DNA from: Euglena gracilis
Taxonomy: Eukaryota
Assembly (NCBI GenBank): GCA_039621445.1
Contig: CP154954.1
Coordinates: forward strand, 38,053,703 to 38,117,702
Direction of reading: 5' to 3'
Length of the DNA: 64,000 nucleotides
Of the stretch, positions 1-64,000 are shown piece after piece; position 1 is the first letter of the stretch; the number at the start of each line of letters is the position of its first letter. The position numbers and the translations under genes were made by a program. The notes under the pieces are model-generated. The model had not been told where the DNA came from. It saw only the letters and a list, made by a program, of their open reading frames with translations, and did no database searches.

Positions 1-1514
1 AGGTTCAGTCGTTCAGTGCGTTGCTTGTGTTTTTCTTCGTTGGAGGTCAGGTTTTCCACCTGTCGTTTCAGTCTGCCGATTTCCTCGTTTAGCTGTGTAA
101 TCTGCTGTTGCTGATCTGGTATTTTCTGCAGTTCGACCATTTTTTTGTGCAGGTAATCACAGTTTTGAATGGTTGTTGTTGTTTTTGTTTCCTGCTGCTG
201 AACCCGTCCTGCTAGATTTCCGATTTCACTGCCCATGTCCTTCTGAATTCTTTCCACCACACTGCTGATTTCGCCTCTGAGTTTTTCAACCTTTCTGAAA
301 ACTGTTGCCACAGTTTCGTCCACTTTGCTGTTCACCGCTTGGACGCCGCCTGTGATTCCTGCAACCCGTTCTTCTGCCACAGCCGTTCTCTGTTGCAGTT
401 CTGCAGTTGTTTTTTCGTTTTCTCGCTGTCGGTGCAGTAAACCAACCAGATGTTCACCCTGGTTCTGTGCATTTCCACCAGCCATCTGCAGAAAACTGTG
501 AAGTTCCCTGAGTTTTTCGCCCGTTGAGCCAGACATTTCCCTGCTTTCCGCGATCTGCTGTGACATTCCGTTGAAATGTTCCTGGTACAGTTTGTTCTGG
601 TTCACTGTCACCAGTTCCATGTTCGCTTGCGTTGTTGCGAGGACTGTTGTCAGTTCTTCGTGTCTGCCTTTGATTTCTGTCAGGAGTGCTTCAGCCTGTC
701 TGTTGACTGTTGCGTGCAGTTCGCTGAACCATTCCGTCGTTTTTTGCTGTAGCTGCTGCAGTGTTTCTGCCGTTTGCTGGTTCGTCTGTTCAGTTTTGTG
801 TCTGAACTGTTGAAATTCCTGGGTCAGCTGTCTAGTTTCGTAAGCAAAGTTCGACCACCAGTCCCAGTCAGTGTCCTGGTTCTGTGGTTCCAGTTTCGGA
901 ATCTCGTACGAGCTGTACGATGGTTCCTGGTACGAAGTTTCAATTTCACCCTGGAGGCGGTCAGGTTGTTCCGGTCTCTGTCGCACCGCCACCAGAGCAA
1001 AACTCTGGGTTCCTGGTTGCTGTGCTGTTGCGGTTTGCCAGCTTTGGTTGTTCTGAGCGTCATGTTCTGGCAGTTGGAGCCAGTTTTGTGGTGCAAACAC
1101 CTGTTTGTCAAAGTACGGTTCGTTGTTTTCGTCCAGTTCAGTGTAGTCTGGTGATGGACCGGTCTTTTCAGTGTCGTTCTGGTCCATGTGCACCATGGCA
1201 ACGACACGTGGGCTGTCATTGCATGCCTGCGGCACTGTAATGTCTGTGCCGTTTTGTTCAGTTTCAGTCCACCTGTTGCTGTCCAGTGACTGGTACATGG
1301 CGGCAACGCCATCTGCCGGCTCCACCACCCTAGCGATGGCGGTTAAGGCAGCTGGCGTTTCCAGTGTTTGGTTCAGGGCTGGGAAACCATCTGCCTGCTC
1401 CACCACACTGGCGATGGCGGTTAAGGCAGCTGGCACATCCAGTGTTTGGTTCAGAGCTGGACAGCCATCCGCCGGCTCCACCACCCTAGCAATGGCGGTT
1501 TCGGCAGCTGGCAT
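1..1514 (-). CDS. Gag-like coiled-coil ORF of an LTR retroelement (runs off the window's left edge)
   Basis: Manual translation from ATG at 1514 is open to position 1 (>500 codons; missing from the ORF track because there is no stop in the window). It is Q/E-rich and coiled-coil-like, has an N-terminal 26-aa repeat (PAALTAIARVVEPADG..LNQTL) x3, and starts ~90 nt after a PBS. Confidence 0.6.
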   Translation of the reverse strand, partial: MPAAETAIARVVEPADGCPALNQTLDVPAALTAIASVVEQADGFPALNQTLETPAALTAIARVVEPADGVAAMYQSLDSNRWTETEQNGTDITVPQACNDSPRVVAMVHMDQNDTEKTGPSPDYTELDENNEPYFDKQVFAPQNWLQLPEHDAQNNQSWQTATAQQPGTQSFALVAVRQRPEQPDRLQGEIETSYQEPSYSSYEIPKLEPQNQDTDWDWWSNFAYETRQLTQEFQQFRHKTEQTNQQTAETLQQLQQKTTEWFSELHATVNRQAEALLTEIKGRHEELTTVLATTQANMELVTVNQNKLYQEHFNGMSQQIAESREMSGSTGEKLRELHSFLQMAGGNAQNQGEHLVGLLHRQRENEKTTAELQQRTAVAEERVAGITGGVQAVNSKVDETVATVFRKVEKLRGEISSVVERIQKDMGSEIGNLAGRVQQQETKTTTTIQNCDYLHKKMVELQKIPDQQQQITQLNEEIGRLKRQVENLTSNEEKHKQRTERLN

Positions 1515-1602
1515 GTCAGCGTCATTCTTTTCAGTTTCTTGTCGTTTTTCAGTTTCTTGTTCGTAGCCGCATGTTGGAGGGGAATCACAAATGGGCAACC
1601 TA

Positions 1603-1614
1603 CCTCTGCTACCA
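1603..1614 (-). promoter_or_regulatory. Primer-binding site, tRNA-iMet type
   Basis: Minus strand reads ...GAATACA-ACA-TGGTAGCAGAGG, complementary to the usual eukaryotic initiator tRNA-Met 3' end. Confidence 0.7.
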
Positions 1615-1617
1615 TGT

Positions 1618-2733
1618 TGTATTCGTGGTACCCGCCCTTGAGTTTCCAGTCCCTCGGGGCCGGCACCCCGTTGCGTAGGATCTTGAACCCTGGTCAGGGT
1701 TTTTTCAATTCCCCTCGCGGATTGTTTCAGAAATTGCATTTTTCTTGTTTTGGGTGGGTTTTTTGGGTGAAAACAGGTGGGTTGGTTGGCTCACACCTTT
1801 CCTTTGATAAAAAAATACACAAGCAATCCAGCAAGCAAAGCCACAAACGAAGTACAAATGAATCCACAGACCAAGGTACGTAATGTCCAGGGTAAGAATG
1901 GTAACTGATGCCACCAAGATAATTCAGTTCTTGAACTTAAAACAGACAAAAACAGAGACAGAGCCCTGTGCAGGGACAGATGGAGTCAGCGTATTTGTAA
2001 TTCCTAATATAATTTTCATAATCCTAACTGCGGAGTCATCAGGTTGGGTAGTGTTAGGTTGTGTTGTTTTGGGCACTAAGCACCCCTGACTCACACCCTG
2101 CCACAGCCTGATTTTAACCGGAAGACCCTGACTCAGCCTTCACTTGATTTTTGTAAGAATTCGCACCTGGCCAGTGGCTGACCGCTTGGCAGGTGCAGGC
2201 GGAACCCCCCAAACGGGTGCTACCCCTTTGCAAAAACGGCGGGGTCTGTGATGGGCGCCTTGCGCCTGCCCCCTCCCCCACTCGACAAGGGACCTGGGGG
2301 GGACAGCCCCTTAAAAAAAAGAAAAAGCAACCAGGCCAGACCCCCCCCTTCGAGCAGGGAAGACGGTGGACCGGCCTGTGACCAGCACATGAGCGGTCCA
2401 GCCCCCTTTTAACAAACGCACTCCGCATCCCTTCCTAAGTGAGTTGAGAAGAGTTGTAAACAACTCCTTGGGAAGGGGAGTGCGAGTCAGGAGTGCTGAG
2501 TGTCCTGGCAAGTTGGCTAACCTCAGGCGCCACCCTTAAAAGCTAACCGAGGCGCCCCAGAATTAAACAGAGAACTTGGACTAACCAGGGACCTGCAGTT
2601 TCAATGACGAAACAATAAGGATAATCCCTTCCTGACGGAATTTTAACCTCGGACCACATTTTACACAAGGCTGGCCACACTGACTTCTACAAGGCGCGGT
2701 CACTATTCTGTCCTTCCTCAATCTGATTATACA
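1618..2733 (-). repeat. Putative 5' LTR
   Basis: Lies immediately upstream of the PBS and has TGTAT...ATACA termini. The partner LTR is outside the window, so the far end is tentative. Confidence 0.35.
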
Positions 2734-3194
2734 TTTGCAACGGCAAATCTGGTTCCAGTTTCAAGTCAATTCAAGTTTGTCAAGATTCATTTGAATTCTA
2801 AGTTAATTTTCTGTTCAGGTACAGGTCTTGTGGTCTGAAGTGAATTCTGAAGCAGGAATTGTTGCTTCTGGTGTGCCTAAGAAGCGCTTGTTCCCTTGCG
2901 TCAATGTCTGACCACGACCCGCAATTTGAAGGCCTTTCGCTGCTTTTAGCAAGACCTGCCTGCTTTTTATACCCGTTCTGTGGCCAGAGACCCCCCAAGG
3001 GCCCACCCCACACTAACCCCGAGAAAGGAAAAGATCTTTTCAAGTAACAGGAGATGAAACAATTTATAACAAAGGCCACGCGGGGAGTTGAGACTCAACT
3101 GGACAGGGTAATCGATCCTGTGCGGTAGCAGGGAATCCCCATGGACCTCGAACAAGCCGAGAAGCAAAGAAGGTTATCCCGCACAAATGTACCC

Positions 3195-3730
3195 AGGCAG
3201 TAAACGGTAATTCAGGTCGTTTTCTTTACAGGCTGTGAAGCTTGCCTGTGGTAATGAAGTTTGATTTGCAGCAAACGAGGTGGTGTCCGAGAAAAACTGA
3301 TGATGCAAAGCATTTGGGACAGAGTTTGGGATAGGATTCCATTGGTGTGAGGGTCATTCCATTCCATTCATGTGAGGGACCAACGAAGTGTGCAGCGGAA
3401 TTCAGCTGTGAGTAAAAGGGTGCGCAGTCCTTGAGATGGTGTCAAAGCGGCCCACGCCACGGCACGTGGTTGGCATTGGCTTGCAAAGCGTATAGCTTCA
3501 GGTCCATTTAATGCGTCAGAAAGTGTTTTCTGGCGGGAAAGCATGCTCTGCTGATTCCACCAACGTTATGTATTGTGTGGAGACTGTGCCTGAAGATCAA
3601 GTTTTTGTCATTGGCCCATTGCGGCAGTGGGGCAATCTGGCCAAGTTCATTGAGGGGTGTCGCAAACAATCGTTAGCGCACTTGGAAAGGATGTCCACGG
3701 CAGCGGGCAGGCCCAAGGCATAGGGAGCTG
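3195..3730 (-). pseudogene. Degenerate CRE-type fragment (pre-RLE region)
   Basis: Clear nucleotide similarity to ~35690-36280 of the intact element (e.g. gtaatgaagtttgatttgcagcaaacgagg). Confidence 0.8.
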
Positions 3731-3743
3731 TACAACCTTCCGA

Positions 3744-4900
3744 ACGGTGGTTGGGCGAACCGAGTCCACCGACCAGTGGAACAGCCTACTGGATTTGAGG
3801 AGCTTGGAGCAGTAAGGCTATATACAGAGGCAACAGTCTATGCTCGCTTGTGAAGGGACGGAAGGTAATAGGGCAGAGCTTTTACAATAGTAACAGCCCG
3901 AGGCGAGGCCGTTGTTGCTCAGCTTCCGGAGTTCTTCGGCAACGTGAGTAAGAGTGGTTGGGCAGGCAATTGGGAGGTTGCGGGTGTCAGTGCCGTTTAC
4001 GGTCTGGGTGTTGATGACCGGTGGGCCGGTGATCCCGGTTTCCAGTGGCGGGTGGGCGGCATCTCGGCAGGTTTATGGGGGGAATGGTCAGGTGCCGCAG
4101 GTCAGCTTGTTGTCTTTCCTGCCTTGCGGCTCCTCGGGGTGTCGTTGCGGCTCCATCGTGCTAATTTGGTAGCGTGACGGGTGTAGAGTCTTGCTTGCTT
4201 TGGCTGCTGTAGAGGTCCTCTGCCGTAGTTGTGAGTCGAAGTCCACTTTAGGCAGCAGTTGTTTCCACCAGCGCACCTCAGTTTGTTGTACTGACAGGCC
4301 CTATGGGCACCTGGAAAAACTTTGCATACACAGCTTTGAGAAATATCTGGGCTTTAGAGGCTGGGCGTGCTGTTCTTTTTATGTGTACGGTCGACGAGCT
4401 TCGGCAACGCCCCCATCGGCCGAGTCCTCACGCACTGCCCCCAAAACCAGTTGCCACGCCAACTCTCTGGACATTACCTTACTGAGTGCTTGCCAGAAAT
4501 TGCCCTCAACTCCCCTTCTCTCCCATGCGTCGCCTGGCCGGCAAGGAGGTGAACAGAATTGGTAACGATTGTGAGTGCGGCATCCCCCATCTCTCAATAG
4601 CAGTCCACTACGAAGGGGATTAATGTCCAGCCTCTCCGCTGGCACCACTCGCCATACTTCCTCACCTTATCCTCCTCTTGAGCCTTGTGCCACTTTCAGG
4701 TCTCATCCGTGCCAGGGCGCGTCGGAGATGGTGCCTAGGGGTGTCGGATGGTGACATCGATCGCCGCTGGTCCATCCGTGTCGTATCTCATGACAAGAAC
4801 GTCCCCGGGACGTGGACCATCGGGCGAGCTTTCCTCCCTCATTGCAGCATCTTTTTCATAAAATAGTGAGATTGTTTGGAGGAGTCCATGGTGGGTGAAA
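3744..4900 (-). mobile_element. 5'-truncated CRE-type element: RLE remnant plus 3' UTR
   Basis: RPGDVLVMRYDTDGPAAIDVTIRHP and RRGVEGNFWQALSKVMSRELAWQL match the RLE C-terminus of the intact copies. It ends in 3' motif B. Confidence 0.75.
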
Positions 4901-6156
4901 TATTTTACAACAAACTGTCGAAGTTGACAGCCGGGCATGAGAGGTTGTCCGTGTCTCATTTTTTGGACTTCTGCTTTTTTTGGACTTCTTCTTGACCGTG
5001 CCCTGTGCCCAGGGAAACGTGTGGTTTGGCCCTTGCCACAAGGAGAAACTCCTCATCAATCCTTGTGCGGCCACAGGTCGCCTGTGGTCTCTGTGAATAT
5101 AAGGTTTTAAGAGCGATACGATACTGAAGTGTTTACAGAGGGGGTTTTCGGTGTCTGGGTGAGAGGTTAGTGAAAATGAGCGAGGCTCATCTTCAGTATA
5201 AAACCCCCCAAATAACAACCCCCAAAAAACCCCCCCCAAATAACACCCCCCCTGTTTTCCGTTGGTTTTCCATGTAAAAATAACACACGCACCCAAATTG
5301 CACATCCCCCCCTGGTGCCCCAGTTCAGGGCCAAAATAAAACAGCGGGGGGGGGTATGTTATTTGGGGGGGGTTTAAATAGTGACTGTGTGTGTGTTGGG
5401 TGTTTGCCTGGCGCGGCTTGTTTGTGTCTGATATGTGGTGTGTGGGAGGGGAGTTTGTGTGGCGCAGAGAGCTCTTGGCTTGGTTGTATGTTGGCGGCGG
5501 CTCCAGGGGGTACCGCCAGGCGGGGCCAAAAAAACCAAGCGCGGGATCTTCTGCTTTGCGGAAGATCCTAATTTTAATTATATATGGGACTGCCTCCTTT
5601 GCAGGTGGTTCCAGGCCTGAACACTTCATCCATACCAATCTGGCAAGTTCATTGCATTCAAATATCAAGGATAAGAGGGAAAAGGCAGAAAAAGTTACCC
5701 CAAAGAGACACCCAGAAAACCGAAGTGATCAGGCTTGCCAGAATGCAAGGATCAGATTACCAAAATTCCAAGGCCAGAGGGATGAATGTCAGTTGGAGGC
5801 CGGAAGAAGAATCTCAGAAAGTGCAGGAAGTGACAGATTGGAGCTGGAGCAAATGGAGTGTCCGATTACCCGAAGAAGACTGGAGATCTGCATTGACAGT
5901 GTGGAATGGCGAAGAAGAAGAAGAAGAATTCAGCAGTCTAGCTCCAAGATATGCAGATGCAGCTGAAGAACCGGAAGAACCATTGCAGCCATTCAGGAGG
6001 AGGAATGTGGTGATGGAGACCAGATCTGAAGAAGAAGGATCGCCATCAAGGCCAGCTGCAGATGAGGAGAACTACGAGGTAGACGAGCCAGAGACCCAGC
6101 CAAGACCAAGAGAAGGAGGCAAAAGGATCAAGAGGCAGTACATCTCGGAGGAGTAA

Positions 6157-6618
6157 GCCTTTCGCTGGGAATTCGTCGACCTGATCCTGGACAAGTTCCA
6201 CATTCAGCGAGAAGGTGTGCAGGAAGCATTTGCATCATGGGAAAATGCAAGATTGCAGAAATTCTGGACGAAGGAGGACAATGCATTTGCGAAGACATGG
6301 ACATGGGAAAGGATCTGGGCCAATCCCCCATGGACATTGATGAACCAAGTCATCCTCAAGATCATCGCGGACCAAGTGCAGGAGATGGTGCTGATTGCAC
6401 CGGAGTGGCGTACGACTACATGGTGGCCAGTGCTGCAGAAGATGACAGTGAAGTTCTTCATCTTCGAGGAAGGAACCCGGTTCTTCGAGATCTGGGACCA
6501 GCAAGCGGGCCAGATGCAGCCGACTGGGCCATTGCGTTGGCCAGTCCGGGCGCGTTTGGTCCGATACCGAAGATTCCAGGAGGAGTCCCTGAAGGACATG
6601 CCCCCAGCAAGCAGATGA
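6157..6618 (+). pseudogene. DNA N6-adenine methyltransferase-like domain (Dam-type, as carried by DIRS-like retroelements)
   Basis: EAFASWENARL..F...DNAF...W...WANPPW..VLIAPEW....WWPVL, with the NPPW catalytic motif at 6322-6333. In frame with ORF 5584-6156 except for one TAA at 6154-6156. Confidence 0.75.
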
Positions 6619-7399
6619 AGCAGCAACGTCCCGAGCCCGCAGGAGAAGCGAAGATGAAGGTGGACTCTCCGAGGCCTGCAAGAGGAGATACCGTCGACAG
6701 CGGTACCAGTGGTTCGCGGAGACGTGGGAATGAGGCGGTGTGGACCGAGTGTTGCCTGCCCTCCCCTCCCAGTCTGATCCCCCTCCTCTGTGAAGCCAGT
6801 GTCCAAGATCCCCGATCAGAAATTGAAGGATTTAGCATGTCTTTCAATGTTGCACGAAATGGCCTGCGTCAGCACAGAAAGACTGTCTGAAAAATCCAGG
6901 TGTTGGAGGTCGATTGTCGTCGGATGCTCTGGGCGGACCGAGGGCCCGTCACCCCTGGGGGGAGGTGCTCAGGGCGATTTGGCTGCCCGTCGCCGAAGAT
7001 GAGTCGTTGGGTTTGTTGAAGTGTGGCGGTGTGGACCTGAGGGTTGCTTGCCCCGCATTTTCAATTCAGTGGAGTTGGATCAAATCTGCAGAATGGATGA
7101 CAAAGTGAGGTGGTGTGGACTTTGCGTTGACTGCCCCATGTCTTCGATTCGATGCGGTTTGGAGGCAGATTTGGATGAATAACAGGTGTGTGTGTGGCAG
7201 TGTGAACATCATGTTACCTGCCCCCTCCTGGATGATGGAATTGTGGCCCTGGGATCTTGATTCGGGAGTGGCGGTGTGAACTTCCAATGTTACCTGCCCC
7301 CCCCATTCATCATTCGCTACCTGGACATTGTTGGATGTGCCGACCCTGGACCACGATCTTAACCCCAGACTCAGAATTAGCCCTATGTTACTTCCCAAA

Positions 7400-7645
7400 A
7401 AAAACACCGCCAAGCCACCACCCCCCCACACCACCCACCACAACCCCCCCCCCCCCAAGGTCGAAGACCTCGGGGCCCAAAAACCCAAGGCCTCGGGCCC
7501 ACGGGGGCCGAGCCCCCCCCACACCCCCCCTTCCCGAGATCGAAGACCTCGGGGCCCAAAAACCCAAGGCCTCGGGCCCACACGGGCCGAGGGCCGAGTC
7601 CCCCCCCCCCCCGAAGCGGAAGGCTTCGGGGGCCAAGGGGCCCGA
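7400..7645. repeat. GC-rich ~80-bp tandem repeat
   Basis: cgaagacctcggggcccaaaaacccaaggcctcgggccca occurs twice, plus a degenerate third copy. Confidence 0.75.
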
Positions 7646-8219
7646 ACACTTCCCTGGGGCCGCCTCGTATTGGCGGAGGCGGTACGCAAGCGGTCCGGGA
7701 GGAAGTGTTGGCGGCGGCCCCAGGGGGTGGCGCCAGGCGGGGCCAAAAAGACCAAGCGCGGGATCTTCTGCTTTGCGGAAGATCCTAATTTCAATTATAA
7801 ATGGGACTGCCTCCTTTGCAGGTGGTTCCAAGCCTGAACACTTCATCCATACCAATCTGGCAAGTTCATTGCATTCAAATATCAAGGATAAGAGGGAAAA
7901 GGAAGAAAAAGTTCCCCAAAGAGACACCCAGAAAACTTGTATTGGATTGTATTCTGTTGGGACAACGGTGTTGGCGCTGAGGTTTCAGGTTTGTTGCCCG
8001 CCGTTGCGGCGTGCTTGCCGTTGTTTGCAGAGTTTGGAGTGGGGTGTCCATTTAGCTTGAGTAGGGAGAGCGAGAGCCTGTGAAAAAGGTGTCGGCACTT
8101 GTGGATTCTTCAGTGTAAAAGCAACACACAAGTTGTTTTTATATCTCTTTGGCTAGTGTCAGAGAGAGGCCTTGCCAGCCTCTGCTTCTGTTTAGCGTTG
8201 TTGCCACCTCTTGGACGAA

Positions 8220-9510
8220 CCACCTAGCTGTAAGCCTGGCCGGAGAGGCAAGACGCCGAAAAACACCGGAAATATGATGCTGCCTGTGCAAGGTGGGGGC
8301 GGCGCCTCAATGCCTTCTTGATTGACTGCTTCAGGTGACTAGTCCAGGAAGGCCGCACACTGATGTCCACCCTCCTCAGAGCCCTGCTAGAACAACGGGG
8401 GGGGGGGTCGATAGGCACTGTCCAATCGCGGAAAAAACACATCGCCGGGGCGAATGTTGTCATCCGCCCGTTGCTCGTTTTTCTTGTTGAATTTGCAGCA
8501 CAAAAGGTGATGACCCGTGACATCCACAATCCCCTAGCATTTTGGGCAGTGCAAGCCTTTGGTGAAGCAACGTCGCTCAACTGCATATGCCAATGTTCCA
8601 CTGAAGGAGACGGCCGAGTTCCACAGAAGGCAAGAGCGTGCGTTTGGCGGTGCTTTGTGTTGCTGCAACCCACGCCATTATGTGGGGCTGGCATTTGCTT
8701 GCAAACCGAACTTGATCCTGTGCAGGTAATTCTTGGGTTAGCTACGCTTGCCGCGCAGTGGAAAGTTGACCGGTTTCTGAGGTGTGGGGGCTCTAAGTGT
8801 TTTGGATAAGAGACAAGTCCCCCAGCCATTGTGGAAGGGGTAGTGTGGTTCCAAGGATGGTGAAAGCGGCTCGCAAACAATCCAGGGTGTCTGCAGGAGC
8901 ACGGGGGAAAGCTGATGGTATTCCCAATGTCTTTGGCCCGCGGCGAAAGTAGTCAACGATGTCAGCAATTCAGCCGGCAATTCGAACATTCAAGCGGATG
9001 GGGCTGGGGTATGAAAGGGCAAGGCCTCCCAAGCGAATTGGTAGGCAGATTTGCTCCCGTTGTTGTGGTGTGCACGGGACACCAAGCAGTCCTTCAAAAG
9101 CAGTTCCGTAGGATTGTGCTGAATGCTGCACACTCCAGGGGACCCTGGGTGTTTGTGGCTGCTCGCAGAAGGTCGTTTACTTTTCTAGAGGTGAGGCAAT
9201 ATCGGAGAATAGTGAATTGAAGATGCGCCTGTGGCAGCTTGGAAAGAGATTGGCATGCCTCCATAACACTGTTCACACGTTTACTCCAAATCTGCCGGGC
9301 AAATGTATCGCCTTCCGGAAGCCAGAGTGGGATCCCGAGAACTTTGAGGCCAGAATCCTTGAGAAGCGGCACGATGGGTACTTGGCGAAGTTTTCTCTCT
9401 GCGGGGTACTTCCACAATTTGAGGTGAAGGCAGGGCCCAACAGATTGCACTTAGCAAGGTTCACCGCCAATCCGCTTTTTCCCGCTTCATGGACGGTGTG
9501 GAAAGGGCCG
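8220..9510 (-). pseudogene. Degenerate CRE-type RT/RLE fragment with an inverted C-terminal piece
   Basis: Minus strand: AVNLAKCNLLGPAF, SGLKVLGIP, QFTILRYCL..KVNDLLRA. Plus strand 8220-8400 carries the downstream AEKHRKYDAACARWG segment. Confidence 0.75.
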
Positions 9511-9519
9511 TGAGGAGCT

Positions 9520-12365
9520 GCATCGCGTGTGTGGCGGACAGCCTTTTTACGATCAATCTCCTGGAATCTCTGAATTATGCAATGCCGGAAAAAAGGGTTC
9601 AGACCAAAATCTTAATCTGGGAATTCTGTGTATAATTCTGTATTTCATTGGCAGCCTCTAGCAAATAGTGTATCAGTTTGCTTGGACTTGATCAAGGGCA
9701 TTGGCAAAGGTCTTCAGGATTTCTTCCCCTGCTGTGCGAAAGATTTTGGAAACACCAGTGATGCAGTGGGAAATTTGTATGATTCGCAAAGTCTGCAATT
9801 CCTAATTCAAGATTGCAACGCCATTGAAAAATGCCAATTGTTTTGTAGGGAGCAAAATGCTTACACTGATTGCGTGGGTCACTGATTGAACCTCAAAGAA
9901 GTCCTGTCTTTGCTTGTGTTGTGCTGGAAGTTTTGAAAAGTTCAATGCCAGAAAAGTCAAAAGTGAGACACTGGGTCCAGGCCAAGAGTGGGCACTCGAA
10001 CAATCAGTGTATACCCTGTACAATCAGTCAGCTCCCGGGCTTGGTCAGCCCAGATGTCATTGAGGAAGTTTCCAGGAAGATGCTGCAGCATGGACTGGGA
10101 AGATGGACCACATCCATGACAGAATGGGTACAGAAGATGCCATCCAGCAGCTGCAGATGTGGACGGATTGGGGTCCACTGCTGTCCAGGAACTATGGCTG
10201 AAGGTGAAGCTGATCACCATGTACATCCTGTGTCGCAGGAGTATGTTTTCAAGGCTTTGGAAGTTCTGCAGCAGCAGAAGAGCCCTGCCATGGCAATCTC
10301 ATCTGTATATGTTGGTGTTCAGGCGGCTGAAGTGGAGGTGATTACAATCATTCCAAGAGTGGAATTTGCTCTGCAAGCTGCTGAAGAAGAAGACAATCAA
10401 TCTGAAGACAAGGTGAAACAAAAAGAGACATCCAAGGAAAGATGAATCAGGAGATTACAATGTAAGAAGGGGAAGAAGGAGGAGCCGCTGAAGCCATTCC
10501 CTGTGCGTTATACTCGTGTGTTTGCTGGGATTTCATTGCAATTCAAGTGTAAGCATTTTCCTGGTTTGGTTTGTGATTGCCCAGCCACCATTTGTAGAGA
10601 TTTGCTCTGTAGGGCACTTTGCTTTTTGGCCTTCCCCTTTTGATTTGCCCAGATTTCCCCTTAACAGGGGAGGCACCAAAGGGGTGGATGTAATTGCCCA
10701 GTTGGGGAAGGGTCAGGACACAAAGAAGGGGGGTACTCTGTTTTGCCCGCATGGGCACAGAAGTACGGCAGGGCACGTAACTGACCAGTGGATAAAGACA
10801 TTTGGAGCTGAAGATTTTCCGCCTTGCCCAGATTTTTTCCCATAGTCCCGTTTATTGGCTGCCCATTTCTGGGCACAAAAATCAGACTCCCCTTTTCGTG
10901 ATTGCCCGAATTCCCTCCAGGTTACATTTTTTGTTGGCCCCCCCCCCAGGGCCCAGGGATGACTGCCTAGGGGGGGGTGACAATTCGGGCACATCAGGGC
11001 GAGGTTAGAATTTCGAATTGGCAAATTTGACCTGCGAATGCCGATTGACATTCCAAGGAATGTTCTGTAGGAAGGTGGTGTAGGATTCGCCAAGTCTGCA
11101 ATTCCTAATTCAAGATTGCAAAGCCATTGAAGAATGCCAATTGTTCTGTAGGGAGCAAAATGCTTACACTGATTGCGTGGGTCACTGATTGAACCTCAAA
11201 GAAGTCCTGTCTTTGCTTGTGCTGTGCTGGAAGTTTTGAAAAGTTCAATGCCAGAAAAGTCAAAAGTGAGACACTGGGTCCAGGCCAAGAGTGGGCACTC
11301 AAAAATTGCCAGTAGAAAAGCCCAAGTTAGCAATAGGATGCTGTCCAGCATTGCACATTGCAGGTTGGCCTGGGCCAGAAGATTGTCACCCAAGTGTCAC
11401 ATCAATGCCAAATCGAAACGGCAGAGGATTTCATAGGTTAACCCCCAACCCATGGCAATGCCAACAACTGGGCTGTCCAAGGCACCAAATGACCACCATC
11501 TTTCTCTCCAGAACGTGCCTCACGGCTCATCTGGGTGATCTACCGGAGCTCGATTCTGTTGTACGTGCCTCACGGCTCATCACCATCTCCACTTCAGTGA
11601 CAACGACATGCTATCTTCACAGAAATCCGCAGCAATGTACAGTGCAAGTGCTGCCGTCAGCTGCAGCCAGTGGTCCGCCAATGACAATGTAATGTCACTC
11701 CACCAGATCGCAATCTAAGCGTCAATCCCCTTCGTGGCCCAACAGGATCGTTTGAACTGGACAAAGCTCATACCAGTTTGTGTGTGGTTGGGGCCTCGGC
11801 TCAGTGCGTTAGGACAGCCCTTGTCCAATGACGTTCATGTCGTGCTGTGTGATGGTGGTGTTCTGCGGCAGTAAGTATCACGGTTTGATCGTTTTCTCCG
11901 TCTTCGTCTTCTGCGTGTTTCTGTCTCCTCTCCATGTTCTGCGAGGGGCTAACTGGCTCGTCTGTCCGCTGTGCTCTGAATGCCTGGGCAACTGCGCAGC
12001 AATTGTTCATGAAGGGGGGGGGGGTGGCGGACAGTCTTTTTACGATCAATCTCCTGTAATCTCTGAATTAGGCATTGCCAGAAAAAAGGTTCTCAGACCA
12101 AAATCTTAATATGGGATTTCTTTGCATAATTCTTTATTTTATTGGCCTATGGCAAACAGTGTATCAGTTTGCTTGGACTTAATTGATCAAGGGCATTGGC
12201 AAAGATCTTCAATCTTTGTTCCCCTGCTGTGAGAAAGACTTTTGGAAACTCCAGTGATTCAGTGAGAAACTCCCAGTGGAAAAGCCCAATTCGTCATTAG
12301 GAGACTGTCCAGCATTGCACATTACAGGTTGGCCTGCGCAAGAAGTTTGTCACCCCAAGTGTCAT
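9520..12365. repeat. Patchwork of local duplications
   Basis: 9520-9770 resembles 12020-12265; 9780-10000 resembles 11085-11300; 11310-11400 resembles 12275-12365. Confidence 0.7.
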
Positions 12366-12399
12366 TGGACAAGGGCTGTCCCAACACACTGAGCCGAGG

Positions 12400-13325
12400 A
12401 CCCATCCACACAAGCGGCGAACCCGGGAGACGGCCGTCATCCAAGTACCATCCCTGCCGTTCGACGTTTGCAGACAGCTCTTCCAGGACATCTTGCAGTC
12501 CCCAGGCCAACAGAGCTGGGCCACACGGGTCTCCGTGTTGGGCGACTCTGGCCGAAGTGAGCATTTTCTTGCCACAAAACAGATGGGAATGTTGGCTGTA
12601 GCAAGTCTCGACCCATGACATCGCAGCAGGACGTCTCGGACGGACACTGTCTAATGCGGAACTGCGGAGGAGGCTGTTGAACGCGTTGCTTAGGTCTATT
12701 TTTAAAAGGCCCCGTCGATCCTCATTCTTGCGGAAGAGGTCATCAGTCATCTGATGCACGCCAGTTGCGGTGAGGCTACCCATACTCCGCTTTGCATAGG
12801 ACTGAGGTCTTTGAGGGTCTGCGTGATGGCTTGGAGGTGCATGAATACCTTGGCTACAAGGCGTCCGAGGCACTCCTCGGCGGCGATTGGTCAGGTTCCC
12901 CCCGGGTGCATTCACACATGGCGGAGCAACCTTGTCACCTTTTTTTTGAACTGGACAGCGTGCCGACGCTGGTCCACGTCCCCTGTGGTGCCGTTGTGCG
13001 AGTCACGTGCACCTACATCACCCTCCTCCGCAACTTAAATGCAAGTGCTGACTGGGGTCCCTGCATCATCTTTAGGCATTTCAAACGGCAGAGCTTTGCC
13101 CACTAAAGCGCGGTGGGAAAGACCATAGGGCACAGGTTGGCCGCAAGGTCGCTGAGCGCGCCAGGTTGTACCTTCAACGGCCCGTCATTGAAAGTTGGGA
13201 GGAGATTGCGTTGCCTGGCGTACCGCCACCAGCCCTGAGAACTAGGTCCGCGGCTGCAAGGGAACAAGCTTCGGACACCGAGCGAGTGGAGAATTGTGTC
13301 AGCACTCTCGTGGGACATGGGGCAA
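12400..13325 (-). pseudogene. Degenerate CRE-type RT fragment
   Basis: LLKIDLSNAFNSL, QHGDPCGPALLAWG, WYLDDG. Confidence 0.85.
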
Positions 13326-13329
13326 TCAG

Positions 13330-14845
13330 TATACGTCTGGTCTTCAATTCATGTTTCCAAAAAGCCTTCGCTTTCGCCTTGTCGCACCTATTTGGAAACT
13401 GAAAATCAGAGTAACAGTGAAAACTCTTTTCCTACTTCCCAAGAACAAAGCACGGAGCAATGCAGGAAGGACGGGGTAGATTTCCAAGTCCGGTCCGGAG
13501 AAAAGGAAAGACAAAACAGAATAAAGAATACCACCTATGGAGAGAGAAGGGGCACCCATTAGGAAATCGTAATAGGGTCTGCTTCCATCCTAACTTCCTC
13601 AACGGAAGTGAACAGAAGCATACGTCTGGTACATATGCCCTCCCAGGGCTATGCCCGATTTCCCCTTTGGACCAGGCAGTCTGGCCACAGGGATTTCAGA
13701 CACAGACCTTGTCTGTGGGAGGTGCAACCTTGCCCATCCACTGGGGCCCTTTCCGTCGCACAGGGGACTACTCAGGGAGGGGGCAGAAAGGAGGAAGACC
13801 AAAAATCCCAAAACGCGCAAAATGGTTTCACCTACTTTGCTGGGGCTTATTGTTGTATAGTATATTATAGCCCAATGGGGAAAGCGGGGCTGGCAGGTTT
13901 CCTTGCCACGCAAACCCCCCACCCAGGTTAGGTGTGGCCAAGGCACGTGGGGTTGGTTCGATGGGCATTCCAGGAAAACCCGGGAGGGTGTGGAATGAGT
14001 GTGCCCCTAACAAGTCAAACCTGGGTACGTCTGATTCCCAATTCCCCTTCACCAAAAGCCTTCGCTTTCGCCTTGTTGCACCTACTTGGGGACTGAAAAT
14101 CAGAGTAACAGTGAAAACCCTTTTCCCACTTCCCAAGAAGCAAAGCACGGAGCAATGTGGGGAGGACGGACTGGAAATCCAAGTCCGGTCCAAGGAAAAG
14201 GAGGGAAAAGGTATAAGAAGAATACCACCTGTAGAGAGAGAAGGGGCAACCATCAGGAGATCCTAATAGGATCTGCTTCCATCCTAACTTCCTCAACGGA
14301 AGGGGACAGAAGCATACGCCTGGTACACATCTCCCTCCCAGGGCTATGCCCGATTTCCCTTTGGACCAGGCATTCTGGCCACAGGGATTTCGGACACAGA
14401 CCTGGACTGTTGGAGGTGCACCCTGGCGCATACACAGGGGCCCTTTCCGTCGCACAGGGGTCCACTCAAAAGGGGCGGGGGGAAAGGGTGACCCAAAAGC
14501 CCAAAACGCGCAAAATGGTTTCATTTATTCTGCGGTGGCTTATGGGTGTATAGTATATTATAGCCCACTGGTGAAAATGGGGCTGGCAGGTTTCCTTGCC
14601 AGGCAAACCCATCCACCCAGTTTGGGTGTGCCAAAGGCACTTGGGGTTGGGTCCATGGGCATTCCAGGAAAACCCATGGGGAGGGTGTGGAAGGAGGGGG
14701 CCGCTGACCAGTCAAATTTGGGCAGGGCGCATGGCCAGTCAAATCTGACCACGCAACAGGAAAGTCCTACTCTACAAAACCAACTGCCGGCGACTGCATT
14801 TGCCCCGGGGGGTATAAACGCGAAACATTCACATAAAACACACAC
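13330..14845 (-). repeat. Probable 3' LTR region of the chromovirus, containing a ~690-bp tandem duplication
   Basis: Directly follows the chromodomain stop. aaaagccttcgctttcgccttg occurs at ~13361 and ~14054. Shares motifs with the LTR at 32288-33212 (cccaaaacgcgcaaaa, acaaaaccaactgccggcgac). Confidence 0.6.
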
Positions 14846-14866
14846 ATTCTCCAAAACGAAATCGTT

Positions 14867-15105
14867 TCAGAAAGTGTTTATGTTTATGTCTATGTTATTG
14901 CGGTTGTTCCACAGCTTCCAATCCTGATGGATATATCCAACAAAACTGGATGCTGGCTCCCAAGTGTCCTTCTCTGGCCCATACCATTTCCAGCGAACTT
15001 TCCAGTAGTGCACACCCCTGTCGACCTTGTGGTCTATTGTCTTATCGACCACAAAGTCGTCCGTTTCAGGTAATCTGGAACGGGGCTTGAAATATAGGCA
15101 GGGGA
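14867..15105 (-). pseudogene. Integrase C-terminal chromodomain of the Ty3/Gypsy pol (continuation of 26963-29640)
   Basis: VVDKTIDHK...HYWKVRWKWYGPEKDTWEP. It rejoins ..LDGKAIP|CLYFKP.. in frame once 15106-26962 and one TSD copy are removed. Confidence 0.85.
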
Positions 15106-18100
15106 TGTTAACGCGAGAGGCCCACCCCGCGTCCGCCCCCCCGGGGGGGAACCCGGGACTGACCTCCGGCGGCGTAGGATCTTTATTTCCCGCCTCAGTT
15201 TCAGGGGATCCAACCCAAACTGGAATCCCTTCAGGATCTTCTTGGGGTTCCCTTTGGGCAAAACCGGGGTGGGCTCAGGTCCCTGATTCCTACCCAACCC
15301 CATTGTCATGTCCAGGGGGGGGGAGGAAATTCCCCGCCCTCTGGATTCCTTCCCGACCCCACACCCCCGACACTCCCGGATCAAACATTTCCAGACTGTT
15401 TCTGGATAATTTCAAGGTCTGTGTTGGAAAAACAAAACCCAAACAAACAGGCAAAACAACCTGACTTCGCAACCAACAAAACAAAGGAGTTGGAGGTTCA
15501 CGAGTGACCGTTCAGCCAATGAATGTTACCACAGCTTCAACTTCTGACAATGTCTTTGATTGAATTCCTTGACTTCTTTCAATGATGTTTCATAGTCCAA
15601 GAATCTTGACAACTTGCATGTTTGAGAAACTTGGAAAACTGGGAAACCCACTGTGGAAAGTGGAACATGAAAACAAATGTGCAGAACGCGGGCAACTCAA
15701 TGAGAATATGCGCAATACCAATTCCCACCTCCCAAAACTGCCCACTGCCCTTTTCACACTTATGCATGTGCTGGCTGGGTTATTGGAAGGTTACTGATTA
15801 GGAATGACCACAGATTAGGATAGGAGCCTATGCCAAGGCACTCCCTACCTTTGGCGTCATTCTTCTCTCTTCCTTCTCTCTTCCTGCGCCCTGTCCGCCA
15901 GGTCCCACACTCTGTAAAATGAATCTGGCCATTATTCCGTATGTGAGAACCCAACTTTCATCCTGGAAGAATAATCCAAAGTGGAAAGATATTTCTCCCC
16001 TGTCATTACAGATCACAGGCCAGTTTTACCAACCACAGGATCACACACTGGCTCGCACAAGCTTGCAAACAAACGGTCATTCACCTTTCGGGAGGCGCAG
16101 GGGCTATGTGCGGTCATAGCGACTCCTCGCACACACACCCCCCTTTTCAGCGCTCAGACAGACCTTGAATCACCCCCCCGTGGGGATGCCCAGAGGCACA
16201 TTTTTTCCGCCTCGGCAGGAGGCACCCAAGGACCTGCCCTTCTCCTCACTCTTCACATTGTTCGCTGGCTGAGTGGACTTACCACGGGAAGACTCACCCC
16301 CCCTTCAGCGGAGTGGGTGTTCTTCCCGCAGGTTTCCCGGACCCCCCAACACCCCCCTACTCAAAAAGTTTCTCCCAGAAACTTCTACACTCAACCGACC
16401 GTTGGGAGGCGGAGACCGGAAACCTGCCCCACTCCACCAAAAAAGAAACCTGATGTTGGCCCGCAGCACCGACACCTTCACCTGGACGCTTCCTGGACGT
16501 CCCCCCTCCACTGCTGGGAGGGAAGGCTCCACTTGAAGGCGATCCCCCCGCTGGGAAAGCCTGGTCATCGGGGGCTGCCCCCCCCCTGGGAGGCCTTGAT
16601 GGACCTCAGAGAGGGCCCACATTCTCCACCGCCAGGAAGGCACCGTTCTCATCAAATTTCCACCCCCCTGGGAGGGCTCAACATGCCAACGGCATCCCTC
16701 GCTGGGAAAGCCTGGTTATTCGAGGACCCACCCCCTGGGAAGGTTTGCCGGGTGCCTCCGTTCACGTTCACCACACCATTCCGCTCACAGGGTGGGGCTT
16801 TCACAGGTGAACCCGAAACCTGCCGGTAGGGTTTTCACCCACAGCCCTGCTTCCGGCATGGTTCCCCCCCCATCGTCCTCCGGGGTTTCTGACTCCGTTG
16901 GCCATTGGGTCAGGCAGGGGGTGCTCTCGGGACCCCCTCACCAGGAAGGTTCGCCGGATGCCTCCCTCCAGGGAGGCGATCACGTTCACCACACCATTCT
17001 GGTCACAGGGTGGGGTTTTCACAGGTGAACCCGAAACCTGCGGTTAGGGTTTTCACACACAGCCCTGCTTCCCGCATGGCCCCCCCCCCCATCGTCCTCC
17101 GGGGGTTCTGATTCCGTTGGCCACTGGGTCGGGCAGGGGGTGCTCTCGGGACCCCCTCTCCCAGGAAGGTTTCTTTATTCCTTGCGTGCTTCGGTTCTGA
17201 ATCCGAGTCTCCACCGAATTTGAGCACATCACAGATCCCAACTCCGGAAAAACTGTAAAACTGAAGGACTGGAGGGGTCGCACCCTTTTCACTCCGACCT
17301 GCTTCAGCAGGCGGGGTGGGGACTCCCTATTCACCAGCCCCAGTCTTGGCACCCTTTGAAGTCCGGCCCTCACCTTTTCTGCATCCTGAGCTCAGCAGGG
17401 TCCCCTCCTCCAGGGGAATAAGGACTTCATGTTTGAACCGAACTTCAAATCAAACTTTTACACGTCACCCAACACAAGATCCCCAAATGGGCACAACATA
17501 CAATCCAACTCGGAAGAGCTGCAGAACCAACCACACAAGAATGCCCCATCGACAATCTTCGATGCCCACCCCAGGTCCATGGTTGCACGCCAACCTTGCT
17601 CCAGGATGGGTGAACTCCCTCCCCAGAAGTTCACAACCACCAAATGCTGTTTCTCAAGCTGCACCACCTGGGGTTGTCAAGGTCACAGCCACCCCAGGCC
17701 CTTTCCTCGGTTGGTGTCCCCCCCCGGGAGGACTGACCACCGGAAGACCCCCCCCACTAGGAGGACTCCCTGAAAACAGTTGCCTCCCCCCCAGAGGCCC
17801 CTTTCATCGGTTGGTGTCCCCCCCCCCCGTGGGAGGACTCGCCAAAAAAACGGGTCTCCCTGCTGGGAAGACTTCATGTAAGCCAAGTGTCTCCCCCCTG
17901 GGGGACTCAACACAAGCTGGATGCTCCCCCCGCTGGGCGAGCTTTCTTCAACTTTCACAGATTCTTCACCGGGCATGGACAAAGCAAACAAAATGACGGA
18001 CAACACCTCTCAACTCCTCACCTGGAGTCGAGACTGCACAACACTTGCCCCCACAGGGCTGCGACCCCCCTACTCAGGCCTTTGCAGGGCCCCCCCCCTC

Positions 18101-19539
18101 TCTGGTGCTGGCTTTTTCCTTTTTGGGCGAGTACACAATCCTGCCCTCTCATTTTGACAATCACCCTCCTTGATGCACTCTGATCTCCCTGTCAGCTGAA
18201 CTGGGCTGTTAAGGGATCCCGAAACGTGGCAGACCCCAAACATATCTGCAAAAGTCCCAAGGGACGTGCCCAAAATTGGCTGTGCGTGGGGGGTTCTGGC
18301 TCCCAAATCAACGATTTTCAGCCTCGTGCGAAAATCTTCATTCCCCCCATCAAACACTGGACTCAGAGTCACTGATGGCAGAAAAATCGACTCTCCCCCC
18401 CATTCCCACGGGAACTCCTGGGCACCCAACGGTGGTGGGGGAGGATGTGCCGTCGGCAAATCCCCTTGCGGACCCCCCATGATCTGGATATGGGGAATCA
18501 ACACTGCTGTCCGAGCGTCTGCTACATGCGTGACACATTTTATGCCCGACTCTGCCCAAGACCTGTCCCACCCAGGGGAATCTTGTAAGTTTCCCGAACC
18601 CCCGGTGGGCATGCTGGGCTGGGCTATCAAACTCGCGGTGGGTTTGGGCAAAGCTGAAACCAATGGAATGGGGGGCTGGGGTTCGGCCTCAACCCCCACT
18701 AAATCCTCCCCCCCTCCCTGCTGCCTTCGCCCCGATTCCTATCACAGGAAATCGTCCTGTGACGGCAGGACATTCACTGGATGGAAGATTGAAATTCTGC
18801 TGGCTGCCCCACTGGACTAGCTCTTGAACTGTCGGTTCTGGCCGAGCCGTCGGTTCTGGCTGGGCTGGCCCCCCTGCAGCTTGCTGGGGCTGAGTTGGCA
18901 AGGGCTGGGCTGCCCCCTGCCCACTCGACACGTGACACATGTCTTGTGAACTCGCAGAAGGGGTGGCTGGGGAAAAAAGACCAGGTGGACTGTGACTCGG
19001 AAGTTGCTCACCCAATTCCATCAGAGAATGCATGCGATCCGAACAAGACCGCAACATTTCAGATTATGCCAACCTCTTTTTCTTGCAATTTTCAGCCTCC
19101 GCACGAAATGTTTCCACCCTTTCAGAAGCCAGACGCATTCTGTTGGCCCAGCCAGCAGGACTGACGTCTGTGCCTGCCGTCCCTGCCGACATTGCAAACC
19201 CTGCCTGAAATTGCAATTCTGATTCTGGCTCCACGACTGGACTTGAAGCTTGTTCACCGGCTGACCGCACTGACTCTGGGGCAACTGATTGGGGAGAGGC
19301 CGGACTATGATTATTTGAACATGCACTTCCCAGTTGAAATTGCTTCTCTGAAACTGGCCCATGGACCCTCCCCAACTCTGCCAATCCCAGACCATTTTCA
19401 CCAAAACAATGCTGGCTGGTCGGCTGAGCTGTCTTTTGTGTAACTGACTGGAGCTGGTCTAGCTTGTCGACAGTCGGCTGTGGCTGAGCTGAGCTGTCGA
19501 CCACTGACTGCTGCTGGGCTGGCCCCACGACAATTGGCC

Positions 19540-20170
19540 GGTGCCGGGTTGGCGATTGCACGATGGGCTGGGTTGGCAATTGCATAATGGGCTGGGCTGG
19601 CTTTTGCATCATGGGCTGGGTTGGCCCCGTGATGGGCTGGCCTGTTTCTCGCATCATGGGATGGGCTGGCCCCATGATGGGCTTGGCTGGCTCTTGCATC
19701 ATTCACTGGGCTGGCCCATGCATAATTAGCTGGGACAGTGCAATTTCTGGGCTCCTCTGACCCAAAAACTGCTGGCCGGTTGACTGGGCCGGCTCCTGAA
19801 TGACGGGCTGGGCTGGCCCGTGCATGATTGGCTGGGGCACTGCAATTTCTGGGCTCCTCGGACCCAAAAACTGCTGGCCGGTTGACTGGGCCGGCTCCTG
19901 CATGATGGCCTGGGCTGGATCTTGCATGATTGGCTGGGCTGGCCCGTACATGACTGGCTGGGGCACTGCAATTTCTGGGCTCCTCTGACCCAAAAACTGC
20001 TGGCTGGTTGACTGGGCCGGCTCCTGCATGACGGGCTGGGCTGGACCGTGCATAATTGGCTGGGGCACTGCAATTTCTGGGCTCCTCTGACCCAAAAACT
20101 GCTGGCTGGTTGACTGGGCCGGCTCCTGCATGATGGGCTGGGCTGGCCCGTGCATGATTGGCTGGGGCTG
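19540..20170 (-). repeat. ~102-bp coding-like tandem repeat (PQPIMHGPAQPVMQEPAQSTGQQFLGQRSPEIAV) with 24-bp sub-repeats
   Basis: caatttctgggctcc at ~19741, 19843, 19969 and 20071. Confidence 0.85.
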
Positions 20171-21716
20171 GACTGACTCCTGCGCAGCTGGCTGAGCTAT
20201 CCCTTCTGCAGCTGGCTGGAGTTGGGCTGGCCCCCCGACTGCTGGCTAGGGTTGGGCTGCCCCCCCGACTGCTGGCTGGGGCTGGGCTGGCCCTGCGTTT
20301 GGCTGTGCAATTCCCAATTGAAATTGCAAACGGGCTGCAACTCCCAAGCTCTCGTGGGCAAAAACTAGCTGACTCATTTCTGCTGGCTGTGGCTGGCACT
20401 GAGCTGGCGTTGGGCTGGGCTGTGCAATTCCAATCATAAATTGCGACTCAGCCCCCCTAATTTCCAGACCCCCTGGGACTGAAAATTGTTGAACACCAGC
20501 GTCACACCTTGCCACTTCGTCGTCTTGCTTGCTGGGCTTCTGATCCCGTCGGCCTTCCTTGTTCAATTGATAATATTTCGGTCCTCGGCCAATTGGATTT
20601 GTGGCCTCCAGGCCAGGGCCTCGGCCCTCTAGGCCCTCTCGCAGCACCTGGGAATTCACAGATGATTCGGTGGGGGTGTCTTGAACCATTGATGGTGATG
20701 GGGCAAGGAAAAAGGAAATTTGTCTTTCTGGCAAAGGCAAAATTGACCCTTCCACAATTACCTCCAAAGGGATCATGTCAATTGGATAAATCCCTGCTGA
20801 AAACATGTCCACCAGGGACAAAATCACCGCATCAAACTGTGCAACCTTGTCCAAGGACACAATACTTGCACCAACATCTGTGACCATGTGAACGGACATG
20901 TTCAAGTCACAAACCTCTGCGACCATGTTAACGGACATGGTCGAATCACAAACCCCTGCTACCATGTTAACGCGGGACGCCCACCACGTGTCCGCCCCCG
21001 CGGGGGGGAACCCGGGGCTGACCTCCGGCGGCGTAGGATCTTTATTTCCCACCTCAGTTTCAGGGGATCCAACCCAAACTCGAATCCCTTCAGGATCTTC
21101 TTGGGGTTCCCTTTTTGGCAAAACCAGGGTAGGCTCAGGTCCCTGATTCCTACCCATCCCCATTGTCATGTCCAGGGGGGGGGGAGGAAATTCCCCGCCC
21201 TCTGGATTCCTTCCCGACCCCACACCCCCGACACTCCCGGATGAAACATTTCCAGACTGTTTCTGGATATTTCAAGGTCTGTGTTGGAAAAACAAAACCC
21301 AAACAAACAGGCAAAACAACCTGACTTCGCAACCAACAAAACAAAGGAGATGGAGGTTCACGAGTGACCGTTCAGCCAATGAATGTTACCGCAGTTTCAA
21401 CTTCTGACAATGTCTTTGATTGAATTCCTTGACTTCTTTCAATGATGTTTCATAGTCCAAGAATCTTGATAACTTGCATGTTTGAGAAACTTGGAAAACT
21501 GGGAAACCCACTGTGGAAAGTGGAACATGAAAACAAATGTGCAGAACGCGGGGAACTCAATGAGAATATGCGCAATACCAATTCCCACCTCCCAATACTG
21601 CCCACTGCCCTTTTCACACTTATGCATGTGCTGGCTGGGTTATTGGAAGGTTACTGATTAGGAATGGCCACAGATTAGGATAGGAGCCTATGCCAAGGCA
21701 CTCGCTACCTTTGGCG

Positions 21717-21742
21717 TCTTTCTTGGTGTCTATTTTTTTTCG
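21717..21742 (+). other. Spliced-leader exon copy (Euglena type)
   Basis: tctttcttggtgtctattttttttcg matches 23/26 nt of ACTTTCTGAGTGTCTATTTTTTTTCG. Confidence 0.8.
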
Positions 21743-21861
21743 ACATATCACATGGCCGAGAAGTGAAAGCCCCTGGAGGGGTTCAAGTTACAAGTATTGG
21801 GCAAGTTTGAAGTCCCTGGTGAAGTTCAAGTTCAAGTGAAGTACAAGACGTGGAGACCGAC

Positions 21862-24800
21862 ATGGGAGAAAAGACCAGAAGTCTCCCGGAGCAGGTCGAC
21901 AGATGTACAAGCTACCACTGGGGTACAAGTTTTACCCGCCAAGTACAAGTCAAGGCCAGTGGTGGTGAGAAGCTGCAGAAGCCCATCATGCTGTCCAGGG
22001 CTTCTCAGCCCTTGTGGCCTGCTGAGGCCTTTACAGTTTATCTGGTTTCCTTGGGCCTGAAAAGGCCCCCCCAGCCACTGGGCCTGAAAAGGCCCCCCCA
22101 GCCACTGGGCCTGAAAAGGCCCCCCCAACCACTGGGCCTGAAAAGGCCCCCCCCCCCTGCCACTGGGCCTGAAAAGGCCCCCCCTGCCACTGGGCCTGAA
22201 AAGGCCCCCTCAAACATTTGTTGTCTGTTTCCATTTGTCGCCTGGGACACATTTACATTCTTCTTCTTTTTGTGTGCACTTGCTCACCTGACAAGGGAAA
22301 AACTTCTGCACTCATTTCAAGTTGCAGCATCCACACCCCCACCCACCAACCCACCAAGCACCCAAAACCCCCATGGTCACAAGCTGGTTCTGCTGACATG
22401 GAGCCCCAAAACTGTCAGATACTGTTCCCTTGTTCCCCAAAAACCCACTCTGCAGTTTTGGGAACCAAAAAGTGCTCTGCAAACCCCTGGAGATTCCATT
22501 TTGCTCAAAACTGCCAGGCCCAATTTGCTGAAAGCCACCCAAGCGACACAGAAAGTCAAAGCCTCTGTTTCCCCAAAAGCTGCCAGACACACTTTCCTCC
22601 ACGCAACCGGAATAACCCCAGAGCCCCAACCGCCCATTTCCTGCAGACCCCCGGAACTGGAGTTTCAAAGGAAAAGGGATAGCTGGCCCAAACGCATGCC
22701 CACCAAGAAGCGGCAAAACCCCAGCACTTGCACCGGTCACCACAGTCGCTTGGGGCGCGGGGAAGGAATTTTGTCCTGTGGTGACATTCAGCCAAACCCA
22801 GGCCCCGCAGTTCCCCCACAGACTGAAATTGACTTCAGCGAGGATCCAGCGAGGGCTGTCGGCTTCTTGATGGCAACTGCCTCGGTCCCACCCACCCTTG
22901 CCCCACTCTTGGAAACCTCTTCGCAAGGTGGCCGGAATCTACAACAGCTCCTTCTGGACCTCATTGGGGGTGACCCAGCTCAGAGCGAACAGCCTTTGAA
23001 CCCTGCCTCGGCCCCATTGCCACACAGCGTCGCAATGAACATTGATGCCGCATCCCACCCCCTCTCATCACCATGCCCTGACCTTCATCCAACTTGGGAA
23101 GAAATCGCCCACGATCTTCGTGGGTCAATCAGCCTTATCCCTCGCGGGGCCATCCAAGCAGTGGCCGAGGTCTATTGCACACTCTTGCGCCGCCTGAACG
23201 AACAAAGCACCTGGGAAGCCATGCACGCCCTTTGGTGCTTCCCAAAGGCAGTGTTGGCACCCTTTGGCCGTGGTGGGCGCGGTCACTGGGCACGTCTTGG
23301 CCACATCCTGCAGGCTCGAGCACGACAATACCTAAGCCGCCCGACGCTGGAGAGTTGGGAGGACACTTCCCCTCCAGTGGAAGAAACTAACGCACGAAAG
23401 AGACCACGTACTAGACTGGCTGCCCCGAAAGAGGAAGAAGTAACAAAAGAGGATTTTGTCTCCAGACTAGAACGACTGGTCGGCAGGGGTGCTGTATCCA
23501 AAGCGTGCAACCTGTTGACTTCCGATGGTGTTCAAAATCCCGACAACCACTTGGTACGTGAACGCCTCCGGCAATTACATCCACATGAACCGCCTCCTGG
23601 ACTTGGCCCAACGACCATGAGACGTTGGCTACCAGCTGCCACTCTTGAGGAAGACATGCAACAACGCCGGACAATAGTGCGAAAGGCAGTCTTCAGCTTT
23701 GGCCCAGAATCCTCACCAGGCCCCTCTGGCTTGAGGCCCGACCACCTTCGGTGTTTGATGGGGCATGATGCAGGTTGCCATGCAGATGACCTTTTGGACG
23801 AACTCACAACCTTCTGTTATCGCACCATTGACAGTGGTTTGCCAAAAGGACCTGCCGCAATCATGGCAGCAGCCAGACTGACAGCCTTGCGAAAAGTGAA
23901 AGCAGCCGAAAACACCGATGATTTCGGCAACCAATGCCCACCTGCTCCAGAAGAAGAGGGAACCAGGCCCATATCAGCGGGCGAATGCCTACGTCGGCTG
24001 GTAGGAAAAGTGATCATGAGACAGGAAGTGGTGAGAACAGCAGTTCGCAACAATCTGCCTGGACAATTTGGCGTTGGCCATTCTGATCCCTGTTCCATTG
24101 TCGCCATTGGGCTTCAGCAGCTTGTCGGCTGTCTCCATCACACAGGTGCTCAGGATTGGGGTGTGTTGCAATTAGACTTTGCAAATGCCTTCAACTGCCT
24201 GCGCCGTGAGGGTATGCTGGACGCTGTTCGAGAACGTTGCCCTGAGATGACAGCATGGATGGAGAGCTGCTACAGTGAGCATTCCACTTTGTACTGTGGG
24301 TTAACCTCCTTCCGCAGCAAAAGTGGTGTGCAACAAGGTGATCCATGTGGTCCTGCGGCGTTCGCAATTGCTGTTCAAAATCTGGTTGAAAAAGTGGGTG
24401 AGCTGGTCGGATGGCAAGCATGGTACCTGGACGATGCCCATCTCGTGGGTACCCCAGCACAACTGGAAACAGCAGTCCGATACATTCTGCGTGAAGGACC
24501 CCTCATTGGGGTTTCCCTGAATATATCCAAGTGTCGGTTGTGGGGACCTGCCTTTGGAATGGAATGGTCCAGCCTCCCAACCAACACAACCCCGCTCCAA
24601 CAAATTCCGGTGCAGGAATATTCTGAAGCAAGTGGCCTCAAGGTCCTTGGACTGCCAGTCTGCCACCTAGCAGGGGGGGCGTTCGCCTCCACTGTTTGGG
24701 CTCCACGAGTCGAAATGGTTCTGAAGGCATGCAATCTCCTACAGCTTGTGCCAAGTGCCCATGTCCAGTACACCCTTTTGCGTCAATGTTTGGATGCATG

Positions 24801-26030
24801 TTGCATCAATGGCCTATTGAGGGGAACTCCACTGCCGCTTGCTGGGGACCAATGCTTATTGCTGAGCCACTGTTTACGAAACACGCTGAGTTGCATCATG
24901 ACAGCACCAGTTGATGACAACCAGTGGTCACAGGCCACCTTGCCACCCGTTTGGGGGGACTAGGAATTAAGGATCCGCAGGAATGCCGACTCGCTGCACG
25001 GTGGTCAGCACAATTGGACTTCCTCCAAAGGGCTGAAACGTTGTTGGGATTTCCGGACTTCGTAATCCGCAATATGAAACCACCAGATTTTGACTCCGCA
25101 CTGACATTGCTGAAGATCTTTGGAGTTGAAGGTCAACCCCTGCAGGCCTTAACAGATGACTCCACCCGTGCAACCCAACTACCACGAGAAATGGTGTCAC
25201 AGAAACACTGGGGGAACATCTGCTCAACGCTGCACCAAAAGAAACTGCAAAAGTCCCTGTCCGGATCCGATGCCATTCGATTTTCCTGCCAAACAAGGCC
25301 TCGTGCCATGGCCTGGACGTGTGCAGTCCCCTCTGCTGGCACAAAAACCCTTGTTCCCACGAAAGAATTTGTTGCCCTCCCCCAATGGACGCTTGGCGCT
25401 CCTGTGGTAAAAACAGAAGAGAGCCACTCTCCCGGATGTCCACGATGCATGAGCCCACTTGACACAGCCAGCCACCACCTCGTCTGCTGCCACCGTAACA
25501 ACCTCGTTCGGCGGCACGGGGCAGTGCAAAGCTTTGTCCTGAACCTGGCACAGCGAGCTGGCTTTCCTGCACGTCGAGAAGAAAAAGCTGAGGACGGAAC
25601 TCGACCGGGTGATGTTTTCATCACTCGATTTGACGCAAATGGACCCGCAGCCATTGATGTCACAGTTAGACACCCACTAGCACCCTCCAGGTCACCTCCA
25701 ACTCAGGTGGAAAATTGGCACATTCGACAGGAAGAAGACAAAATCGCCAAGTATGGGGACCCTTGCAAGCGACGAGGCTGGAAATTTATCCCACTGGTGA
25801 TGGACTGCTACGGTGGCATGAGTGAAGCAGGCAAAAGATTCGTCTCCACATGCATCCGCCACCAAACAAGCCAACATAACGGCTGGGAGAGGCGGGGTGT
25901 GGAGGCCAGTGCATGGCAGGGACTTGGAATGGCTTTGATGCGCGAGCTGGCAAGACAACTGGCATGGGGACAGTGCCCTGAGCAACTACTTGATTGCAAT
26001 AGCGGTGGTACGCATTACCCGTACTTTTGA
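21862..26030 (+). CDS. RT + CCHC finger + restriction-like endonuclease polyprotein, one frameshift near 24945
   Basis: QLDFANAFN, GVQQGDPCGP, WYLDD; CPRC..HLVCC; RPGDVF..IDV..EEDKIAKY; 2A-like GILSCGDIQPNPGP at 22753-22806. Confidence 0.9.
22053..22207 (+). repeat. Six tandem GGGCCT-GAAA-AGGCCC hairpins (~27-nt period)
   Basis: Directly visible in the sequence. Confidence 0.9.
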
Positions 26031-26962
26031 GTGTGACTTCATACAGTGCACCGACCACCTCTACCACCTTCGGTGGCCCACACAGAGCAATGGCCATGAG
26101 GCCAGCTTTCTCACCTCCACTCTCGGACGGCTCTGAAACCACCCCAGGCACAAATCAGCCAATCTGCCAATGACACAAACACGCCAACAGTGGCAAGCAA
26201 AGCACACACTCCCCCCCCACCTCCCCCACCCGCCGTATATATTGAAGATGGGACTTTCCCATTTTCCTCTAACCATTGACCTCGGGACGGGCACGGCACT
26301 CCGTACAACCTTTATGTACTTTACACCCATAGTATCTACCGGCGACCTGTGGCCGCACAGGGAGTCATGAGGAGTTTCTCCTTGTGGCGAGGGCCAAAAG
26401 AGACATATCCCTGGGCCCGGGGCACGGTCTGGGTGAAGCTGTGCTACCCGCCGTGATGATGATGGCGTCGTTCCCTCCTCTCTTCCTGCGCCCTGTCCGC
26501 CAGGTCCCACACCCTGGAAAATGAATCTGGCCATTATTCCGTATGTGAGAACCCAACTTTCAACCTGGAAGAAAAATCCAAAGTGCAAAGATATTTCTCC
26601 CCTGTCATTCCAGATCACAGGCCAGTTTAACCAACCACAGGATCACACACTGGCTCGCACAAGCTTGCAAACAAACGGTCATTCACCTTTCGGGAGGCGC
26701 AGGGGCTATGTGCGGTCATAGCGACTCCTCGCACACACACTCCCCCCCCTTTTCAGCGCTCAGACAGACCTTGAATTCCCCCCCCTCCCGTGGGGATGCC
26801 AAGAGGCACATTTCTTCCGCCTCGGCAGGAGGCACCCAAGGACCTGCCCTTCTCCTCACTCTTCACATTGTTCGCGGGCTGAGTGGACTTACCACGGGAA
26901 GCCTCACCCCCCCCTTCAGCGGAGTGGGTGTTCTTCCCGCAGGTTTCCCGGACCCCCCAACA

Positions 26963-29640
26963 GGGATAGCTTTTCCGTCTAGGGGGTTTAGGTACGGTTT
27001 GAAATCGTCCATATGGACGTCCTCAATCCCGTTGGGCAAGGCAACTTTATATCGCCCGCTACTTCCTAACCTGTCCAAAATTTCGCATGGGCCGAGCCGA
27101 AGAGGACGTAGCTTGGAAGATTGCATGCGGGTGCGGTTATTCCGTACCCACACGCGGTCACCTGGACTATACACAGGTGTGTTGAAATTTTGTAAAAACG
27201 ATTTCCGTTTGTTGGAATGAATTTCTGTGATACGTGATTGGACTGCAGAGCGGAGTGATTCCACTTCTGCAAACCACGTTTCACAGCTAACACTACTTCG
27301 GGAGGGTCTCTCCGAGGGGATATCCCCTGTGGCCGGAGGGTCTCGTCCGAAAACAATTTCGTACGGTGAGTGTGGTAATACCAACCCTGGCAAGGTATTG
27401 ATGTAAAATAAACACCAATGAAGAATGGATATCCAATTCTTACCCGAGTCAGCCAGTGAAAGGCGAAGCATATTGACAACGGATTTCACGGCTGCCTCAG
27501 CTCCACCGTTGCCTTTCGGGCGGTATATAATGGACAAATGCTGATCAATGCCGAGTAAACCGCACAAAGTTGTGAAAAACCGCGAAGAGATCAAGTGATC
27601 TTGATCATTCACTATTTCGTTCGGTAAACCCATTAAGCAGATTCATTTCTCCAGGAATATGGATGCCAAAATTTGGGCTGTCAACCCTGCTTTCCGGCAT
27701 GGAATGGCTACTATATACCCACTCAGCCGACTGACGACAACGAAAACGTAATCGTAAATTTTGTCATCTGATCCTTTGCAAGGTTCAAGTTCCAGAAACT
27801 CCATGCAGAGGGACGTAAAAATGTCCGGTGGTACGGGGAAAAAATCCATCGTACCAGGGGGGGTACCTCTGCGCGGGTTCACAGCCTGACAAATTTGGCA
27901 CCGCTGCGAAATTTGCAAACAGCGCGAATATAAATATTTTTCACTCAGGGTTGTGCAATACCTGCGACCCACCAGTGAAAGAAGTTTGGGGGCCCCAGGG
28001 TGACCATGGTTGTGATAGCTCAAAATCACATCATCAACCAGGTCTTGGGGTATACAATATTTATAACCAGAATCATTTCGGAAAATAAGTCGCAATGGTG
28101 ATAGAGAGTAATTCTCTATGGACTCACCATTACGAAGTCCATTCACAATGGTACTATATACAGGGTCACGCGAATAATCCCATTCGCGGAAAAATAGGGG
28201 GGTAGGAGTTTCCGTACGCGTAATGCGACGGGGTCCGGCAGTGCGTCCACGCCGGCGCCTTCCACGCAATAGTGAAATGGCAATGCTGCGATACACCCGG
28301 GAAACGGGTGGTGAATCGAGCATGTTGTCGGCAGCGTCGCATCGACGTGCGAACTGGTCAGCCTCATGGCTGCCATGAAAAGTCGCATCACCCTCATCCG
28401 GGTTCCCAGGATAATACCAGGGGGCTCGGCTGAGAGGATCCGCCACTTTTTGCGTATGACCTGGGGTATATACTACCACCAGGTTAAACTGGCTCAAGAA
28501 CTCATGCCATCGGCATCTTCTGCCCACTGATGACATGGCCTTGTTCAGGTCCTCGGTATACCAGTGTTGAAGGCTCTCATAATCCGTCAACACCAGTATC
28601 TGGACCAGGCTGCTGGCTATCCAGCTGCGGATTTTCTGGAGAATTAGCACAATGGCATATGTCTCCTTTTCGCGAATGCTCCATTTAACCTGTCCTTTCC
28701 CATTGTCGCCCTGTAGCTTCCTGCTGAAGAAAGCCACAGGTCGGAGTTCATTTGCCGCATTATGCTGGCTAAGAACACCGCCAACAGCGTAATCGCTGCT
28801 GTCGACCTCCAGGACGTACGGCTTGTATGGATCCGCGATATCGAGAACCACGTTCTCGAGGAGCAAGTCCTTGATTTTATTCAAGGCCTCGCGCATTTGG
28901 TTATCCAAATGACTTTTGCGTTATCGGGTGTCCGATTTTTAAGTTGTCGGGTTAGGGGTACCGCGATTTTCGCGAAATCTTTCATGTAAATCGCGTAGTA
29001 TTGGGCTAATCCCAAAAATCCCTTTAAATGCGTTAAGGTCTTAATGACCTCAGGAGTCCATTTTTTAATGGCCTCCATCTTGCTGGGTGCGGCTTTACGC
29101 TGCCCGTTGCTCAGGATATGCCCGCAAAACTTAATAATTTTGCGAAACAGGTGCATTTTGGAACCCTCGACAAAAAGCACATGCTTTTTGAACGCGGATA
29201 ATACCGCCCGCACATCGCGATAATGCGGTTCGAGGATATCCTTGCCCGATTTCGCGGATGGCGGTTGGGTTCCCACCAGTACATCATCGATGTACACCAG
29301 AGCAAACGGTAATTCGCGCAAAACCCACTGGATCATGCGTTGAAACATGGCTGGGCCATTCTTAACACCCATAGGGAGTACCGTCCATTGGTACACACCC
29401 TTGGATGTCACGAATGCCGTGTACGGTTGTGAATCAGGGTGCAAATGCATCTGATGAAAACCGTCTTCTAGATCAAAGATTGACCACAACCGGTTATCCG
29501 ATTGTTTGGCGATCAAATCTTCGATCAGCAGTAACGGGAAGGGGTCATCCTTCGTTTGGGAGTTCAGGTACCGGTAATCCAGCACCAGCACCACTTCCGC
29601 TGGATGAGCTTCTCAATCATCTCGTTGAGAGCTTGTTCGC
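26963..29640 (-). pseudogene. Ty3/Gypsy pol (RT, RNase H, integrase), frameshifted and 5'-truncated
   Basis: FDLEDGFHQM, PMGVKNGPAMFQR, YIDD; VDSSDYAVGGVL, FFSRKL, EKETYAI; HNHGH..CQIC; IVNDQD, PKGNGGAEAAV. Confidence 0.92.
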
Positions 29641-30490
29641 GTTTAACCGAACAACGGAAGAATTTCCGGTGCGGCGACGTTGATCTCACTACCCACACCC
29701 CATATGCCACAGAGAAAAAAAAAAGAGGGGTCAGGGCGAACACCATGTAAACACCTGCGGCCGCTGAGGCCAAGCCAGGCAGCCTACACCGGCCACCAAG
29801 GGCCGGTATTGTTGGCTTTGTCCCGTTGACACAACATGGTAAGCACACCTGAGAGAAAGCCGAAAGGCCAGACGAACCCGAAACCTCCATTGAGCACACC
29901 GGGGAACAGCCTGCCCCCAACAAGGCCACCCCACCCCGCCTGCTCCATGCCACCTCACCCCTCGGGCCCTGGCCCCCACATGGCCGATTCTGGGTTCACC
30001 TGACCACCTTACCCTGAGACTGTCGCTTCTGTACATAGCCTTACCCCCTGAACACGTCAAATCCAGTAGGCAGTGCCACTGGTCGGTGGACTTGGTTCGC
30101 CCCACCACTGTAGTAGCATTAAATTTTAACACCAACCGTACGCATAACCAACCACAAGACTAATTAAACCAAAAAAACAAGCAAATCACACCTTGCAACG
30201 AATGGACCAAGTCTACAAAGACGTCCAAACCCTTACCGCACTGAAAACAGAGCCTTCCCTGCGCCAACTCCCCAAAACCTGAACTTGTCGCTGCCACAAC
30301 CTCAACACTCAACAGTCCCCATGGCCGTTCCATTGAACCTTTCCTGCCGCTGTACACTTTCCTCTCTCACTCGCTATCCCCCCTCCGTACTGTGCCCCTC
30401 ACCGCCCTTCTACTTCACCCTCGACTCTCCCCGCTCCCACCGACGCCTGTGGATGCTGGTGGATTCCCAAAAAAAATTTAAATTGGTGGC

Positions 30491-30517
30491 ACTTTCTGAG
30501 TGTCTATTTTTTTTTCG
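30491..30517 (+). other. Spliced-leader exon copy (Euglena type)
   Basis: actttctgagtgtctatttttttttcg is a perfect match apart from one extra T. It is followed by the CRE leader motif, not by a GT donor. Confidence 0.88.
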
Positions 30518-30795
30518 CATATCACATGTCGGACAAGTGAAAGCCCCACCAGGGGTATAGTTTGAAGCTCCGAGTTCGACAAACTGTGGCATTTCATGAG
30601 AAGGCGTTGGAGCCGAGACAGCAGAGAGGAGGATGAAGGAGAAGGTTTCCTTGAAGCAGATGAGTATGAGAACTATCTGAAACGCAGGTGGGGTTCTTCG
30701 TATGTGATGTGAATTTTTTGGCGTTTTTTGAATTTTTTTGTAAACAAAATGGTTGCTTTTAGGAGCATGAATAATCATTTTTTCTCATTGTCAGC

Positions 30796-31925
30796 ATGAA
30801 AAAATTCCCCGGTGGAGTTGGAGATTCTCCAAGTCCTCTCCATCAGAAAGTGCACATCCTGGAGCTCCGAAAGGATTTTATATGCGAATATATTTTATAT
30901 GCCCAGAACGACCTCGCCAGCTGCGTTGGGAACAGAAGGAAGCTGACAGGAAAAGAAGAGCTGAGTACTGGGGAAGACAGACCAGAAGTCGCAGCAGAAG
31001 CCCTGACAGAAAGAGATTCAATGTTTAACGTGGTGGAAACCCTCCAGACAGGAGGAGTGCAGCTGAGTTCCCTCCAGACTGGAGGTGGCCTGACCAAGAG
31101 AGACAGGTCAGAGATTCTTCTGCACAGAGAAGACCCCTGCAGCAGCAGCAGGAGTATGAGTAGCAGTTGGGAGACTACCCAGCACAGAGAAGACCCCTGC
31201 AGCAACAGCAGGAGTTTGAGCAGCTGGAGAGAGACTACCCAGCACAGAGAAGAGCCCTGCAGCAGCAGGAGTATGGGCAGGAGAGAGAGTACCCTGCACA
31301 GAGAAGGTCAGACACTGTACATCTGCCATCTGGGGTTATTCCATGGACTACATTTTATCAACTGCCTCAGCCTTCTCCCAGTTTGTACTCCTCTGCTGCA
31401 GCATCTGCCACAGGTCATCAAGTACCCCATCCCCAGTCTGTGATGTATACACCAGCAGCTGCAGCCACAGCAGGCCTTTCAGGACAAGCTGCAGTTTTTC
31501 CTGGCCAGGGCCAGACAATGTGTGGCCAGAACCAGATGTATATGACTCCCCAGCCTGTTTACTATGTGGACCCCTCTGGGGCAATGTCTGCAGACCTACC
31601 CTGGTGGAAGTACCAGCTGTTGATGGGCCATTCGGTGGGGCACAATGCCATCCCCCCAGGAACTGTCAACACCTCAGCAGCAGTGTCCTCTGCCCAGCCA
31701 GCCTCTGGAGGGCCTGGGGTCAGCATCCCCCCCCCTCCTTACCAAGAAGGAGGAGGAGCCAAAGCCATTCAGGGAGAGAAAAGGAGGACTGACAGCTCTG
31801 GAGCCTCAGCCTCCACATCAACAGCCTCCAGGGCCGAATCCTCTTCTATTTCCTCATCAGACAGTGATGACAAGGAGTTGTTGGACTTGCTGAAAGAAAG
31901 GCGACGTAAAAGGAAAGAACAGTAG
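30796..31925 (+). CDS. Low-complexity ORF(s) of unknown function downstream of the SL-headed leader
   Basis: Overlapping ORFs 30796-31443 and 31167-31925, with a 60-bp tandem repeat at ~31120-31310 and a basic C-terminus (KERRRKRKEQ). No RT motifs. Confidence 0.35.
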
Positions 31926-32287
31926 CAAAAAAATGAAGAAGCGGACCACACACAGGGAGAAGAAACATTCCCATTGTGTGGCTCAGTGCGTGCTGAAGAC
32001 CCCCCCAAGATTTTCTGCAGCAAAAGTCCAGGAGAGGGGAAGATATACCCCCCCAACTGCAGTTGGAGAAAAACTCGGCCATGAGTGATTACCCCCCTTG
32101 CCCTGGAATTCGGGCCTGAGCAAGGACAAAGGGAATCCCAAACCCCAGTAATGGAAAAAGGTACCCCCACAAGGGAGAAAAAACCGGCGGTGCAAGAAAA
32201 AAGACGGCCAGCACCAGGAGGCCCATACAAAATTTTCTCTGTCTTTGACACAGAGATTTGGAAAGTGGAAGGCCAGTGGTTAAACAG

Positions 32288-33212
32288 TGTACGTCCCCTG
32301 ACTCTATTCCCACTGCCTGTCGGCCTACTTACACCCTCCCGTGGGAACAGAACCAGGAGAGTAACAAAAAAGAAAATCTTTCACTTAACTATTAGTTTTT
32401 ATTGACTTTGGGCTTATGCAGAGCACAAGGCAAACCAGGTGTGATTTTGGAACTTCAGTTCCAGTAGTGTTCTCCTATCGGAGTTCGAACCTTCAAATCT
32501 TTGATTTGCCCTTTTGGGCTGATGAAACACAAAGCAAAACAATAATACCACCTGTGAAAAGAGAAGGCAGATCCGAGATAGGATAGGCTGTTCCTAATTC
32601 TGCAATTTGTATTGCAGAACATGGAATAGTACTATCTGGCATGACATTGTGCATTTTGCAGTTTGCTGCTATGCACAGTGCCATGTTCATGCTGCCTGGT
32701 ACACATCCCCCTCCCAGGGCTTTGCCCGATTTCCTTACTGGACCAGGCCAGCAAGGACATAGGCAAGGCCTTGAGATAGAGGAACATACACCAGGAAAGC
32801 ATATCTTGGGTCTGCTTCTCCATCACATGGTAAAAAACCAGAAAGGGAAGGAAGGAAGAGAGGGGAACCCAAAAAACCCAAAACGCGCAAAAGAGGTTAC
32901 CTGCTTATGCGGCTAACTACTTATTGCGGTAAAGGGGTGGAAGTGGAAGAGCCCGCTTAGAAAGTGGGGCTGGAAGGTTTTCATTCCAGAAAGTCCCATC
33001 CACCCGGTTTGGGGTGTGCCTATGGCACTTGTGGTGGTCTCGTCCCATGATCGGAAAAGATTGTAGAGGTAGGGTGTGGAAGGAGGGGCACCTGGCCAGT
33101 CATACCTGACCAGGGAAGAAAGCCTATTTACAAAACCAACTGCCGGCGACAGCGATTTTGCCCGGGGGGGGAAAAGGGGAGAGGAATGGGGGGCTGGTCT
33201 AAAGACCTTACA
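32288..33212 (-). repeat. Solo LTR-like copy
   Basis: TGTA...TACA ends. 32288-32706 is near-identical to 45955-46374, which abuts a PBS. No TSD found. Confidence 0.65.
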
Positions 33213-35281
33213 AAGAATTTTTGCTGTCTGGCAGTCTTACGGGGGCCTTAAGGCCGAAAAGTAACAAGTTGGGGCTATTATTTCGGTGTGCGCGCTGTAC
33301 GCTGTGCGTCTTCTTACTGGCGGCATATACCGCTGTGAAGTCTTCACAGTGCAGCGCGAGCACGGTGTTGTCGCCGGGGTATCCCCAGAGGCGTATACCT
33401 CAGAATAGCGGGCAGTAGCCCTAAAAACTGTAGATTTGGCATTTGTGCCTTGGGTGTGCAGCCTGTAGGCTGAAGGGTTTGCATTAGCCAAAAATAATGG
33501 GGGGGTAGGCTTTATCGCCCAGAAACATTGCCTTGTGGAATATGCATGGCACAAAAATACTACTGGGTGTATACCCGAATAAAAAAATTTCGGCATATTG
33601 CCAAAAAGATCATACTGAGGTGTACAACCGCAGAAAAAATGCGGAATTGTGGCAGGCTGCTGCCAATTCACAGAACAACTGTGGTTGGTGTGGCTTATAC
33701 CACTTTGAAAAACCGCAAATGAAATGTGAATGCACATAAAAGGATGGAACATTGTTCCAGTGCGGTGAAATTCATCACAAAAAGCTGGATTTCACCATTT
33801 TTGAGCTATGATTCTTATAAACCTTGCAGCATGACACCATTGGTGTTGCACATGATGAAAATTGGGTCCTCAAAATTATATCAGTAAGGGGGTCCCACTG
33901 AGTAAAGTGGGGGGGGTCCGATTATATCGGTAATGGGGGTCCCCCTAAATAAAGTGGGGGGGGGGCAAGAATGCCGTTAGTGCGGTAAGCATAAAAAAAA
34001 AATACTGCAAACATGACAAAATCTCATCATTAGTGACTATGCCACTGAGAAATACTGACTTTTGTCAGATTTTTAGGGAAATCCCTGTCAGGATTAAGGG
34101 CAGAAATGCAGATTCTTCGTCGAGAATTGCATTTTTGTCACCAAAAGTGCAACTTTGTTGCGTTTTGAGTCATTTAAGACTGCAATTGCCAAGTGCACAT
34201 AGTGCTTGTTGAGAGTGTCCAATAACACTGCAGGTTTGTTGTTGTACAGATTTTGGGATTTGGGTGTCTAATAACACCACATCACCCAAAAAGCTGTAAA
34301 ATTGTGCAAAAATATCGCAAAAAAAGCAAAAATACGCTTAAAAATGCAAGTAAAAAATGTCTATGACATCTTGAGCAAAGGAAAAATTGCCATTATCAGC
34401 ATATCCCTTTGCATTCCATTCTGGCATAGTGCCTCATGGTCACTCCCATTAGGGATATGAGTGCCAGAACGGGGAAAAAAATCACCAAAAATTGCAGAAA
34501 ATCAATGATTTAAATGAAAGTTTGCACATAAGTGCTCCTAAAAATGGTTCTAGTGAGTTGAAATGGCTCCAAATTGTGGGCTATAGCCCTCTGAACTGTA
34601 CCAGGCCTAATAGGGCGTACAGAGGGGGTAATGGGCAGAATGCTGCCAAAGGAGCTTAAAAATGGCCATTAGCCAAACTGGTAACGAATGGTAATTAGCC
34701 ATCAGAAACGATGTGGGGAACAGTGTAGAAGCCTTTCAGGCTGATTTGCCAGTCTGGTACATGTTCGTACAAGATTTGGCCCCATATTTGGCTTTACCAA
34801 TAATACCCACGGTGGGTAGCACAGCTTCACCCAAACCGTGCCCCGGGCCCAGGGTAACGTCTCTTTTGGCCCTCGCCACAAGAGGAACCCCCTTGTGACT
34901 CCCTGTGCCGCCACAGGTCGCGGGTAGCTTATACTCTGGGTGTAATGTACAAAAGAGTGCTGAGGGATACTTGTTCAGGGTGCGGAGGTCAGCGGTTAGC
35001 GGAAGATGAGCAAAGGTCACCTTCAATATATATCGGGCGGGGTGGGCGGGGTGGGGGCGCGTTTGTTCCTCTTTGCCACCGGATGGCGTGTCTGTGCCGG
35101 GTTTTGGCTTTATTTGTTTCTCTGTTTTGTTTCTCTGCGTGTGCGTCTGTCTGACCCATTGATTTGCCTTTGGCTTGGCGTGTGGCTCTGCTCAGGGGGC
35201 TCAAGGCCTACAGACAGAATATGGTGAGTTTGAGTTTGCCTTTGGCTTGGCATGTGGCCCTGCTCAGGGGGCTCGAGGCCT

Positions 35282-38200
35282 TCAGACAGAATATGGTGAG
35301 TGGGCAGAAGACAAGGTGATCTCATCCTTGGAAGAATACAAGCTCCAAACGAGCTGTCTGCTGATTTCTCTGATCAGTGTGAAGGACAGGCCTTGCCAAA
35401 TATCTGCTTCTGCGGCCCGCCGTTGCCAACCTTCCCGCTGCCCCAGAAGGGCTTTGAGGAGGGTGGCCATCAAGGAGCGCGCTTCTTGTCCCATGCCCCC
35501 GTAGCAATCCATGACGAATGGCATCAACCGCCAGCCCAGTCGTCGGCATGTTGCATCATATTTGGCATGCTTTTCAGCTTCCTGTCGTGTTTGCCATTGT
35601 GACAGGCTCTCTGCACTTCGCAGCGGATGACTTTGTGCAAGGGTGTGGCGGACTGTCACATCCACTGCAACGGGTCCATCACTGTCCAAGCGAGGAATGA
35701 AGATATCCCCAGGGCGGGAACGGTCATCGGCTCGTTGTTCTTTACGGGCTGTAAATCCTGCCTTCTGTGTTGTGGTTGTCAGAAAATCTTGGACAGCCCC
35801 GTGCCGCCGGGTAATGAAGTTTGATTTGCAGCAAACGAGGTGATGTCCGAGAAAATCTGATTGTCCAAAGCATTTGGGACAGAGGTTCGGATCGGATTCC
35901 GTTGGTGTGAGAGTCATTCCGAGGGACCAACGAAGTGTGCAGCGGAATTCAGCCGTGGGTAACAGGGTGCGGAGACCTTGAGATGGTGTCAAAGCGGCCC
36001 ATGCCATAGCGTGTGGTTGGCATTGGCTTGCAAAGCGTACAGCATCAGGTCCATTCAATGTGTCCCGAAGTGTTTTCTGGCGGGCAAGCATGCTTTGCTG
36101 ATTCCACCAACGTTGTGAATTGTGTGGAGACTGTGCCTGCGGGATCAAGTTTTTGTCACTGGCCCATTGTGGCAGTGGGACCATTTGACCGAGTTCATTG
36201 AGGGCTGTCCGTAAACAATCGTCAACGTCTTTGGGAAGGATGTCCATGGCAGCGGGCAGGCCCAAGACAGAGGGAGCTCTTCGACAGAAGTCCACCACTT
36301 GAGACAATCTGGCGGGCGCACGTTGAAATAGTGGATCGGAGATTCCCAGTCCACCGCATCTGATGGCCAGGGAAACTTGCAACCATTCTTCTGGGGTGCA
36401 AGGGGAGCCGACCATGCTGCTGAATGTTTCCCGAATAATTCCCGACAATGTCTTGCATGCCGCTGTTGCAGAGGCGATTTTGCAGGCGCGCAAGAGGTCA
36501 TTCACTTTGCAAGCGGATAAACAAAAACGAAGCAAGGTGAATTGCACATGCGATTGAGGTAGGTGCTGAAGTACTGTGCAGGAACGTCGGATGTCTTCAA
36601 TGCGCTTATTCCATACTTCTTCACAGAAGCGGTCATCTTGGGGGTGGTGGACAGGGACCCCCAAAACTTTCAAACCTGAACCGGCAACAAAGGCGGTCAG
36701 TGGTATTTGATGCAAGGGGCTGTCCTGTGGCGTTCCCGGAGGAATGCAAGGGACACCTTCTGTTGATGTGAACGCTGGTCCCCACAAGCGACATTTTGCG
36801 GGGTTCACGGCCAACCCAAGCGCTGCTGCCTCGCGAATCAGAAATACAAGGGCATTGTGTAGTTGGGCGGGTGATCCCAGCAGATGGGCGTCATCCAAAT
36901 ACCATCCCTGCCATTCGACCAAGGGGGAGAGGCCCTCACACAGGTCTTGTACGCCCCAGGCGAAAGCTGCTGGTCCACTTGGGTCGCCTTGCTGAGCCCC
37001 CCTCTGGGAAGGCAGACAATGGTTTCCACAATACAGCTTGCTGTGTTGGGCGTAGCACGAATCCAGCCAAGGGCACACTTCTGGGCATCGTCTGCGGATG
37101 GATTGCAGGATTTTTTCTCGTGACAAAGAGTTGAAGGCATTCCTGAAATCCACTTGAAGCAGCCCCCATCGATTGTCTCTGTCCGAGTGCAGAGTGTCCA
37201 CCATTTGTTGGATTCCCATTGCGATCAGTGGACAAGCGTTCGGCACACCAACGCCACATTGTGGAGGACTCAGTTCTTTCAAAGCGTTTACCACTGTGGG
37301 ATGACGCATGAGACATTTGCCAACCAATCGGCGGAGGGTTTCACCTGCTGCGATTGGGCGAGTGTCTTCATCACACACCGTGTGTTCCACAAGGTTTCCA
37401 AAAGCATCCTCTTCCATTGCTCTTTGTTTGTTCTGTTTTCGCAGAGGTGTCAGCCTGGCGGAGGAAAGAATTGGGGCCATGCTGGGGTGAACACCGTTTG
37501 TAATTGCCCGACAGATGAAGGTATCCAGCACCTCGAGGAGGTCTTCTCCACAAGCCCCTGGGTAGTCTCCAACCATGGCCTTGAGGTGGTCAGGTCTCAG
37601 GCCAGAAGGACCCGGCGCGGATTCCTTTGGGAACCCGAAGATGGCTTTGCGCAGATTTTGTAATCGCTCTTTTGTGCTTTCCGGGTCTGAAGGAAAGGTA
37701 ATCGTTTGGGAAGAATCGGACACTGGGATGTGCGGTGGAGGCTCTGGTGGGTGAAGGTCACGTAGCCTTTGGATCACTTTTGGGTCACTGCTGTTTTGGA
37801 CCCCCTCAGAGGTGAGCTCTCGGCAGGCTTTTGAAATAGCCCCGTGGCCAACAAGGCTTTCAATGCGGGAGAGGAACCGTTCTTCAGTTGCCTTGGCTGC
37901 CAGTGCTGTTTTTTGCCTTGTCTGTCTGCCTTGTTGCTTTTGTGGGAGACTGGAGTCCAGCCATGAATCAAACACAGGGCGGGTGAGATACAGGCGAGCG
38001 CGTTCTGCAATTTTTCTCCCCACCATCGCCCAGTTTGAACGCCCGCCACGCTGCAAAGGACAAAGCACCGCTTTGGGGAAGGCCCACAAGGCGTGCAGGG
38101 TTTCCCAGCCAGGGTCCCTGTTGAAATGCTTCATCAGTTGCAGGTAGGTTTGATTGACATTCAGGAGGGCTCCACGTGGCAGGTATACAAGGGTGCCTCG

Positions 38201-38911
38201 ATCGTCAAAAGAAATTTCCTCAAAAGAGGGATGAAGGGATGTTGGGCATGGAGCAGAGAATGGCGTAACCCCAGCAAGGTGATTTTGGCCAATGGGGCTT
38301 GGTGGGGGTCTAGCTGGGGCTGGTGACGATGCTGCTGCGGTTGTTGCCACAGAGGATGAAGAGCTGGCACCCAAAGGGGGGTTGGAGAAGTTGGAGAAGT
38401 TCAGGAAAGGCGTCGCTTGATTTGCTTGCATCCACATGGCTCCAACATCTGACGGGGGGAAGGATCCTGGTCCTTGTGTGCCAATTGGGTTCGCCATGAT
38501 GACCGTGGAGCACATTGAAGGGAGGCCCTGTTGGCCAAAGAACAACGGACCCGGCAGATTTGGGAACCAAGATCCCCTTTCCAAGGGTGGCGCTGCGGGT
38601 GGTGTTGGTGCGGTCGGGGTGATGGAAATTTGTGATGCTGGCGCCATGTCAACGTCCTCAATCGACACCAATGGGGGCTCTGCGGGTGGTGGTGCGGCTG
38701 GAGGGATGGAGATTTGTGATGCTGGCGCCATGTCAATATCCTCACCCGAAACAAATGGTGGGTCCGTAGCTGGCCCGGGGTTGCTTTCAATGTCCCCGCA
38801 GGTGAGTAAAGACCGACCCCGGCCTGCCCCCCCCGATGCTGCCAGGGTGGGCTGTGGGCTGTCTTTTGCCGGCGTGAAAGGCACCAGCACTTTTCTTTGT
38901 TTGGCTGACAT
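35282..38911 (-). CDS. Intact 1209-aa RT + CCHC + RLE protein with an N-terminal 2A peptide
   Basis: GRGRSLLTCGDIESNPGP; LQVDFRNAFN, GAQQGDPSGP, WYLDD; CPKC..HLVCC; RPGDIF..VDV..EAEKHAKY. Confidence 0.95.
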   Translation of the reverse strand: MSAKQRKVLVPFTPAKDSPQPTLAASGGAGRGRSLLTCGDIESNPGPATDPPFVSGEDIDMAPASQISIPPAAPPPAEPPLVSIEDVDMAPASQISITPTAPTPPAAPPLERGSWFPNLPGPLFFGQQGLPSMCSTVIMANPIGTQGPGSFPPSDVGAMWMQANQATPFLNFSNFSNPPLGASSSSSVATTAAASSPAPARPPPSPIGQNHLAGVTPFSAPCPTSLHPSFEEISFDDRGTLVYLPRGALLNVNQTYLQLMKHFNRDPGWETLHALWAFPKAVLCPLQRGGRSNWAMVGRKIAERARLYLTRPVFDSWLDSSLPQKQQGRQTRQKTALAAKATEERFLSRIESLVGHGAISKACRELTSEGVQNSSDPKVIQRLRDLHPPEPPPHIPVSDSSQTITFPSDPESTKERLQNLRKAIFGFPKESAPGPSGLRPDHLKAMVGDYPGACGEDLLEVLDTFICRAITNGVHPSMAPILSSARLTPLRKQNKQRAMEEDAFGNLVEHTVCDEDTRPIAAGETLRRLVGKCLMRHPTVVNALKELSPPQCGVGVPNACPLIAMGIQQMVDTLHSDRDNRWGLLQVDFRNAFNSLSREKILQSIRRRCPEVCPWLDSCYAQHSKLYCGNHCLPSQRGAQQGDPSGPAAFAWGVQDLCEGLSPLVEWQGWYLDDAHLLGSPAQLHNALVFLIREAAALGLAVNPAKCRLWGPAFTSTEGVPCIPPGTPQDSPLHQIPLTAFVAGSGLKVLGVPVHHPQDDRFCEEVWNKRIEDIRRSCTVLQHLPQSHVQFTLLRFCLSACKVNDLLRACKIASATAACKTLSGIIRETFSSMVGSPCTPEEWLQVSLAIRCGGLGISDPLFQRAPARLSQVVDFCRRAPSVLGLPAAMDILPKDVDDCLRTALNELGQMVPLPQWASDKNLIPQAQSPHNSQRWWNQQSMLARQKTLRDTLNGPDAVRFASQCQPHAMAWAALTPSQGLRTLLPTAEFRCTLRWSLGMTLTPTESDPNLCPKCFGQSDFLGHHLVCCKSNFITRRHGAVQDFLTTTTQKAGFTARKEQRADDRSRPGDIFIPRLDSDGPVAVDVTVRHTLAQSHPLRSAESLSQWQTRQEAEKHAKYDATCRRLGWRLMPFVMDCYGGMGQEARSLMATLLKALLGQREGWQRRAAEADIWQGLSFTLIREISRQLVWSLYSSKDEITLSSAHSPYSV

Positions 38912-39124
38912 TGGGTTGTTTTTTTTCCGAACGGCTGAGTGGGAGCCTGGGGATTGTCAAGTGCATTGCGCTGAGGTGTCCCGTTTGCTGGCCAGCTGAA
39001 CCGGGCAGAACTGGCTGGATGGGGGGCCACTGTTGCAGGCCACAATGTGGAGGAGCATGGTTCGCCCGTGTTGAAACCCCGCGCTATTTTGGCTGGAAAT
39101 CTGCTGAGCCCTTGGGCAAATTTG

Positions 39125-39710
39125 GACAGCGTCGTGGCCGAAGCCGTGGGCCCTGGGGCCACATCTGTGAAAGAGTTTTCTGTGCCTGTTTTGGCTTGAA
39201 AAGTGTTGAGCCCTAGGGCGGCATTTGACAGCATCATGGCTGAAGTCTTGGGCCCTGGGGCCACATTTGTGAAAAACTTTTCAGTGCCAGATTTGGCTTG
39301 AAATGTGTTGAGCCCTGGGGCAGCATTGGACAGCATCTTGGCTGAAACCTTGGGCCCTGGGGCCGAATCTGTGAAAAAAACTTTTCTGTGCCACATTTGG
39401 TTGGAAATGTGTTGATCCCTGTGGCAAAAATTGACAGCATCATGTCAAAGGCCTTGGGCCCTGGGGCGTCATTTGTGAAAAACTTTTCTGTGCCACATTT
39501 GTTTGGAAATGTGTTGATCCCTGTGGCAAAATTTGACAGCATCATGGCAAAAGTCTGGGGCCCTGGGGCCACATTTGTGAAGAACTTTTCTGTGCCAGTT
39601 TTGGCTTGAAATGTGTTGAGCCCTGGGGCAAAATTGGACAGCATCATGGCTGAAGTCTCTGGCCCTGGGGCCAACTCTGTGAAATGTTTATAAGGCCCTG
39701 GGGCCACAGT
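39125..39710 (-). repeat. 102-bp tandem repeat (~5.5 copies; 34-aa unit TEKFFTNVAPGP...)
   Basis: gtgaaaaacttttc recurs at ~102-bp spacing, and each unit contains GGCCCCAGGGCC. Confidence 0.85.
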
Positions 39711-40024
39711 GCGGGTTGGTGTGAACGCTATGTTACAGCACAGGTGGTAAAGCAAAGTATAGTGAAACAGGGATAATACTTCCAGCCAGCTGGTGTAGCA
39801 GAGGATGATGTTGTGCTGCTGTAGCATCCTCAAGGAGATGAACCACTCCAGTGTCTGTACTGTACTGTACTGTAACTCGGGCTTGCACTTCTCTGTCGGG
39901 CTTTGCTGCTGTCAAGACCAACAAACTTCAATATTTCAATGACTTGAGTTGTAGGTTGGAACTTCAGGTAGTTCAAAGCTTGAACCCCACCAGGGGCTTT
40001 CAGTTGTCCCACATGATATGCGAA

Positions 40025-40049
40025 CGAAAAAAAATAGACACTCAGAAAG
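40025..40049 (-). other. Spliced-leader exon copy (nt 2-26, perfect)
   Basis: Minus strand reads CTTTCTGAGTGTCTATTTTTTTTCG, followed by an extra TTCG. Confidence 0.9.
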
Positions 40050-41159
40050 ATATTTGGCTTTTGGCCAAATTGGCTGGGCCTAATTCAAAATTTCACGATC
40101 TCTTCAAATAAGAGTACCGTGCAGAGTTACAGCGATCTGATAGCATCGCTGGACGGCTCGTCCAACGAGCTTTCGAATGAGGGGTAACATGGCCTATCGG
40201 CCAGCTACAGGCGCTGAGATACGTCTTTGATCTTTTGACTGTGTGAGTGAGCTTTTGCTATGAGCGTCCATAATTTATTCTACAAAGACAACTTTTGGTT
40301 TCTATCTCATAGGCACTACTACATACAGTCAAAACCTCATGGCACGAGGTGCCAGAAATTTTGAAGCTTTTGTGGTGGTTTTGAGGCTATGCCAAAGTGA
40401 CACTTATGCAAATCTGCATAAAACTAGCCTATTTGGCTTGTTTTGGCCAATTCAGCCACTTTCAGCCATGTAATATGGCTTTTTGTGCCATTTTTTGAGG
40501 TCCTATGGACTTTTCACTTTATAATATGGATTTGTGGACCTTTGGTCCTTTTGGTCCTTGCAATTTGTGCAAATTGGTCCTATGGACCCATGGACCACGT
40601 GGGTAATGGCCCATAGGCCTTGCACATCATAGGGTGTATTGGTCACATAGACCTAAGGCTAAGTGGTCAAGTCCACAAAAATGCATGTTTGAATGAATTT
40701 TCTTCATTTTTTTTTTGGGGGGGGCAACTATGTTGCAGATTTTCTCAAGGAATTCAGCCCATTTCCCTATCGGGATTCACTTCACTTCTGCAATAAGAAA
40801 AAGGCCATTTTGTTCACAAAATAGCTGTTCTTCACAAAGCTGTGCAAGTTCATGGGAAAAATGCAGTATTTGCAATGTATCCCAAAAACTTATCACACAC
40901 CTTGTGTTTTTTGCAAATAACTTTGAAGTTGGCGCAATTGTGCGCTTGAATGATCAAAACACCTTTGGTGTTCGCCAATTTGACCAACAAGTTCGTGGTC
41001 AAAGAAGGAGGGGATGGCTACTTTTGTTGCTTAAGTAAACCAAATCTGCATTTTGAGCATGTGGTTTGCAAATCAACAACAAAAGTGCCATTGTGAAATA
41101 TGTACACAAACATCTTTGGGACTTATTCCCGAAAGAATATGGTTGGGTTGGGCAGATAC

Positions 41160-41550
41160 CCATTTGTAAGATATACGCAGTTATGCGAGATTTGCGCTAT
41201 GTGGGGGGCGGGGGGGGGGCGCATCTTGTGGGGAGGCTGTTTGCGGACTGCGCAATATGCGTGGTGGCGAGGTGTGCGCTATGCGCGGTGTGCAAAACAA
41301 TATGCACGCGATGAGCGCTATGCGCGTGGGGAGCGCAATATGTGCGGGGTGTGAGCGACATTGGGGGCGCCTTATAGCGCGCGGGGGGGGGGGGGGGGCA
41401 TTGTGCGCAAGATTTGCGCTATGCGCGAGGGGGGGTGGCGCCATAGGCGCATCGTCTGTGCTATACGCACTTTGCGCAATATGCGCAGGGAGGCGCCAAA
41501 GGCACGGGGGGGTGGTGGGTGCCATTGGCGCTCGGGGGCGCCATAGGCGC
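41160..41550. repeat. Degenerate TGCGCAATATGCG-type repeat tract
   Basis: Many tgcgc(a/t)atatgcg units interspersed with G runs. Confidence 0.6.
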
Positions 41551-42102
41551 GGGGCTGGTGGTAAGTTTGGTTTCGGTTATTTCCTTTTGTGTTTGGTTGT
41601 CGGTTGGGTGGAAATTTCTCCTAGAGTGCACACCATGGGGGGAAGGTGCGGAGTAGTTGTCCTTGTCGCGCATGTCGGTCTGCGGGGGTGAGTGTGTAAA
41701 AAAAATTGAGCATGCGAATTTTGGAGCTGCTGGGGGTGTACAGGATTGTCTGAATCGACAAACCTGGTGGAAAACGAAAAGTTGAAAGCAGCTGGGCGAC
41801 TACTCGACACCGTTTAAACTTCAGGCCTTAGGGCTTTCGTCTTGGAACCCAGTGCAACGATCGGGGGTTAAGCTACTTGTTACCCCTACCGCATGTGGAA
41901 CGTTTGTGAATATGCGGTGGGTAGGGGGGGGCACTTTCTCTTTACCCCGGGTTGAAAACGGTGTTGGTGTTGTTGAAAACGGTGTTGCTGTCATCGAAAA
42001 CGGTATGTAAAAGTGATGATTAGTGGAAGTTTGAGGGGGGGGAAGAATTTTGCGGTGTTGTGTGCATTCTTGGAGGGGGAATCCACTCAACCACATGGAC
42101 AT

Positions 42103-45100
42103 TCATGGGCTATCCCATGATGCACCACAGCTGGAAACACAAAAGTGTCTATATGTCAAAGGTTGGTGAAAACTTTGAGCGGGGTCACCAAAAAATCCTT
42201 GCACACTGACCAGAAAGGATACTGGGCAGGGGATGACTAGGGTCGCGACTCCTGTCACCTCCTTTCTAGTACCATCTGTAGTCCGTATCCTTGGATTTTT
42301 GGTTTCTTCGCTCAAAAACCGAACCGGTGGCCATATCAGCCATTGACTTTCTTGACGCATATACGTCTCTGAATTTATGAGCGCTAAAGCAGGGATGATC
42401 CCTTTGGTTACATGGGGTATCATCCCCTCCCGAAGCCGGGTGATAATCCTCGATGGAGGTTGCTCTTTGACATACCGTGTGCCTTTTGGCTGAAGTACGA
42501 TCTTTTGAACTGCGAGTCATATCGCGATGGCTATGGCTTGGGTGGGGAGGAGTCGCATAGCGACATTTGGGTGAGGGGTGGTTGGTGGATCCGCACAGTG
42601 AACATGTGGATCGTGATCGATATTTTGAATTTTGCGAATGCGCATTTTGTGAAAAACGAGAACTGCATAATGAGGTTGATCCTCTTGGGTTAGTGTTGCG
42701 CTTTCGCGCTGCGGGATTTGGACAATGGCAAGATATATTTGTCCGAAAATTCTTCTGAAGAGCACGAATTGCGCAATTTGGATTCCGCTATAGCGGTATG
42801 TGATAAGCGTGACACTTTTTTCACAGAACTAACTTGTATAGCGGGTATTTCTGCTGTGGGGTGGCTCGTATAAGCCGACTGGATTTGTCCCAGAAGCTGT
42901 GATAGCTTCAGTTGTTTGGAAACATAGTTCCATCGCTCATCGAGCGTCAAAATATGTCCTGCGAGTTCCTCTCGGTGAATTTCTTTTATGAGTTTGGGTA
43001 TAAAGTGCAGTAATACTGCGTCAAATTGCTCTTTCATTTGGGTTTCGCCTAACTCGTCTACTTCGGCTGCCAAACAGAGCCATTTTGAGTACCATAGGTC
43101 TATCGACCTCCATTTTCGGTCATGGGGGGCATATTGCCGCCATTTTTTCTCGAGAGTGATTCTGGAAACCAAACTGGAACATGAAGAAGCATATTGCTCA
43201 ACCAAATCCTGAAAAGTAATACGCCAGCGAATGACCAATTGTCTGGCGCGTTCCTTTTCGTCTTTTGGTAGACAATCTATGAATTCCATTTTGATCACCT
43301 CCGGGTTTTCGTCCTGGGTTGGTCCCTTCAAATCCCAGTAGTACTCCCAATCACGGAAAAACTGTTTCCATGTTGTTGGGTCACCATCCCATTGGGGCTT
43401 CACCTTTTTCGCGATAGCGATGATTCCTTTGATATCTTTCTGAGACTCCCATGGCCCTTCGGTGGTATTCAAGGAGGTTGGGCCTGGGCGCAAAACCGCA
43501 CCATGCGCGGGTACCTCGGTGGTTGCACCAAGTGTACTTTTGGGTGTATTTTGCGAATGCGCATTCAATATTCCACTTGGTGTACCATAGGTACCTTGCA
43601 ATCTTGGTGAATCGCGAATGCGCGAATGGTGATGCTGATGCACCTCAGGATCAATACCATGTGCGGGAGGCGGGAGTGCGCCTCATACCGCGACAAAGTT
43701 AATATTCCCAAATTTTTCGATTTCTTTGAGGGTTTCGCTTGGCTTTCTCTTAAAAACCAACCCCGTCATCCATTGTGACTGGTACCGCTGGGGGAGGGAC
43801 CACTGCATGAGCAGAATCGTAATTTTGTAGCAATGTGCCAATAGGCTCTGCCACAGGTGCGCTGTTAGCGCTTTTGGAGCTGGAATCTGCGGCAAGTGTG
43901 CCTACAACACCCATATCGGGTTTTTGTTGTAATAAAAGCAATTGTGCGTGTACTTGATTGATCCAAAGTTTCTGTAAAGACACTAAAATTTTTCTCCAAA
44001 TCATCGAGAATTTTCAGATGATCGGTGATTGCACCAATATCTTCCTGCAAACGCTTAATACGCCTGCGGTGTTTGGACATATCGTCCAGAAGAGGGATTT
44101 TGTCAGAAAAAGACCGGAAATCTTGCGAAATTTTTCCAAAACCACTTTCCAATTCCCGTAGTCGCACAGCTAGAGTGTGCACCGCTTCGGAAATAGGCTC
44201 CAGTTGTGGAGGTGGTTTGGAAGGAGGGGTATTTTGCGGATTCAGCACATTTTCAGCCATTGGCTGTTCCAAAACACCGAAACTTGCGCGGATAGCGCTG
44301 AGAAATCTTTTTGCAAGTTTTTGACTTGCTGATTCACTGTTTCCTCGGTCCGTATCGGACCGTCACAAAATTGTTCCCTGACTTGTCCATTTTCATCACG
44401 CATATCTGCAGAAAATCGCTGAACCTCTAAATTATGTGAACATGGTACCGCATTGCGGTTCTGCAACTCCTCTATTGTGGTTTTGATTTCAACAAAATTG
44501 TTCTGCCACCTTTGGTGGTAAGCATCCTGCCTGCTTGCCATATTCGCGATATGGGCGTAAAAACTTGTTCTATCAGCAGAATTTTCACCACACCTACACG
44601 ACTTTCGCTCTAATTGGGAAAGTCTTTCCTCTAATTGCTGCACATAAGTGCTGGAAGCGAAACCTTCACCAGGTTGGGTGTGCATATGGTGAAAAATTTG
44701 CCGATTCACGGCTCATTTGCATAACGTGCTGATGCGCTTCTTGGAATGCAGCAGCTGGAGTATCGAACTGCTTCAAGGTAACAAAAGCTCCCATATCAGG
44801 ATTTTTGTGCTCAAAAAGTGCCGTTATTGGCTCCAGTTGATCACACAAAGCCTGCAAACTATGTTGCAAGTGGGAAAAATTCGCATCATTGCGGGATTGT
44901 ATTTCAAACACTGTCTCACTCACTTTTAGGATTCTTTGTGGCAATTGTGCCTGCAAAAGTGTCTCAAAACGTTGGCGCAAGTTTGCCAAATCCACACAAG
45001 GCAATGCAAGAAAAGAACCCGTATCGGGTGGTGCTTCCAGTTGTCCTGTAGGACTTGGATCTGTGAGCGCATGGGGAGGTTGGATAAAACATGGTGTTTC

Positions 45101-45682
45101 TAACCCACCCTCAACAAAAAGTTGATGTGGCGCAACCGCCTCAGAATCAAATGTGCCTATCGGCATTGGTGCGAGATCTCGCTGGGGGGGAAAACTGTCA
45201 GCCGATCGGCTTTCCAACAAGAGAGATTGTGCCCGTCGGGCTATTGGTTGCTCGATAGAGCTGGGAACGGTGAGGGAATGCTCTATAGAGCTGGGGGTTG
45301 GAGGTAAGTTGCTCGATAGAGCTGGCCACTGTGGGGGATGCTCGATAGAGCTGGACACCTTTAGGTGTGGCACCCATTGCGTGGGGGGTTGCTCGATAGA
45401 GCTGTGGGGGGAATGCTCGATAGAGCTGGAAAACGGGGTGGGGGAATGCTCGATAGAGCTGGAAACCACTGGGGTGGGGGGATGCTCAATAGAGCTGGGA
45501 GTTGCCCCATATAGGGCCACACACCTGGGTTGGAGCATATACTCCTGTGACAAATCTTCATCAAACTTTCTCAAAGAACTAATCAATTCTTGATAATCAA
45601 TGACTGGGTTGGTGCTTGAGCTCTGCATAGTTTTATTTGCATAAACAGAAACAGACACAAGCAAACCCCAAAAGGTAAGCAA
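42103..45682 (-). pseudogene. Frameshifted gag (and possible protease) of an LTR retroelement
   Basis: Consecutive ORFs 44666-45682, 44242-44709, 43865-44272 and 42690-43643. Capsid-like WDGDPTTWKQFFRDWEYY; protease-like RIRTTDGTRKEVTGVATL; located downstream of a PBS. Confidence 0.65.
45248..45500 (-). repeat. Tandem GCTCGATAGAGCTG (SSIEH) units inside the gag-like ORF
   Basis: Eight copies with variable spacers. Confidence 0.85.
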
Positions 45683-45941
45683 AGGAACAAACTCAGAAGG
45701 ATGTGGCAGCGTATACTGCCCAGAGCCTCCTGAAGCTTGTACCTGTGCTTGGAAGTTGGCTCCAAACAGCTCGTGGATGCTTTGTAGCCTATAGGCTCAG
45801 CAACACTCACTGTTTGAAGTCACCTGTTAAGATGAGGGGGAGAAGGGGGGAGAAGGGGCGTAGGAAAGAAACCAAATCTGCTACCAAGTGTACGCCTTGG
45901 TAGTCTTTCTCTTTGTGAAGTATGTGTAGGTTCGTAACCTA

Positions 45942-46374
45942 CTCTGCTACCAAGTGTACGTCCCCTGACTCTATTCCCACTGCCTGTCGGCCTACTTACA
46001 CCCTCCCGTGGGAACAGAACCAGGAGAGTAACAAAAAAGAAAGTCTTTCACTTAACTATTAGTTTTTATTGCCTTTGGGCTTTATGCAGAGCACAAGGCA
46101 AACCAGGTGTGATTTTGGAACTTCAGTTCCAGTAGTGTTCTCCTATCGGAGTTCAAACCTTCAAATCTTTGATTTGCCCTTTTGGGCTGATGAAACACAA
46201 AGCAAAACAATAATACCACCTGTGAAAAGAGAAGGCAGATCCGAGCTAGGATAGGCTATTCCTAATTCTGCAATTTGTATTGCAGAACATGGAATAGTAC
46301 TATCTGGCATGACATTGTGCATTTTGCAGTTTGCTGCTATGCACAGTGCCATGTTCATGCTGCCTGGTACACAT
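45942..46374 (-). repeat. Truncated 5' LTR plus tRNA-iMet PBS
   Basis: Minus strand reads ...GGACGTACA-CT-TGGTAGCAGAG. The LTR matches the copy starting at 32288. Confidence 0.75.
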
Positions 46375-49300
46375 AAACCCAACGGGCGTCATGTTTGACG
46401 AAAAATGCCGGGAGCCGAGGTCTGGTCCGCCCAATTCCCCGGAAAATGCTCCACTGCAGGAAACCTCTTTCAGCAGCTGGAAGAAAAAATTCCTGCATCA
46501 GCGGCAGGAGCGACGGCAGCAGGGGGGCACGCTGGTCCACGAGCGGGCGGCACGTAAATTGACCAAAGTCGTGGACCAATGGCAACAGATGGGACGAAAT
46601 CGTGACATCCCGGCCAAGGGCCCTTGGGGGCTGCTTTTTTCTGGTGACATCAACCCCCTGCCTGGACCAACGGCGGGCCCGTGTGGTGAATGTGATCTCC
46701 TGCATGTCTTGGTGGAACAACAAGTACAAGAGATGTTCAAAATACGGGCGGATGAGGAGCCTGCAAAAGGACCAGACGGGACGTCACCTCTCTTTCAGGA
46801 AAGAGAAGCCTTCTGGGTACAGTGCACCCTGTGTGGGTGGTCAAGGCAAACAATAAATTCTGGGTGGTGCTTGTCCCACGTACAGCATTGTGCAGAATTA
46901 CAAAACATTCTTTGCGGCCCGAGAAACACATTGCTGCAGGTGCCAGAAGAACACCTAGCCACAGGCAGGGAAGGTGTGGCTTTCAGCGGTGATGTCCCCC
47001 TGAACCCGGGCCCCAGGAAGGAATCTGAAGCTCACAAAAGAAAAGCACATGGCCATGGGAAAACTGGGCGGGAAGAAGCTGTTCTGACCCATGGTGATGT
47101 GGAGCAGAATCCGGGGCCTATGGAAGGCAGCATGGAGGTGGACTTGGGGGGGTGTCACACCTTACAAGGACCGTGTCCCAAAGGTTTGCGCCATGCATGG
47201 GATGACATAGCACATGACCGAAGGACCACGTTGACATTGATCCCCAGAGGAGCGCTGGGGGAAGTGGCACGAACCCTGACCCTCTTGTTCAGACGATTAC
47301 GACAAGAAGGCTCTTGGGAGGCCTTTCACTCTTTGTGGTGTTTTCCAAAGGCAGTCCTGGCAAGCACTGGTCAGGGTGGACGATCCCACTGGGCCAGAAT
47401 TGGGCGGCTGCTGTGTACCAGAGCCAAGGCGTACCTGGAAAAAGACGTCCATGAATGCTGGGAGTCGTCCAGGCCGTCGGAAGCGAATTTCGGATCCAGC
47501 GTCAAAACCCGATCAGCAAAAAACTAAAGAGGAGGAAATCCAACAAGAAGCCTTTCTCAACAGAATGCAGAAACTGGTGGAAAGAGGGGCAACGGCAAAG
47601 GCGCGTCAGGCAATGTTGTCAGACGGAGTCCAAGATGCAAATGATGCAAAAATTCGTGAGCGTTTACGTCTGCTTCACCCATCAGAAGATCCGCCCGGGA
47701 AAGGGCCCCCCGATGGAAGAGTGCGCCTGCCAGTCCCTGAGGGACAAGAAGGAGACGCCCACATGAAAAAGGCCGTGAGACGGGCCATCCTGTCCTTCAA
47801 AAACGAAACAGCAGGAGGACCGAGCGGGCTGACCATCTCAAAACATTGATATACGCACAGGCTGCGGGCTGTGGTGATGATTTACTGGAAGAAATCTCCG
47901 CCTTTGTCTTCTCGGCAATCCAACAAGGACTGCCTTTGGAAATGGGGTCCATCTTGGCAGGAGCACGACTGACGCCGTTGAGAAAGAAGAAACCACAAAC
48001 AGATGCTGCCGGTAATGTGATGCTGCATACGGACAACGATTTGCAACACGAAGGAACCAGGCCAATTGCGGCAGGAGAAGTTTTAAGACGGTTGCTTGCC
48101 AAAGTTCTGTTAAAAGAAGCCACTGTACGAAACACTCTGATTGACGGGCTGCCTGGGCAAGTCGGTGTAGGCCATTCTGACGCTTGTGCTCTCACCAGTA
48201 TTGCACTGCAACAAATTGTTCAAGGACTGCAAAAGGCAGGGAAAACAGAATGGGCTGTTCTGCAGCTGGATTTTGCAAACGCCTTCAATCAATTGAAACG
48301 GGAACCCATGTTACATCAAGTGCGACAGCAGGTACCACACATGACAGCTTGGACTGAATCATGCCATGGTTCACATTCCCCTTTGTATTGTGGAAACACA
48401 AGCCTGAGGTCCAAAACGGGAGTTCAACAAGGGGACCCTTGTGGCCCGGCTCTTCTCTGCATTGCGGTGCAACCTTTGGTCAACAAAATTGCAGAAATGG
48501 TGCCATGGCAGTGCTGGTACCTGGACGACTGCCATCTAATTGGATCCATGGAACAGCTGGATCGTGTGGTGCGCATGCTTTTGGCAGACGGTCCTGCGAT
48601 TGGGGTCAGTCTGAACATGGACAAATGTCGGCTGTGGGGCCCAGCCGTCAATGATGCCTTTCGCAGATTGCCACAGGGAAGCAGTGTGTTGCAACGAATA
48701 CCGGCAACATCCTTTGTGGAGGGATCTGGAATCAAAGCCCTGGGGATACCTGTGACGTACCCGGGAGATGACACGTTTGCGCGATCCATTTGGCAGGACA
48801 GATTGAAAGCTTGTGAAAAATTGTGCTACTTGCTGCAGTTCATTCCTTCCGGCCACATTCGTTTCCACCTGTTGCGCCATTGCATTCCCAGCTGCAAAGT
48901 AAATGATCTTCTACGAGGAACACCGCTTGAACTCTTCTGAAGATATGGTACGGCTCTTCTCTGCCCTGGTCCGTGACAGTTTGAGCAATATTGCACGAAG
49001 ACAGCTCACTGAAGCTCGATGGGAGCAATCCACCATCCCCATTCGACTGGGAGGCCTGGGCCTGCACGATGCAATAAAGACCAGGCCAGTGGCCAGATGG
49101 GCTGCTATTTTGGATTTCTGCAAAAGAGCAGAACACAGTGTCTCTTTCCCGAAAGAACTTGAGCTATTACCATCAGACTTCGTTCTTACAGGTCGCACAG
49201 TCGAACAAATCACGGGGGAGAGTCATTTGACAACTTTGATACTACAGGACTCCAATCGGATTCCTCACCTGGGGAAAGTGGAAAGTTCCCAGAAATTCTG

Positions 49301-49904
49301 GAACGACAAGCTCTCTGAGAAACGAGGAGCTGACTTGGTAACGCATTCCACCGGGGCTGACAAGGTGCGTATTTTGAGCCAACAGAAACCTCATGCATTG
49401 GCGTGGGTGGCAGCAAACCCTTGTGCAGCAAAAAAGACATTGATGCCCCCAGGTGAATTCCGAGCAGTTCTACGATGGACTCTGGGATGACTGTTGTGGC
49501 TCTACACAAAGGTTTGGAGGCAAAGTGTCCACGATGTGAGACAGTGATGGGTGATCAAGGGAATCACCTGGTTTGTTGCACAAAAAAACAATTTGGCACG
49601 GCGACATGCAGGAATTCAAAACTTCATCCTGCAGATGGCACAGGCGGCAGGCTATACTGCTCGGCGTGAAGAGGGCACTGGAGATGGAAGACGACCTGGG
49701 GAGGTTTTCATCACTAGGTTCGATGCAAACGGCCCGGCTGCAATAGATGTCTCAGTGCGGCATCCACTGGCGCCGTCCCACCCAGTGACTGATCAAAGTT
49801 GGGAACGCTGGCATGAAAGACAGGAGAAAGAAAAAGTGACAAAGTACAAAGATGTATGCAGCAGGCTGGGATGGTCACTTGTGCCCCTGGTCCTGGATTA
49901 TTTT

Positions 49905-52815
49905 GGTGGCATTGGTGATGAAGGCAGAATCTTTTTGGGGACCTGCATCCGAGCCATCCTGGGTCAGAAGGAGCCCTGGGAAAGAAGATCCTGCGAAGCA
50001 GAGTGCTGGCAAGGACAAAGCATTGTGTTGGCCCGAGAAGTGGGTCGACAACTGTCGTGGGCTGAATGCCTCGGATCTGAAGATATGCAAAGTCCTGTTC
50101 TGGCGCATCAACCTTATAATCTGGACTAAAGCACAACCTGCAGGAGGACACAAAGAATGTTTCCCGCAGGCTGCTGAAAATCAAAGGCTACTGCTGAGAC
50201 CGTCCCATCACAATGATGAACAGCAGTATAGTATGTAAGCAACATACCACAATTTGGGACAGCAGACAGAACCGACAAAGATCGGAAATGCATATGACGC
50301 ACAAAAAAACGGTCTGAGAATACTTCCTCAGCTCCTCCAGTCCCCCCATCGCCGGCCCATCACCCTTGCTCTATGTACTTTGCACTTTGCGGTCCACTGG
50401 CCACCCAGGACCTCTTCCAGCCATGACCAACAACATCGGGAAAACAAGGCTTAGGACACAAAGAGCTCTGTCACAACAAACAGCTTGCACTTGCATTGCA
50501 CACGATTCTCATCGTATCCCAGAAACGATGAGTCACAAAAGCCTGGTCTGAAAACACTTCATCTTCACGCAAGAAGACAAAACAGGATTTGGCCCACCAT
50601 GCTGGCCCATCCTGGCACCATGTAATCTGAGGCACCACCAATCACCCGCGTTAGTTATGACCACAAAGATCGGAAATATGGCACATGAGACACAAAAAAG
50701 ATCGACAACGGCCCTCTTACCCTGTGACACGGCTTTGTACATTACGCATATATATTGAACCCGTAACTCCACGTGGTGGCATTGGAGATGAAGACAGAAT
50801 CTTTTTGGGGACCTGCATCCGAGCCATGTTGCGGCAGAAGGAGCCCTGGGAAAGAAGATCCTGCGAAGCAGAGTGCTGGCAAGGACTAAGCATTGTGTTG
50901 GCCCGAGAAGTGGGTCGACAACTGTCGTGGGCTCAATGCCTGGGATCTGAAGATATGCAAAGTCCTGTTCTGGCGCATCAACCTTATAATCTGGACTGAA
51001 GCACAACCTGCAGGAGGACACAAAGAATGTTTCCCGCAGGCTGCTGAAAATCAAAGGCTACTGCTGAGACCGTCCCATCACAATGATGAACAGCAGTATA
51101 GTATGTAAGCAACATACCACAATTTGGGACAGCAGCCAGAACCGACAAAGATCGGAAATCCAGCATATGACGCACAAAAAACCGGTCTGAGAATACTTCC
51201 TCAGCTCCTCCAGTCCCCCCATCGCCGGCCCATCACCCTTGCTCTATGTACTTTGCACTTTGCGGTCCACTGGCCACCCAGGACCTCTTCCAGCCATGAC
51301 CAACAACATTGGGAAAACAAGGCTTGGGACACAAAGAGATCTGTCACAACAAACAGCTTCCATTTGCATTGCACACGATTCTCATCGTATCCCAGAAACG
51401 ATGAGTCACAAAAGCCTGGTCTGAAAACACTTCATCTTCACGCAAGAAGACAAAACAGGATTTGGAGCACCATGCTGGCCCATCCTGGCACCATGAAATT
51501 TGAGGCACCACCAATCACCCGCGTTAGTTATGACCACAAAGATCGGAAATATGGCACATGAGACACAAAAAAGATCGACAACGGCCCTCTTACCCTGTGA
51601 CACGGCTTTGTACATTACGCATATATATTGAACCCGTAACTCCACGTGGTGGCATTGGAGATGAAGGCAGAATCTTTTTGGGGACCTGCATCCGAGCCAT
51701 CCTGGGGCAGAAGGAGCCCTGGGAAAGAAGATCCTGCGAAGCAGAGTAGGTCTAAGCATTGTGATGAATGTCCGAGGTCCCCTTAACCACAGACCAGACT
51801 TCTGCGCCCCATTCCTTTACTTGACATCCCTTTCACTGAAATCTCTTTCCCAAAATCCCACTTCCAGCAGCAATGACCAAACTTGAAATAAACTTGCGCC
51901 GCAGACAAAATCAAACAAATACACTCTCAGGAAAGTAATCCCAGACAATAGAGTGAACAGTGTATGTTGACAGCTACCTACAGACAGCGCCATCATTTTT
52001 TCTGTGAATCACGATCTGCCTGTTTGAATTAGGCTTCAGCCTGTGATTTCATGGTGACCATAAAAATGCACCTGGACCACTCACATGTTGGCCCGAGAAG
52101 TGGGTCGACAACTGTCGTGGGCTCAATGCCTGGGATCTGAAGATATGCAAAGTCCTGTTCTGGCGCATCAACCTTATAATCTGGACTAAAGCACAACCTG
52201 CAGGAGGACACAAAGAATGTTTCCCGCAGGCTGCTGAAAATCAAAGGCTAATGCTGAGACCGTCCCATCACAATGATGAACAGCAGTATAGTATGTAAGC
52301 AACATACCACAATTTGGGACAGCAGCCAGAACCGACAAAGATCGGAAATCCAGCATATGACGCACAAAAAACCGGTCTGAGAATGCTTCCTCAGCTCCTC
52401 CAGTCCCCCCATCGCCGGCCCATCACCCTTGCTCTATGTACTTTGCACTTTGCGGTCCACTGGCCACCCAGGACTCTTCCAGCCATGACCAACAACATCC
52501 GGAAAACAAGGCTTGGGACACAAAGAGCTCTGTCACAACAAACAGCTTGCATTTGCATTGCACACGATTCTCATCGTATCCCAGAAACGATGAGTCACAA
52601 AAGCCTGGTCTGAAAACACTTCATCTTCACGCAAGAAGACAAAACATGATTTGGCCCACCATGCTGGCCCATCCTGGCACCATGTAATTTGAGGCACCAC
52701 CAATCACCCGCGTTAGTTATGACCGACAAAGATCGAAAATATGACACATGAGGCACAAAAAAGATCGACAACGGCCCTCTTACCCGGTAAGCCGGTGACA
52801 CCGCTATGTACATTA

Positions 52816-52820
<5 letters not shown>
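49905..52820 (+). repeat. ~870-bp tandem triplication of the RLE C-terminus plus 3' UTR
   Basis: Units start at ~49905, 50775 and 51648. The third is interrupted by ~51760-52086. Confidence 0.88.
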
Positions 52821-52855
<35 letters not shown>

Positions 52856-52868
52856 TATATATATATAT

Positions 52869-52913
<45 letters not shown>

Positions 52914-52952
52914 ATATATATATATATATCTATATATATATATATCTATATA

Positions 52953-53001
<49 letters not shown>

Positions 53002-53072
53002 TTCTCTCTCTCTCTATCTCTCTATATCTCTCTCTCTCTCTATCTCTCTCTCTCTCTCCTCTCTCTCTCTCT

Positions 53073-53118
<46 letters not shown>

Positions 53119-53146
53119 CCTCTCTTTCTCTCTCCCTCTCCCCCTC

Positions 53147-53212
<66 letters not shown>

Positions 53213-53315
53213 CTCTCCTCTATCTCCTCTCTCCCTCTCTCTCCCTCTCTCTCCCTCTCTCCCTCCCTCTCTCTCATATATATATATGTATATATATCTC
53301 TATACATATATATAT
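52819..53315. repeat. (TA)n/(CT)n compound microsatellite
   Basis: Directly visible in the sequence. Confidence 0.97.
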
Positions 53316-53510
53316 TGGAACACTGTTGATTGCCCAAGAGCTAGAGTGTCTAAAAAAAAATATTAAATTACAATTAAAATAAAAAATTAAATTAATTATC
53401 ATAACCGCCTGCGGACCTTCAACTCCAGTAGGCTGTGCCACTGGTCGGTGGATTCGGTTCGCCCCACCACCGTTCTCGCTTTCTGGTCCTCTTAATTCTA
53501 GCAAAAAAAA

Positions 53511-56500
53511 GGCCTGAAAACGCCCCCTCAACACCACCACTGGCCTGAAAAGGCCCTGGGCCTGAAAAGGCCCCATCTGCTACAGGGCCTGACAAGGCCC
53601 GTCCAGCCAGTGGGCCTGAAAAGCCCCCCCCCGCCTTTGGGCCTTCAAAGGCACCTCCATTTGGGCCTGCAAAGGCCCCTCATCTTGGGCTTCCAAAGGC
53701 CCCCCCTTTGGGCCTGCAAAGGCCCCCCATCTGCCAACCATTAAGTGCTACTTTCAGCTCCAAGGTCTTATTTTCTGTGTTCTGCATTGCATCCCAAACC
53801 TTTGATCAATTGAAGTGGCAAACCCCCAGTTTTCACAGCACATGTTACACCAAAAGCTGTGACACATTTTGCAGCAGTTTTGACTTGACATTGAAAAACA
53901 TTTTGCCACCCCAACCCCTCAGTGACACTTTTTGCAGCAGTTTTGACTGTACATTAAAAAACATTTTGCCACCCCAAGCCCTTAGTAACAACGTTTTACC
54001 CCAGTGTCCTGCAAAGTCACTGGGCCTGCAAAGGCCCCCCTGTGACACCATTTCGGTCTGTTGCATTTTGCCCCAGTGGCCTGCAAAGGCCCTAGGCCTG
54101 CAAAGGCCCCCCTCCAACACCATTTTGCTCCAGTGGCCTGCAAAGGCCCTGGGCCTGCAAGCAGCATTTTGTCCCAGTGGCCTGCAAAGGCCATGGGCCT
54201 GCAGGCCCCGCCTTGACACCATTTTTGCTCTCAGCCTGAAAAGCCCCCGACAAACTGGCAAACCATGTTCCTCCACATTTTGGCCTGCAACAGTGGGCCC
54301 CCAGCCAGACAGCACATCCACTTTTTGGTCTGCAACAGTGGCCCCCCGCAGCCAGCCAGTTCTGCCAGATTCTGCTGGCCTTCAACCTTCCCTCAGCAAT
54401 ATGAACTTGACAACCCCCAGGTTACCTCTCCGCTGACCGGAAAAGACCACCCAACGTCGGCCAAACAAAGAAAGTGCTTGTGCCTTACACTCCTGCGAAA
54501 TACAGGACACAGCCTACACTTGTGAGTGGCCTTGCTGCACAGCAACTTTTGGCATGCCAGCCTGTGGCATTACAACATTTGGCATTACAGATTGGTGAAT
54601 TAAGGATTTCCAGCAGAGAAGTTCCTAATTCATTTTTCTGGTAGGGCAAATCCCATGACTTGTTTGCGTGGCGCTGTGGACTGGACTTGAAGGAGTGTTC
54701 TGCTGTATTTGTGCATTTGGCTTATGCTGCGCGCCAAGGGGAAGAAGAATTGGGAAAGTCCCCCTGGGATTGGGTGTCCCAAGTGCCTGGCAAATTCAAA
54801 GGGGAGATTATGCAAAGTCTGCTGGGTGTGCAAGTTCTGTGTTCTGAAGGTTGAAGAATGCCAGTGTTGCGGAAGCTGCCATCTGCATGCCAGCAATTGC
54901 CATTGTGGGCATGCTGCCCGGATCTTTCACAAACAAGTCAGTCCAGCCTGTACAAACAAGTTCTCTGCCCAAGATGCTCAGAAAGTGCATGATCTGGGCA
55001 GTCATGCTGAAGATTGCAATGCCAGATTTGGTCATGGGAAGGTTTCGGACAGAAGTGTTGAAGACAATTTTGGACATGGAGATTCCAAATTCAGACATGC
55101 AATCGAGATGTGCGACAAGGGGGTGCAGACAGAAGGAAAAGCCAGAACAAGGGGAAGAAGAGAGAGGAGGAAGAAAGTGAAGGGGAAGTAATGGCAAGCT
55201 GGACAGGTCAGATTCGAGGTATTTGGCTGATGTTTGTGGCATGCCGCGTGCTGTGTCTGTGGCCAATTCTGGGGCAGTAAACCCAATAAATTACACATGT
55301 CTGTGGGAGATGGCCGCTGAGGGCATGTGGCCATGCCGCGGTGGGTGTTTGCTGGGTGGAAATCTCATTAAATGGCTCGACAGTGGGTTGTGGTGAGCCG
55401 CGGTTGACCAAATTAACTAGAATTTAAATGCCCCAGTTTGCCCATTTCACCCCCTGCTTGGGACCCCACCCACCTCTGGGCCATTTTGGGTGGAAGGGTA
55501 GGTTTCCACCCATGATGGTCCAAGGGGCATCTTTGGGATGTCTTCCCCTGAAAAAGAAGAGGTCATCAGGGGAGGAGGTTCCAAGGGGGTGTGGGTGCCC
55601 TTCCTCTGCAGCCTGCCTGTGTGTTTGCTGTAGGAGTGTCCACCTGAGGGAGCTTTGCCCCAAGACAGGTGCAACACTTCGAACCGTATTTAAAATTCCT
55701 ATTTTTTTATTTTACGGGTGTGACTGCAACCAAGGCCACTTTTTAATTTTTTGACTCGCTTTGTTGGGAGTTGGACCCAGCAAAGCTCGCCCGGAGAGGG
55801 GAGTGTGAGTGGCCTTGCTGCACAGCAACTTTTGGCATGCCAGCCTGTGGCATTACAACATTTGGCATTACAGATTGGTGAATTAAGGATTTCCAGCAGA
55901 GAAGTTCCTAATTCATTTTTCTGGTAGGGCAAAATCCCATGACTTGTTGCGTGGCGCTGTGGACTGGACTTGAAGGAGTGTTCTGCTGTATTTGTGCATT
56001 TGGCTTATGCTGCGCGCCAAGGGGAAGAAGAATTGGGAAAGTCCCCTGGGATTGGGTGTCCCAAGTGCCTGGCAAATTCAAAGGGGAGATTATGCAAAGT
56101 CTGCTGGGTGTGTAAGTTCTGTGTTCTGAAGGTTGAAGAATGCCAGTGTTGCGGAAGCTGCCATCTGCATGCCAGCAATTGCCATTGTGGGCATGCTGCC
56201 CGGATCTTTCACACTGGCAGCATCGGGGGGAGCGGGCCGAGGTCGGTCTTTACTCAGCTGCGGGGACATTGAAAGTAACCCCGGACCTCCTACAGACCCA
56301 CCATTTGTTCCGTGTGAGGATATTGACATGGCGCCAGCATCACAAATCTCCATCCCTCCTGCTGCACCACCGCCCGCAGAGCCCCCGTCGGTGGCGGGTG
56401 AGGACGTTGACATGGCGCCAGCATCACAAATTTCCATCCCGAGGGCCGGCTTCGATCGGTACCATCTTCTGGACGCGCGGCTTCGAGTCCCGATGAGCTA

Positions 56501-57778
56501 AACTCCGATCCAGGGGTGCACGGGACTTGAACCAGCCATGGCATACGGCGCTGCCAGGCGGGGTAAGGAATGGCTGCCGTATGGCGGGAAGTTCCGATGG
56601 CGCCGAGGTAGAAATCAGCAACCAGAGGCTCGACCCTGGCGTGCCTGATGGGTAAGGGCCGGCGAACCATAGATTCAACGGCGTTTGCCCACCTGACGTG
56701 TCACGATTAAACCATTGCGGCTTCGGCCGAGCAGTGACACCAAAGACAAGCAACCCCTATCAAGCACGCCATCGCCAAGCATCAGGAGCTGAGGCAAGGG
56801 ATGGAGGACTTCGAGTGCCTCGAACCCTAGGGCTAATGCCCCCTGGCGGAGTGTAGCTCCACATCCGAGAAAGTGAAACGCTTGGGTCCAGCAAGTTTTT
56901 AAAAAAAAGTCGGCCCACCACCGTTGGAGGAGATTTGAGAGCAAAAAAGGGCATTTGTCATGGATTGCTACGGGGGCATGCGACAGGAAGCGCGCTCCTT
57001 GATGGCCACCCTCCTCAAGGCCCTTTTGGGGCAGCGGGAAGGGTGACATCGGCCGCGGAAGCAGGCATTTGGCAAGGCCTTCCTTCACACTAATGAGAGA
57101 AATCAGCAGATAGCTCGTTCGGAGCTTGTATTCTTCCAAATATGAGATCACCCTGTCTTCCGCCCACTCACCATATTCTGTCTGAAGGCCTTTGAGCTCT
57201 CAACAAAAATCACCAACATTGACCTCTCACCTGCCGTTTACACCCCAAGTTCAGATTACAAAATGAGCAAAGAAGGCACAACTCAGTAACCCCTAGTAAC
57301 CCCTTGAGCAGAGCCACACGCCGAGCCAAAGACATATCAACGGATCACAAAGACGCGGAGAGAAGCAAAACACACAACAGCCAAAAACCCGACACAAACA
57401 CGCCATCCCGTTTCAAAAGAGGTACAAACGCCCCCTCCCCGCCCAATATATATTGAAGGTGACCTTTGCTCATCTTCCTCTAACCACTAACCTCCGCACC
57501 CTGAACAAGTATCACTCAGCACTCTTTTGTACATTACACCCAGAGTATAAACAACCCGCGACGTGTGGCGGCACAGGGAGTAACAAGGGGGTTCCTCTTG
57601 TGGCGAGGGCCAAAAGAGACGTTTCCCTGGCCCGGGGCACGATTTGGGTGAAGCTGTGCTACCTACCGTGTGCTTCTGCAAAAAAGGCGAGGGCGAAAAG
57701 AGACGTTTACCTGGGCCCGGGGGACGGTTTGGGTGAAGCTGTGCTACCCACCGTGTGTTCGTTATCACTAAAAAAAAA
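53511..57778 (+). mobile_element. CRE-type element, copy 4 (relative of copy 2; internally deleted and interrupted)
   Basis: Hairpin array 53511-54210; PCSSTFWPATV and SAKQRK as in copy 2; 2A at 56235-56288; RLE end at 56955-57185; 3' motif A and an A-tail. Confidence 0.8.
54521..56213 (+). mobile_element. TRIM-like non-autonomous LTR element
   Basis: ~410-bp near-identical LTRs TGTGA...TCACA (54521-54931, 55804-56213) with a purine tract before the second LTR. It splits codons PT|LAASGG of copy 4. Confidence 0.85.
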
Positions 57779-57789
57779 GAGCCCATGTT

Positions 57790-60576
57790 CTCACGGCATT
57801 GGTGGAGGAAGGCGCACTGTCCAAGGCCGCTAAGCTGTTGGTGTCAAATGGGCTTGTCAACTCGCAGGAACCAGGTGTGGAAGCCGTACTGAGGGACCTC
57901 CATCCCCAGCACAGCCACACTTGGTCCCGGCAGGGGATTGGCCCACCTCGATTGCCTGCCGCCTGGTGGACGAGGGCATGGACGAAGAGGAGAGCAACGA
58001 GCAGTGGTCCAAGCGGGCGGACCATCTGGGCTGCGTCCAATCCACCTCAGTGAAAGTTGCCGAAAGCTGGGGGGGGCCTGGTCCAAGCCCTCGGCAAGCT
58101 TGCTGCGACGGCCCTGACCACATCATTCCCGGAGAGCGTGCGAGAAGTGCTATGCGCCTCCACGCTCATCCCGCTCCGCAAGAAGGATGGGGGGGGTGCG
58201 GCTCATTGCTGTCGGGGACACCCTCTGGCGAGTGGTGGGCAAGTGCCTTCCCCATTCTGAAGCGGTGACGATAGAGTTGGGAGCCCCACAACCGCGGCAG
58301 TGCGGGGTGGGAGTGCGCAACGCCGCCGAGAGATGGTGGGCATGCGCCTGCAACGCTGCGTCTAGCCAAGCCACCTCCAAGGGGAGAACGACTACGTGGT
58401 GTTGCAGGTGGATATGCGCAATGCCTTCAACTCCATCAGCAGGGATGCAATGCTCCGGGGGTGCTTGGCCAAGGTACCCACGGCGTACAACTGGCTGCGC
58501 TTTTGCTACAGTGGATTAAGTCCGTTGTTTTGCCAAGGGCGCTTCCTATGTACAAGCCAGATCGGAATGCATCAATGCGACGCATTGGGCTTTGCACTGG
58601 GCTTGGACTACGCCCTTGACCAGTGATTTGCCCGGGACTTGGCATGGGAGCCTTGGTACCTCGACGACGGCCACATCGTGGGGAAACCAGCGTTGGTGTT
58701 GGCCCGCCTCCATGGCCTCGGCACGGTCTGGGAGCGAGTAGGCCTCCACCTCAATTTGGCCAAGTGCAAATTTTGGGGACCTGGGATGCAAACGGTCAAT
58801 CAAGCCGGGCCACATTACCCAGAAGGTTTGGCAAAAGGCCACTTGGGACGACAAGTGCCCGTGATTCCCTTTGGAGGACCGAGGGGCATCACGACCCTGG
58901 CCGTCCCAATTGATGCCCCGCGGGAGCATCGCACAGCACAAGAGGACACGCCAAGAGCACCGCAATGCCAAGCTGTATAGGAAGAGACCGTGGACATGGC
59001 GACCTTGCTCTTGGAACGGCTCAGGGGATACCCAGAGGGGCAAGTGCGGCACCCACTTTTGCGGTAGTGTCTTGACGGATGTCTGGTGGTCCAGCTCCTC
59101 CGATCAACAGAGAGAGAAAACACACGGGACTCCCCGCTCATTCTCAGGGCACGGCTGCAGGAAGCCATACAAGATCCCCTCGGACTGGGAATCACCGAAA
59201 GTTCATGGGATCAGGTCTCCCTGCCCATCCGCCAAGGAGGACTCGGAATCTCGGACCCCGAAGTGTTGCAACCCGCGGCACGTATGGCGGCCTTGCTGAA
59301 TCTGGGGATGCACGGCAGCCAAGCGGTGGGGGTGCCAGCCTCGGCGTTGGCAACCCCATCCCCGGACATGCAAGACACGATACAACGGTTGCGGCAACAG
59401 CTTGGCCCCAACATGGATCCCGTGGCCAGCTGGCTCGCGGGCACCACCCCACTCTCCTCCGCAGCACCAGAACACGCCACCCAACGGTGGTGGGCGTAGA
59501 AAGTGGCGTAAAAGCAGAGCCAGCGAGTGGACGCGGTCGGCTCTGCCAGGGACCGGGTGAGACGGGCTTGCCAAAAGGGACCGGTGGCAACGGGATGGCT
59601 GCAGACTTTGCCCAGCAAGGCACAGCACACAGCTTTCTCGGACACCCAATACTGGCTGCTACTGCGGTGGTGGCTTGGCCTGCCCATCCTCCCTTCAGGG
59701 GTCACGTTGCCGGGGTGGTCCCGTGTCCCGGGGTCACTTCGTCTGCTGCGAGCAGAAAGGAAATACCCAACGGCACAATGCATTCCGAGATGCTTTTGCG
59801 GCGATGTGTGCCTGGTACAATATTGCGGCGGAGAAGGAGGTAGAGTGTTTGGCGAACAAAAGACCAGCCGATGTTCTCCTCATCAACATGTCACGGGAGC
59901 AACAAGTGGCAGTCGATTTCGTCTACAGCCACCCCGTGGGGCTGGGAGAGCACCCACTGGTGGTGGACAATGCCCGCAGGCATTGCAACCAGGTGGAAAC
60001 CAGGAAAGTGCAAAACGGATGGGCCCCTTCTGCAAAGGGGTGGAGCTTCTCACCCTTCGGCCTGAGCACATGGGGAGGCCTGGGTACCTCTGCCAAGGCG
60101 GTGCTGTCTGAGGTCACCAAAATGGCCACCGCAGACATGCGGGGATGGCAAAGACAAGGGCCCTGCAAGAAATGCAGGTAGCATTATCGGAGACACTCAT
60201 GCGCCACGTGGCGCGGAAGCTATCCGCCAGGGACCGCGTGGAGGAGGCCCTGCACCCATGGTAAGTCCCCAACTCCCACCGCAGACCACACCAAAAGCGA
60301 GCAAGACCAAGACCAAGAGGGCCACAACCCACAAAGTGCGGAGGTTCACTACGGAAACACCTCCCCGCACAAAAAAAAACCAAATAAAAGAGAAGCCGCC
60401 AAAAAAAAGAGCCCACACGCCAGGCGAAAGGTATCCGGCCAACGAGGCGACAAAGGGGAGTGGAGCCGGCAAAAGCAAGACACACGCAAAGTGTAGCCCG
60501 CCCGACCTGGACTCCACAAGGTGAGAAGAGAGTGCACGCGCGACCCAGCAAGCCGGCTATAGCCCCTAAAAAAAAG
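57790..60576 (+). pseudogene. Degenerate CRE-type element of a more distant family
   Basis: VEEGALSKAAKLL, LQVDMRNAFNSISR, WYLDDG, LPIRQGGLGI, KRPADVLL..VAVDF, with many stops and frameshifts. A-run at ~60568. Confidence 0.85.
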
Positions 60577-61204
60577 TTCTCACGCTCTCCCAGTTATTTT
60601 TCTTCGCTTTGCTGGCGTGGGCTTGCTGGTGTTTCATAAGCAAAGGGATCAAGACGAGGAAACAAGGAAGCTGAGGTGAGGGTTTCAGCCGTGAAGCAAG
60701 TATAGTCAATCGGTAAGAAATTTAACAGGTGTGGTTGAGATGATGGGGGCATCAACGCGTCTCTTCGAACAATTTGAGCTTGAATTGCTGTTGGGCTGAT
60801 AAACTAAAAGACCAAAAATACAGGACATTTTGGGAATCTTTTGCAACCATTTCCGAAAGGGTGGCCCTTTTTTGTTGGCTTGAAATAAATTGCTTTTCCA
60901 CAGGATTTTCGCTGAAATCGCCAGTGAAGGACCCTTCGTTCTCAAAGCCACGCTCTTCCGCCAACAGAGATTCTTCCCTAACAATGTCAAAACTTAAAAC
61001 TTGGCAGCGGGTCGGCATGCGTGTGGGCAACGGAGGTTCGTCGACCGGGTCTCTGGGGTACGCTGGCCTGCAGGGTAGGTACGCGCTGTGGGGGGAGCGA
61101 TTGGGTGGTGGACGGTGGGGCAGGGGAAAGGATGCGCAGTAGAGCGCATCCCTCGCTGACGCGGATCGCACGGAGATGGGGCGGGCGAAAATGGAATGGA
61201 AACT

Positions 61205-62655
61205 CGTACTCCCTCGGGGAGGACCAACAAGGGAGGAAGGGAGACCGAGGGCGGAGCACAAAGACATTTTGAGCCCGACCCCCCCCTCCCATTGAAAAAA
61301 ATTGCCTTCAAACGCCCTCGGCCAGAAAGTGGGGCTAGGGGGGAAGAGGAGGGGGGACCCCTACAGAGGAAGAGAAAGCACCATTGTCGCCACGAACAAG
61401 GCATGGCCTCACAATTGTCAAAGTGCGTTGCCCGGCGTGTCCTTCGACGTTAAAGGCGCCGGGTGAATCGGGTCGATCGCAGCACCTTCGGGGATAAACT
61501 GCTTTCTAGACGGGCCTCTGTTGAGGACCCCCGCGGGTCTGACGACCTGCTGGACTGCTGCCTTACCCCCCCACCCCAGGAAAGGGGTCACCCGAATCCT
61601 AGCAGAGTTGGCGCGACATGAAGACAATCAGAGCGAAACAACATCATTGATACAGCCTTTTGCAAGCAAACGCGCAAACGCTCCCGTCGACTAAGAACGA
61701 GAGCTGAGAGGGCCAAATGGTCAGTCAACCGACCAGGCGCGGGTACTGGTTTTTGGAAAACAAACAAAGAAGACATTGCCCGCGATCAACGGAGAAGGTT
61801 AGAAAAACTTCCAGCCGGCCTTCTGGCGGTTGGAAAAGCTTTACAAAGCTCCGATGGGGAGGGCCGGGCTGCCCCTGGCAGGCTGGACAAGTGGCTCAGC
61901 GTGTGCAGGGGAACGGTCTCGAAGGCAGGTCCTTTCTGAGGCCAGATGGCGCCGCAACTCCTCCCTTATTAAAGGGGTGACTGGCTTTTACAGTTGGCTG
62001 AGTGGTTTTTTTTTGGTACAGCCAATGGCGGCGCAGGAATTTTTTCCCTTTTTTCGTACTCCCTTGAGGCAAGCCGAAAAGGGAGGAAGGGACACCGAGG
62101 GCGAAGCACAATGGCAAAGTGCGGAGCCCGAGGTGTCCAGAAAAAGGGAGACTTTTGAGAAGCCTAAGGTATCGGACTCCCACGACAGAGGAAGGGGGAG
62201 GAAGGGACCAAGAGGGCGAAGCACAAGAAGATGCCGGCAAGGAAAGCAGGACCTCACCATCTCGCAGTGCGGAGCCCGAATGGTCAATTTGTGGCCCATT
62301 TCTTTGGAACCTCGTGCTCCTCACTTTTTCCTTGTCCCGCAAGGTCTTTGTGCTTCGCCCTCGGTGTCCCTTCCTCACTTGTTGGTTTACCGCGAGGGAG
62401 TGCGACTTGCTGAGCCCTTTTCTGGTGCCGTGCATGCCTGTTCCGAGAAGGAACGGAAGAGGAGCCTTTGGTGGAAGCGGCGCCTCGCCCGGGGCGAGGT
62501 GCATCATCTCCACCATGGCCTTAACTGCCATTCCCCCCTTTAGAATTAAAAACAAACGCTGCTTTCCCTGGGTGTCCATTCCTCCCTGGCTTTTTTTTTT
62601 TCAAACTCCCGCGCTCCCTCCAGGAAAACTGATGCCGAGGGCGAAGCGCAAAATG
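61205..62655. repeat. Dispersed direct and inverted copies of GGAAGGGACACCGAGGGCGAAGCACAA
   Basis: Copies at ~61235, 62085, 62201 and 62635 (+) and ~62347-62373 (-). Confidence 0.6.
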
Positions 62656-64000
62656 CCTTTCGAGGTGTCCCTGCTTCTCTTTTTTGTAAGAAAAGAGAAA
62701 GGGGGGGTGGACGACCCCCCGTCTTTAAAAAAAATTTTATTCCTTTTTTATTTTTGGTCGCAAACCCCGCATCGGTTTTTTGGCGATTTTTCTTTGTCTG
62801 ACCATGCTCAAAAATGATGGGCAATTTTCAGGGTTGAGGAGGTCATTTTGGATTTGGGGATCGGATTTTCACCAACAAATCCCCAACTAATTAACTCCCC
62901 TTTGGCTGACCCACGAATCCAAGGGGATTCAGAAGCGATGGGGGGGGGACGGAGGGGAACCAGCGTGCACAACACGTCAATGAATTATGCCAATAAGAGT
63001 TGGTTGGGCAAGGTTTACGCTCGCTCTAAGGGAAGGGAGTGAAACGATGCGGTGCAGCGGTGGTCAGAACCCTGAGCAAAGGAAAACACACACATATTTT
63101 CATTCTGGGCCGGTTGCTGAAAACCTCTGGGCGTCCAAAACCTTGGTGGGGGGGTCTTATTTTGGTTGATTTCTTCACAAACCGGAAATTGCACCATGCA
63201 CACAAATTGCAGTGAACCCCCCGGGGGGGAGTCTCTAGCAGGGCAAGCCAGTGTAATTCTTTCCCCAGCGGCAGGCGCAATTGCTGGAAAATTTGTATCA
63301 CACCCCCAAAAGCCCGCCAAAAATGCCCCTTTTAGCAATTTTTGGATTTTTTGAACAAAATTAGTGGGGGACAAACCGTTAAAAACCCCATTTCCACCTC
63401 GGCGCACAGTGAAGGAGAAAAATTTATTCCAGCGGGGGGGACCCCTGGACCCTCTCCCAAAAATAAAAACTGAGGCGAAACCGGCCGAACTTTGTAATCC
63501 TAATTTGCTCAAAGACCCCAGGCCTCAAGCTCAAGCCTCAAGCCTCAAGCCGGGAAGAAAAAAGCCACTAGCTTGACCCCCCCTGGCGGAGGGGGGGGCA
63601 CAAATAACACGCCGTCCTTTGTCATTTTTGTGCCCGAAAGAATCTAAAAGAAGAAAATTTCAGGGAAATTTTTCTCCCCGCTCAGCGCCACAGTTTTCAT
63701 TTTAAGGGATTGGTATCTTGGGGGCTCTTGTTTCATCTTGGGAGCTCTTGGGGTGCAGTTTTACCTTCATCTGTTCTATTTTGTGATGCGAACTTTCCAA
63801 GGTGCGGTGTTGAAAACTGTGCTGAACATCGATCAGGGTGTACAGTGGGATACACTACTAACAGCTGTCACCGATGCCTGCTAAGCGTTCCGCCTTCCAT
63901 TCCGCTTACACACGTGCTGCAAGGCAGCCAGGCTCTAACGGGGGTGGCGCTGGGCCACTGAGTGATGGAAACATATGCCGGGCAGCGCAGGTCAAGCAAG

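Follow-up and report, generated by a model that had tools for sequence, protein, structure and literature searches.

The window analysed here, a 64,000-nt stretch of the Euglena gracilis genome (GCA_039621445.1, CP154954.1:38053703-38117702), contains three DNA copies of the host spliced leader (SL). Two of them form the 5' ends of non-LTR retrotransposons (copies 1 and 2) and the third (copy 3) precedes an unrelated sequence (Table 1). The element family is highly repeated, with 10,939 contigs in one DNA sequencing run.

Table 1. Features of the three SL-headed copies, in window coordinates
Feature	Position	Strand	Basis
Copy 2, SL-headed non-LTR retrotransposon, full-length, apparently intact, 5254 bp	34796..40049	-	12-bp duplication and open ORF
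Copy 2, DNA copy of SL nt 2-26 (25/25)	40025..40049	-	SL as given in PMC6242988
Copy 2, target-site duplication, element 5' side (ATATTTGGCTTT on plus strand)	40050..40061		identical to 34784-34795
Copy 2, target-site duplication, element 3' side	34784..34795		12/12 identical to 40050-40061
Copy 2, conserved 5' head	39979..40024	-	70-77% identity to heads of copies 1 and 3
Copy 2, 5' UTR tandem repeats, 102 bp, 6 copies	38986..39786	-	repeat search (family D2)
Copy 2, single ORF, 1209 aa, stop included	35282..38911	-	RVT_1 match, E 9.6e-11
Copy 2, predicted 2A-like ribosome-skipping peptide SLLTCGDIESNPGP, near N-terminus	38771..38812	-	translation
Copy 2, reverse transcriptase core, contains YLDD	36782..37291	-	Pfam RVT_1 and translation
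Copy 2, C-terminal CCHC zinc knuckle and PD..D..K restriction-like endonuclease	35570..35881	-	conservation in 28 homologues; R2 profile match
Copy 2, conserved structured 3' UTR, ends ..GCTGTGCTACCCACCGTG	34808..34954	-	identity to copy 1 tail and consensus fold
Copy 2, short variable 3' tail GGTATTATTGGT, no poly(A)	34796..34807	-	differs from tail of copy 1
Copy 1, older member of divergent lineage	21718..26462	+	SL, head, ORF parts, 3' UTR, tail
Copy 1, target-site duplication, 5' copy (TGGCGTC)	21712..21718		alignment
Copy 1, target-site duplication, 3' copy (TGGCGTC)	26463..26469		alignment
Copy 1, paralogous empty site, one TGGCGTC, no SL or element	15852..15858		alignment of paralogous segment
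Copy 3, SL and head before unrelated ORF-bearing sequence	30491..30556	+	SL search and head alignment

SL matches and their junctions

PMC6242988 gives the E. gracilis SL as the 26-mer ACTTTCTGAGTGTCTATTTTTTTTCG, and a primer for this SL appears in PMC5654406; the sequence agrees with the 26-mer that an earlier note on this DNA had taken to be the organism's SL. The window was searched with a 25-mer SL query, allowing up to 3 mismatches, which yielded three matches compared with none in each of 100 shuffles. All three stop exactly at the exon end (..TTTTCG) and are followed on their 3' side by a conserved element head (CATATCA..ATG..TGAAAGCCCC..GGGG). The bases after the SL are A+CATATC, CATATC or TTCG+CATATC and GT in none, as the earlier note had claimed for the junction; in euglenid SL RNA genes from metagenomes, a GTAT intron start follows in 8 of 9 SL matches. 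Read from the other side, CATATC is preceded by CG, CGA or CGTTCG, not by AG. The elements begin with SL nt 1 in one case, nt 2 in another and either nt 2 or nt 3 in the remaining one, a pattern that fits cDNA reaching the capped end.

Apart from the SL itself, the window showed no significant likeness to the euglenid metagenome SL RNA genes, the flanks of all three copies lack SL gene intron or upstream sequence, and no similarity was detected between the heads and SL RNA introns (z up to 1.7). Insertion targets are thus not SL genes, and this claim of the earlier note stands. Each head carries a single SL without a partial second one, and stacked relic SLs of the dinoflagellate type are absent. 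The SL itself contains an AG, yet relic-SL tandems do not occur at the heads in the window.

Insertion sites and architecture of the copies

The SL belongs to the inserted unit and lies inside target-site duplications. In copy 2 the 12-bp duplications directly abut the SL on one side and the 3' tail on the other. In one contig of the DNA run, 13 letters separate 34780 from 40060; its length corresponds to the flanks plus one duplication copy and thus indicates a paralogous empty site. The duplication at 40050-40061 sits within a small inverted repeat, ATTTGGC-CAAAA-GCCAAAT. For copy 1, the SL (21718-21742) matches at 23/25 positions (GA -> TG), or 23/26 counting nt 1, and the final C of the 5' duplication is common to SL nt 2. 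The segment around this insertion is present a second time in the window, where 15105-15852 corresponds to 20964-21711 and 15872-16143 to 26474-26745. The earlier note's account of both insertions was reproduced: a perfect SL nt 2-26 (25/25) within a perfect 12-bp duplication (12/12) for copy 2, a 23/26 SL at the 7-bp TGGCGTC for copy 1 and an SL-free empty site near 15852. Copy 3 is a third SL head that was absent from the earlier note; its flanks contain no duplication of at least 8 nt and only two stray 7-mers. Its SL (30491-30517) covers nt 1-26 completely, the run of T being 9 rather than 8 letters long, and is followed by the head CATATCACATGTCGGACAAGTGAAAGCCCC... Downstream, an element 3' tail was not found, and the payload ORF has no clear family.

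The head of copy 2 consists, in order, of TTCG (40024-40021), CATATC, a 4-codon upstream ORF (ATGTGGGACAACTGA, 40014-40000), a hairpin (GCCCC-TGGT-GGGGT, 39997-39984) and TTCAA; in copy 1 the SL is followed by A+CATATCACATG... Heads differ by 23-30% between copies. A shared leader of 57-71 nt precedes three bodies whose 5' UTRs beyond the head cannot be aligned. Between copies 2 and 3 the SL is better conserved than the adjacent head (25/26 vs 39/56, Fisher p = 0.008), while the two remaining copy pairs gave p = 0.08 and 0.36. The folding energy of the copy 2 head was not better than that of shuffles, and an Rfam scan at the heads returned no ribozyme and no other family. In the predicted fold of copy 1 both SL changes pair with its own head, which weakly hints at co-inheritance of SL and head. 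No SL-less head is present in the window. The 102-bp repeats further downstream in copy 2 have joints that are found in DNA contigs, and a Pfam search of the ORFs within them gave no match.

Conservation of the head (including the upstream ORF and the small hairpin) and of the 3' UTR greatly exceeds that of the remaining untranslated regions. Copy 2 and the copy 1 tail are 87% identical over 147 nt of 3' UTR, and the consensus fold from 4 sequences shows compensatory changes at 3 of its 34 pairs. This region is followed by variable 3' tails (GGTATTATTGGT in copy 2, ATGATGA in copy 1 and others at 57671 and 57759), and 62 loose ends of DNA contigs begin exactly at 34808, the 3' UTR end of copy 2. 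LTR-like direct repeats at the element ends were not detected in a repeat scan.

Encoded protein and homologues

Copies 1 and 2 encode a LINE-type reverse transcriptase (RT). The ORF of copy 1 is frameshifted (21823-24963 and 24918-26030; RVT_1 match, E 1.2e-10), and its protein shares ca. 46% amino-acid identity with that of copy 2. The family profile matches R2 proteins (E 1e-39) and L1 ORF2p (E 1e-13); the R2 match spans RT, linker and endonuclease, with 9nl3, 9dou and 8gh6 as the best solved structures. Across 28 homologues, C1011, C1014, H1024 and C1028 are invariant or nearly so, as are the nuclease residues P1067, D1084 and K1114 (invariant) and R1066 (nearly invariant). A Pfam scan of copies 1 and 2 found no Exo_endo_phos domain and hence no APE domain. 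With a LINE-type RT, a C-terminal CCHC plus PD..D..K arrangement, target-site duplication and no terminal repeats, the elements are non-LTR retrotransposons with a restriction-like endonuclease, of the grade that includes R2, CRE, NeSL, R4 and HERO.

The 2A-like peptide of copy 2 fits D(V/I)ExNPGP and closes a short upstream peptide, making it a predicted skipping site; 18 of the 77 homologues, which are all metagenome or transcriptome proteins, contain an NPGP site. L1Tc has a 2A peptide at its N-terminus. A PDB sequence search with the whole copy 2 protein had a T2A-type tag on construct 7p2p_B as its sole match. An SL-translating start was seen in 1 of the 77 homologues examined. This protein, P0051 (a distant homologue at 31% identity), starts MTGRRRK-FLSVYFFS-MPTG..., where FLSVYFFS is translated SL nt 3-26 and the start codon directly follows. 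The SL is thus also carried by another, distant family, joined at a different point, which is what independent acceptor sites would produce.

Contigs of three runs that we took by guess to be RNA-type cover the element family, including the copy 2 ORF at low depth. In some contigs of these presumed RNA runs, 139-251 nt of unrelated flank precede the SL, so that at least some transcripts contain DNA-encoded SL. As evidence on trans-splicing the contigs are ambiguous.

Origin of the DNA-encoded SL

We infer that the template for retrotransposition was an SL trans-spliced element mRNA, a reading to which we assign a probability of roughly 60%. The elements join the SL at its exact exon end, which is predicted by trans-splicing and not by insertion into an SL gene. 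According to PMC10679874, more than 70% of E. gracilis mRNAs are trans-spliced and E. gracilis outrons have canonical AG acceptors. An element transcript, read-through or driven from outside, would receive the SL like most Euglena mRNAs, and the mature message would be translated, with the 2A-like site splitting off a short N-terminal peptide. The RT/endonuclease would then nick a target other than an SL gene, prime on the conserved 3' UTR structure and not on poly(A), and copy the RNA to within 0-2 nt of its capped end, leaving a DNA copy of the SL inside the target-site duplication of each full-length insertion. The earlier note had proposed the same template. Its proposal gains from the SL inside duplications, the exact exon-end join and P0051, but the window lacks a copy in which an outron with a polypyrimidine-AG acceptor stands where the SL is, as expected of a master. 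Since SL-headed progeny have no AG at the join, the same RNA could not be regenerated from them by trans-splicing. That lineages of ca. 46% identity both keep SL and head in spite of this favours heritability, or masters spreading by another route.

Heritability is the core of the strongest alternative, which we nevertheless regard as rather unlikely: a single capture of the SL by retrotransposition of trans-spliced RNA, or a few such captures, would have been followed by copying of the SL with the element. SL plus the ca. 45-nt head would then promote transcription internally or set its start site, or else aid translation or stability, and SL-headed copies could be parents. The SL-plus-head architecture common to these lineages would fit, as the lineage seemingly passes through SL-headed parents, and so would the conservation of head and 3' UTR far above other untranslated regions, the predicted pairing of the copy 1 SL changes with their own head, and copy 3, where SL and head stand before an ORF that is not transposon-like. 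A precedent is Pr77, 77 nt at the 5' end of trypanosomatid L1Tc/ingi, described in PMC1874656 and PMC8190864 as an internal promoter to which TBP and SNAP50 bind. However, in P0051 the start codon follows the SL immediately, without such a head, so the head is no general requirement and SL captures must have recurred. Better conservation of the SL than of the head would need extra selection, certain contigs of the runs guessed to be RNA begin upstream of the SL, and Rfam offers no family for the heads.

Co-transcription of the SLACS kind, with masters inside SL RNA genes after the exon, an SL promoter starting at nt 1 and progeny inserting off target, is improbable. Relatives with the same endonuclease type (CRE, SLACS and CZAR) do reside in SL RNA genes, and the copies have the SL as their outermost 5' sequence. 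Against this, all three copies occupy unrelated sites outside SL genes, duplications enclose the SL in two of them, and none is flanked by SL gene sequence. Moreover, three lineages share the join at the exon-intron boundary, an exact coincidence not expected of an endonuclease site, and P0051 shows the same exon-end join before different sequence. Least probable is an RT-mediated chimera (a template switch onto SL RNA at the end of the first strand) or a long SL-plus-head leader exon donated in trans to several transcripts: although the same leader precedes three otherwise unalignable bodies and the shared stretch ends ..CAAG or ..TAG, resembling an exon end, a switch would add intron sequence, which the heads do not resemble, GT never follows the SL, and heads that vary while the SL does not are lineage-specific and not from one donor.

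Comparison with known systems

CRE1/CRE2, SLACS and CZAR are trypanosomatid non-LTR elements that target a specific site within the SL exon of SL RNA genes, and SLACS is reportedly transcribed from the SL gene start. Like them, the Euglena elements belong to Euglenozoa, encode an RT followed by CCHC plus PD..D..K, lack poly(A) and are closely linked to the SL. The SL pieces of the trypanosomatid elements are target DNA outside the element, given their insertion inside the exon, whereas in Euglena the inserted unit opens with the whole SL exon as its first 24-26 nt, inside the duplications, at non-SL targets; the CRE-clade trait of site-specific insertion into SL RNA genes was seen in none of the three copies. 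Homology searches returned no named CRE, SLACS or CZAR sequence, and the CRE label of the earlier note is tentative. R2 is specific for 28S rDNA, and its 5' end is freed from a co-transcript by a ribozyme. The R2 proteins (9nl3, 9dou, 8gh6) are the best profile match, and R2 likewise has a structured 3' UTR, likely the priming signal, and variable 3' tails. Unlike R2, the Euglena elements have dispersed targets, the host SL as 5' end and no Rfam ribozyme.

In dinoflagellate retrogenes, a DNA-encoded 5' SL (relic DinoSL) marks retroposed trans-spliced RNA, as described in PMC3942190, PMC12014239 and PMC8045281. The Euglena copies share the 5' SL ending at the exon boundary. The dinoflagellate cases, however, concern host genes that were copied in trans and frequently carry a stack of truncated relic SLs, whereas here the tagged RNA is an autonomous retrotransposon with a single full SL and very high abundance, and neither stacked SLs nor a poly(A) tail is present. 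Pr77, a short 5' sequence conserved across divergent L1Tc, ingi, NARTc and SIDER (PMC1874656, PMC8190864), is similar as a conserved terminus on otherwise divergent retroposons, but it is not an SL and yields unspliced transcripts. A published description of SL-headed retrotransposons of the present kind was not found in the literature.

Implications

How promoterless LINEs gain a defined 5' end is a recurring question. The known sources of such a translatable 5' end are internal promoters, ribozymes or insertion into host genes for co-transcription. We tentatively propose a further solution, in which an abundant autonomous LINE family makes no 5' end of its own and host trans-splicing, instead of an internal promoter or ribozyme, defines and caps the RNA, the SL becoming the first 24-26 nt of new copies. 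In the boldest form of this proposal, the DNA-encoded SL and head would be a self-sustaining 'pre-spliced' 5' module, with SL-headed copies giving rise to SL-headed RNA and the module donatable to host genes as in copy 3. Relatives of SL-gene-targeting elements seem to take the SL by splicing or to keep a DNA copy of it, and would afterwards have multiplied to very high copy number at ordinary sites. For annotation this is a warning that SL sequence in Euglena DNA need not belong to an SL RNA gene. If true, the SL would be a built-in tag for full-length Euglena insertions with which retrotransposition could be dated and counted, a natural test of the role of the SL in translation, and a potential origin of 5' ends resembling the SL in host genes.

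Results

The E. gracilis spliced leader (SL) is printed in PMC6242988, and also appears in an SL primer in PMC5654406. Copy 2 starts with nt 2-26 of this published SL, matching the 26-mer used in the earlier note, and the leader lies directly inside a perfect 12-bp target-site duplication, as had been claimed there (see table). It is followed by TTCG and then by a head consisting of CATATC, a 4-codon upstream ORF (ATGTGGGACAACTGA) and a small GCCCC/GGGGT hairpin. The coding part is one intact 1209-aa ORF, the conserved 3' UTR terminates in ..GCTGTGCTACCCACCGTG, and a 12-nt tail, GGTATTATTGGT, forms the last part of the element. Two frames of the 102-bp repeats in the 5' UTR are open and give 34-aa units ending in ..(V/D/L)APGP, recalling degenerate 2A ends; no Pfam match was obtained for these ORFs. 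One contig of a DNA-type run connects 34780 to 40060 with 13 letters in between; this length is expected of the flanks with a single duplication copy, and the contig thus marks a diverged paralogous empty site. Either flank of copy 2 is itself repeated DNA. The target itself holds a small inverted repeat whose right arm is covered by the duplication, and TTGGC or TTGGTGGC also closely precedes copies 1 and 3, which may hint at a target preference.

Features of the SL-headed elements and their surroundings in the window
Feature	Position	Strand	Basis
Copy 2, non-LTR element, 5254 bp	34796-40049	-	Sequence reading, flanking duplication
Copy 2 SL start, CTTTCTGAGTGTCTATTTTTTTTCG (SL nt 2-26)	40049-40025	-	Match to published SL
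Copy 2 duplication, ATATTTGGCTTT (plus strand)	34784-34795; 40050-40061		
Copy 2 target, ATTTGGC-CAAAA-GCCAAAT	40052-40070		
Copy 2 5' UTR, ca. 1.1 kb, six 102-bp tandem repeats	repeats 38986-39786	-	Repeat scan
Copy 2 2A-like motif, SLLTCGDIESNPGP	38771-38812	-	
Copy 1	21718-26462	+	
Copy 1 duplication, TGGCGTC	21712-21718; 26463-26469		
Paralogous segment matching copy 1 flanks	15105-16143 (TGGCGTC 15852-15858)		
Copy 3, SL and head joined to ORF	30491-31925	+	
Copy 3 apparent GT-AG intron	ca. 30688-30794		
Head motif of SL-headed elements, CATATCA..TGAAAGCCCC			
Conserved 4-codon upstream ORF, ATG nnn GAn AAn TGA (MWDN, MAEK, MSDK)	40000-40014 (-); 21752-21766 (+); 30526-30540 (+)		
Further related RT/endonuclease elements or fragments	46375-50123 (+); 57790-60160 (+); 3250-4929 (-); 8135-9494 (-); 12319-13330		
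GDVEQNPGP	47093-47119	+	
Ty3/gypsy-like RNase H and integrase fragment	26863-28920	-	
Deleted copy	56210-57670		
Tail-only copy, 73 nt	in 57671-57758	+	
Microsatellite, long (TA)n then (CT)n	52820-53290		
GAGTGTCTA then A9	53340-53360		

Copy 1 carries an SL matching at 23/25 positions, followed by A and CATATCACATG.., and has TGGCGTC on both sides. A paralogous segment within the window matches both of its flanks and holds a single TGGCGTC with neither SL nor element, bearing out the earlier description of an imperfect leader at a 7-bp duplication with an SL-free empty site. The head of copy 3, absent from the earlier list, follows a complete SL (nt 1-26) with one additional T and continues with CATATCACATG.. 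as well. Here, SL and head are joined to an Arg/Ser/Gln-rich ORF that is not transposon-like. Beside this SL and head no duplication of at least 8 nt was found (two stray 7-mers only), no 3' tail was found downstream, and the ORF belongs to no clear protein family, with a weak match to SR-25 (E 0.005). Candidate identities for copy 3 are a host gene with an acquired SL-head 5' end, a retrocopy of chimeric origin and a non-autonomous element.

Transposon DNA makes up most of the window, including further related elements which are 5'-truncated or rearranged and show no visible SL head. A tail-only copy lies 15 nt downstream of the tail of a deleted copy and represents either extreme 5' truncation or insertion beside an existing tail; its joint is echoed in the DNA contigs ('goes back 70'). 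Close to a microsatellite, the SL core is matched over 9 nt, an A-run standing in place of the T-run, probably by chance.

With up to 3 mismatches allowed, the SL 25-mer had 3 matches in the window compared with 0 in each of 100 shuffles, and loosening the search to 6 errors added one poor match (51936-51912). Each of the 3 stricter matches continues into the same head. In metagenome contigs scanned with an SL 22-mer, on the other hand, 8 of 9 matches (8 loci in total) continue with GTAT and then the Sm-like AATTTTTGG, identifying them as true euglenid SL RNA genes. The earlier statement that the leader runs into element sequence and not into a GT intron is therefore well founded. None of the 8 metagenome SL loci contained the CATATC head, and scans of viral contigs for the SL or the element protein and of prokaryote genomes for SL plus head gave 0 matches each. 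A head derived from the SL RNA intron was considered and rejected, since the 80 nt past the SL of the three copies resembled SL RNA introns no more than shuffles did (z up to 1.7). The SL is the only sequence shared between the window and the metagenome SL loci; hence, the element SL ends exactly at the exon end, and SL-gene promoter and intron are absent from the flanks. Together with the SL-free empty site of copy 1, this agrees with the proposed integration outside SL genes. In the metagenome contig L003 (minus strand, ca. 837-790), the SL is preceded by over 400 nt of unrelated sequence and separated by 17 nt from the start codon of a long ORF, an arrangement that resembles an SL-tagged gene retrocopy.

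Nucleotide alignment of copies 1 and 2 is confined to the SL, the 45-70 nt that come next (70-77% identity) and the last 147 nt (87%), while their proteins are only ca. 46% identical. In all three heads the upstream ORF starts 7-12 nt past the SL and is followed by a GCCCC-loop-GGGG hairpin whose loop varies. One loose end from an RNA-type run, visible over 30 letters, shows a longer variant of this ORF that would read MENNPGPW. Predicted folds of the first 100 nt were no more stable than shuffles (z -0.26 to 0.66), and Rfam yielded no match at the heads, and no ribozyme, at gathering threshold or at E up to 5. The translated SL and head of copy 2 (72 aa) gave one marginal match (E 7e-4) among 1.84 billion representative proteins. 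In case of the 3' UTR, a consensus fold from 4 sequences contains 34 pairs, of which 3 show compensatory changes, and its last conserved base is the exact start of 62 loose ends of DNA contigs among the loose ends listed. Poly(A) is absent from the 3' end. The fold and the loose ends fit priming of reverse transcription at a structured 3' end, with short variable tails added or tolerated.

The four sequencing runs consist of contigs whose starts and ends are not readable and in which areas without cover are uninformative. The 5.7-kb stretch is matched at a likeness of at least 90% by 10,939 contigs of one DNA-type run. In three small runs of guessed RNA type, contigs extend over the greater part of the ORF at low depth, with head and tail deeper. 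Loose ends before 40020 belong to contigs in which the SL is joined to other coding sequence, which supports the RNA content of these runs. In X15, a run guessed to be of RNA type, three contigs reach the SL after 139-251 nt of unrelated sequence; some of the RNAs at least, or else contaminating DNA, thus carry a DNA-encoded SL within a longer molecule. The lengths of two RNA-type loose ends, one of 64 nt behind 40002 and one of 79 nt behind 39977, are compatible with SL starts of other subfamilies; with 30 letters visible, these ends were not counted as evidence. The RNA-type contigs do not decide the mechanism.

RVT_1 is found in copies 1 and 2. An alignment of 28 homologues shows, C-terminal to the RT, a CCHC knuckle (C1011, C1014, H1024, C1028) and an RP..D..K nuclease motif (R1066, P1067, D1084, K1114), both invariant or nearly so. 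Among solved structures, the alignment profile scores best with R2 proteins (9nl3_A and 9dou_A, E ca. 1e-39), spanning RT, linker and nuclease, followed by L1 ORF2p (E 1e-13). By sequence, the element is a LINE with a predicted restriction-like endonuclease. No CRE, SLACS or CZAR reference was returned among its 77 homologues, which are unnamed or bear hypothetical or uncharacterised plant and insect names, and the window copies do not insert into SL genes, the habit that defines the CRE group. A Dam-type adenine methyltransferase domain (PF05869, precomputed) adjoins the RT in homologues P0001, P0054 and P0071, which agrees with a 2026 preprint about retrotransposons that bear methyltransferases, where Euglena is mentioned. 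The 2A-like motif of copy 2, of the ribosome-skipping type, is very near the T2A tag of a PDB construct, the related element at ca. 46375-50123 has GDVEQNPGP and two looser 2A-like sites, and 18 of the 77 homologues contain 1-4 NPGP sites each.

One homologue of the 77, P0051 (1751 aa, 31% identity to copy 2), starts with MTGRRRK-FLSVYFFS-MPTGPP... The peptide FLSVYFFS is the translation of SL nt 3-26, and copy 2 yields the same eight residues. In P0051, M follows directly and at least 7 codons of unrelated sequence precede. At the peptide level this would be the SL in the underlying contig, a chance eight-residue match at this place being very unlikely, and it points to another family of the same superfamily with the SL at its 5' end, another first base after it and no CATATC head. 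Beyond P0051 itself, its N-terminus matched nothing in the protein collection.

Discussion

Our evidence base is three SL heads in one 64-kb window. The three copies have their first base at SL nt 1, at nt 2 and at nt 2 or 3, and since the SL lies inside the duplications it belonged to the RNA that was reverse transcribed. Three lineages are joined at the exact SL exon end, as is P0051 with another junction, and this is the product expected of SL trans-splicing. Canonical AG acceptors in outrons and trans-splicing of more than 70% of mRNAs are described for E. gracilis in PMC10679874. Based on these joins, the prevalence of trans-splicing and the lack of any reason for an endonuclease to choose that base, we assign a probability of about 0.6 to the reading that trans-spliced element mRNA served as template for target-primed reverse transcription.

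The difficulty lies in propagation. CATATC is preceded by CG, CGA or CGTTCG in SL-headed copies and not by AG, so that SL-headed progeny could not remake the same RNA by splicing. The trans-splicing proposed earlier would account for the SL in the duplications and for the joins but not for renewal from such copies. SL and head have been kept in two old lineages despite the missing AG, and no stacks of relic SLs were found at the heads (up to 6 errors), though the SL has an AG. One way out would be rare outron-bearing master copies that spread by some other means, for example via unspliced RNA or segmental duplication. Another, which we hold to be possible though considerably less probable than the trans-spliced template, is that SL and head are now a heritable module that sets the RNA start, comparable to Pr77 as described for trypanosomatid L1Tc. 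In the predicted fold, the two SL changes of copy 1 form pairs with the head of the same copy, which weakly favours such inheritance. Conversely, the SL is better kept than the head between copies 2 and 3 (25/26 versus 39/56, p = 0.008; other two pairs p = 0.08 and 0.36), favouring renewal or selection on the SL. Evidence on renewal versus inheritance is thin.

SLACS-like co-transcription from an SL gene appears improbable because an endonuclease cutting the SL gene would have no reason to pick the exon-end base and neither SL-gene promoter nor intron flanks the three copies. A template switch onto SL RNA or a long-leader donor is the least probable origin.

Trypanosomatids harbor SL-gene-specific elements with the same endonuclease type, and trypanosome LINEs carry 2A peptides. 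SLACS-like RT gene models are described in Diplonema (PMC10161547) and SL-tagged retrogenes in dinoflagellates. In full-text searches we found no published description of an autonomous, very abundant LINE whose full-length copies start with a complete host SL at ordinary sites; supplementary transposon tables of the Euglena genome papers may list such elements. SL-gene-specific elements, SL-tagged retrogenes and LINE 2A peptides are each known separately, and it is their combination that appears to be new within the literature searched. Given the retrocopy-like appearance of L003, retroposition of SL-bearing mRNAs may be general in euglenids.

Follow-up and report, generated by a model that had tools for sequence, protein, structure and literature searches.

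This locus raises the question of whether a retrotransposon equipped with a restriction-like endonuclease (RLE) may use virus-like 2A (StopGo) peptides to release its reverse transcriptase (RT) from the protein encoded upstream. The window, i.e., the whole stretch of 64,000 nucleotides that was analysed, is transposon-rich and contains at least four copies, representing three diverged subfamilies, of an R2-like non-LTR retrotransposon family. The original prediction had placed 2A-like peptides at 38771-38824, 56235-56288 and 22753-22806. All three are present as written, the first on the minus strand, and they are indeed canonical 2A units located ahead of the RT of a retroelement with a C-terminal CCHC knuckle and RLE. 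At 38771-38824, the minus strand encodes GRGRSLLTCGDIESNPGP, the 2A unit at residues 30-47 of the intact copy; the plus-strand reading of the same positions is an unrelated peptide with a stop.

An R2-like retrotransposon family and its copies in the window

Of the four copies with a 2A, a single one (copy 2) is intact, with the following parts:

35282..38911, minus strand: intact single open reading frame (ORF) P0001, 1209 aa
38825..38911, minus strand: leader of 29 residues, from the ATG at 38911 up to the 2A
38585..38770, minus strand: repeat-coded segment directly after the 2A, residues 48-109, 84-bp unit repeated 1.9 times
36782..37291, minus strand: RT core, Pfam RVT_1, residues 541-710, E=9.4e-11
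36890-36901, minus strand: YLDD, residues 671-674
35828-35881, minus strand: CCHC knuckle, within the CCHC and RLE block 35558..35881
35699-35716, minus strand: RLE motif RPGD
35651-35662, minus strand: RLE motif DVTV
35558-35581, minus strand: RLE motif E..K
34808..35281, minus strand: 3' UTR, terminating in ...CTACCCACCGTG without poly(A); 34808 is the 3' boundary of the element

The P0001 protein thus runs from the leader through the 2A and the repeat-coded linker to a conserved N-terminal domain, which is followed by RT, CCHC, and RLE. Its leader is made of 29 unique residues in which Pfam recognised no domain or function, and an in-frame stop lies 17 codons 5' of the ATG. The leader had been predicted to be repeat-encoded and dispensable, which does not hold for the intact copy because the 84-bp repeats lie C-terminal to the 2A, and the residues that they encode (48-109) are predicted to remain on the RT product. 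"Dispensable" does not suit the longer relatives of this element either (see below), since their upstream parts are recognisable domains and not filler. One 84-nt unit is missing from a contig of run X17. A second set of tandem repeats, with a 102-bp unit, lies at 39088-39684 and is a candidate for a 5' UTR carrying a promoter.

The family has an R2-like architecture: its single ORF encodes a helical domain at the N-terminus, followed by RT, CCHC knuckle, and RLE, and no APE endonuclease. At E values up to 0.1, Pfam detected only RVT_1 in P0001 and P0002, and the APE domain (Exo_endo_phos) was absent from both of them and from seven scanned relatives. A profile of the family matched R2 proteins (9nl3_A, E=7.2e-30; 9dou_A, E=1.3e-29) much better than LINE-1 ORF2p (E=1.7e-7). 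The match to R2 starts ahead of the RT and extends across the CCHC and RLE, with profile positions 248-965 aligning with R2Tg 632-1361, including C..C..H..C, RHN, E, (K/R)PD, DVTV, and K. An AlphaFold model of P0001 reached a pLDDT of 89.1 and a pTM of 0.87, and the top seven Foldseek matches were all R2 (E 1e-22 to 2e-18, TM 0.48-0.59), LINE-1 ORF2p and Prp8 ranking lower. The family shares with R2 (9nl3, 9dou, 8gh6, and 8ibw) the same order of pre-RT, RT, thumb/linker, CCHC, and PD-(D/E)XK nuclease regions, in addition to a 3' end without poly(A) and a conserved 3' UTR. Nevertheless, we rejected its assignment to the R2 element proper, as it has neither rDNA in the window as a target nor an N-terminal zinc-finger/Myb domain (Pfam). 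Other differences are that no 2A has been described in R2 and that the flanks of different copies are unlike. A single ORF with RT and C-terminal RLE is also found in the CRE clade (CRE1/2, SLACS, and CZAR), to which the original prediction had linked these elements. The only hint of membership in this clade is that two distant matches from Cladocopium bear the source label '132 kDa protein', the name under which Swiss-Prot lists the SLACS ORF. Trypanosomatid CRE elements insert in spliced-leader genes; Rfam, applied at gathering thresholds to the whole window, found no match to any family, spliced leaders, ribozymes, rRNA, and snRNA included.

The other copies and their motifs are the following:

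22696..26455, plus strand: copy 1, 46% amino acid identity to the intact copy, one frameshift near 24940, 3' UTR ending at 26455
22753..22806, plus strand: 2A unit of copy 1, reading GRGEGILSCGDIQPNPGP, with E changed to Q at the glutamate
46331..50123, plus strand: copy 3, 38% identity, frameshift near 48920
46643-46669, plus strand: decayed motif of copy 3, GDINPLPGP
46988-47014, plus strand: motif of copy 3, GDVPLNPGP, additional to the three peptides predicted
47093-47119, plus strand: motif of copy 3, GDVEQNPGP, likewise additional
54254..57755, plus strand: dead derivative of the subfamily of the intact copy
56235..56288, plus strand: 2A unit of this internally deleted derivative, reading GRGRSLLSCGDIESNPGP
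57772..60160, plus strand: 5'-truncated copy of a distant subfamily, 29% identity, beginning near residue 350
6157..6615, plus strand: isolated Dam-like methyltransferase reading frame with the motif NPPW

Protein identity between subfamilies is 38-46%. Copies 1 and 2 lack all the upstream modules of the longer relatives; in copy 3, a decayed 2A is followed by a zinc-finger module, GDVPLNPGP, GDVEQNPGP, and the RT body. The dead derivative retains the 5' part, has an insertion or duplication of ~1.7 kb within its leader, and passes from the 2A straight to the final ~80 codons and the 3' UTR; its terminal 85 bp are duplicated. The copy at 57772..60160 has no 2A region because of its 5' truncation. 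The isolated Dam-like frame has a homolog in the longer relatives, namely the module flanked by 2As, and a PDB search with the frame gave no match.

The window thus holds 5'-truncated and fragmentary copies without LTRs, and four copies have 3' ends in common, devoid of poly(A). Beyond the 3' end, the flanks differ among the window copies; in DNA run X1, 64 contigs diverge exactly at 34808, and the consensus agreement of X1 contigs beyond this point is 0.35. One DNA run contained 8571 contig pieces with at least 90% likeness to the element, and the 2A site is covered by contigs from other runs. The RNA-side coverage comes from contigs of RNA-labelled libraries, where DNA carry-over is possible; positions 38256-38543 are uncovered in the RNA-labelled X16 and X15, gaps of a kind that carries no evidential weight. 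The summed contig depth of run X1 was higher at the 3' end and lower at the 5' end, resembling 5' truncation, a gradient that we set aside because contig depth cannot rank the parts of a gene.

Conservation and distribution of the 2A motif

A six-frame scan of the window showed that GD[V/I]xx precedes five of the six NPGP present. The extended motif GD[VI]xxNPGP, found five times in the window, did not appear in any of 60 simulated windows (first-order Markov), where plain NPGP occurred 2.3 times on average and at most 6 times. For the DNA pattern AAYCCNGGNCC, 6 matches were counted against 2.13 expected, and 6 was reached in 2 of 100 shuffles. Since shuffles and simulations also reach 6 NPGP, NPGP alone is weak evidence and it is the extended motif that counts. 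All five extended motifs are upstream of the RT and in frame with RT-bearing reading frames, in four copies of one retroelement family. The C-terminal D(V/I)ExNPG↓P is matched without deviation by the intact copy, by the derivative, and by one of the motifs of copy 3. The deviant motifs are that of copy 1 (E to Q) and two of copy 3, one with E to P and the other decayed; E to Q is given as the one change tolerated at that residue in the available part of PMC3708506.

We collected 38 motif instances, selected for NPGP (one of them, P0090 at 615, was included only through overlap with the preceding motif). L is found in 29 of the 38 at position -12, G in 34 at -8, D in 33 at -7, V or I in 37 at -6, and E in 32 at -5, whereas flanking positions reach at most 11 of 38. 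Conservation is limited to a unit of ~18 residues (-17 to 0), and the flanks drift: the refuting outcome named with the original prediction, a motif no better conserved than its neighbouring residues, was not observed. Along the 54 nt of the 2A, the intact copy and the derivative differ at five sites, four of them synonymous and the fifth a T to S change at a variable position. In a single-sequence PDB search with the 1209-aa protein, the sole match was a ...GEGRG-SLLTCGDVEENPG tail on chain 7p2p_B, presumably a T2A remnant. The viral 2As nearest in sequence to these units are WP-LV48 2A2, identical to the last 13 residues of the 2A of the derivative, and kunsagivirus C1 2A1, matched over 17 residues by the relative P0046 (table in PMC11512398). 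In vitro, these two viral peptides allowed the synthesis of the upstream product, the downstream product being undetectable (PMC11512398).

2A units were present in 12 of 76 homologs and in 6 of 150 representatives. In a tree of 86 rows, which omits 46 rows without 2A but with upstream sequence as well as 55 truncated rows, in BLAST order, 14 of the 16 rows with 2A belong to one starred (supported) clade of 31 rows including the intact window copy. When only rows of this tree with at least 60 aa upstream are counted, 14 of 18 have the 2A within that clade versus 2 of 43 elsewhere. The 2A is absent from 108 of 125 relatives with at least 60 aa of upstream sequence and is not required for such elements, as most of the wider family lacks it. 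At the other extreme, longer relatives contain up to four 2As per ORF, which divide SLBP-like RNA-binding, zinc-finger, and Dam-like methyltransferase modules from the RT; in P0006, P0007, P0011, and P0017, the 2As are located between Pfam domains. Copy 3 can be aligned with P0007 module by module, its decayed motif falling on the first 2A of P0007. Relatives with short leaders (P0016, P0027, and P0031) retain the motif, whose position and frame are constant across four genomic copies and many independent contigs. In 7 of 20 proteins examined (8 if the unflagged MEVDL of copy 3 is included), the last 2A is followed by a short acidic motif that includes a methionine. Judging from these sequences, the window copies appear to be reduced forms that kept the last 2A, and the motif is probably an inherited and selected feature of one clade of the family.

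Possible roles of the 2A units

We consider it likely that these R2-like elements carry an inherited, selected in-frame 2A near the start of their ORF, where ribosome skipping would give a separate RT-RLE protein, and that they have relatives with multiple 2As. A ribosome arriving at ...NPG↓P would release the upstream peptide, which in the intact copy would comprise 46 residues (the leader of 29 residues and the 2A through its glycine), and by resuming from the proline it would produce an RT-RLE protein with a defined N-terminus. In the longer relatives, up to four 2As would cut one ORF into SLBP-like, zinc-finger, Dam-like, and RT-RLE proteins and would thereby substitute for separate ORFs. 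As resumption past a 2A is seldom complete, a second likely effect would be a lower yield of RT than of the products encoded upstream. What the data establish is the motif with its position and conservation, the R2-like architecture, and the modular relatives; the skipping and its effect on protein ratios are inferred.

Other explanations have to be weighed against this one. Given that some units share stretches of 13-17 identical residues with picornavirus 2As, the motifs might not belong to the retroelement and might have arisen by chance, through chimeric assembly, or as integrated pieces of picorna-like viruses. We find this hardly credible, given the absence of any match in the 60 simulations, the constant position and frame of the motif in four copies and many contigs, and the coverage of the site by other runs. 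An endogenous RNA virus was rejected since the ORFs scanned are devoid of viral genes, with neither capsid nor RdRp domains. It is also improbable, although less so, that the 2A of the short-leader copies is a functionless leftover of polycistronic ancestors that persists only through the youth of the copies. This would be consistent with the loss of all upstream modules in copies 1 and 2, with the decay of two of the three motifs of copy 3, and with the state of the four copies that have a 2A, three of which are dead. However, the motif has been kept at 38-46% protein identity while the residues on either side are unalignable, four of the five differences between the 2As of two related copies are synonymous, and unrelated short-leader relatives (the above-mentioned P0016, P0027, and P0031) keep it.

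A more serious competitor, which we nonetheless regard as rather unlikely, is that the 2A serves for attenuation instead of separation: it would mostly stop translation and keep RT-RLE scarce, or dependent on re-start at a nearby methionine, the release of the RT being incidental. The in vitro behaviour of the nearest viral look-alikes, which gave the upstream product only (PMC11512398), argues in this direction; if it can be transferred to these elements, RT synthesis would need another route, and the acidic methionine-containing motif after the last 2A in 7 of 20 proteins also favours this explanation. Likewise, in the available part of a 2026 preprint (PMC13405545), 2A-like peptides of retrotransposons mostly lowered protein abundance (70% of the ORF1p and 59% of the ORF2p occurrences tested), and the leader of the intact copy is short and without recognisable domain, so that no gain from its removal is apparent. 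Conversely, the 2As of the longer relatives lie exactly between folded modules, as would fit the separation of working proteins, and every product of these relatives must be made, including the RT at the far end. In addition, the context upstream of the last 13-17 residues affects 2A activity, so that the viral results may not transfer.

Comparison with known systems and significance

As described in the available parts of the literature, L1Tc/Ingi, CR1, L2, Rex1, and Crack elements (Heras 2006; Odon 2013, PMC3708506) resemble the window family in having an in-frame 2A in the N-terminal part of a long and often single ORF, with motifs that vary within a genome and are sometimes decayed (PMC3708506). 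They differ from it by an N-terminal APE, whereas this family has no APE but a C-terminal CCHC and RLE, and by their one 2A, against up to four in the relatives described here, where they divide accessory modules. A further comparison is with Dualen/RandI from Haematococcus lacustris, presented in the available part of PMC13405545 as an RLE element with a 2A-like peptide and extra N-terminal domains fused to it, and the only precedent that we found for a 2A-like peptide in an RLE-bearing element. According to the same source, however, Dualen/RandI has both APE and RLE, and its cargo is a DUB or pentatricopeptide domain; the family studied here has the RLE only, and its cargo consists of SLBP-like, zinc-finger, and Dam-like modules that each have a 2A of their own as a boundary. 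Picornavirus polyproteins and T2A (PMC11512398) provide the same peptides, with identities over 13-17 residues and several 2As cutting one ORF, but picornaviruses are RNA viruses and the carrier here is a genomic retrotransposon without capsid, protease, or RdRp genes. Finally, the accessible text of a preprint on public RNA data reports 2As in 580 RT-bearing contigs, ~79% of them non-LTR-like (10.64898/2026.09.24.754024); endonuclease type and modules are not resolved for its unclassified non-LTR-like contigs, which may include this family. The original prediction named 2As for APE-type elements and none for CRE/RLE elements, and in line with this our literature search found no report of a 2A in an RLE-only element, 2As being found only in APE-type elements, Dualen, or unclassified non-LTR-like contigs. 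Among the literature matches listed for Dam-like methyltransferases in non-LTR elements, none was relevant by title.

It is quite possible, if somewhat short of probable, that the window elements belong, as reduced members, to a lineage of RLE-type LINEs not described before, in which a string of 2As, instead of separate ORFs, would yield up to four proteins per message: an SLBP-like RNA binder in place of ORF1p, a zinc-finger protein, a Dam-like protein resembling adenine methyltransferases, and RT-RLE, with dosage falling toward the RT. The near-identity to picornavirus 2As would then reflect an exchange of the signal between RNA viruses and "ancient" LINEs, or strong convergence. The available parts of earlier work link retrotransposon 2As to "young" APE-type LINEs and depict the "ancient" RLE-type LINEs as plain single-ORF elements without 2A (PMC3708506, PMC3894237). 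A clade of R2-like elements with a conserved 2A means that this signal reaches the other main LINE branch, and the relatives with multiple 2As would represent a natural 2A-based polycistron in a cellular mobile element. The Dam-like module, if active, would be a type of methyltransferase cargo new to retrotransposons. Available portions of reviews describe R2-type proteins as under development for gene insertion, and an R2-like family that co-expresses an RNA binder and helpers via 2As may suggest designs and candidate helpers for this application.

Element copies and their R2-like body

The window is a transposon graveyard. A tblastn survey using the intact 1209-aa ORF (copy 2, protein P0001) as query revealed several other copies and fragments, which lie together with a Ty3/gypsy element:

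35282-38911, minus: intact ORF of copy 2, 1209 aa
22702-25967, plus: copy 1, 46% identity to the intact ORF, one frameshift
47144-50123, plus: copy 3, 38% identity to the intact ORF, one frameshift
56211-56438 and 56951-57182, plus: derivative of the copy 2 subfamily, internal deletion, ~90% identity
57790-60160, plus: distant-subfamily copy, 5'-truncated, 29% identity
3250-4929, 8192-9494 and 12319-13330: element fragments
26863-29594, minus: Ty3/gypsy LTR retrotransposon pol (RT, RNase H, integrase zinc finger, SH3), over three frames
34808-35096 (minus), 26174-26455 (plus) and 56952-57670 (plus): conserved 3' UTR segments

Pfam searches of the ORFs detected RVT_1 only. A profile built from 25 family members matched R2 proteins in the PDB (9nl3_A, E=7.2e-30; 9dou_A, 1.3e-29) along a single stretch from the pre-RT region through the CCHC knuckle to the nuclease motifs, LINE-1 ORF2p being weaker in the same search (1.7e-7). 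The AlphaFold model of residues 231-1209 was confident (pLDDT 89.1, pTM 0.87), and R2 structures made up all of its best seven Foldseek matches (E 1e-22 to 2e-18), followed by LINE-1 ORF2p and Prp8. Since the intact copy also contains YLDD, the CCHC knuckle, RPGD, DVTV, and E..K, ordered as expected, the RLE-type architecture initially proposed is borne out. R2 proper was rejected, given the lack of a zinc-finger/Myb domain (Pfam), the absence of rDNA in the window, and the variable flanks; the CRE clade of the original prediction is a candidate assignment.

Copies 1 and 2 and the derivative have a common 3' UTR that terminates in ...CTACCCACCGTG, without poly(A), and beyond which their flanks are dissimilar. 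One DNA sequencing run (X1) contained 8571 contig pieces at least 90% alike to the element; 64 contigs diverge exactly at position 34808 and are unlike past it, which fixes the 3' boundary and indicates many insertion sites. Upstream of the ATG, the sequence is still highly repeated in this run. Contigs from RNA-labelled libraries, where DNA carry-over is possible, cover much of the ORF, one of them spanning the 2A site, and 10 of the 46 pieces compared from a leaf-litter metatranscriptome (RNA-labelled, with the same possible carry-over) are at least 99% alike to the element. The 3' UTR DNA is ~78-81% identical between copies with only 46% protein identity. Folding four copies to a consensus gives 29 pairs, of which 3 show compensatory changes, and by analogy with R2 the RT may recognise the conserved 3' UTR as an RNA element. 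The derivative's 3' UTR carries a tandem duplication of its final 85 bp (57602-57772, plus), and the distant-subfamily truncated copy starts ~15 bp further on, which may reflect insertion beside another copy's tail. Tandem repeats occur just 5' of the ORFs (39088-39684, 22052-22209, and 53556-54203), resembling the promoter monomers known from the 5' UTRs of some LINEs; a 102 bp x5.8 repeat precedes the intact copy, and a 27-bp unit is common to the regions before copy 1 and the derivative.

Conservation and distribution of the 2A

The peptide originally predicted at 38771-38824 exists, although on the minus strand, whose translation is GRGRSLLTCGDIESNPGP, whereas the plus strand encodes an unrelated peptide containing a stop. 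Plus-strand translation confirmed the two other predicted peptides (56235-56288 and 22753-22806), and copy 3, a fourth element copy, contains two further motifs along with a decayed one:

46643-46669, plus: GDINPLPGP, decayed
46988-47014, plus: GDVPLNPGP
47093-47119, plus: GDVEQNPGP

We collected 40 NPGP instances from window ORFs and homologous proteins outside the window, 38 of them with 2A-like context (one only through overlap with the preceding motif). Conservation, proposed at the outset as a check, is confined to a unit from about -17 to 0, G-R-G-x-x-L-L-x-C-G-D-V/I-E-x-N-P-G-P, flanking positions reaching at most 11/38. Across the 54 nt of the 2A, the intact copy and the derivative differ at five sites, four synonymous and one a T to S change at a variable position; these substitutions look selected. 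A 2A is present in 12 of 76 homologs, in 6 of 150 representatives, and, threefold, in each of the three relatives with at least 39% identity and upstream sequence. In a FastTree phylogeny of 86 rows, subsampled from 187, one starred clade of 31 rows contains the window copy and 14 of the 16 2A rows; the 2A occurs there in 14 of the 18 rows with at least 60 aa upstream, against 2/43 elsewhere in the tree. In the wider family, 108 of the 125 relatives with upstream sequence lack it. Judging from these comparisons, the 2A is more than a motif, given its unit-confined conservation, selected-looking substitutions and tracking of phylogeny, and is a feature of a clade, not of the whole family.

Modular relatives and reduced copies

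The longer relatives are polyproteins punctuated by 2As:

P0006: SLBP-like RNA-binding domain, 2A, cysteine-rich part, 2A, Dam-like part, 2A, RT-RLE
P0007: order identical to P0006
P0011: SLBP-like domain immediately before the final 2A
P0022: four 2As
P0238 (2109 aa): 754-residue first module ahead of the first 2A-like site

The first module of P0238 begins with a lysine/glutamate-rich part and contains many GW-type GWNP repeats. Copy 3 and P0007 can be aligned one module after another: the decayed motif of copy 3 falls on the first 2A of P0007 and is followed by a zinc-finger module (33% identity) and two 2As, between which the Dam-like module is absent. In P0006, P0007, and P0011, the SLBP-type histone-hairpin RNA-binding domain (PF15247, E down to 2.6e-20) forms a separate 2A-bounded module, which could have the RNA-binding role of ORF1p, its target perhaps being a 3' UTR hairpin. 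Pfam also identified an isolated frame in the window:

6157-6615, plus: Dam-family N6-adenine methyltransferase-like, motif NPPW

This frame scores above the cut-off (E=2.3e-10, 40.8 bits vs 28.1) and is homologous to a 2A-flanked module of P0006, P0007, P0017, P0083, and P0087; our literature search found no paper on Dam-like cargo of non-LTR elements.

Copies 1 and 2 represent reduced versions. The ORF of the intact copy starts with the ATG at 38911, 17 codons downstream of an in-frame stop; its leader has 29 residues, and an 84-bp repeat encodes residues 48-109, downstream of the 2A. The "repeat-encoded leader" of the original prediction is therefore wrong for this copy; its placing of a 2A in front of the RT of RLE-type elements is supported. 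In 7 of 20 proteins examined (8 including the unflagged MEVDL of copy 3), among them P0006, P0007, P0011, and P0017-P0019, the last 2A is followed by a short acidic motif with methionine (DIDM / DVDM / MAVDV[DE]), a possible trace of the RT protein's ancestral start or else of a re-start codon:

~38642-38743, minus: acidic motif, P0001 residues 57-61 and 86-90

Possible role of the 2A and its place among LINEs

We consider it probable that the motif is a selected, working 2A-type recoding signal in an RLE-type LINE, a reading based on the observed motif, frame, conservation, R2-like body, and modular relatives. That the motifs derive from chance, a chimera or an integrated virus is hardly credible. 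GD[V/I]xx precedes five of the six NPGP in a six-frame scan of the window, whereas GD[V/I]xxNPGP is absent from 60 simulated windows (n=60; plain NPGP, mean 2.3 per window), the DNA pattern for NPGP alone being mildly enriched (6 matches vs 2.13 expected). The only match of a whole-ORF single-sequence PDB search was the ...GEGRG-SLLTCGDVEENPG tail of an expressed construct, which we take to be a T2A remnant. The final 13 residues of the derivative's 2A are those of WP-LV48 2A2, and the final 17 of a 2A in relative P0046 those of kunsagivirus C1 2A1, as tabulated in PMC11512398; the latter identity would reflect either strong convergence or exchange between a picorna-like virus and a LINE. Relatives also have a second type of 2A, W-x-x-D/L-x-x-D-G-D-V-E-x-NPGP, similar to those of multi-2A picornaviruses tabulated there.

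As reported in PMC11512398, WP-LV48 2A2 and kunsagivirus C1 2A1 yield in vitro an upstream product and no detectable downstream product. Nothing else speaks as strongly against a simple "cut and continue" reading, and it motivates the possibility, less probable and overlapping with a working signal, that attenuation is the main selected effect. It seems improbable that the 2A is a relic in short-leader copies. With a working signal, the ribosome on the intact copy's ORF would let go of a 46-residue peptide at NPG|P and resume at the proline, so that the RT-RLE would have a uniform N-terminus; longer relatives would use this signal to split helper proteins from the RT, with yield likely falling along the ORF.

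Passages of Odon 2013 (PMC3708506) and of the commentary on it (PMC3894237) link 2As with APE-type elements and portray RLE clades as single-ORF elements, 2As unmentioned. In passages of two 2026 preprints, most 2A-bearing ORF2p-like proteins have an APE domain, and 2A-bearing Dualen/RandI elements of Haematococcus have both endonucleases (PMC13405545), while 580 RT-bearing contigs, ~79% non-LTR-like, contain 2As, their endonuclease type left unresolved (10.64898/2026.09.24.754024). A passage of Rao 2025 (PMC12338488) notes one class of dinoflagellate 2As, with no protein context given. Literature searches for RLE together with 2A came up empty, and the supplements of these papers may list the family. 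The 2A in LINEs is already known; what we did not meet in print is a 2A that characterises a clade of R2-like elements lacking APE, and its apparent use for lining up several accessory proteins along a single ORF.

Follow-up and report, generated by a model that had tools for sequence, protein, structure and literature searches.

2A-like sites flank a conserved C2HC module in the leader of an R2-like retrotransposon of Euglena gracilis

Organization of element X

The window analysed here, a 64,000-nt stretch of the Euglena gracilis genome, contains a retroelement, designated X, and the related elements A, B, and C. The leader ORF of X (46391..47527, + strand, standard code, 378 aa) carries all three 2A-like motifs described below, which lie in one frame, as the earlier note had stated. 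The features of X are as follows.

46374..46390, + strand: 5' end of X and untranslated start of 16-17 nt (flank comparison of copies)
46391..46612, + strand: N-terminal 74 residues of the leader, starting at the first in-frame ATG
46613..46669, + strand: 2A-like site 1, AKGPWGLLFSGDINPLPGP, residues 75-93, with the non-canonical core DINPLPGP
46670..46906, + strand: core of the conserved C2HC module, ~80 aa, between sites 1 and 2 (profile and alignment)
46907..46957, + strand: variable linker from the module to site 2 (length and sequence vary in the module alignment)
46958..47014, + strand: 2A-like site 2, ATGREGVAFSGDVPLNPGP, residues 190-208, with the core DVPLNPGP
47015..47062, + strand: 16-residue spacer within the doublet of sites 2 and 3
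47063..47119, + strand: 2A site 3, TGREEAVLTHGDVEQNPGP, residues 225-243, canonical and directly upstream of the RT protein
47120..50129, + strand: RT protein in broken frames (tblastn to elements A and B)
47942-48940, + strand: RVT_1 (Pfam, 8.8e-15)
~49.5 kb, + strand, other frame: CCHC motif, CPRCETVMGDQGNHLVCC
49635-50129, + strand: PD..D..K-like endonuclease (RPGEVFI...AIDVSV...KVTKYK)
49904..52795, + strand: tandem copies of ~870 bp each, comprising the last part of the ORF and the 3' region (repeat families D2, D3, D4, and D7)

The 5' boundary was defined by the flanking sequences. The abundant repeat that lies upstream of X stops matching at 46373/4 in contigs of four runs, and other copies of X have a different upstream flank, two distinct 5' flanks having been found. 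At the X locus the upstream repeat reads TACACAT followed directly by AAACCC, and two other copies of this repeat in the window run on after TACACAT as CCCCCTCCC. X is thus a multi-copy element with a fixed 5' end at 46374/5, and its ORF opens 16-17 nt inside. Contigs that are 95-99% alike span the whole leader. In runs X1 and X3, a single contig of each connects 46897 with 47122, a variant that may either lack sites 2 and 3 or carry a diverged replacement. Contigs of run X17, which may be RNA, match parts of the leader; we do not claim expression from them.

The RT protein begins with an N-domain, which is followed by RVT_1, the CCHC motif, and the endonuclease. The last two of these were assigned by motif rather than by a profile; the motif columns of both are invariant in the family RT alignment (A3). 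The RT of X is 47-54% identical to those of elements A and B. When a profile of six family RT proteins, including that of element B, was searched against the PDB, R2 gave the best matches (5.8e-10, 9.4e-10, and 2.6e-6), whereas LINE-1 ORF2p was matched at 0.0076, and Pfam detected no APE domain (Exo_endo_phos) in X or in four full-length relatives. Judged from its domains, X is an R2-like (RLE-type) LINE with the order RT, CCHC, and PD..D..K endonuclease and without APE; R2 and other RLE LINEs likewise have a single ORF of this order.

The copy of X in the window is a frameshifted pseudogene. Sister contigs differ from it in length by 1 nt at 47518 and by 7 nt at 47827, which are the points where its frame changes. 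The C-terminal ORF gave further tblastn matches at 50664, 51537, and 52085. Among the 40 best-supported of the 243 differences from sister copies, 14 synonymous and 14 nonsynonymous ones fall in the leader, with 7 of the latter in the variable linker; for the module core the counts are 5 synonymous and 3 nonsynonymous, the 3 being conservative. An Rfam search of 45500-53000 gave only sub-threshold, low-complexity miRNA-like matches and found neither a 5'-end ribozyme nor an HDV-like one. A dinoflagellate spliced-leader motif had no match in the 64,000-nt window.

Three 2A-like sites in one leader

The earlier note had placed the motifs at 46622-47119; the end of this span is exact, and the start falls 9 nt before the first L of the peptide quoted there. 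Site 3 is the only canonical one of the three, its core GDVEQNPGP (47093-47119) matching the pattern D(V/I)ExNPGP. The other two cores do not match this pattern: site 2 has an intact NPGP and P at the position of E, and site 1 has N at the position of E and L at that of the essential N. The E>P variant of site 2 is also found in an intact relative of 1481 aa, P0011 (DVPPNPGP), and at the position of site 1, before its module, P0002 reads DINPNPGP. In sister-copy contigs of X, P78 is replaced with R, which yields the GRxG context of the family at site 1.

The three sites share the family upstream context GR(G/E). The family consensus, xGRGxSLLxCGDVExNPGP, aligns with the 2A of Thosea asigna virus (T2A), and the 2A profile of the family matches T2A tags in PDB constructs (GRGSLLTCGDVEENPG); compared with T2A, however, all three sites of X diverge in the upstream part (GLLFSGD, GVAFSGD, and AVLTHGD) and two of them also in the core. 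We considered a recent duplication of the three 2A-coding stretches and rejected it, only 22-29 of their 57 nt being identical. In the six frames of the window, D[VI]xxNPGP occurs five times and GD[VI]xx[NL]PGP six times, whereas the first pattern was found in none of 200 dinucleotide-type shuffles and the second was likewise missing from the shuffles.

Elements A, B, and C have a short leader with one 2A and without the module. Their homology to X begins at residue 241-252, just past site 3.

The C2HC module

The earlier note had pointed to CGEC (C98 and C101), CTLC (C145 and C148), and HVQHC (H163 and C167), and all three do lie between sites 1 and 2. CGEC, however, drops out of the set of zinc ligands, because it is not conserved and C98 is replaced with S in some sister-copy contigs. 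The conserved residues are C145, C148, H163, and C167 (codons at 46823-5, 46832-4, 46877-9, and 46889-91), whose columns show no variation in either of two alignments, one of 16 modules and one of 18. In the alignment of 16 modules, the invariant positions are P17, G18, P54, C71, C74, H89, and C93. When X was left out of the profile, its module still scored 81.7 bits over the whole profile (i-E 3.8e-24, Z=1000), a score that no member exceeds, and the four ligands and P54 are intact. The ligands of X are spaced C-x2-C-x14-H-x3-C, and those of the family C-x(1-2)-C-x(13-17)-H-x(1-8, mostly 3)-C, a spacing that differs from the gag-type (retroviral) zinc knuckle, C-x2-C-x4-H-x4-C. Most modules (14 of 16) are acidic in their predicted released form; a role as a basic nucleic-acid chaperone of the ORF1p kind therefore does not fit and was discarded.

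Pfam gave no match on the leader of X, its N-terminal 74 residues included, and no family common to the 16 modules. The N-terminus of P0001, the best phmmer match, is similar by eye to that of the leader. In the AlphaFold2 prediction the module core has pLDDT >90, and both of the two predicted models have the topology alpha-beta-beta-beta-alpha. C71 and C74 mark the end of strand E66-71 and the turn after it, and H89 and C93 are placed on helices H84-92 and H94-101, in the second model as in the first. The predicted layout is that of a classical beta-beta-alpha finger (C2H2/C2HC or UBZ4), in which the beta-hairpin carries two Cys and the helix carries His together with Cys or His.

A profile search of the PDB gave no significant match to a finger (At2g23090, E 0.077; Pol kappa, E 0.41), and Foldseek searches with two models against the PDB and against BFVD gave no match at E<=0.001, the best E being 0.6-0.65. 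Double-stranded RNA-binding domains (dsRBDs) recurred among the weak Foldseek matches (E 0.7-2.9, TM 0.15-0.40); both predicted models have the topology of the dsRBD fold, and none of these matches reached E<=0.001. In ligand pattern, and in the predicted position of H and the final C within a helical part, the module resembles C2HC beta-beta-alpha fingers of the UBZ4 type, such as that of Pol kappa; unlike them, it belongs to no Pfam family, and it has no significant sequence or structure match to them. We regard the module as a conserved C2HC unit that is predicted to bind zinc.

Relatives and their cassettes

A phmmer search with leader residues 1-243 against 1.84 billion representatives (cut-off E<=0.001) returned six matches, of which P0001, P0002, P0003, P0005, and P0006 contain the module, the lowest E among the homologues being 4.9e-20; P0004, the remaining match, is a repeat protein with no relation to X. 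A profile of the core only, a search of the kind proposed in the earlier note, found 28 modules in 25 proteins. After the removal of four members of 90% clusters, 24 modules in 21 non-redundant proteins were retained, with ~23-37% identity. These relatives are known from metagenome or transcriptome contigs. Among metagenome loci, a single-protein scan found no relative and a scan with the RT profile found six loci, none with the module; for P0008 the Atlas returned generic RT clusters only (0.80-0.83).

The module is regularly bracketed by 2A-like sites. For 22 of the 24 modules a 2A-like octapeptide ends 0-5 residues upstream of the module start, which as defined by the profile overlaps the octapeptide by 1-2 residues in some relatives; the exceptions are P0005, which has no site, and P0017, in which it is 31 residues away. 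A second site follows 11-172 residues downstream of 19 of the 24 modules, and the other five proteins end sooner. The upstream motifs are neither absent nor randomised in relatives; either state would have spoken against the earlier note. At the family level, the idea given there of a polyprotein that releases a small, predicted zinc-binding peptide is supported, the module being 2A-bracketed in distant relatives; for the window copy, with L for N at site 1 and P for E at site 2, release is doubtful. Its other idea, a serial turnover of 2A motifs that leaves only the RT-proximal one canonical, agrees with the window copy, the recurrent doublets, and the variants, but is not a general rule, as in relatives the canonical form is kept by 16 of the 22 sites that precede the module and by 14 of the 19 that follow it.

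Loss of N at the upstream site is confined to X (1 of 22). Apart from the decayed copy P0001, the only other loss of N is in P0014, at a downstream site (DVEAKPGP). P0001, whose sites read NPGL and QPGP, is the relative most similar to the leader (41% identity). Non-canonical cores also occur in P0011, the intact 1481-aa protein (DVPPNPGP and DIQQNPGP), and in all four members of the P0019 cluster (DVQPNPGP; 1598-1810 aa), and D is lost in P0010 and P0016 (GVESNPGP and GVEPNPGP). All sites are kept across the members of 90% clusters. Doublets of 2A sites, 19-47 residues apart, are present in 5 of the 24 relatives.

P0008, P0017, P0019, and P0011 are intact ORFs of 1481-1849 aa with 3-4 2A sites and with Pfam matches to RVT_1, SLBP_RNA_bind, and a Dam-like methyltransferase (MTase), the last at 22.9-28.3 bits against a cut-off of 28.1, which only P0011 passes. 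The full-length order is SLBP-like RNA-binding domain (RBD), 2A, C2HC module, 2A, Dam-like MTase, 2A, and RT protein; cassette order varies among full-length relatives, and doublets recur. One relative has as many as five sites, compared with three in X, and some (P0003 and P0016) have N-terminal zinc fingers. X itself has no Dam cassette, and its doublet of sites 2 and 3 occupies the position of Dam in the nearest full-length relatives.

Discussion

We read the segment as the beginning of the only ORF in an R2-like non-LTR retrotransposon. This ORF would encode a StopGo/2A polyprotein whose accessory cassettes can be exchanged, a reading to which we assign a probability of about 0.65. T2A-like sites of the form GRGxxLLxCGD(V/I)ExNPG/P would delimit the cassettes that precede the RT protein, namely the new ~80-residue C2HC module, the Dam-like adenine methyltransferase, and the SLBP-like RNA-binding domain. 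At each site the ribosome would release the upstream product after NPG and restart at P. Because some ribosomes would terminate at each site, the accessory proteins encoded upstream would outnumber the RT protein and might serve as a one-ORF substitute for ORF1. Activity at these sites and the resulting stoichiometry are deduced from sequence.

In the subfamily of X, site 3 would free the RT protein. In P2A and F2A, substitutions of E14 or N16 never gave an activity >0.6 except for E14H in P2A, according to bioRxiv 10.64898/2026.09.24.754024. Site 2 (DVPLNPGP) is probably weak or partial and site 1 (DINPLPGP) probably dead. Both sites that flank the module of X are non-canonical, which makes it doubtful that the module is released in this subfamily. 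The module would mostly remain fused to the 92 N-terminal residues in a leader protein of ~207 aa, or of 242 aa if site 2 fails as well. The leader of X may be decaying.

Decay taken further would make the upstream part a relic in which only site 3 matters, the module and sites 1 and 2 being unselected and carried along or untranslated. Degeneration of both flanking sites in X, the frameshifts of the window copy, the NPGL and QPGP of P0001 as the closest leader relative, and the ability of elements A, B, and C to manage with a short one-2A leader lacking the module all agree with such a relic. However, the four ligands and P54 are kept in a module that no member outscores, the leader can be read without a stop starting 17 nt into the element, synonymous changes outnumber the conservative nonsynonymous ones in the module core (5 versus 3 within the best 40 of 243), and the family of X is young and multi-copy; we consider a relic rather unlikely. 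A different emphasis would make the sites mainly translational attenuators that hold RT output low through stalling, termination, or lower abundance, stacking compounding the effect and separation of products being secondary. PMC3894237 argues that 2A can take over from ORF1 in down-regulating ORF2, most of the retrotransposon-associated 2A-like peptides whose tests are described in bioRxiv 10.64898/2026.06.17.732966 lowered protein abundance, and the doublets in 5 of 24 relatives enclose nothing useful. Attenuation is compatible with the polyprotein reading but leaves unexplained why a folded module starts 0-5 residues past a site in 22 of 24 cases, and as the main role of the sites it is unlikely.

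At the opposite extreme, all three sites may be active in the host, the family upstream context or the host ribosomes tolerating non-canonical cores. Besides the RT protein, translation would then yield an N-peptide of 92 aa, a free C2HC protein of 115 aa, and a spacer peptide of 35 aa. Non-canonical cores do persist in intact relatives (P0011, the P0019 cluster, P0010, and P0016), and 2A activity depends on context according to bioRxiv 10.64898/2026.09.24.754024. The same preprint, with work cited there, nevertheless describes the NPGP residues as intolerant (activity <0.2) and E14 as tolerating H only, in P2A, and the loss of N at the upstream site is seen in no relative of X, which makes activity of all three quite improbable. 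The possibility that the motifs resemble 2A by chance, or that non-coding sequence was read as coding, has the shortness of the motifs in its favour and is hardly credible against 0 occurrences in shuffles versus 5-6 observed, the shared GR(G/E) context, and homologues at E down to 4.9e-20.

2A sequences in non-LTR retrotransposons were reportedly described by Heras in 2006. For R2 and RLE-type LINEs, our literature search found neither 2A sites nor 2A-delimited cassettes, though the supplements of 2A surveys may list the family. PMC3708506 and PMC3894237 deal with the 2A sites of non-LTR elements and with the proposal that these down-regulate ORF2. As described in the former (Odon et al. 2013), APE-type elements (L1Tc, Ingi, CR1, L2, and Rex1, among others) resemble X in having an in-frame 2A before the RT-bearing protein and no separate ORF1; they have one short 2A leader, whereas X is RLE-type and has three sites, with folded cassettes between the sites of its family. 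Picornavirus polyproteins with multiple 2A(NPGP), as outlined in Luke et al. 2024 (PMC11512398), are similar in that several StopGo sites occur in one ORF, their number varies by insertion or deletion, and some copies are mutated and inactive, but these are RNA viruses and their between-site segments are unrelated to the C2HC module. The relatives of X also share a Dam-like adenine methyltransferase with the NPPF motif with the DAM-carrying retrotransposons of bioRxiv 10.64898/2026.05.21.726589; those described there are DIRS and LTR elements, and a term search of the text did not find 2A.

We tentatively propose, at somewhat less than even odds, that R2-like LINEs use StopGo sites as module boundaries in a picornavirus-style polyprotein, in which 2A-bounded cassettes would be gained, lost, reordered, and duplicated. 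How many sites there are, and of what quality, would determine how much accessory protein is made relative to RT protein. The C2HC protein, acidic and of dsRBD-like predicted topology, would then represent a new class of accessory factor rather than a chaperone of the ORF1p type.

The 2A previously described in LINEs consists of single N-terminal leaders of APE-type elements, whereas in the RLE-type LINE family described here a relative has as many as five sites, which are separated by folded proteins. The module constitutes a new family of small proteins; because the sites fix its two ends, it is readily expressed and tested. Nature also offers a set of core variants (E>P, E>Q, E>N, loss of D, and N>L) that have their upstream context in common and with which the tolerance of StopGo could be mapped. 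The capture of adenine methyltransferases by retroelements is now linked to LINEs. If the sites work, a cellular retrotransposon would make several proteins per mRNA without ORF1, much as picornaviruses do, and the arrangement would also permit the exchange of cassettes.

Three 2A-like motifs in the leader of element X

The leader of element X, which is the N-terminal part of the ORF ahead of the RT protein, contains three 2A-like (StopGo) motifs in one frame, as the earlier note had described. The three-motif feature is real: all of the motifs lie in a single ORF, and a six-frame reading of the window contains D[VI]xxNPGP five times, versus none in 200 shuffles.

46391..47527, + strand: leader ORF, 378 aa (standard code)
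Residues 75-93, + strand: site 1, AKGPWGLLFSGDINPLPGP
Residues 190-208, + strand: site 2, ATGREGVAFSGDVPLNPGP
Residues 225-243, + strand: site 3, TGREEAVLTHGDVEQNPGP

Sites 2 and 3 form a doublet with a spacing of 35 residues. The three 2A-coding stretches share only 22-29 of 57 nt with one another and are therefore not recent duplicates. CGEC, CTLC and HVQHC are located between sites 1 and 2, as previously claimed.

Boundaries and type of element X

A comparison of contigs from four public sequencing runs with positions 46000-48000 revealed that matching ends at 46373/4. The sequence at 46000-46373 is a different, hugely abundant repeat, and other copies of the downstream sequence have a different upstream flank. 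Two more window copies of the upstream repeat continue after ...TACACAT with CCCCCTCCC, while the X locus continues with AAACCCAACGGGCGTCATG. Because the repeat stops here and both flanks and continuations differ, the retroelement starts at 46374/5. Its ORF begins 16-17 nt inside this start, and the entire three-motif leader is part of element X. The abundant repeat, of which X adjoins a truncated copy, is also present at about 32530-32736 and about 14300-14360. Its summed word depths in runs X1 and X3 are 1e5-9e5 versus roughly 1e3-1e4 for X, and numerous internal deletion variants are found among the contigs.

An N-domain, RVT_1, a CCHC motif and an endonuclease-like end (RPGEV...IDVSV...KYK) follow the leader in broken frames.

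47942-48940, + strand: RVT_1 of X (Pfam, 8.8e-15)

Sister contigs differ from the window copy in length at 47518 (1 nt) and 47827 (7 nt), exactly where the frame of the window copy shifts (2, then 0, then 2); by frame arithmetic, this means that the common family form reads the leader through into RT. Judged from its reading frames, the window copy of X is a pseudogene. An RT profile of six full-length family proteins, including the intact ORF of element B, best matched R2 retrotransposon proteins in PDB (5.8e-10, 9.4e-10 and 2.6e-6), with LINE-1 ORF2p at 0.0076, and no APE domain was found by Pfam in X and four full-length relatives. The R2-closest RT profile, the CCHC-plus-PD..D..K end and the lack of APE identify X, at the sequence level, as an RLE-type (R2-like) LINE. 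At 49904-52795, X has about three tandem copies (unit about 870 bp; third unit with an insertion) of its final roughly 110 codons and 3' region, and a long block of TA/CT microsatellite (52800-53380) marks the end of the array.

The window, which consists mostly of transposon sequence, contains three other elements of the same RT family.

35282-38956, - strand: element B, intact 1224-aa ORF
21823-26030, + strand: element A
about 56130-60180, + strand: element C

The leaders of elements B, A and C are short, and each ends with a single canonical 2A (LLTCGDIESNPGP, ILSCGDIQPNPGP and LLSCGDIESNPGP). The C2HC module described below is absent from all three, which match a module profile built without X at its 2A ends only. 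Elements B and C have repeated DIDMAPASQISI units past the 2A site in common. Direct repeats (54521-54931 and 55804-56213; 99-100% identical, 1283 bp apart) sit just 5' of the leader of element C, and a Ty3-like fragment with RT_RNaseH_2 (8e-23), RT_RNaseH and Integrase_H2C2 lies at 27643-28920 (- strand).

A conserved C2HC module bounded by 2A-like sites

Pfam gave no match on the X leader. A phmmer search with leader residues 1-243 against 1.84 billion representatives yielded six matches at E<=0.001, five of which hold a segment of about 80 residues, the module; the remaining match, P0004, is a repeat protein unrelated to these. In a 5.8-billion-cluster collection, profile searches added at least 21 longer proteins, found by scoring the 8000 candidates that share most words, and four of similar length. 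Against a profile from which X was left out, X scores 81.7 bits over the full profile length. In a 16-sequence alignment, the PG of the upstream site, P54, C71, C74, H89 and C93 are invariant, and the four ligands correspond to C145, C148, H163 and C167 of the leader. CGEC, which the earlier note had included in the Cys/His module, shows no conservation: relatives have GPSG, GPAG or similar in its place, and some sister contigs carry C98S.

A core-only profile detected 28 modules, distributed over 25 proteins; removing four members of 90% clusters leaves 24 modules and 21 proteins. The upstream motifs are neither absent nor randomised in these relatives: a 2A-like site is kept at 22 of the 24 modules, ending 0-5 residues ahead of the module (the profile-defined module start overlaps it by 1-2 residues in some relatives), and 16 of the 22 are canonical D[VI]ExNPGP. 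The exceptions are P0005, without a site, and P0017, with a site 31 residues ahead. Downstream, a site is present in 19 of the 24, 11-172 residues past the module (14 of 19 canonical); the other five proteins end first. Four proteins (P0002, P0006, P0007 and P0025) have two tandem modules, each bounded by sites; P0025 begins within its first module. Site retention at 23-37% identity is, as sequence evidence, more telling than retention in near-identical sister copies would be.

AlphaFold2 predicted the same confident core (pLDDT above 90) for the modules of X and P0008: a helix, a strand, a long loop with the conserved GPxGxS, a beta-hairpin (two Cys) and a helix (His, Cys). Foldseek returned no matches at E<=0.001 in PDB and BFVD; the weak matches were repeatedly zinc-ribbon ribosomal proteins and many dsRBDs. 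A PDB profile search gave only insignificant matches to fingers (At2g23090, 0.077; Pol kappa UBZ region, 0.41). The module may be a small zinc-stabilised adaptor or an RNA-duplex-binding-like domain. A role as a basic chaperone of the ORF1p type is disfavoured, because the predicted released product is acidic for 14 of the 16 members.

Cassette architecture of the relatives

P0008, P0017 and P0019 (1601-1849 aa) are organised as [N-terminal part]-2A-[C2HC]-2A-[Dam-like, NPPF]-2A-[N-domain, RT, CCHC, endonuclease], and in P0010, P0011, P0012 and P0016 the Dam-like cassette precedes the module. The Dam-like cassettes match weakly (22.9-28.3 bits versus a cut-off of 28.1). SLBP_RNA_bind was detected in the N-terminal part of P0017 (50.6 bits) and in P0020 (78.1 bits); the literature searched seems to contain no report of a LINE with an SLBP-like RNA binder. 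Dam-like methyltransferase and SLBP_RNA_bind cassettes, 2A-bounded, occur among P0008, P0017, P0019, P0011, P0020 and P0023. At least two 2A-like motifs are present in 21 of 24 non-redundant relatives (four in two, five in one), and doublets with a spacing of 19-47 residues in 5 of the 24. P0022 has a doublet in place of the single site of its close relative P0019. Since the site 2/3 doublet of X occupies the Dam cassette position of P0008 and P0017, whose post-2A N-domain and RT motifs resemble those of X by eye, loss of a Dam cassette in the X lineage is plausible. C2H2-like and CxxC...CxxC fingers lie between the last 2A and the conserved N-domain in P0003 (residues about 230-330) and P0016 (about 440-480), reminiscent of the DNA-binding fingers at the N-terminus of R2 proteins.

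State of the sites in element X

Only the RT-proximal site is canonical in the window copy, as had been proposed. Site 2 has P in place of E, a change shared with the intact 1481-aa P0011 (DVPPNPGP); E>Q (DVQPNPGP) is retained in all four members of the P0019 cluster. Site 1 reads DINPLPGP, and the homologous site of P0002 reads DINPNPGP, so X has lost the N, the sole such loss among 22 upstream sites. In a bioRxiv preprint on P2A/F2A deep mutational scans (10.64898/2026.09.24.754024), NPGP is reported to be intolerant, and substitutions at D12, E14 and N16 never exceed 0.6 activity except P2A E14H. By analogy with this intolerance, site 1 is presumed inactive, and the activity of site 2 is considered weak or uncertain.

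The entire leader is represented in sister contigs with 95-99% similarity; at single positions, as many as 12 different contigs of run X1 overlap, and a 930-nt contig of run X6 spans 46656-47586 with 35 differences. Among the 40 best-supported of 243 sister differences, none falls in the three motif cores except a synonymous one in the site 3 P codon. In this selected subset, the whole leader has 14 synonymous and 14 nonsynonymous differences, the module core five and three (C98S, V112I and P133A), and linker 173-189 seven nonsynonymous ones, which suggests constraint on the module. Sister contigs read R at P78, giving the GRxG context of the family. They have V instead of the M that follows site 3, where a restart codon is therefore not conserved. 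A single contig in each of runs X1 and X3 links 46897 with 47122, omitting 224 nt that comprise the linker and both site 2 and site 3; these contigs could represent a subfamily whose 2A region differs.

The suggestion of a polyprotein releasing a small zinc-binding peptide is supported at the family level, where sites bracket the module in relatives. Release of the module is doubtful for this copy, which is a degraded family member with only site 3 canonical.

Relation to known elements and proposed expression

2A is known in APE-type LINEs (PMC3708506), and PMC12338488 refers to eukaryotic genes that have as many as three 2A instances but does not analyse them. Two 2026 preprints describe 2A sites scattered along the ORFs of RT elements and ORF2p-like proteins that carry accessory domains at the N-terminus (10.64898/2026.09.24.754024; 10.64898/2026.06.17.732966). 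DIRS and LTR elements reportedly carry Dam-like domains (10.64898/2026.05.21.726589), and a term search of the available part of that source found no mention of 2A. The literature searched (supplements excluded) gave no prior account of the C2HC module or of 2A-bounded cassettes in RLE-type LINEs.

All products would be encoded by a single ORF on a single mRNA. At a working site, the nascent chain would be let go after NPG and translation would restart at P; from X, the likely products would be a leader protein with the module (about 207 or 242 aa) and the RT protein. Termination at any site would lower the output of all downstream products, an effect proposed for single-2A LINEs in PMC3894237, and the accessory proteins would thus be made in excess over the RT protein.
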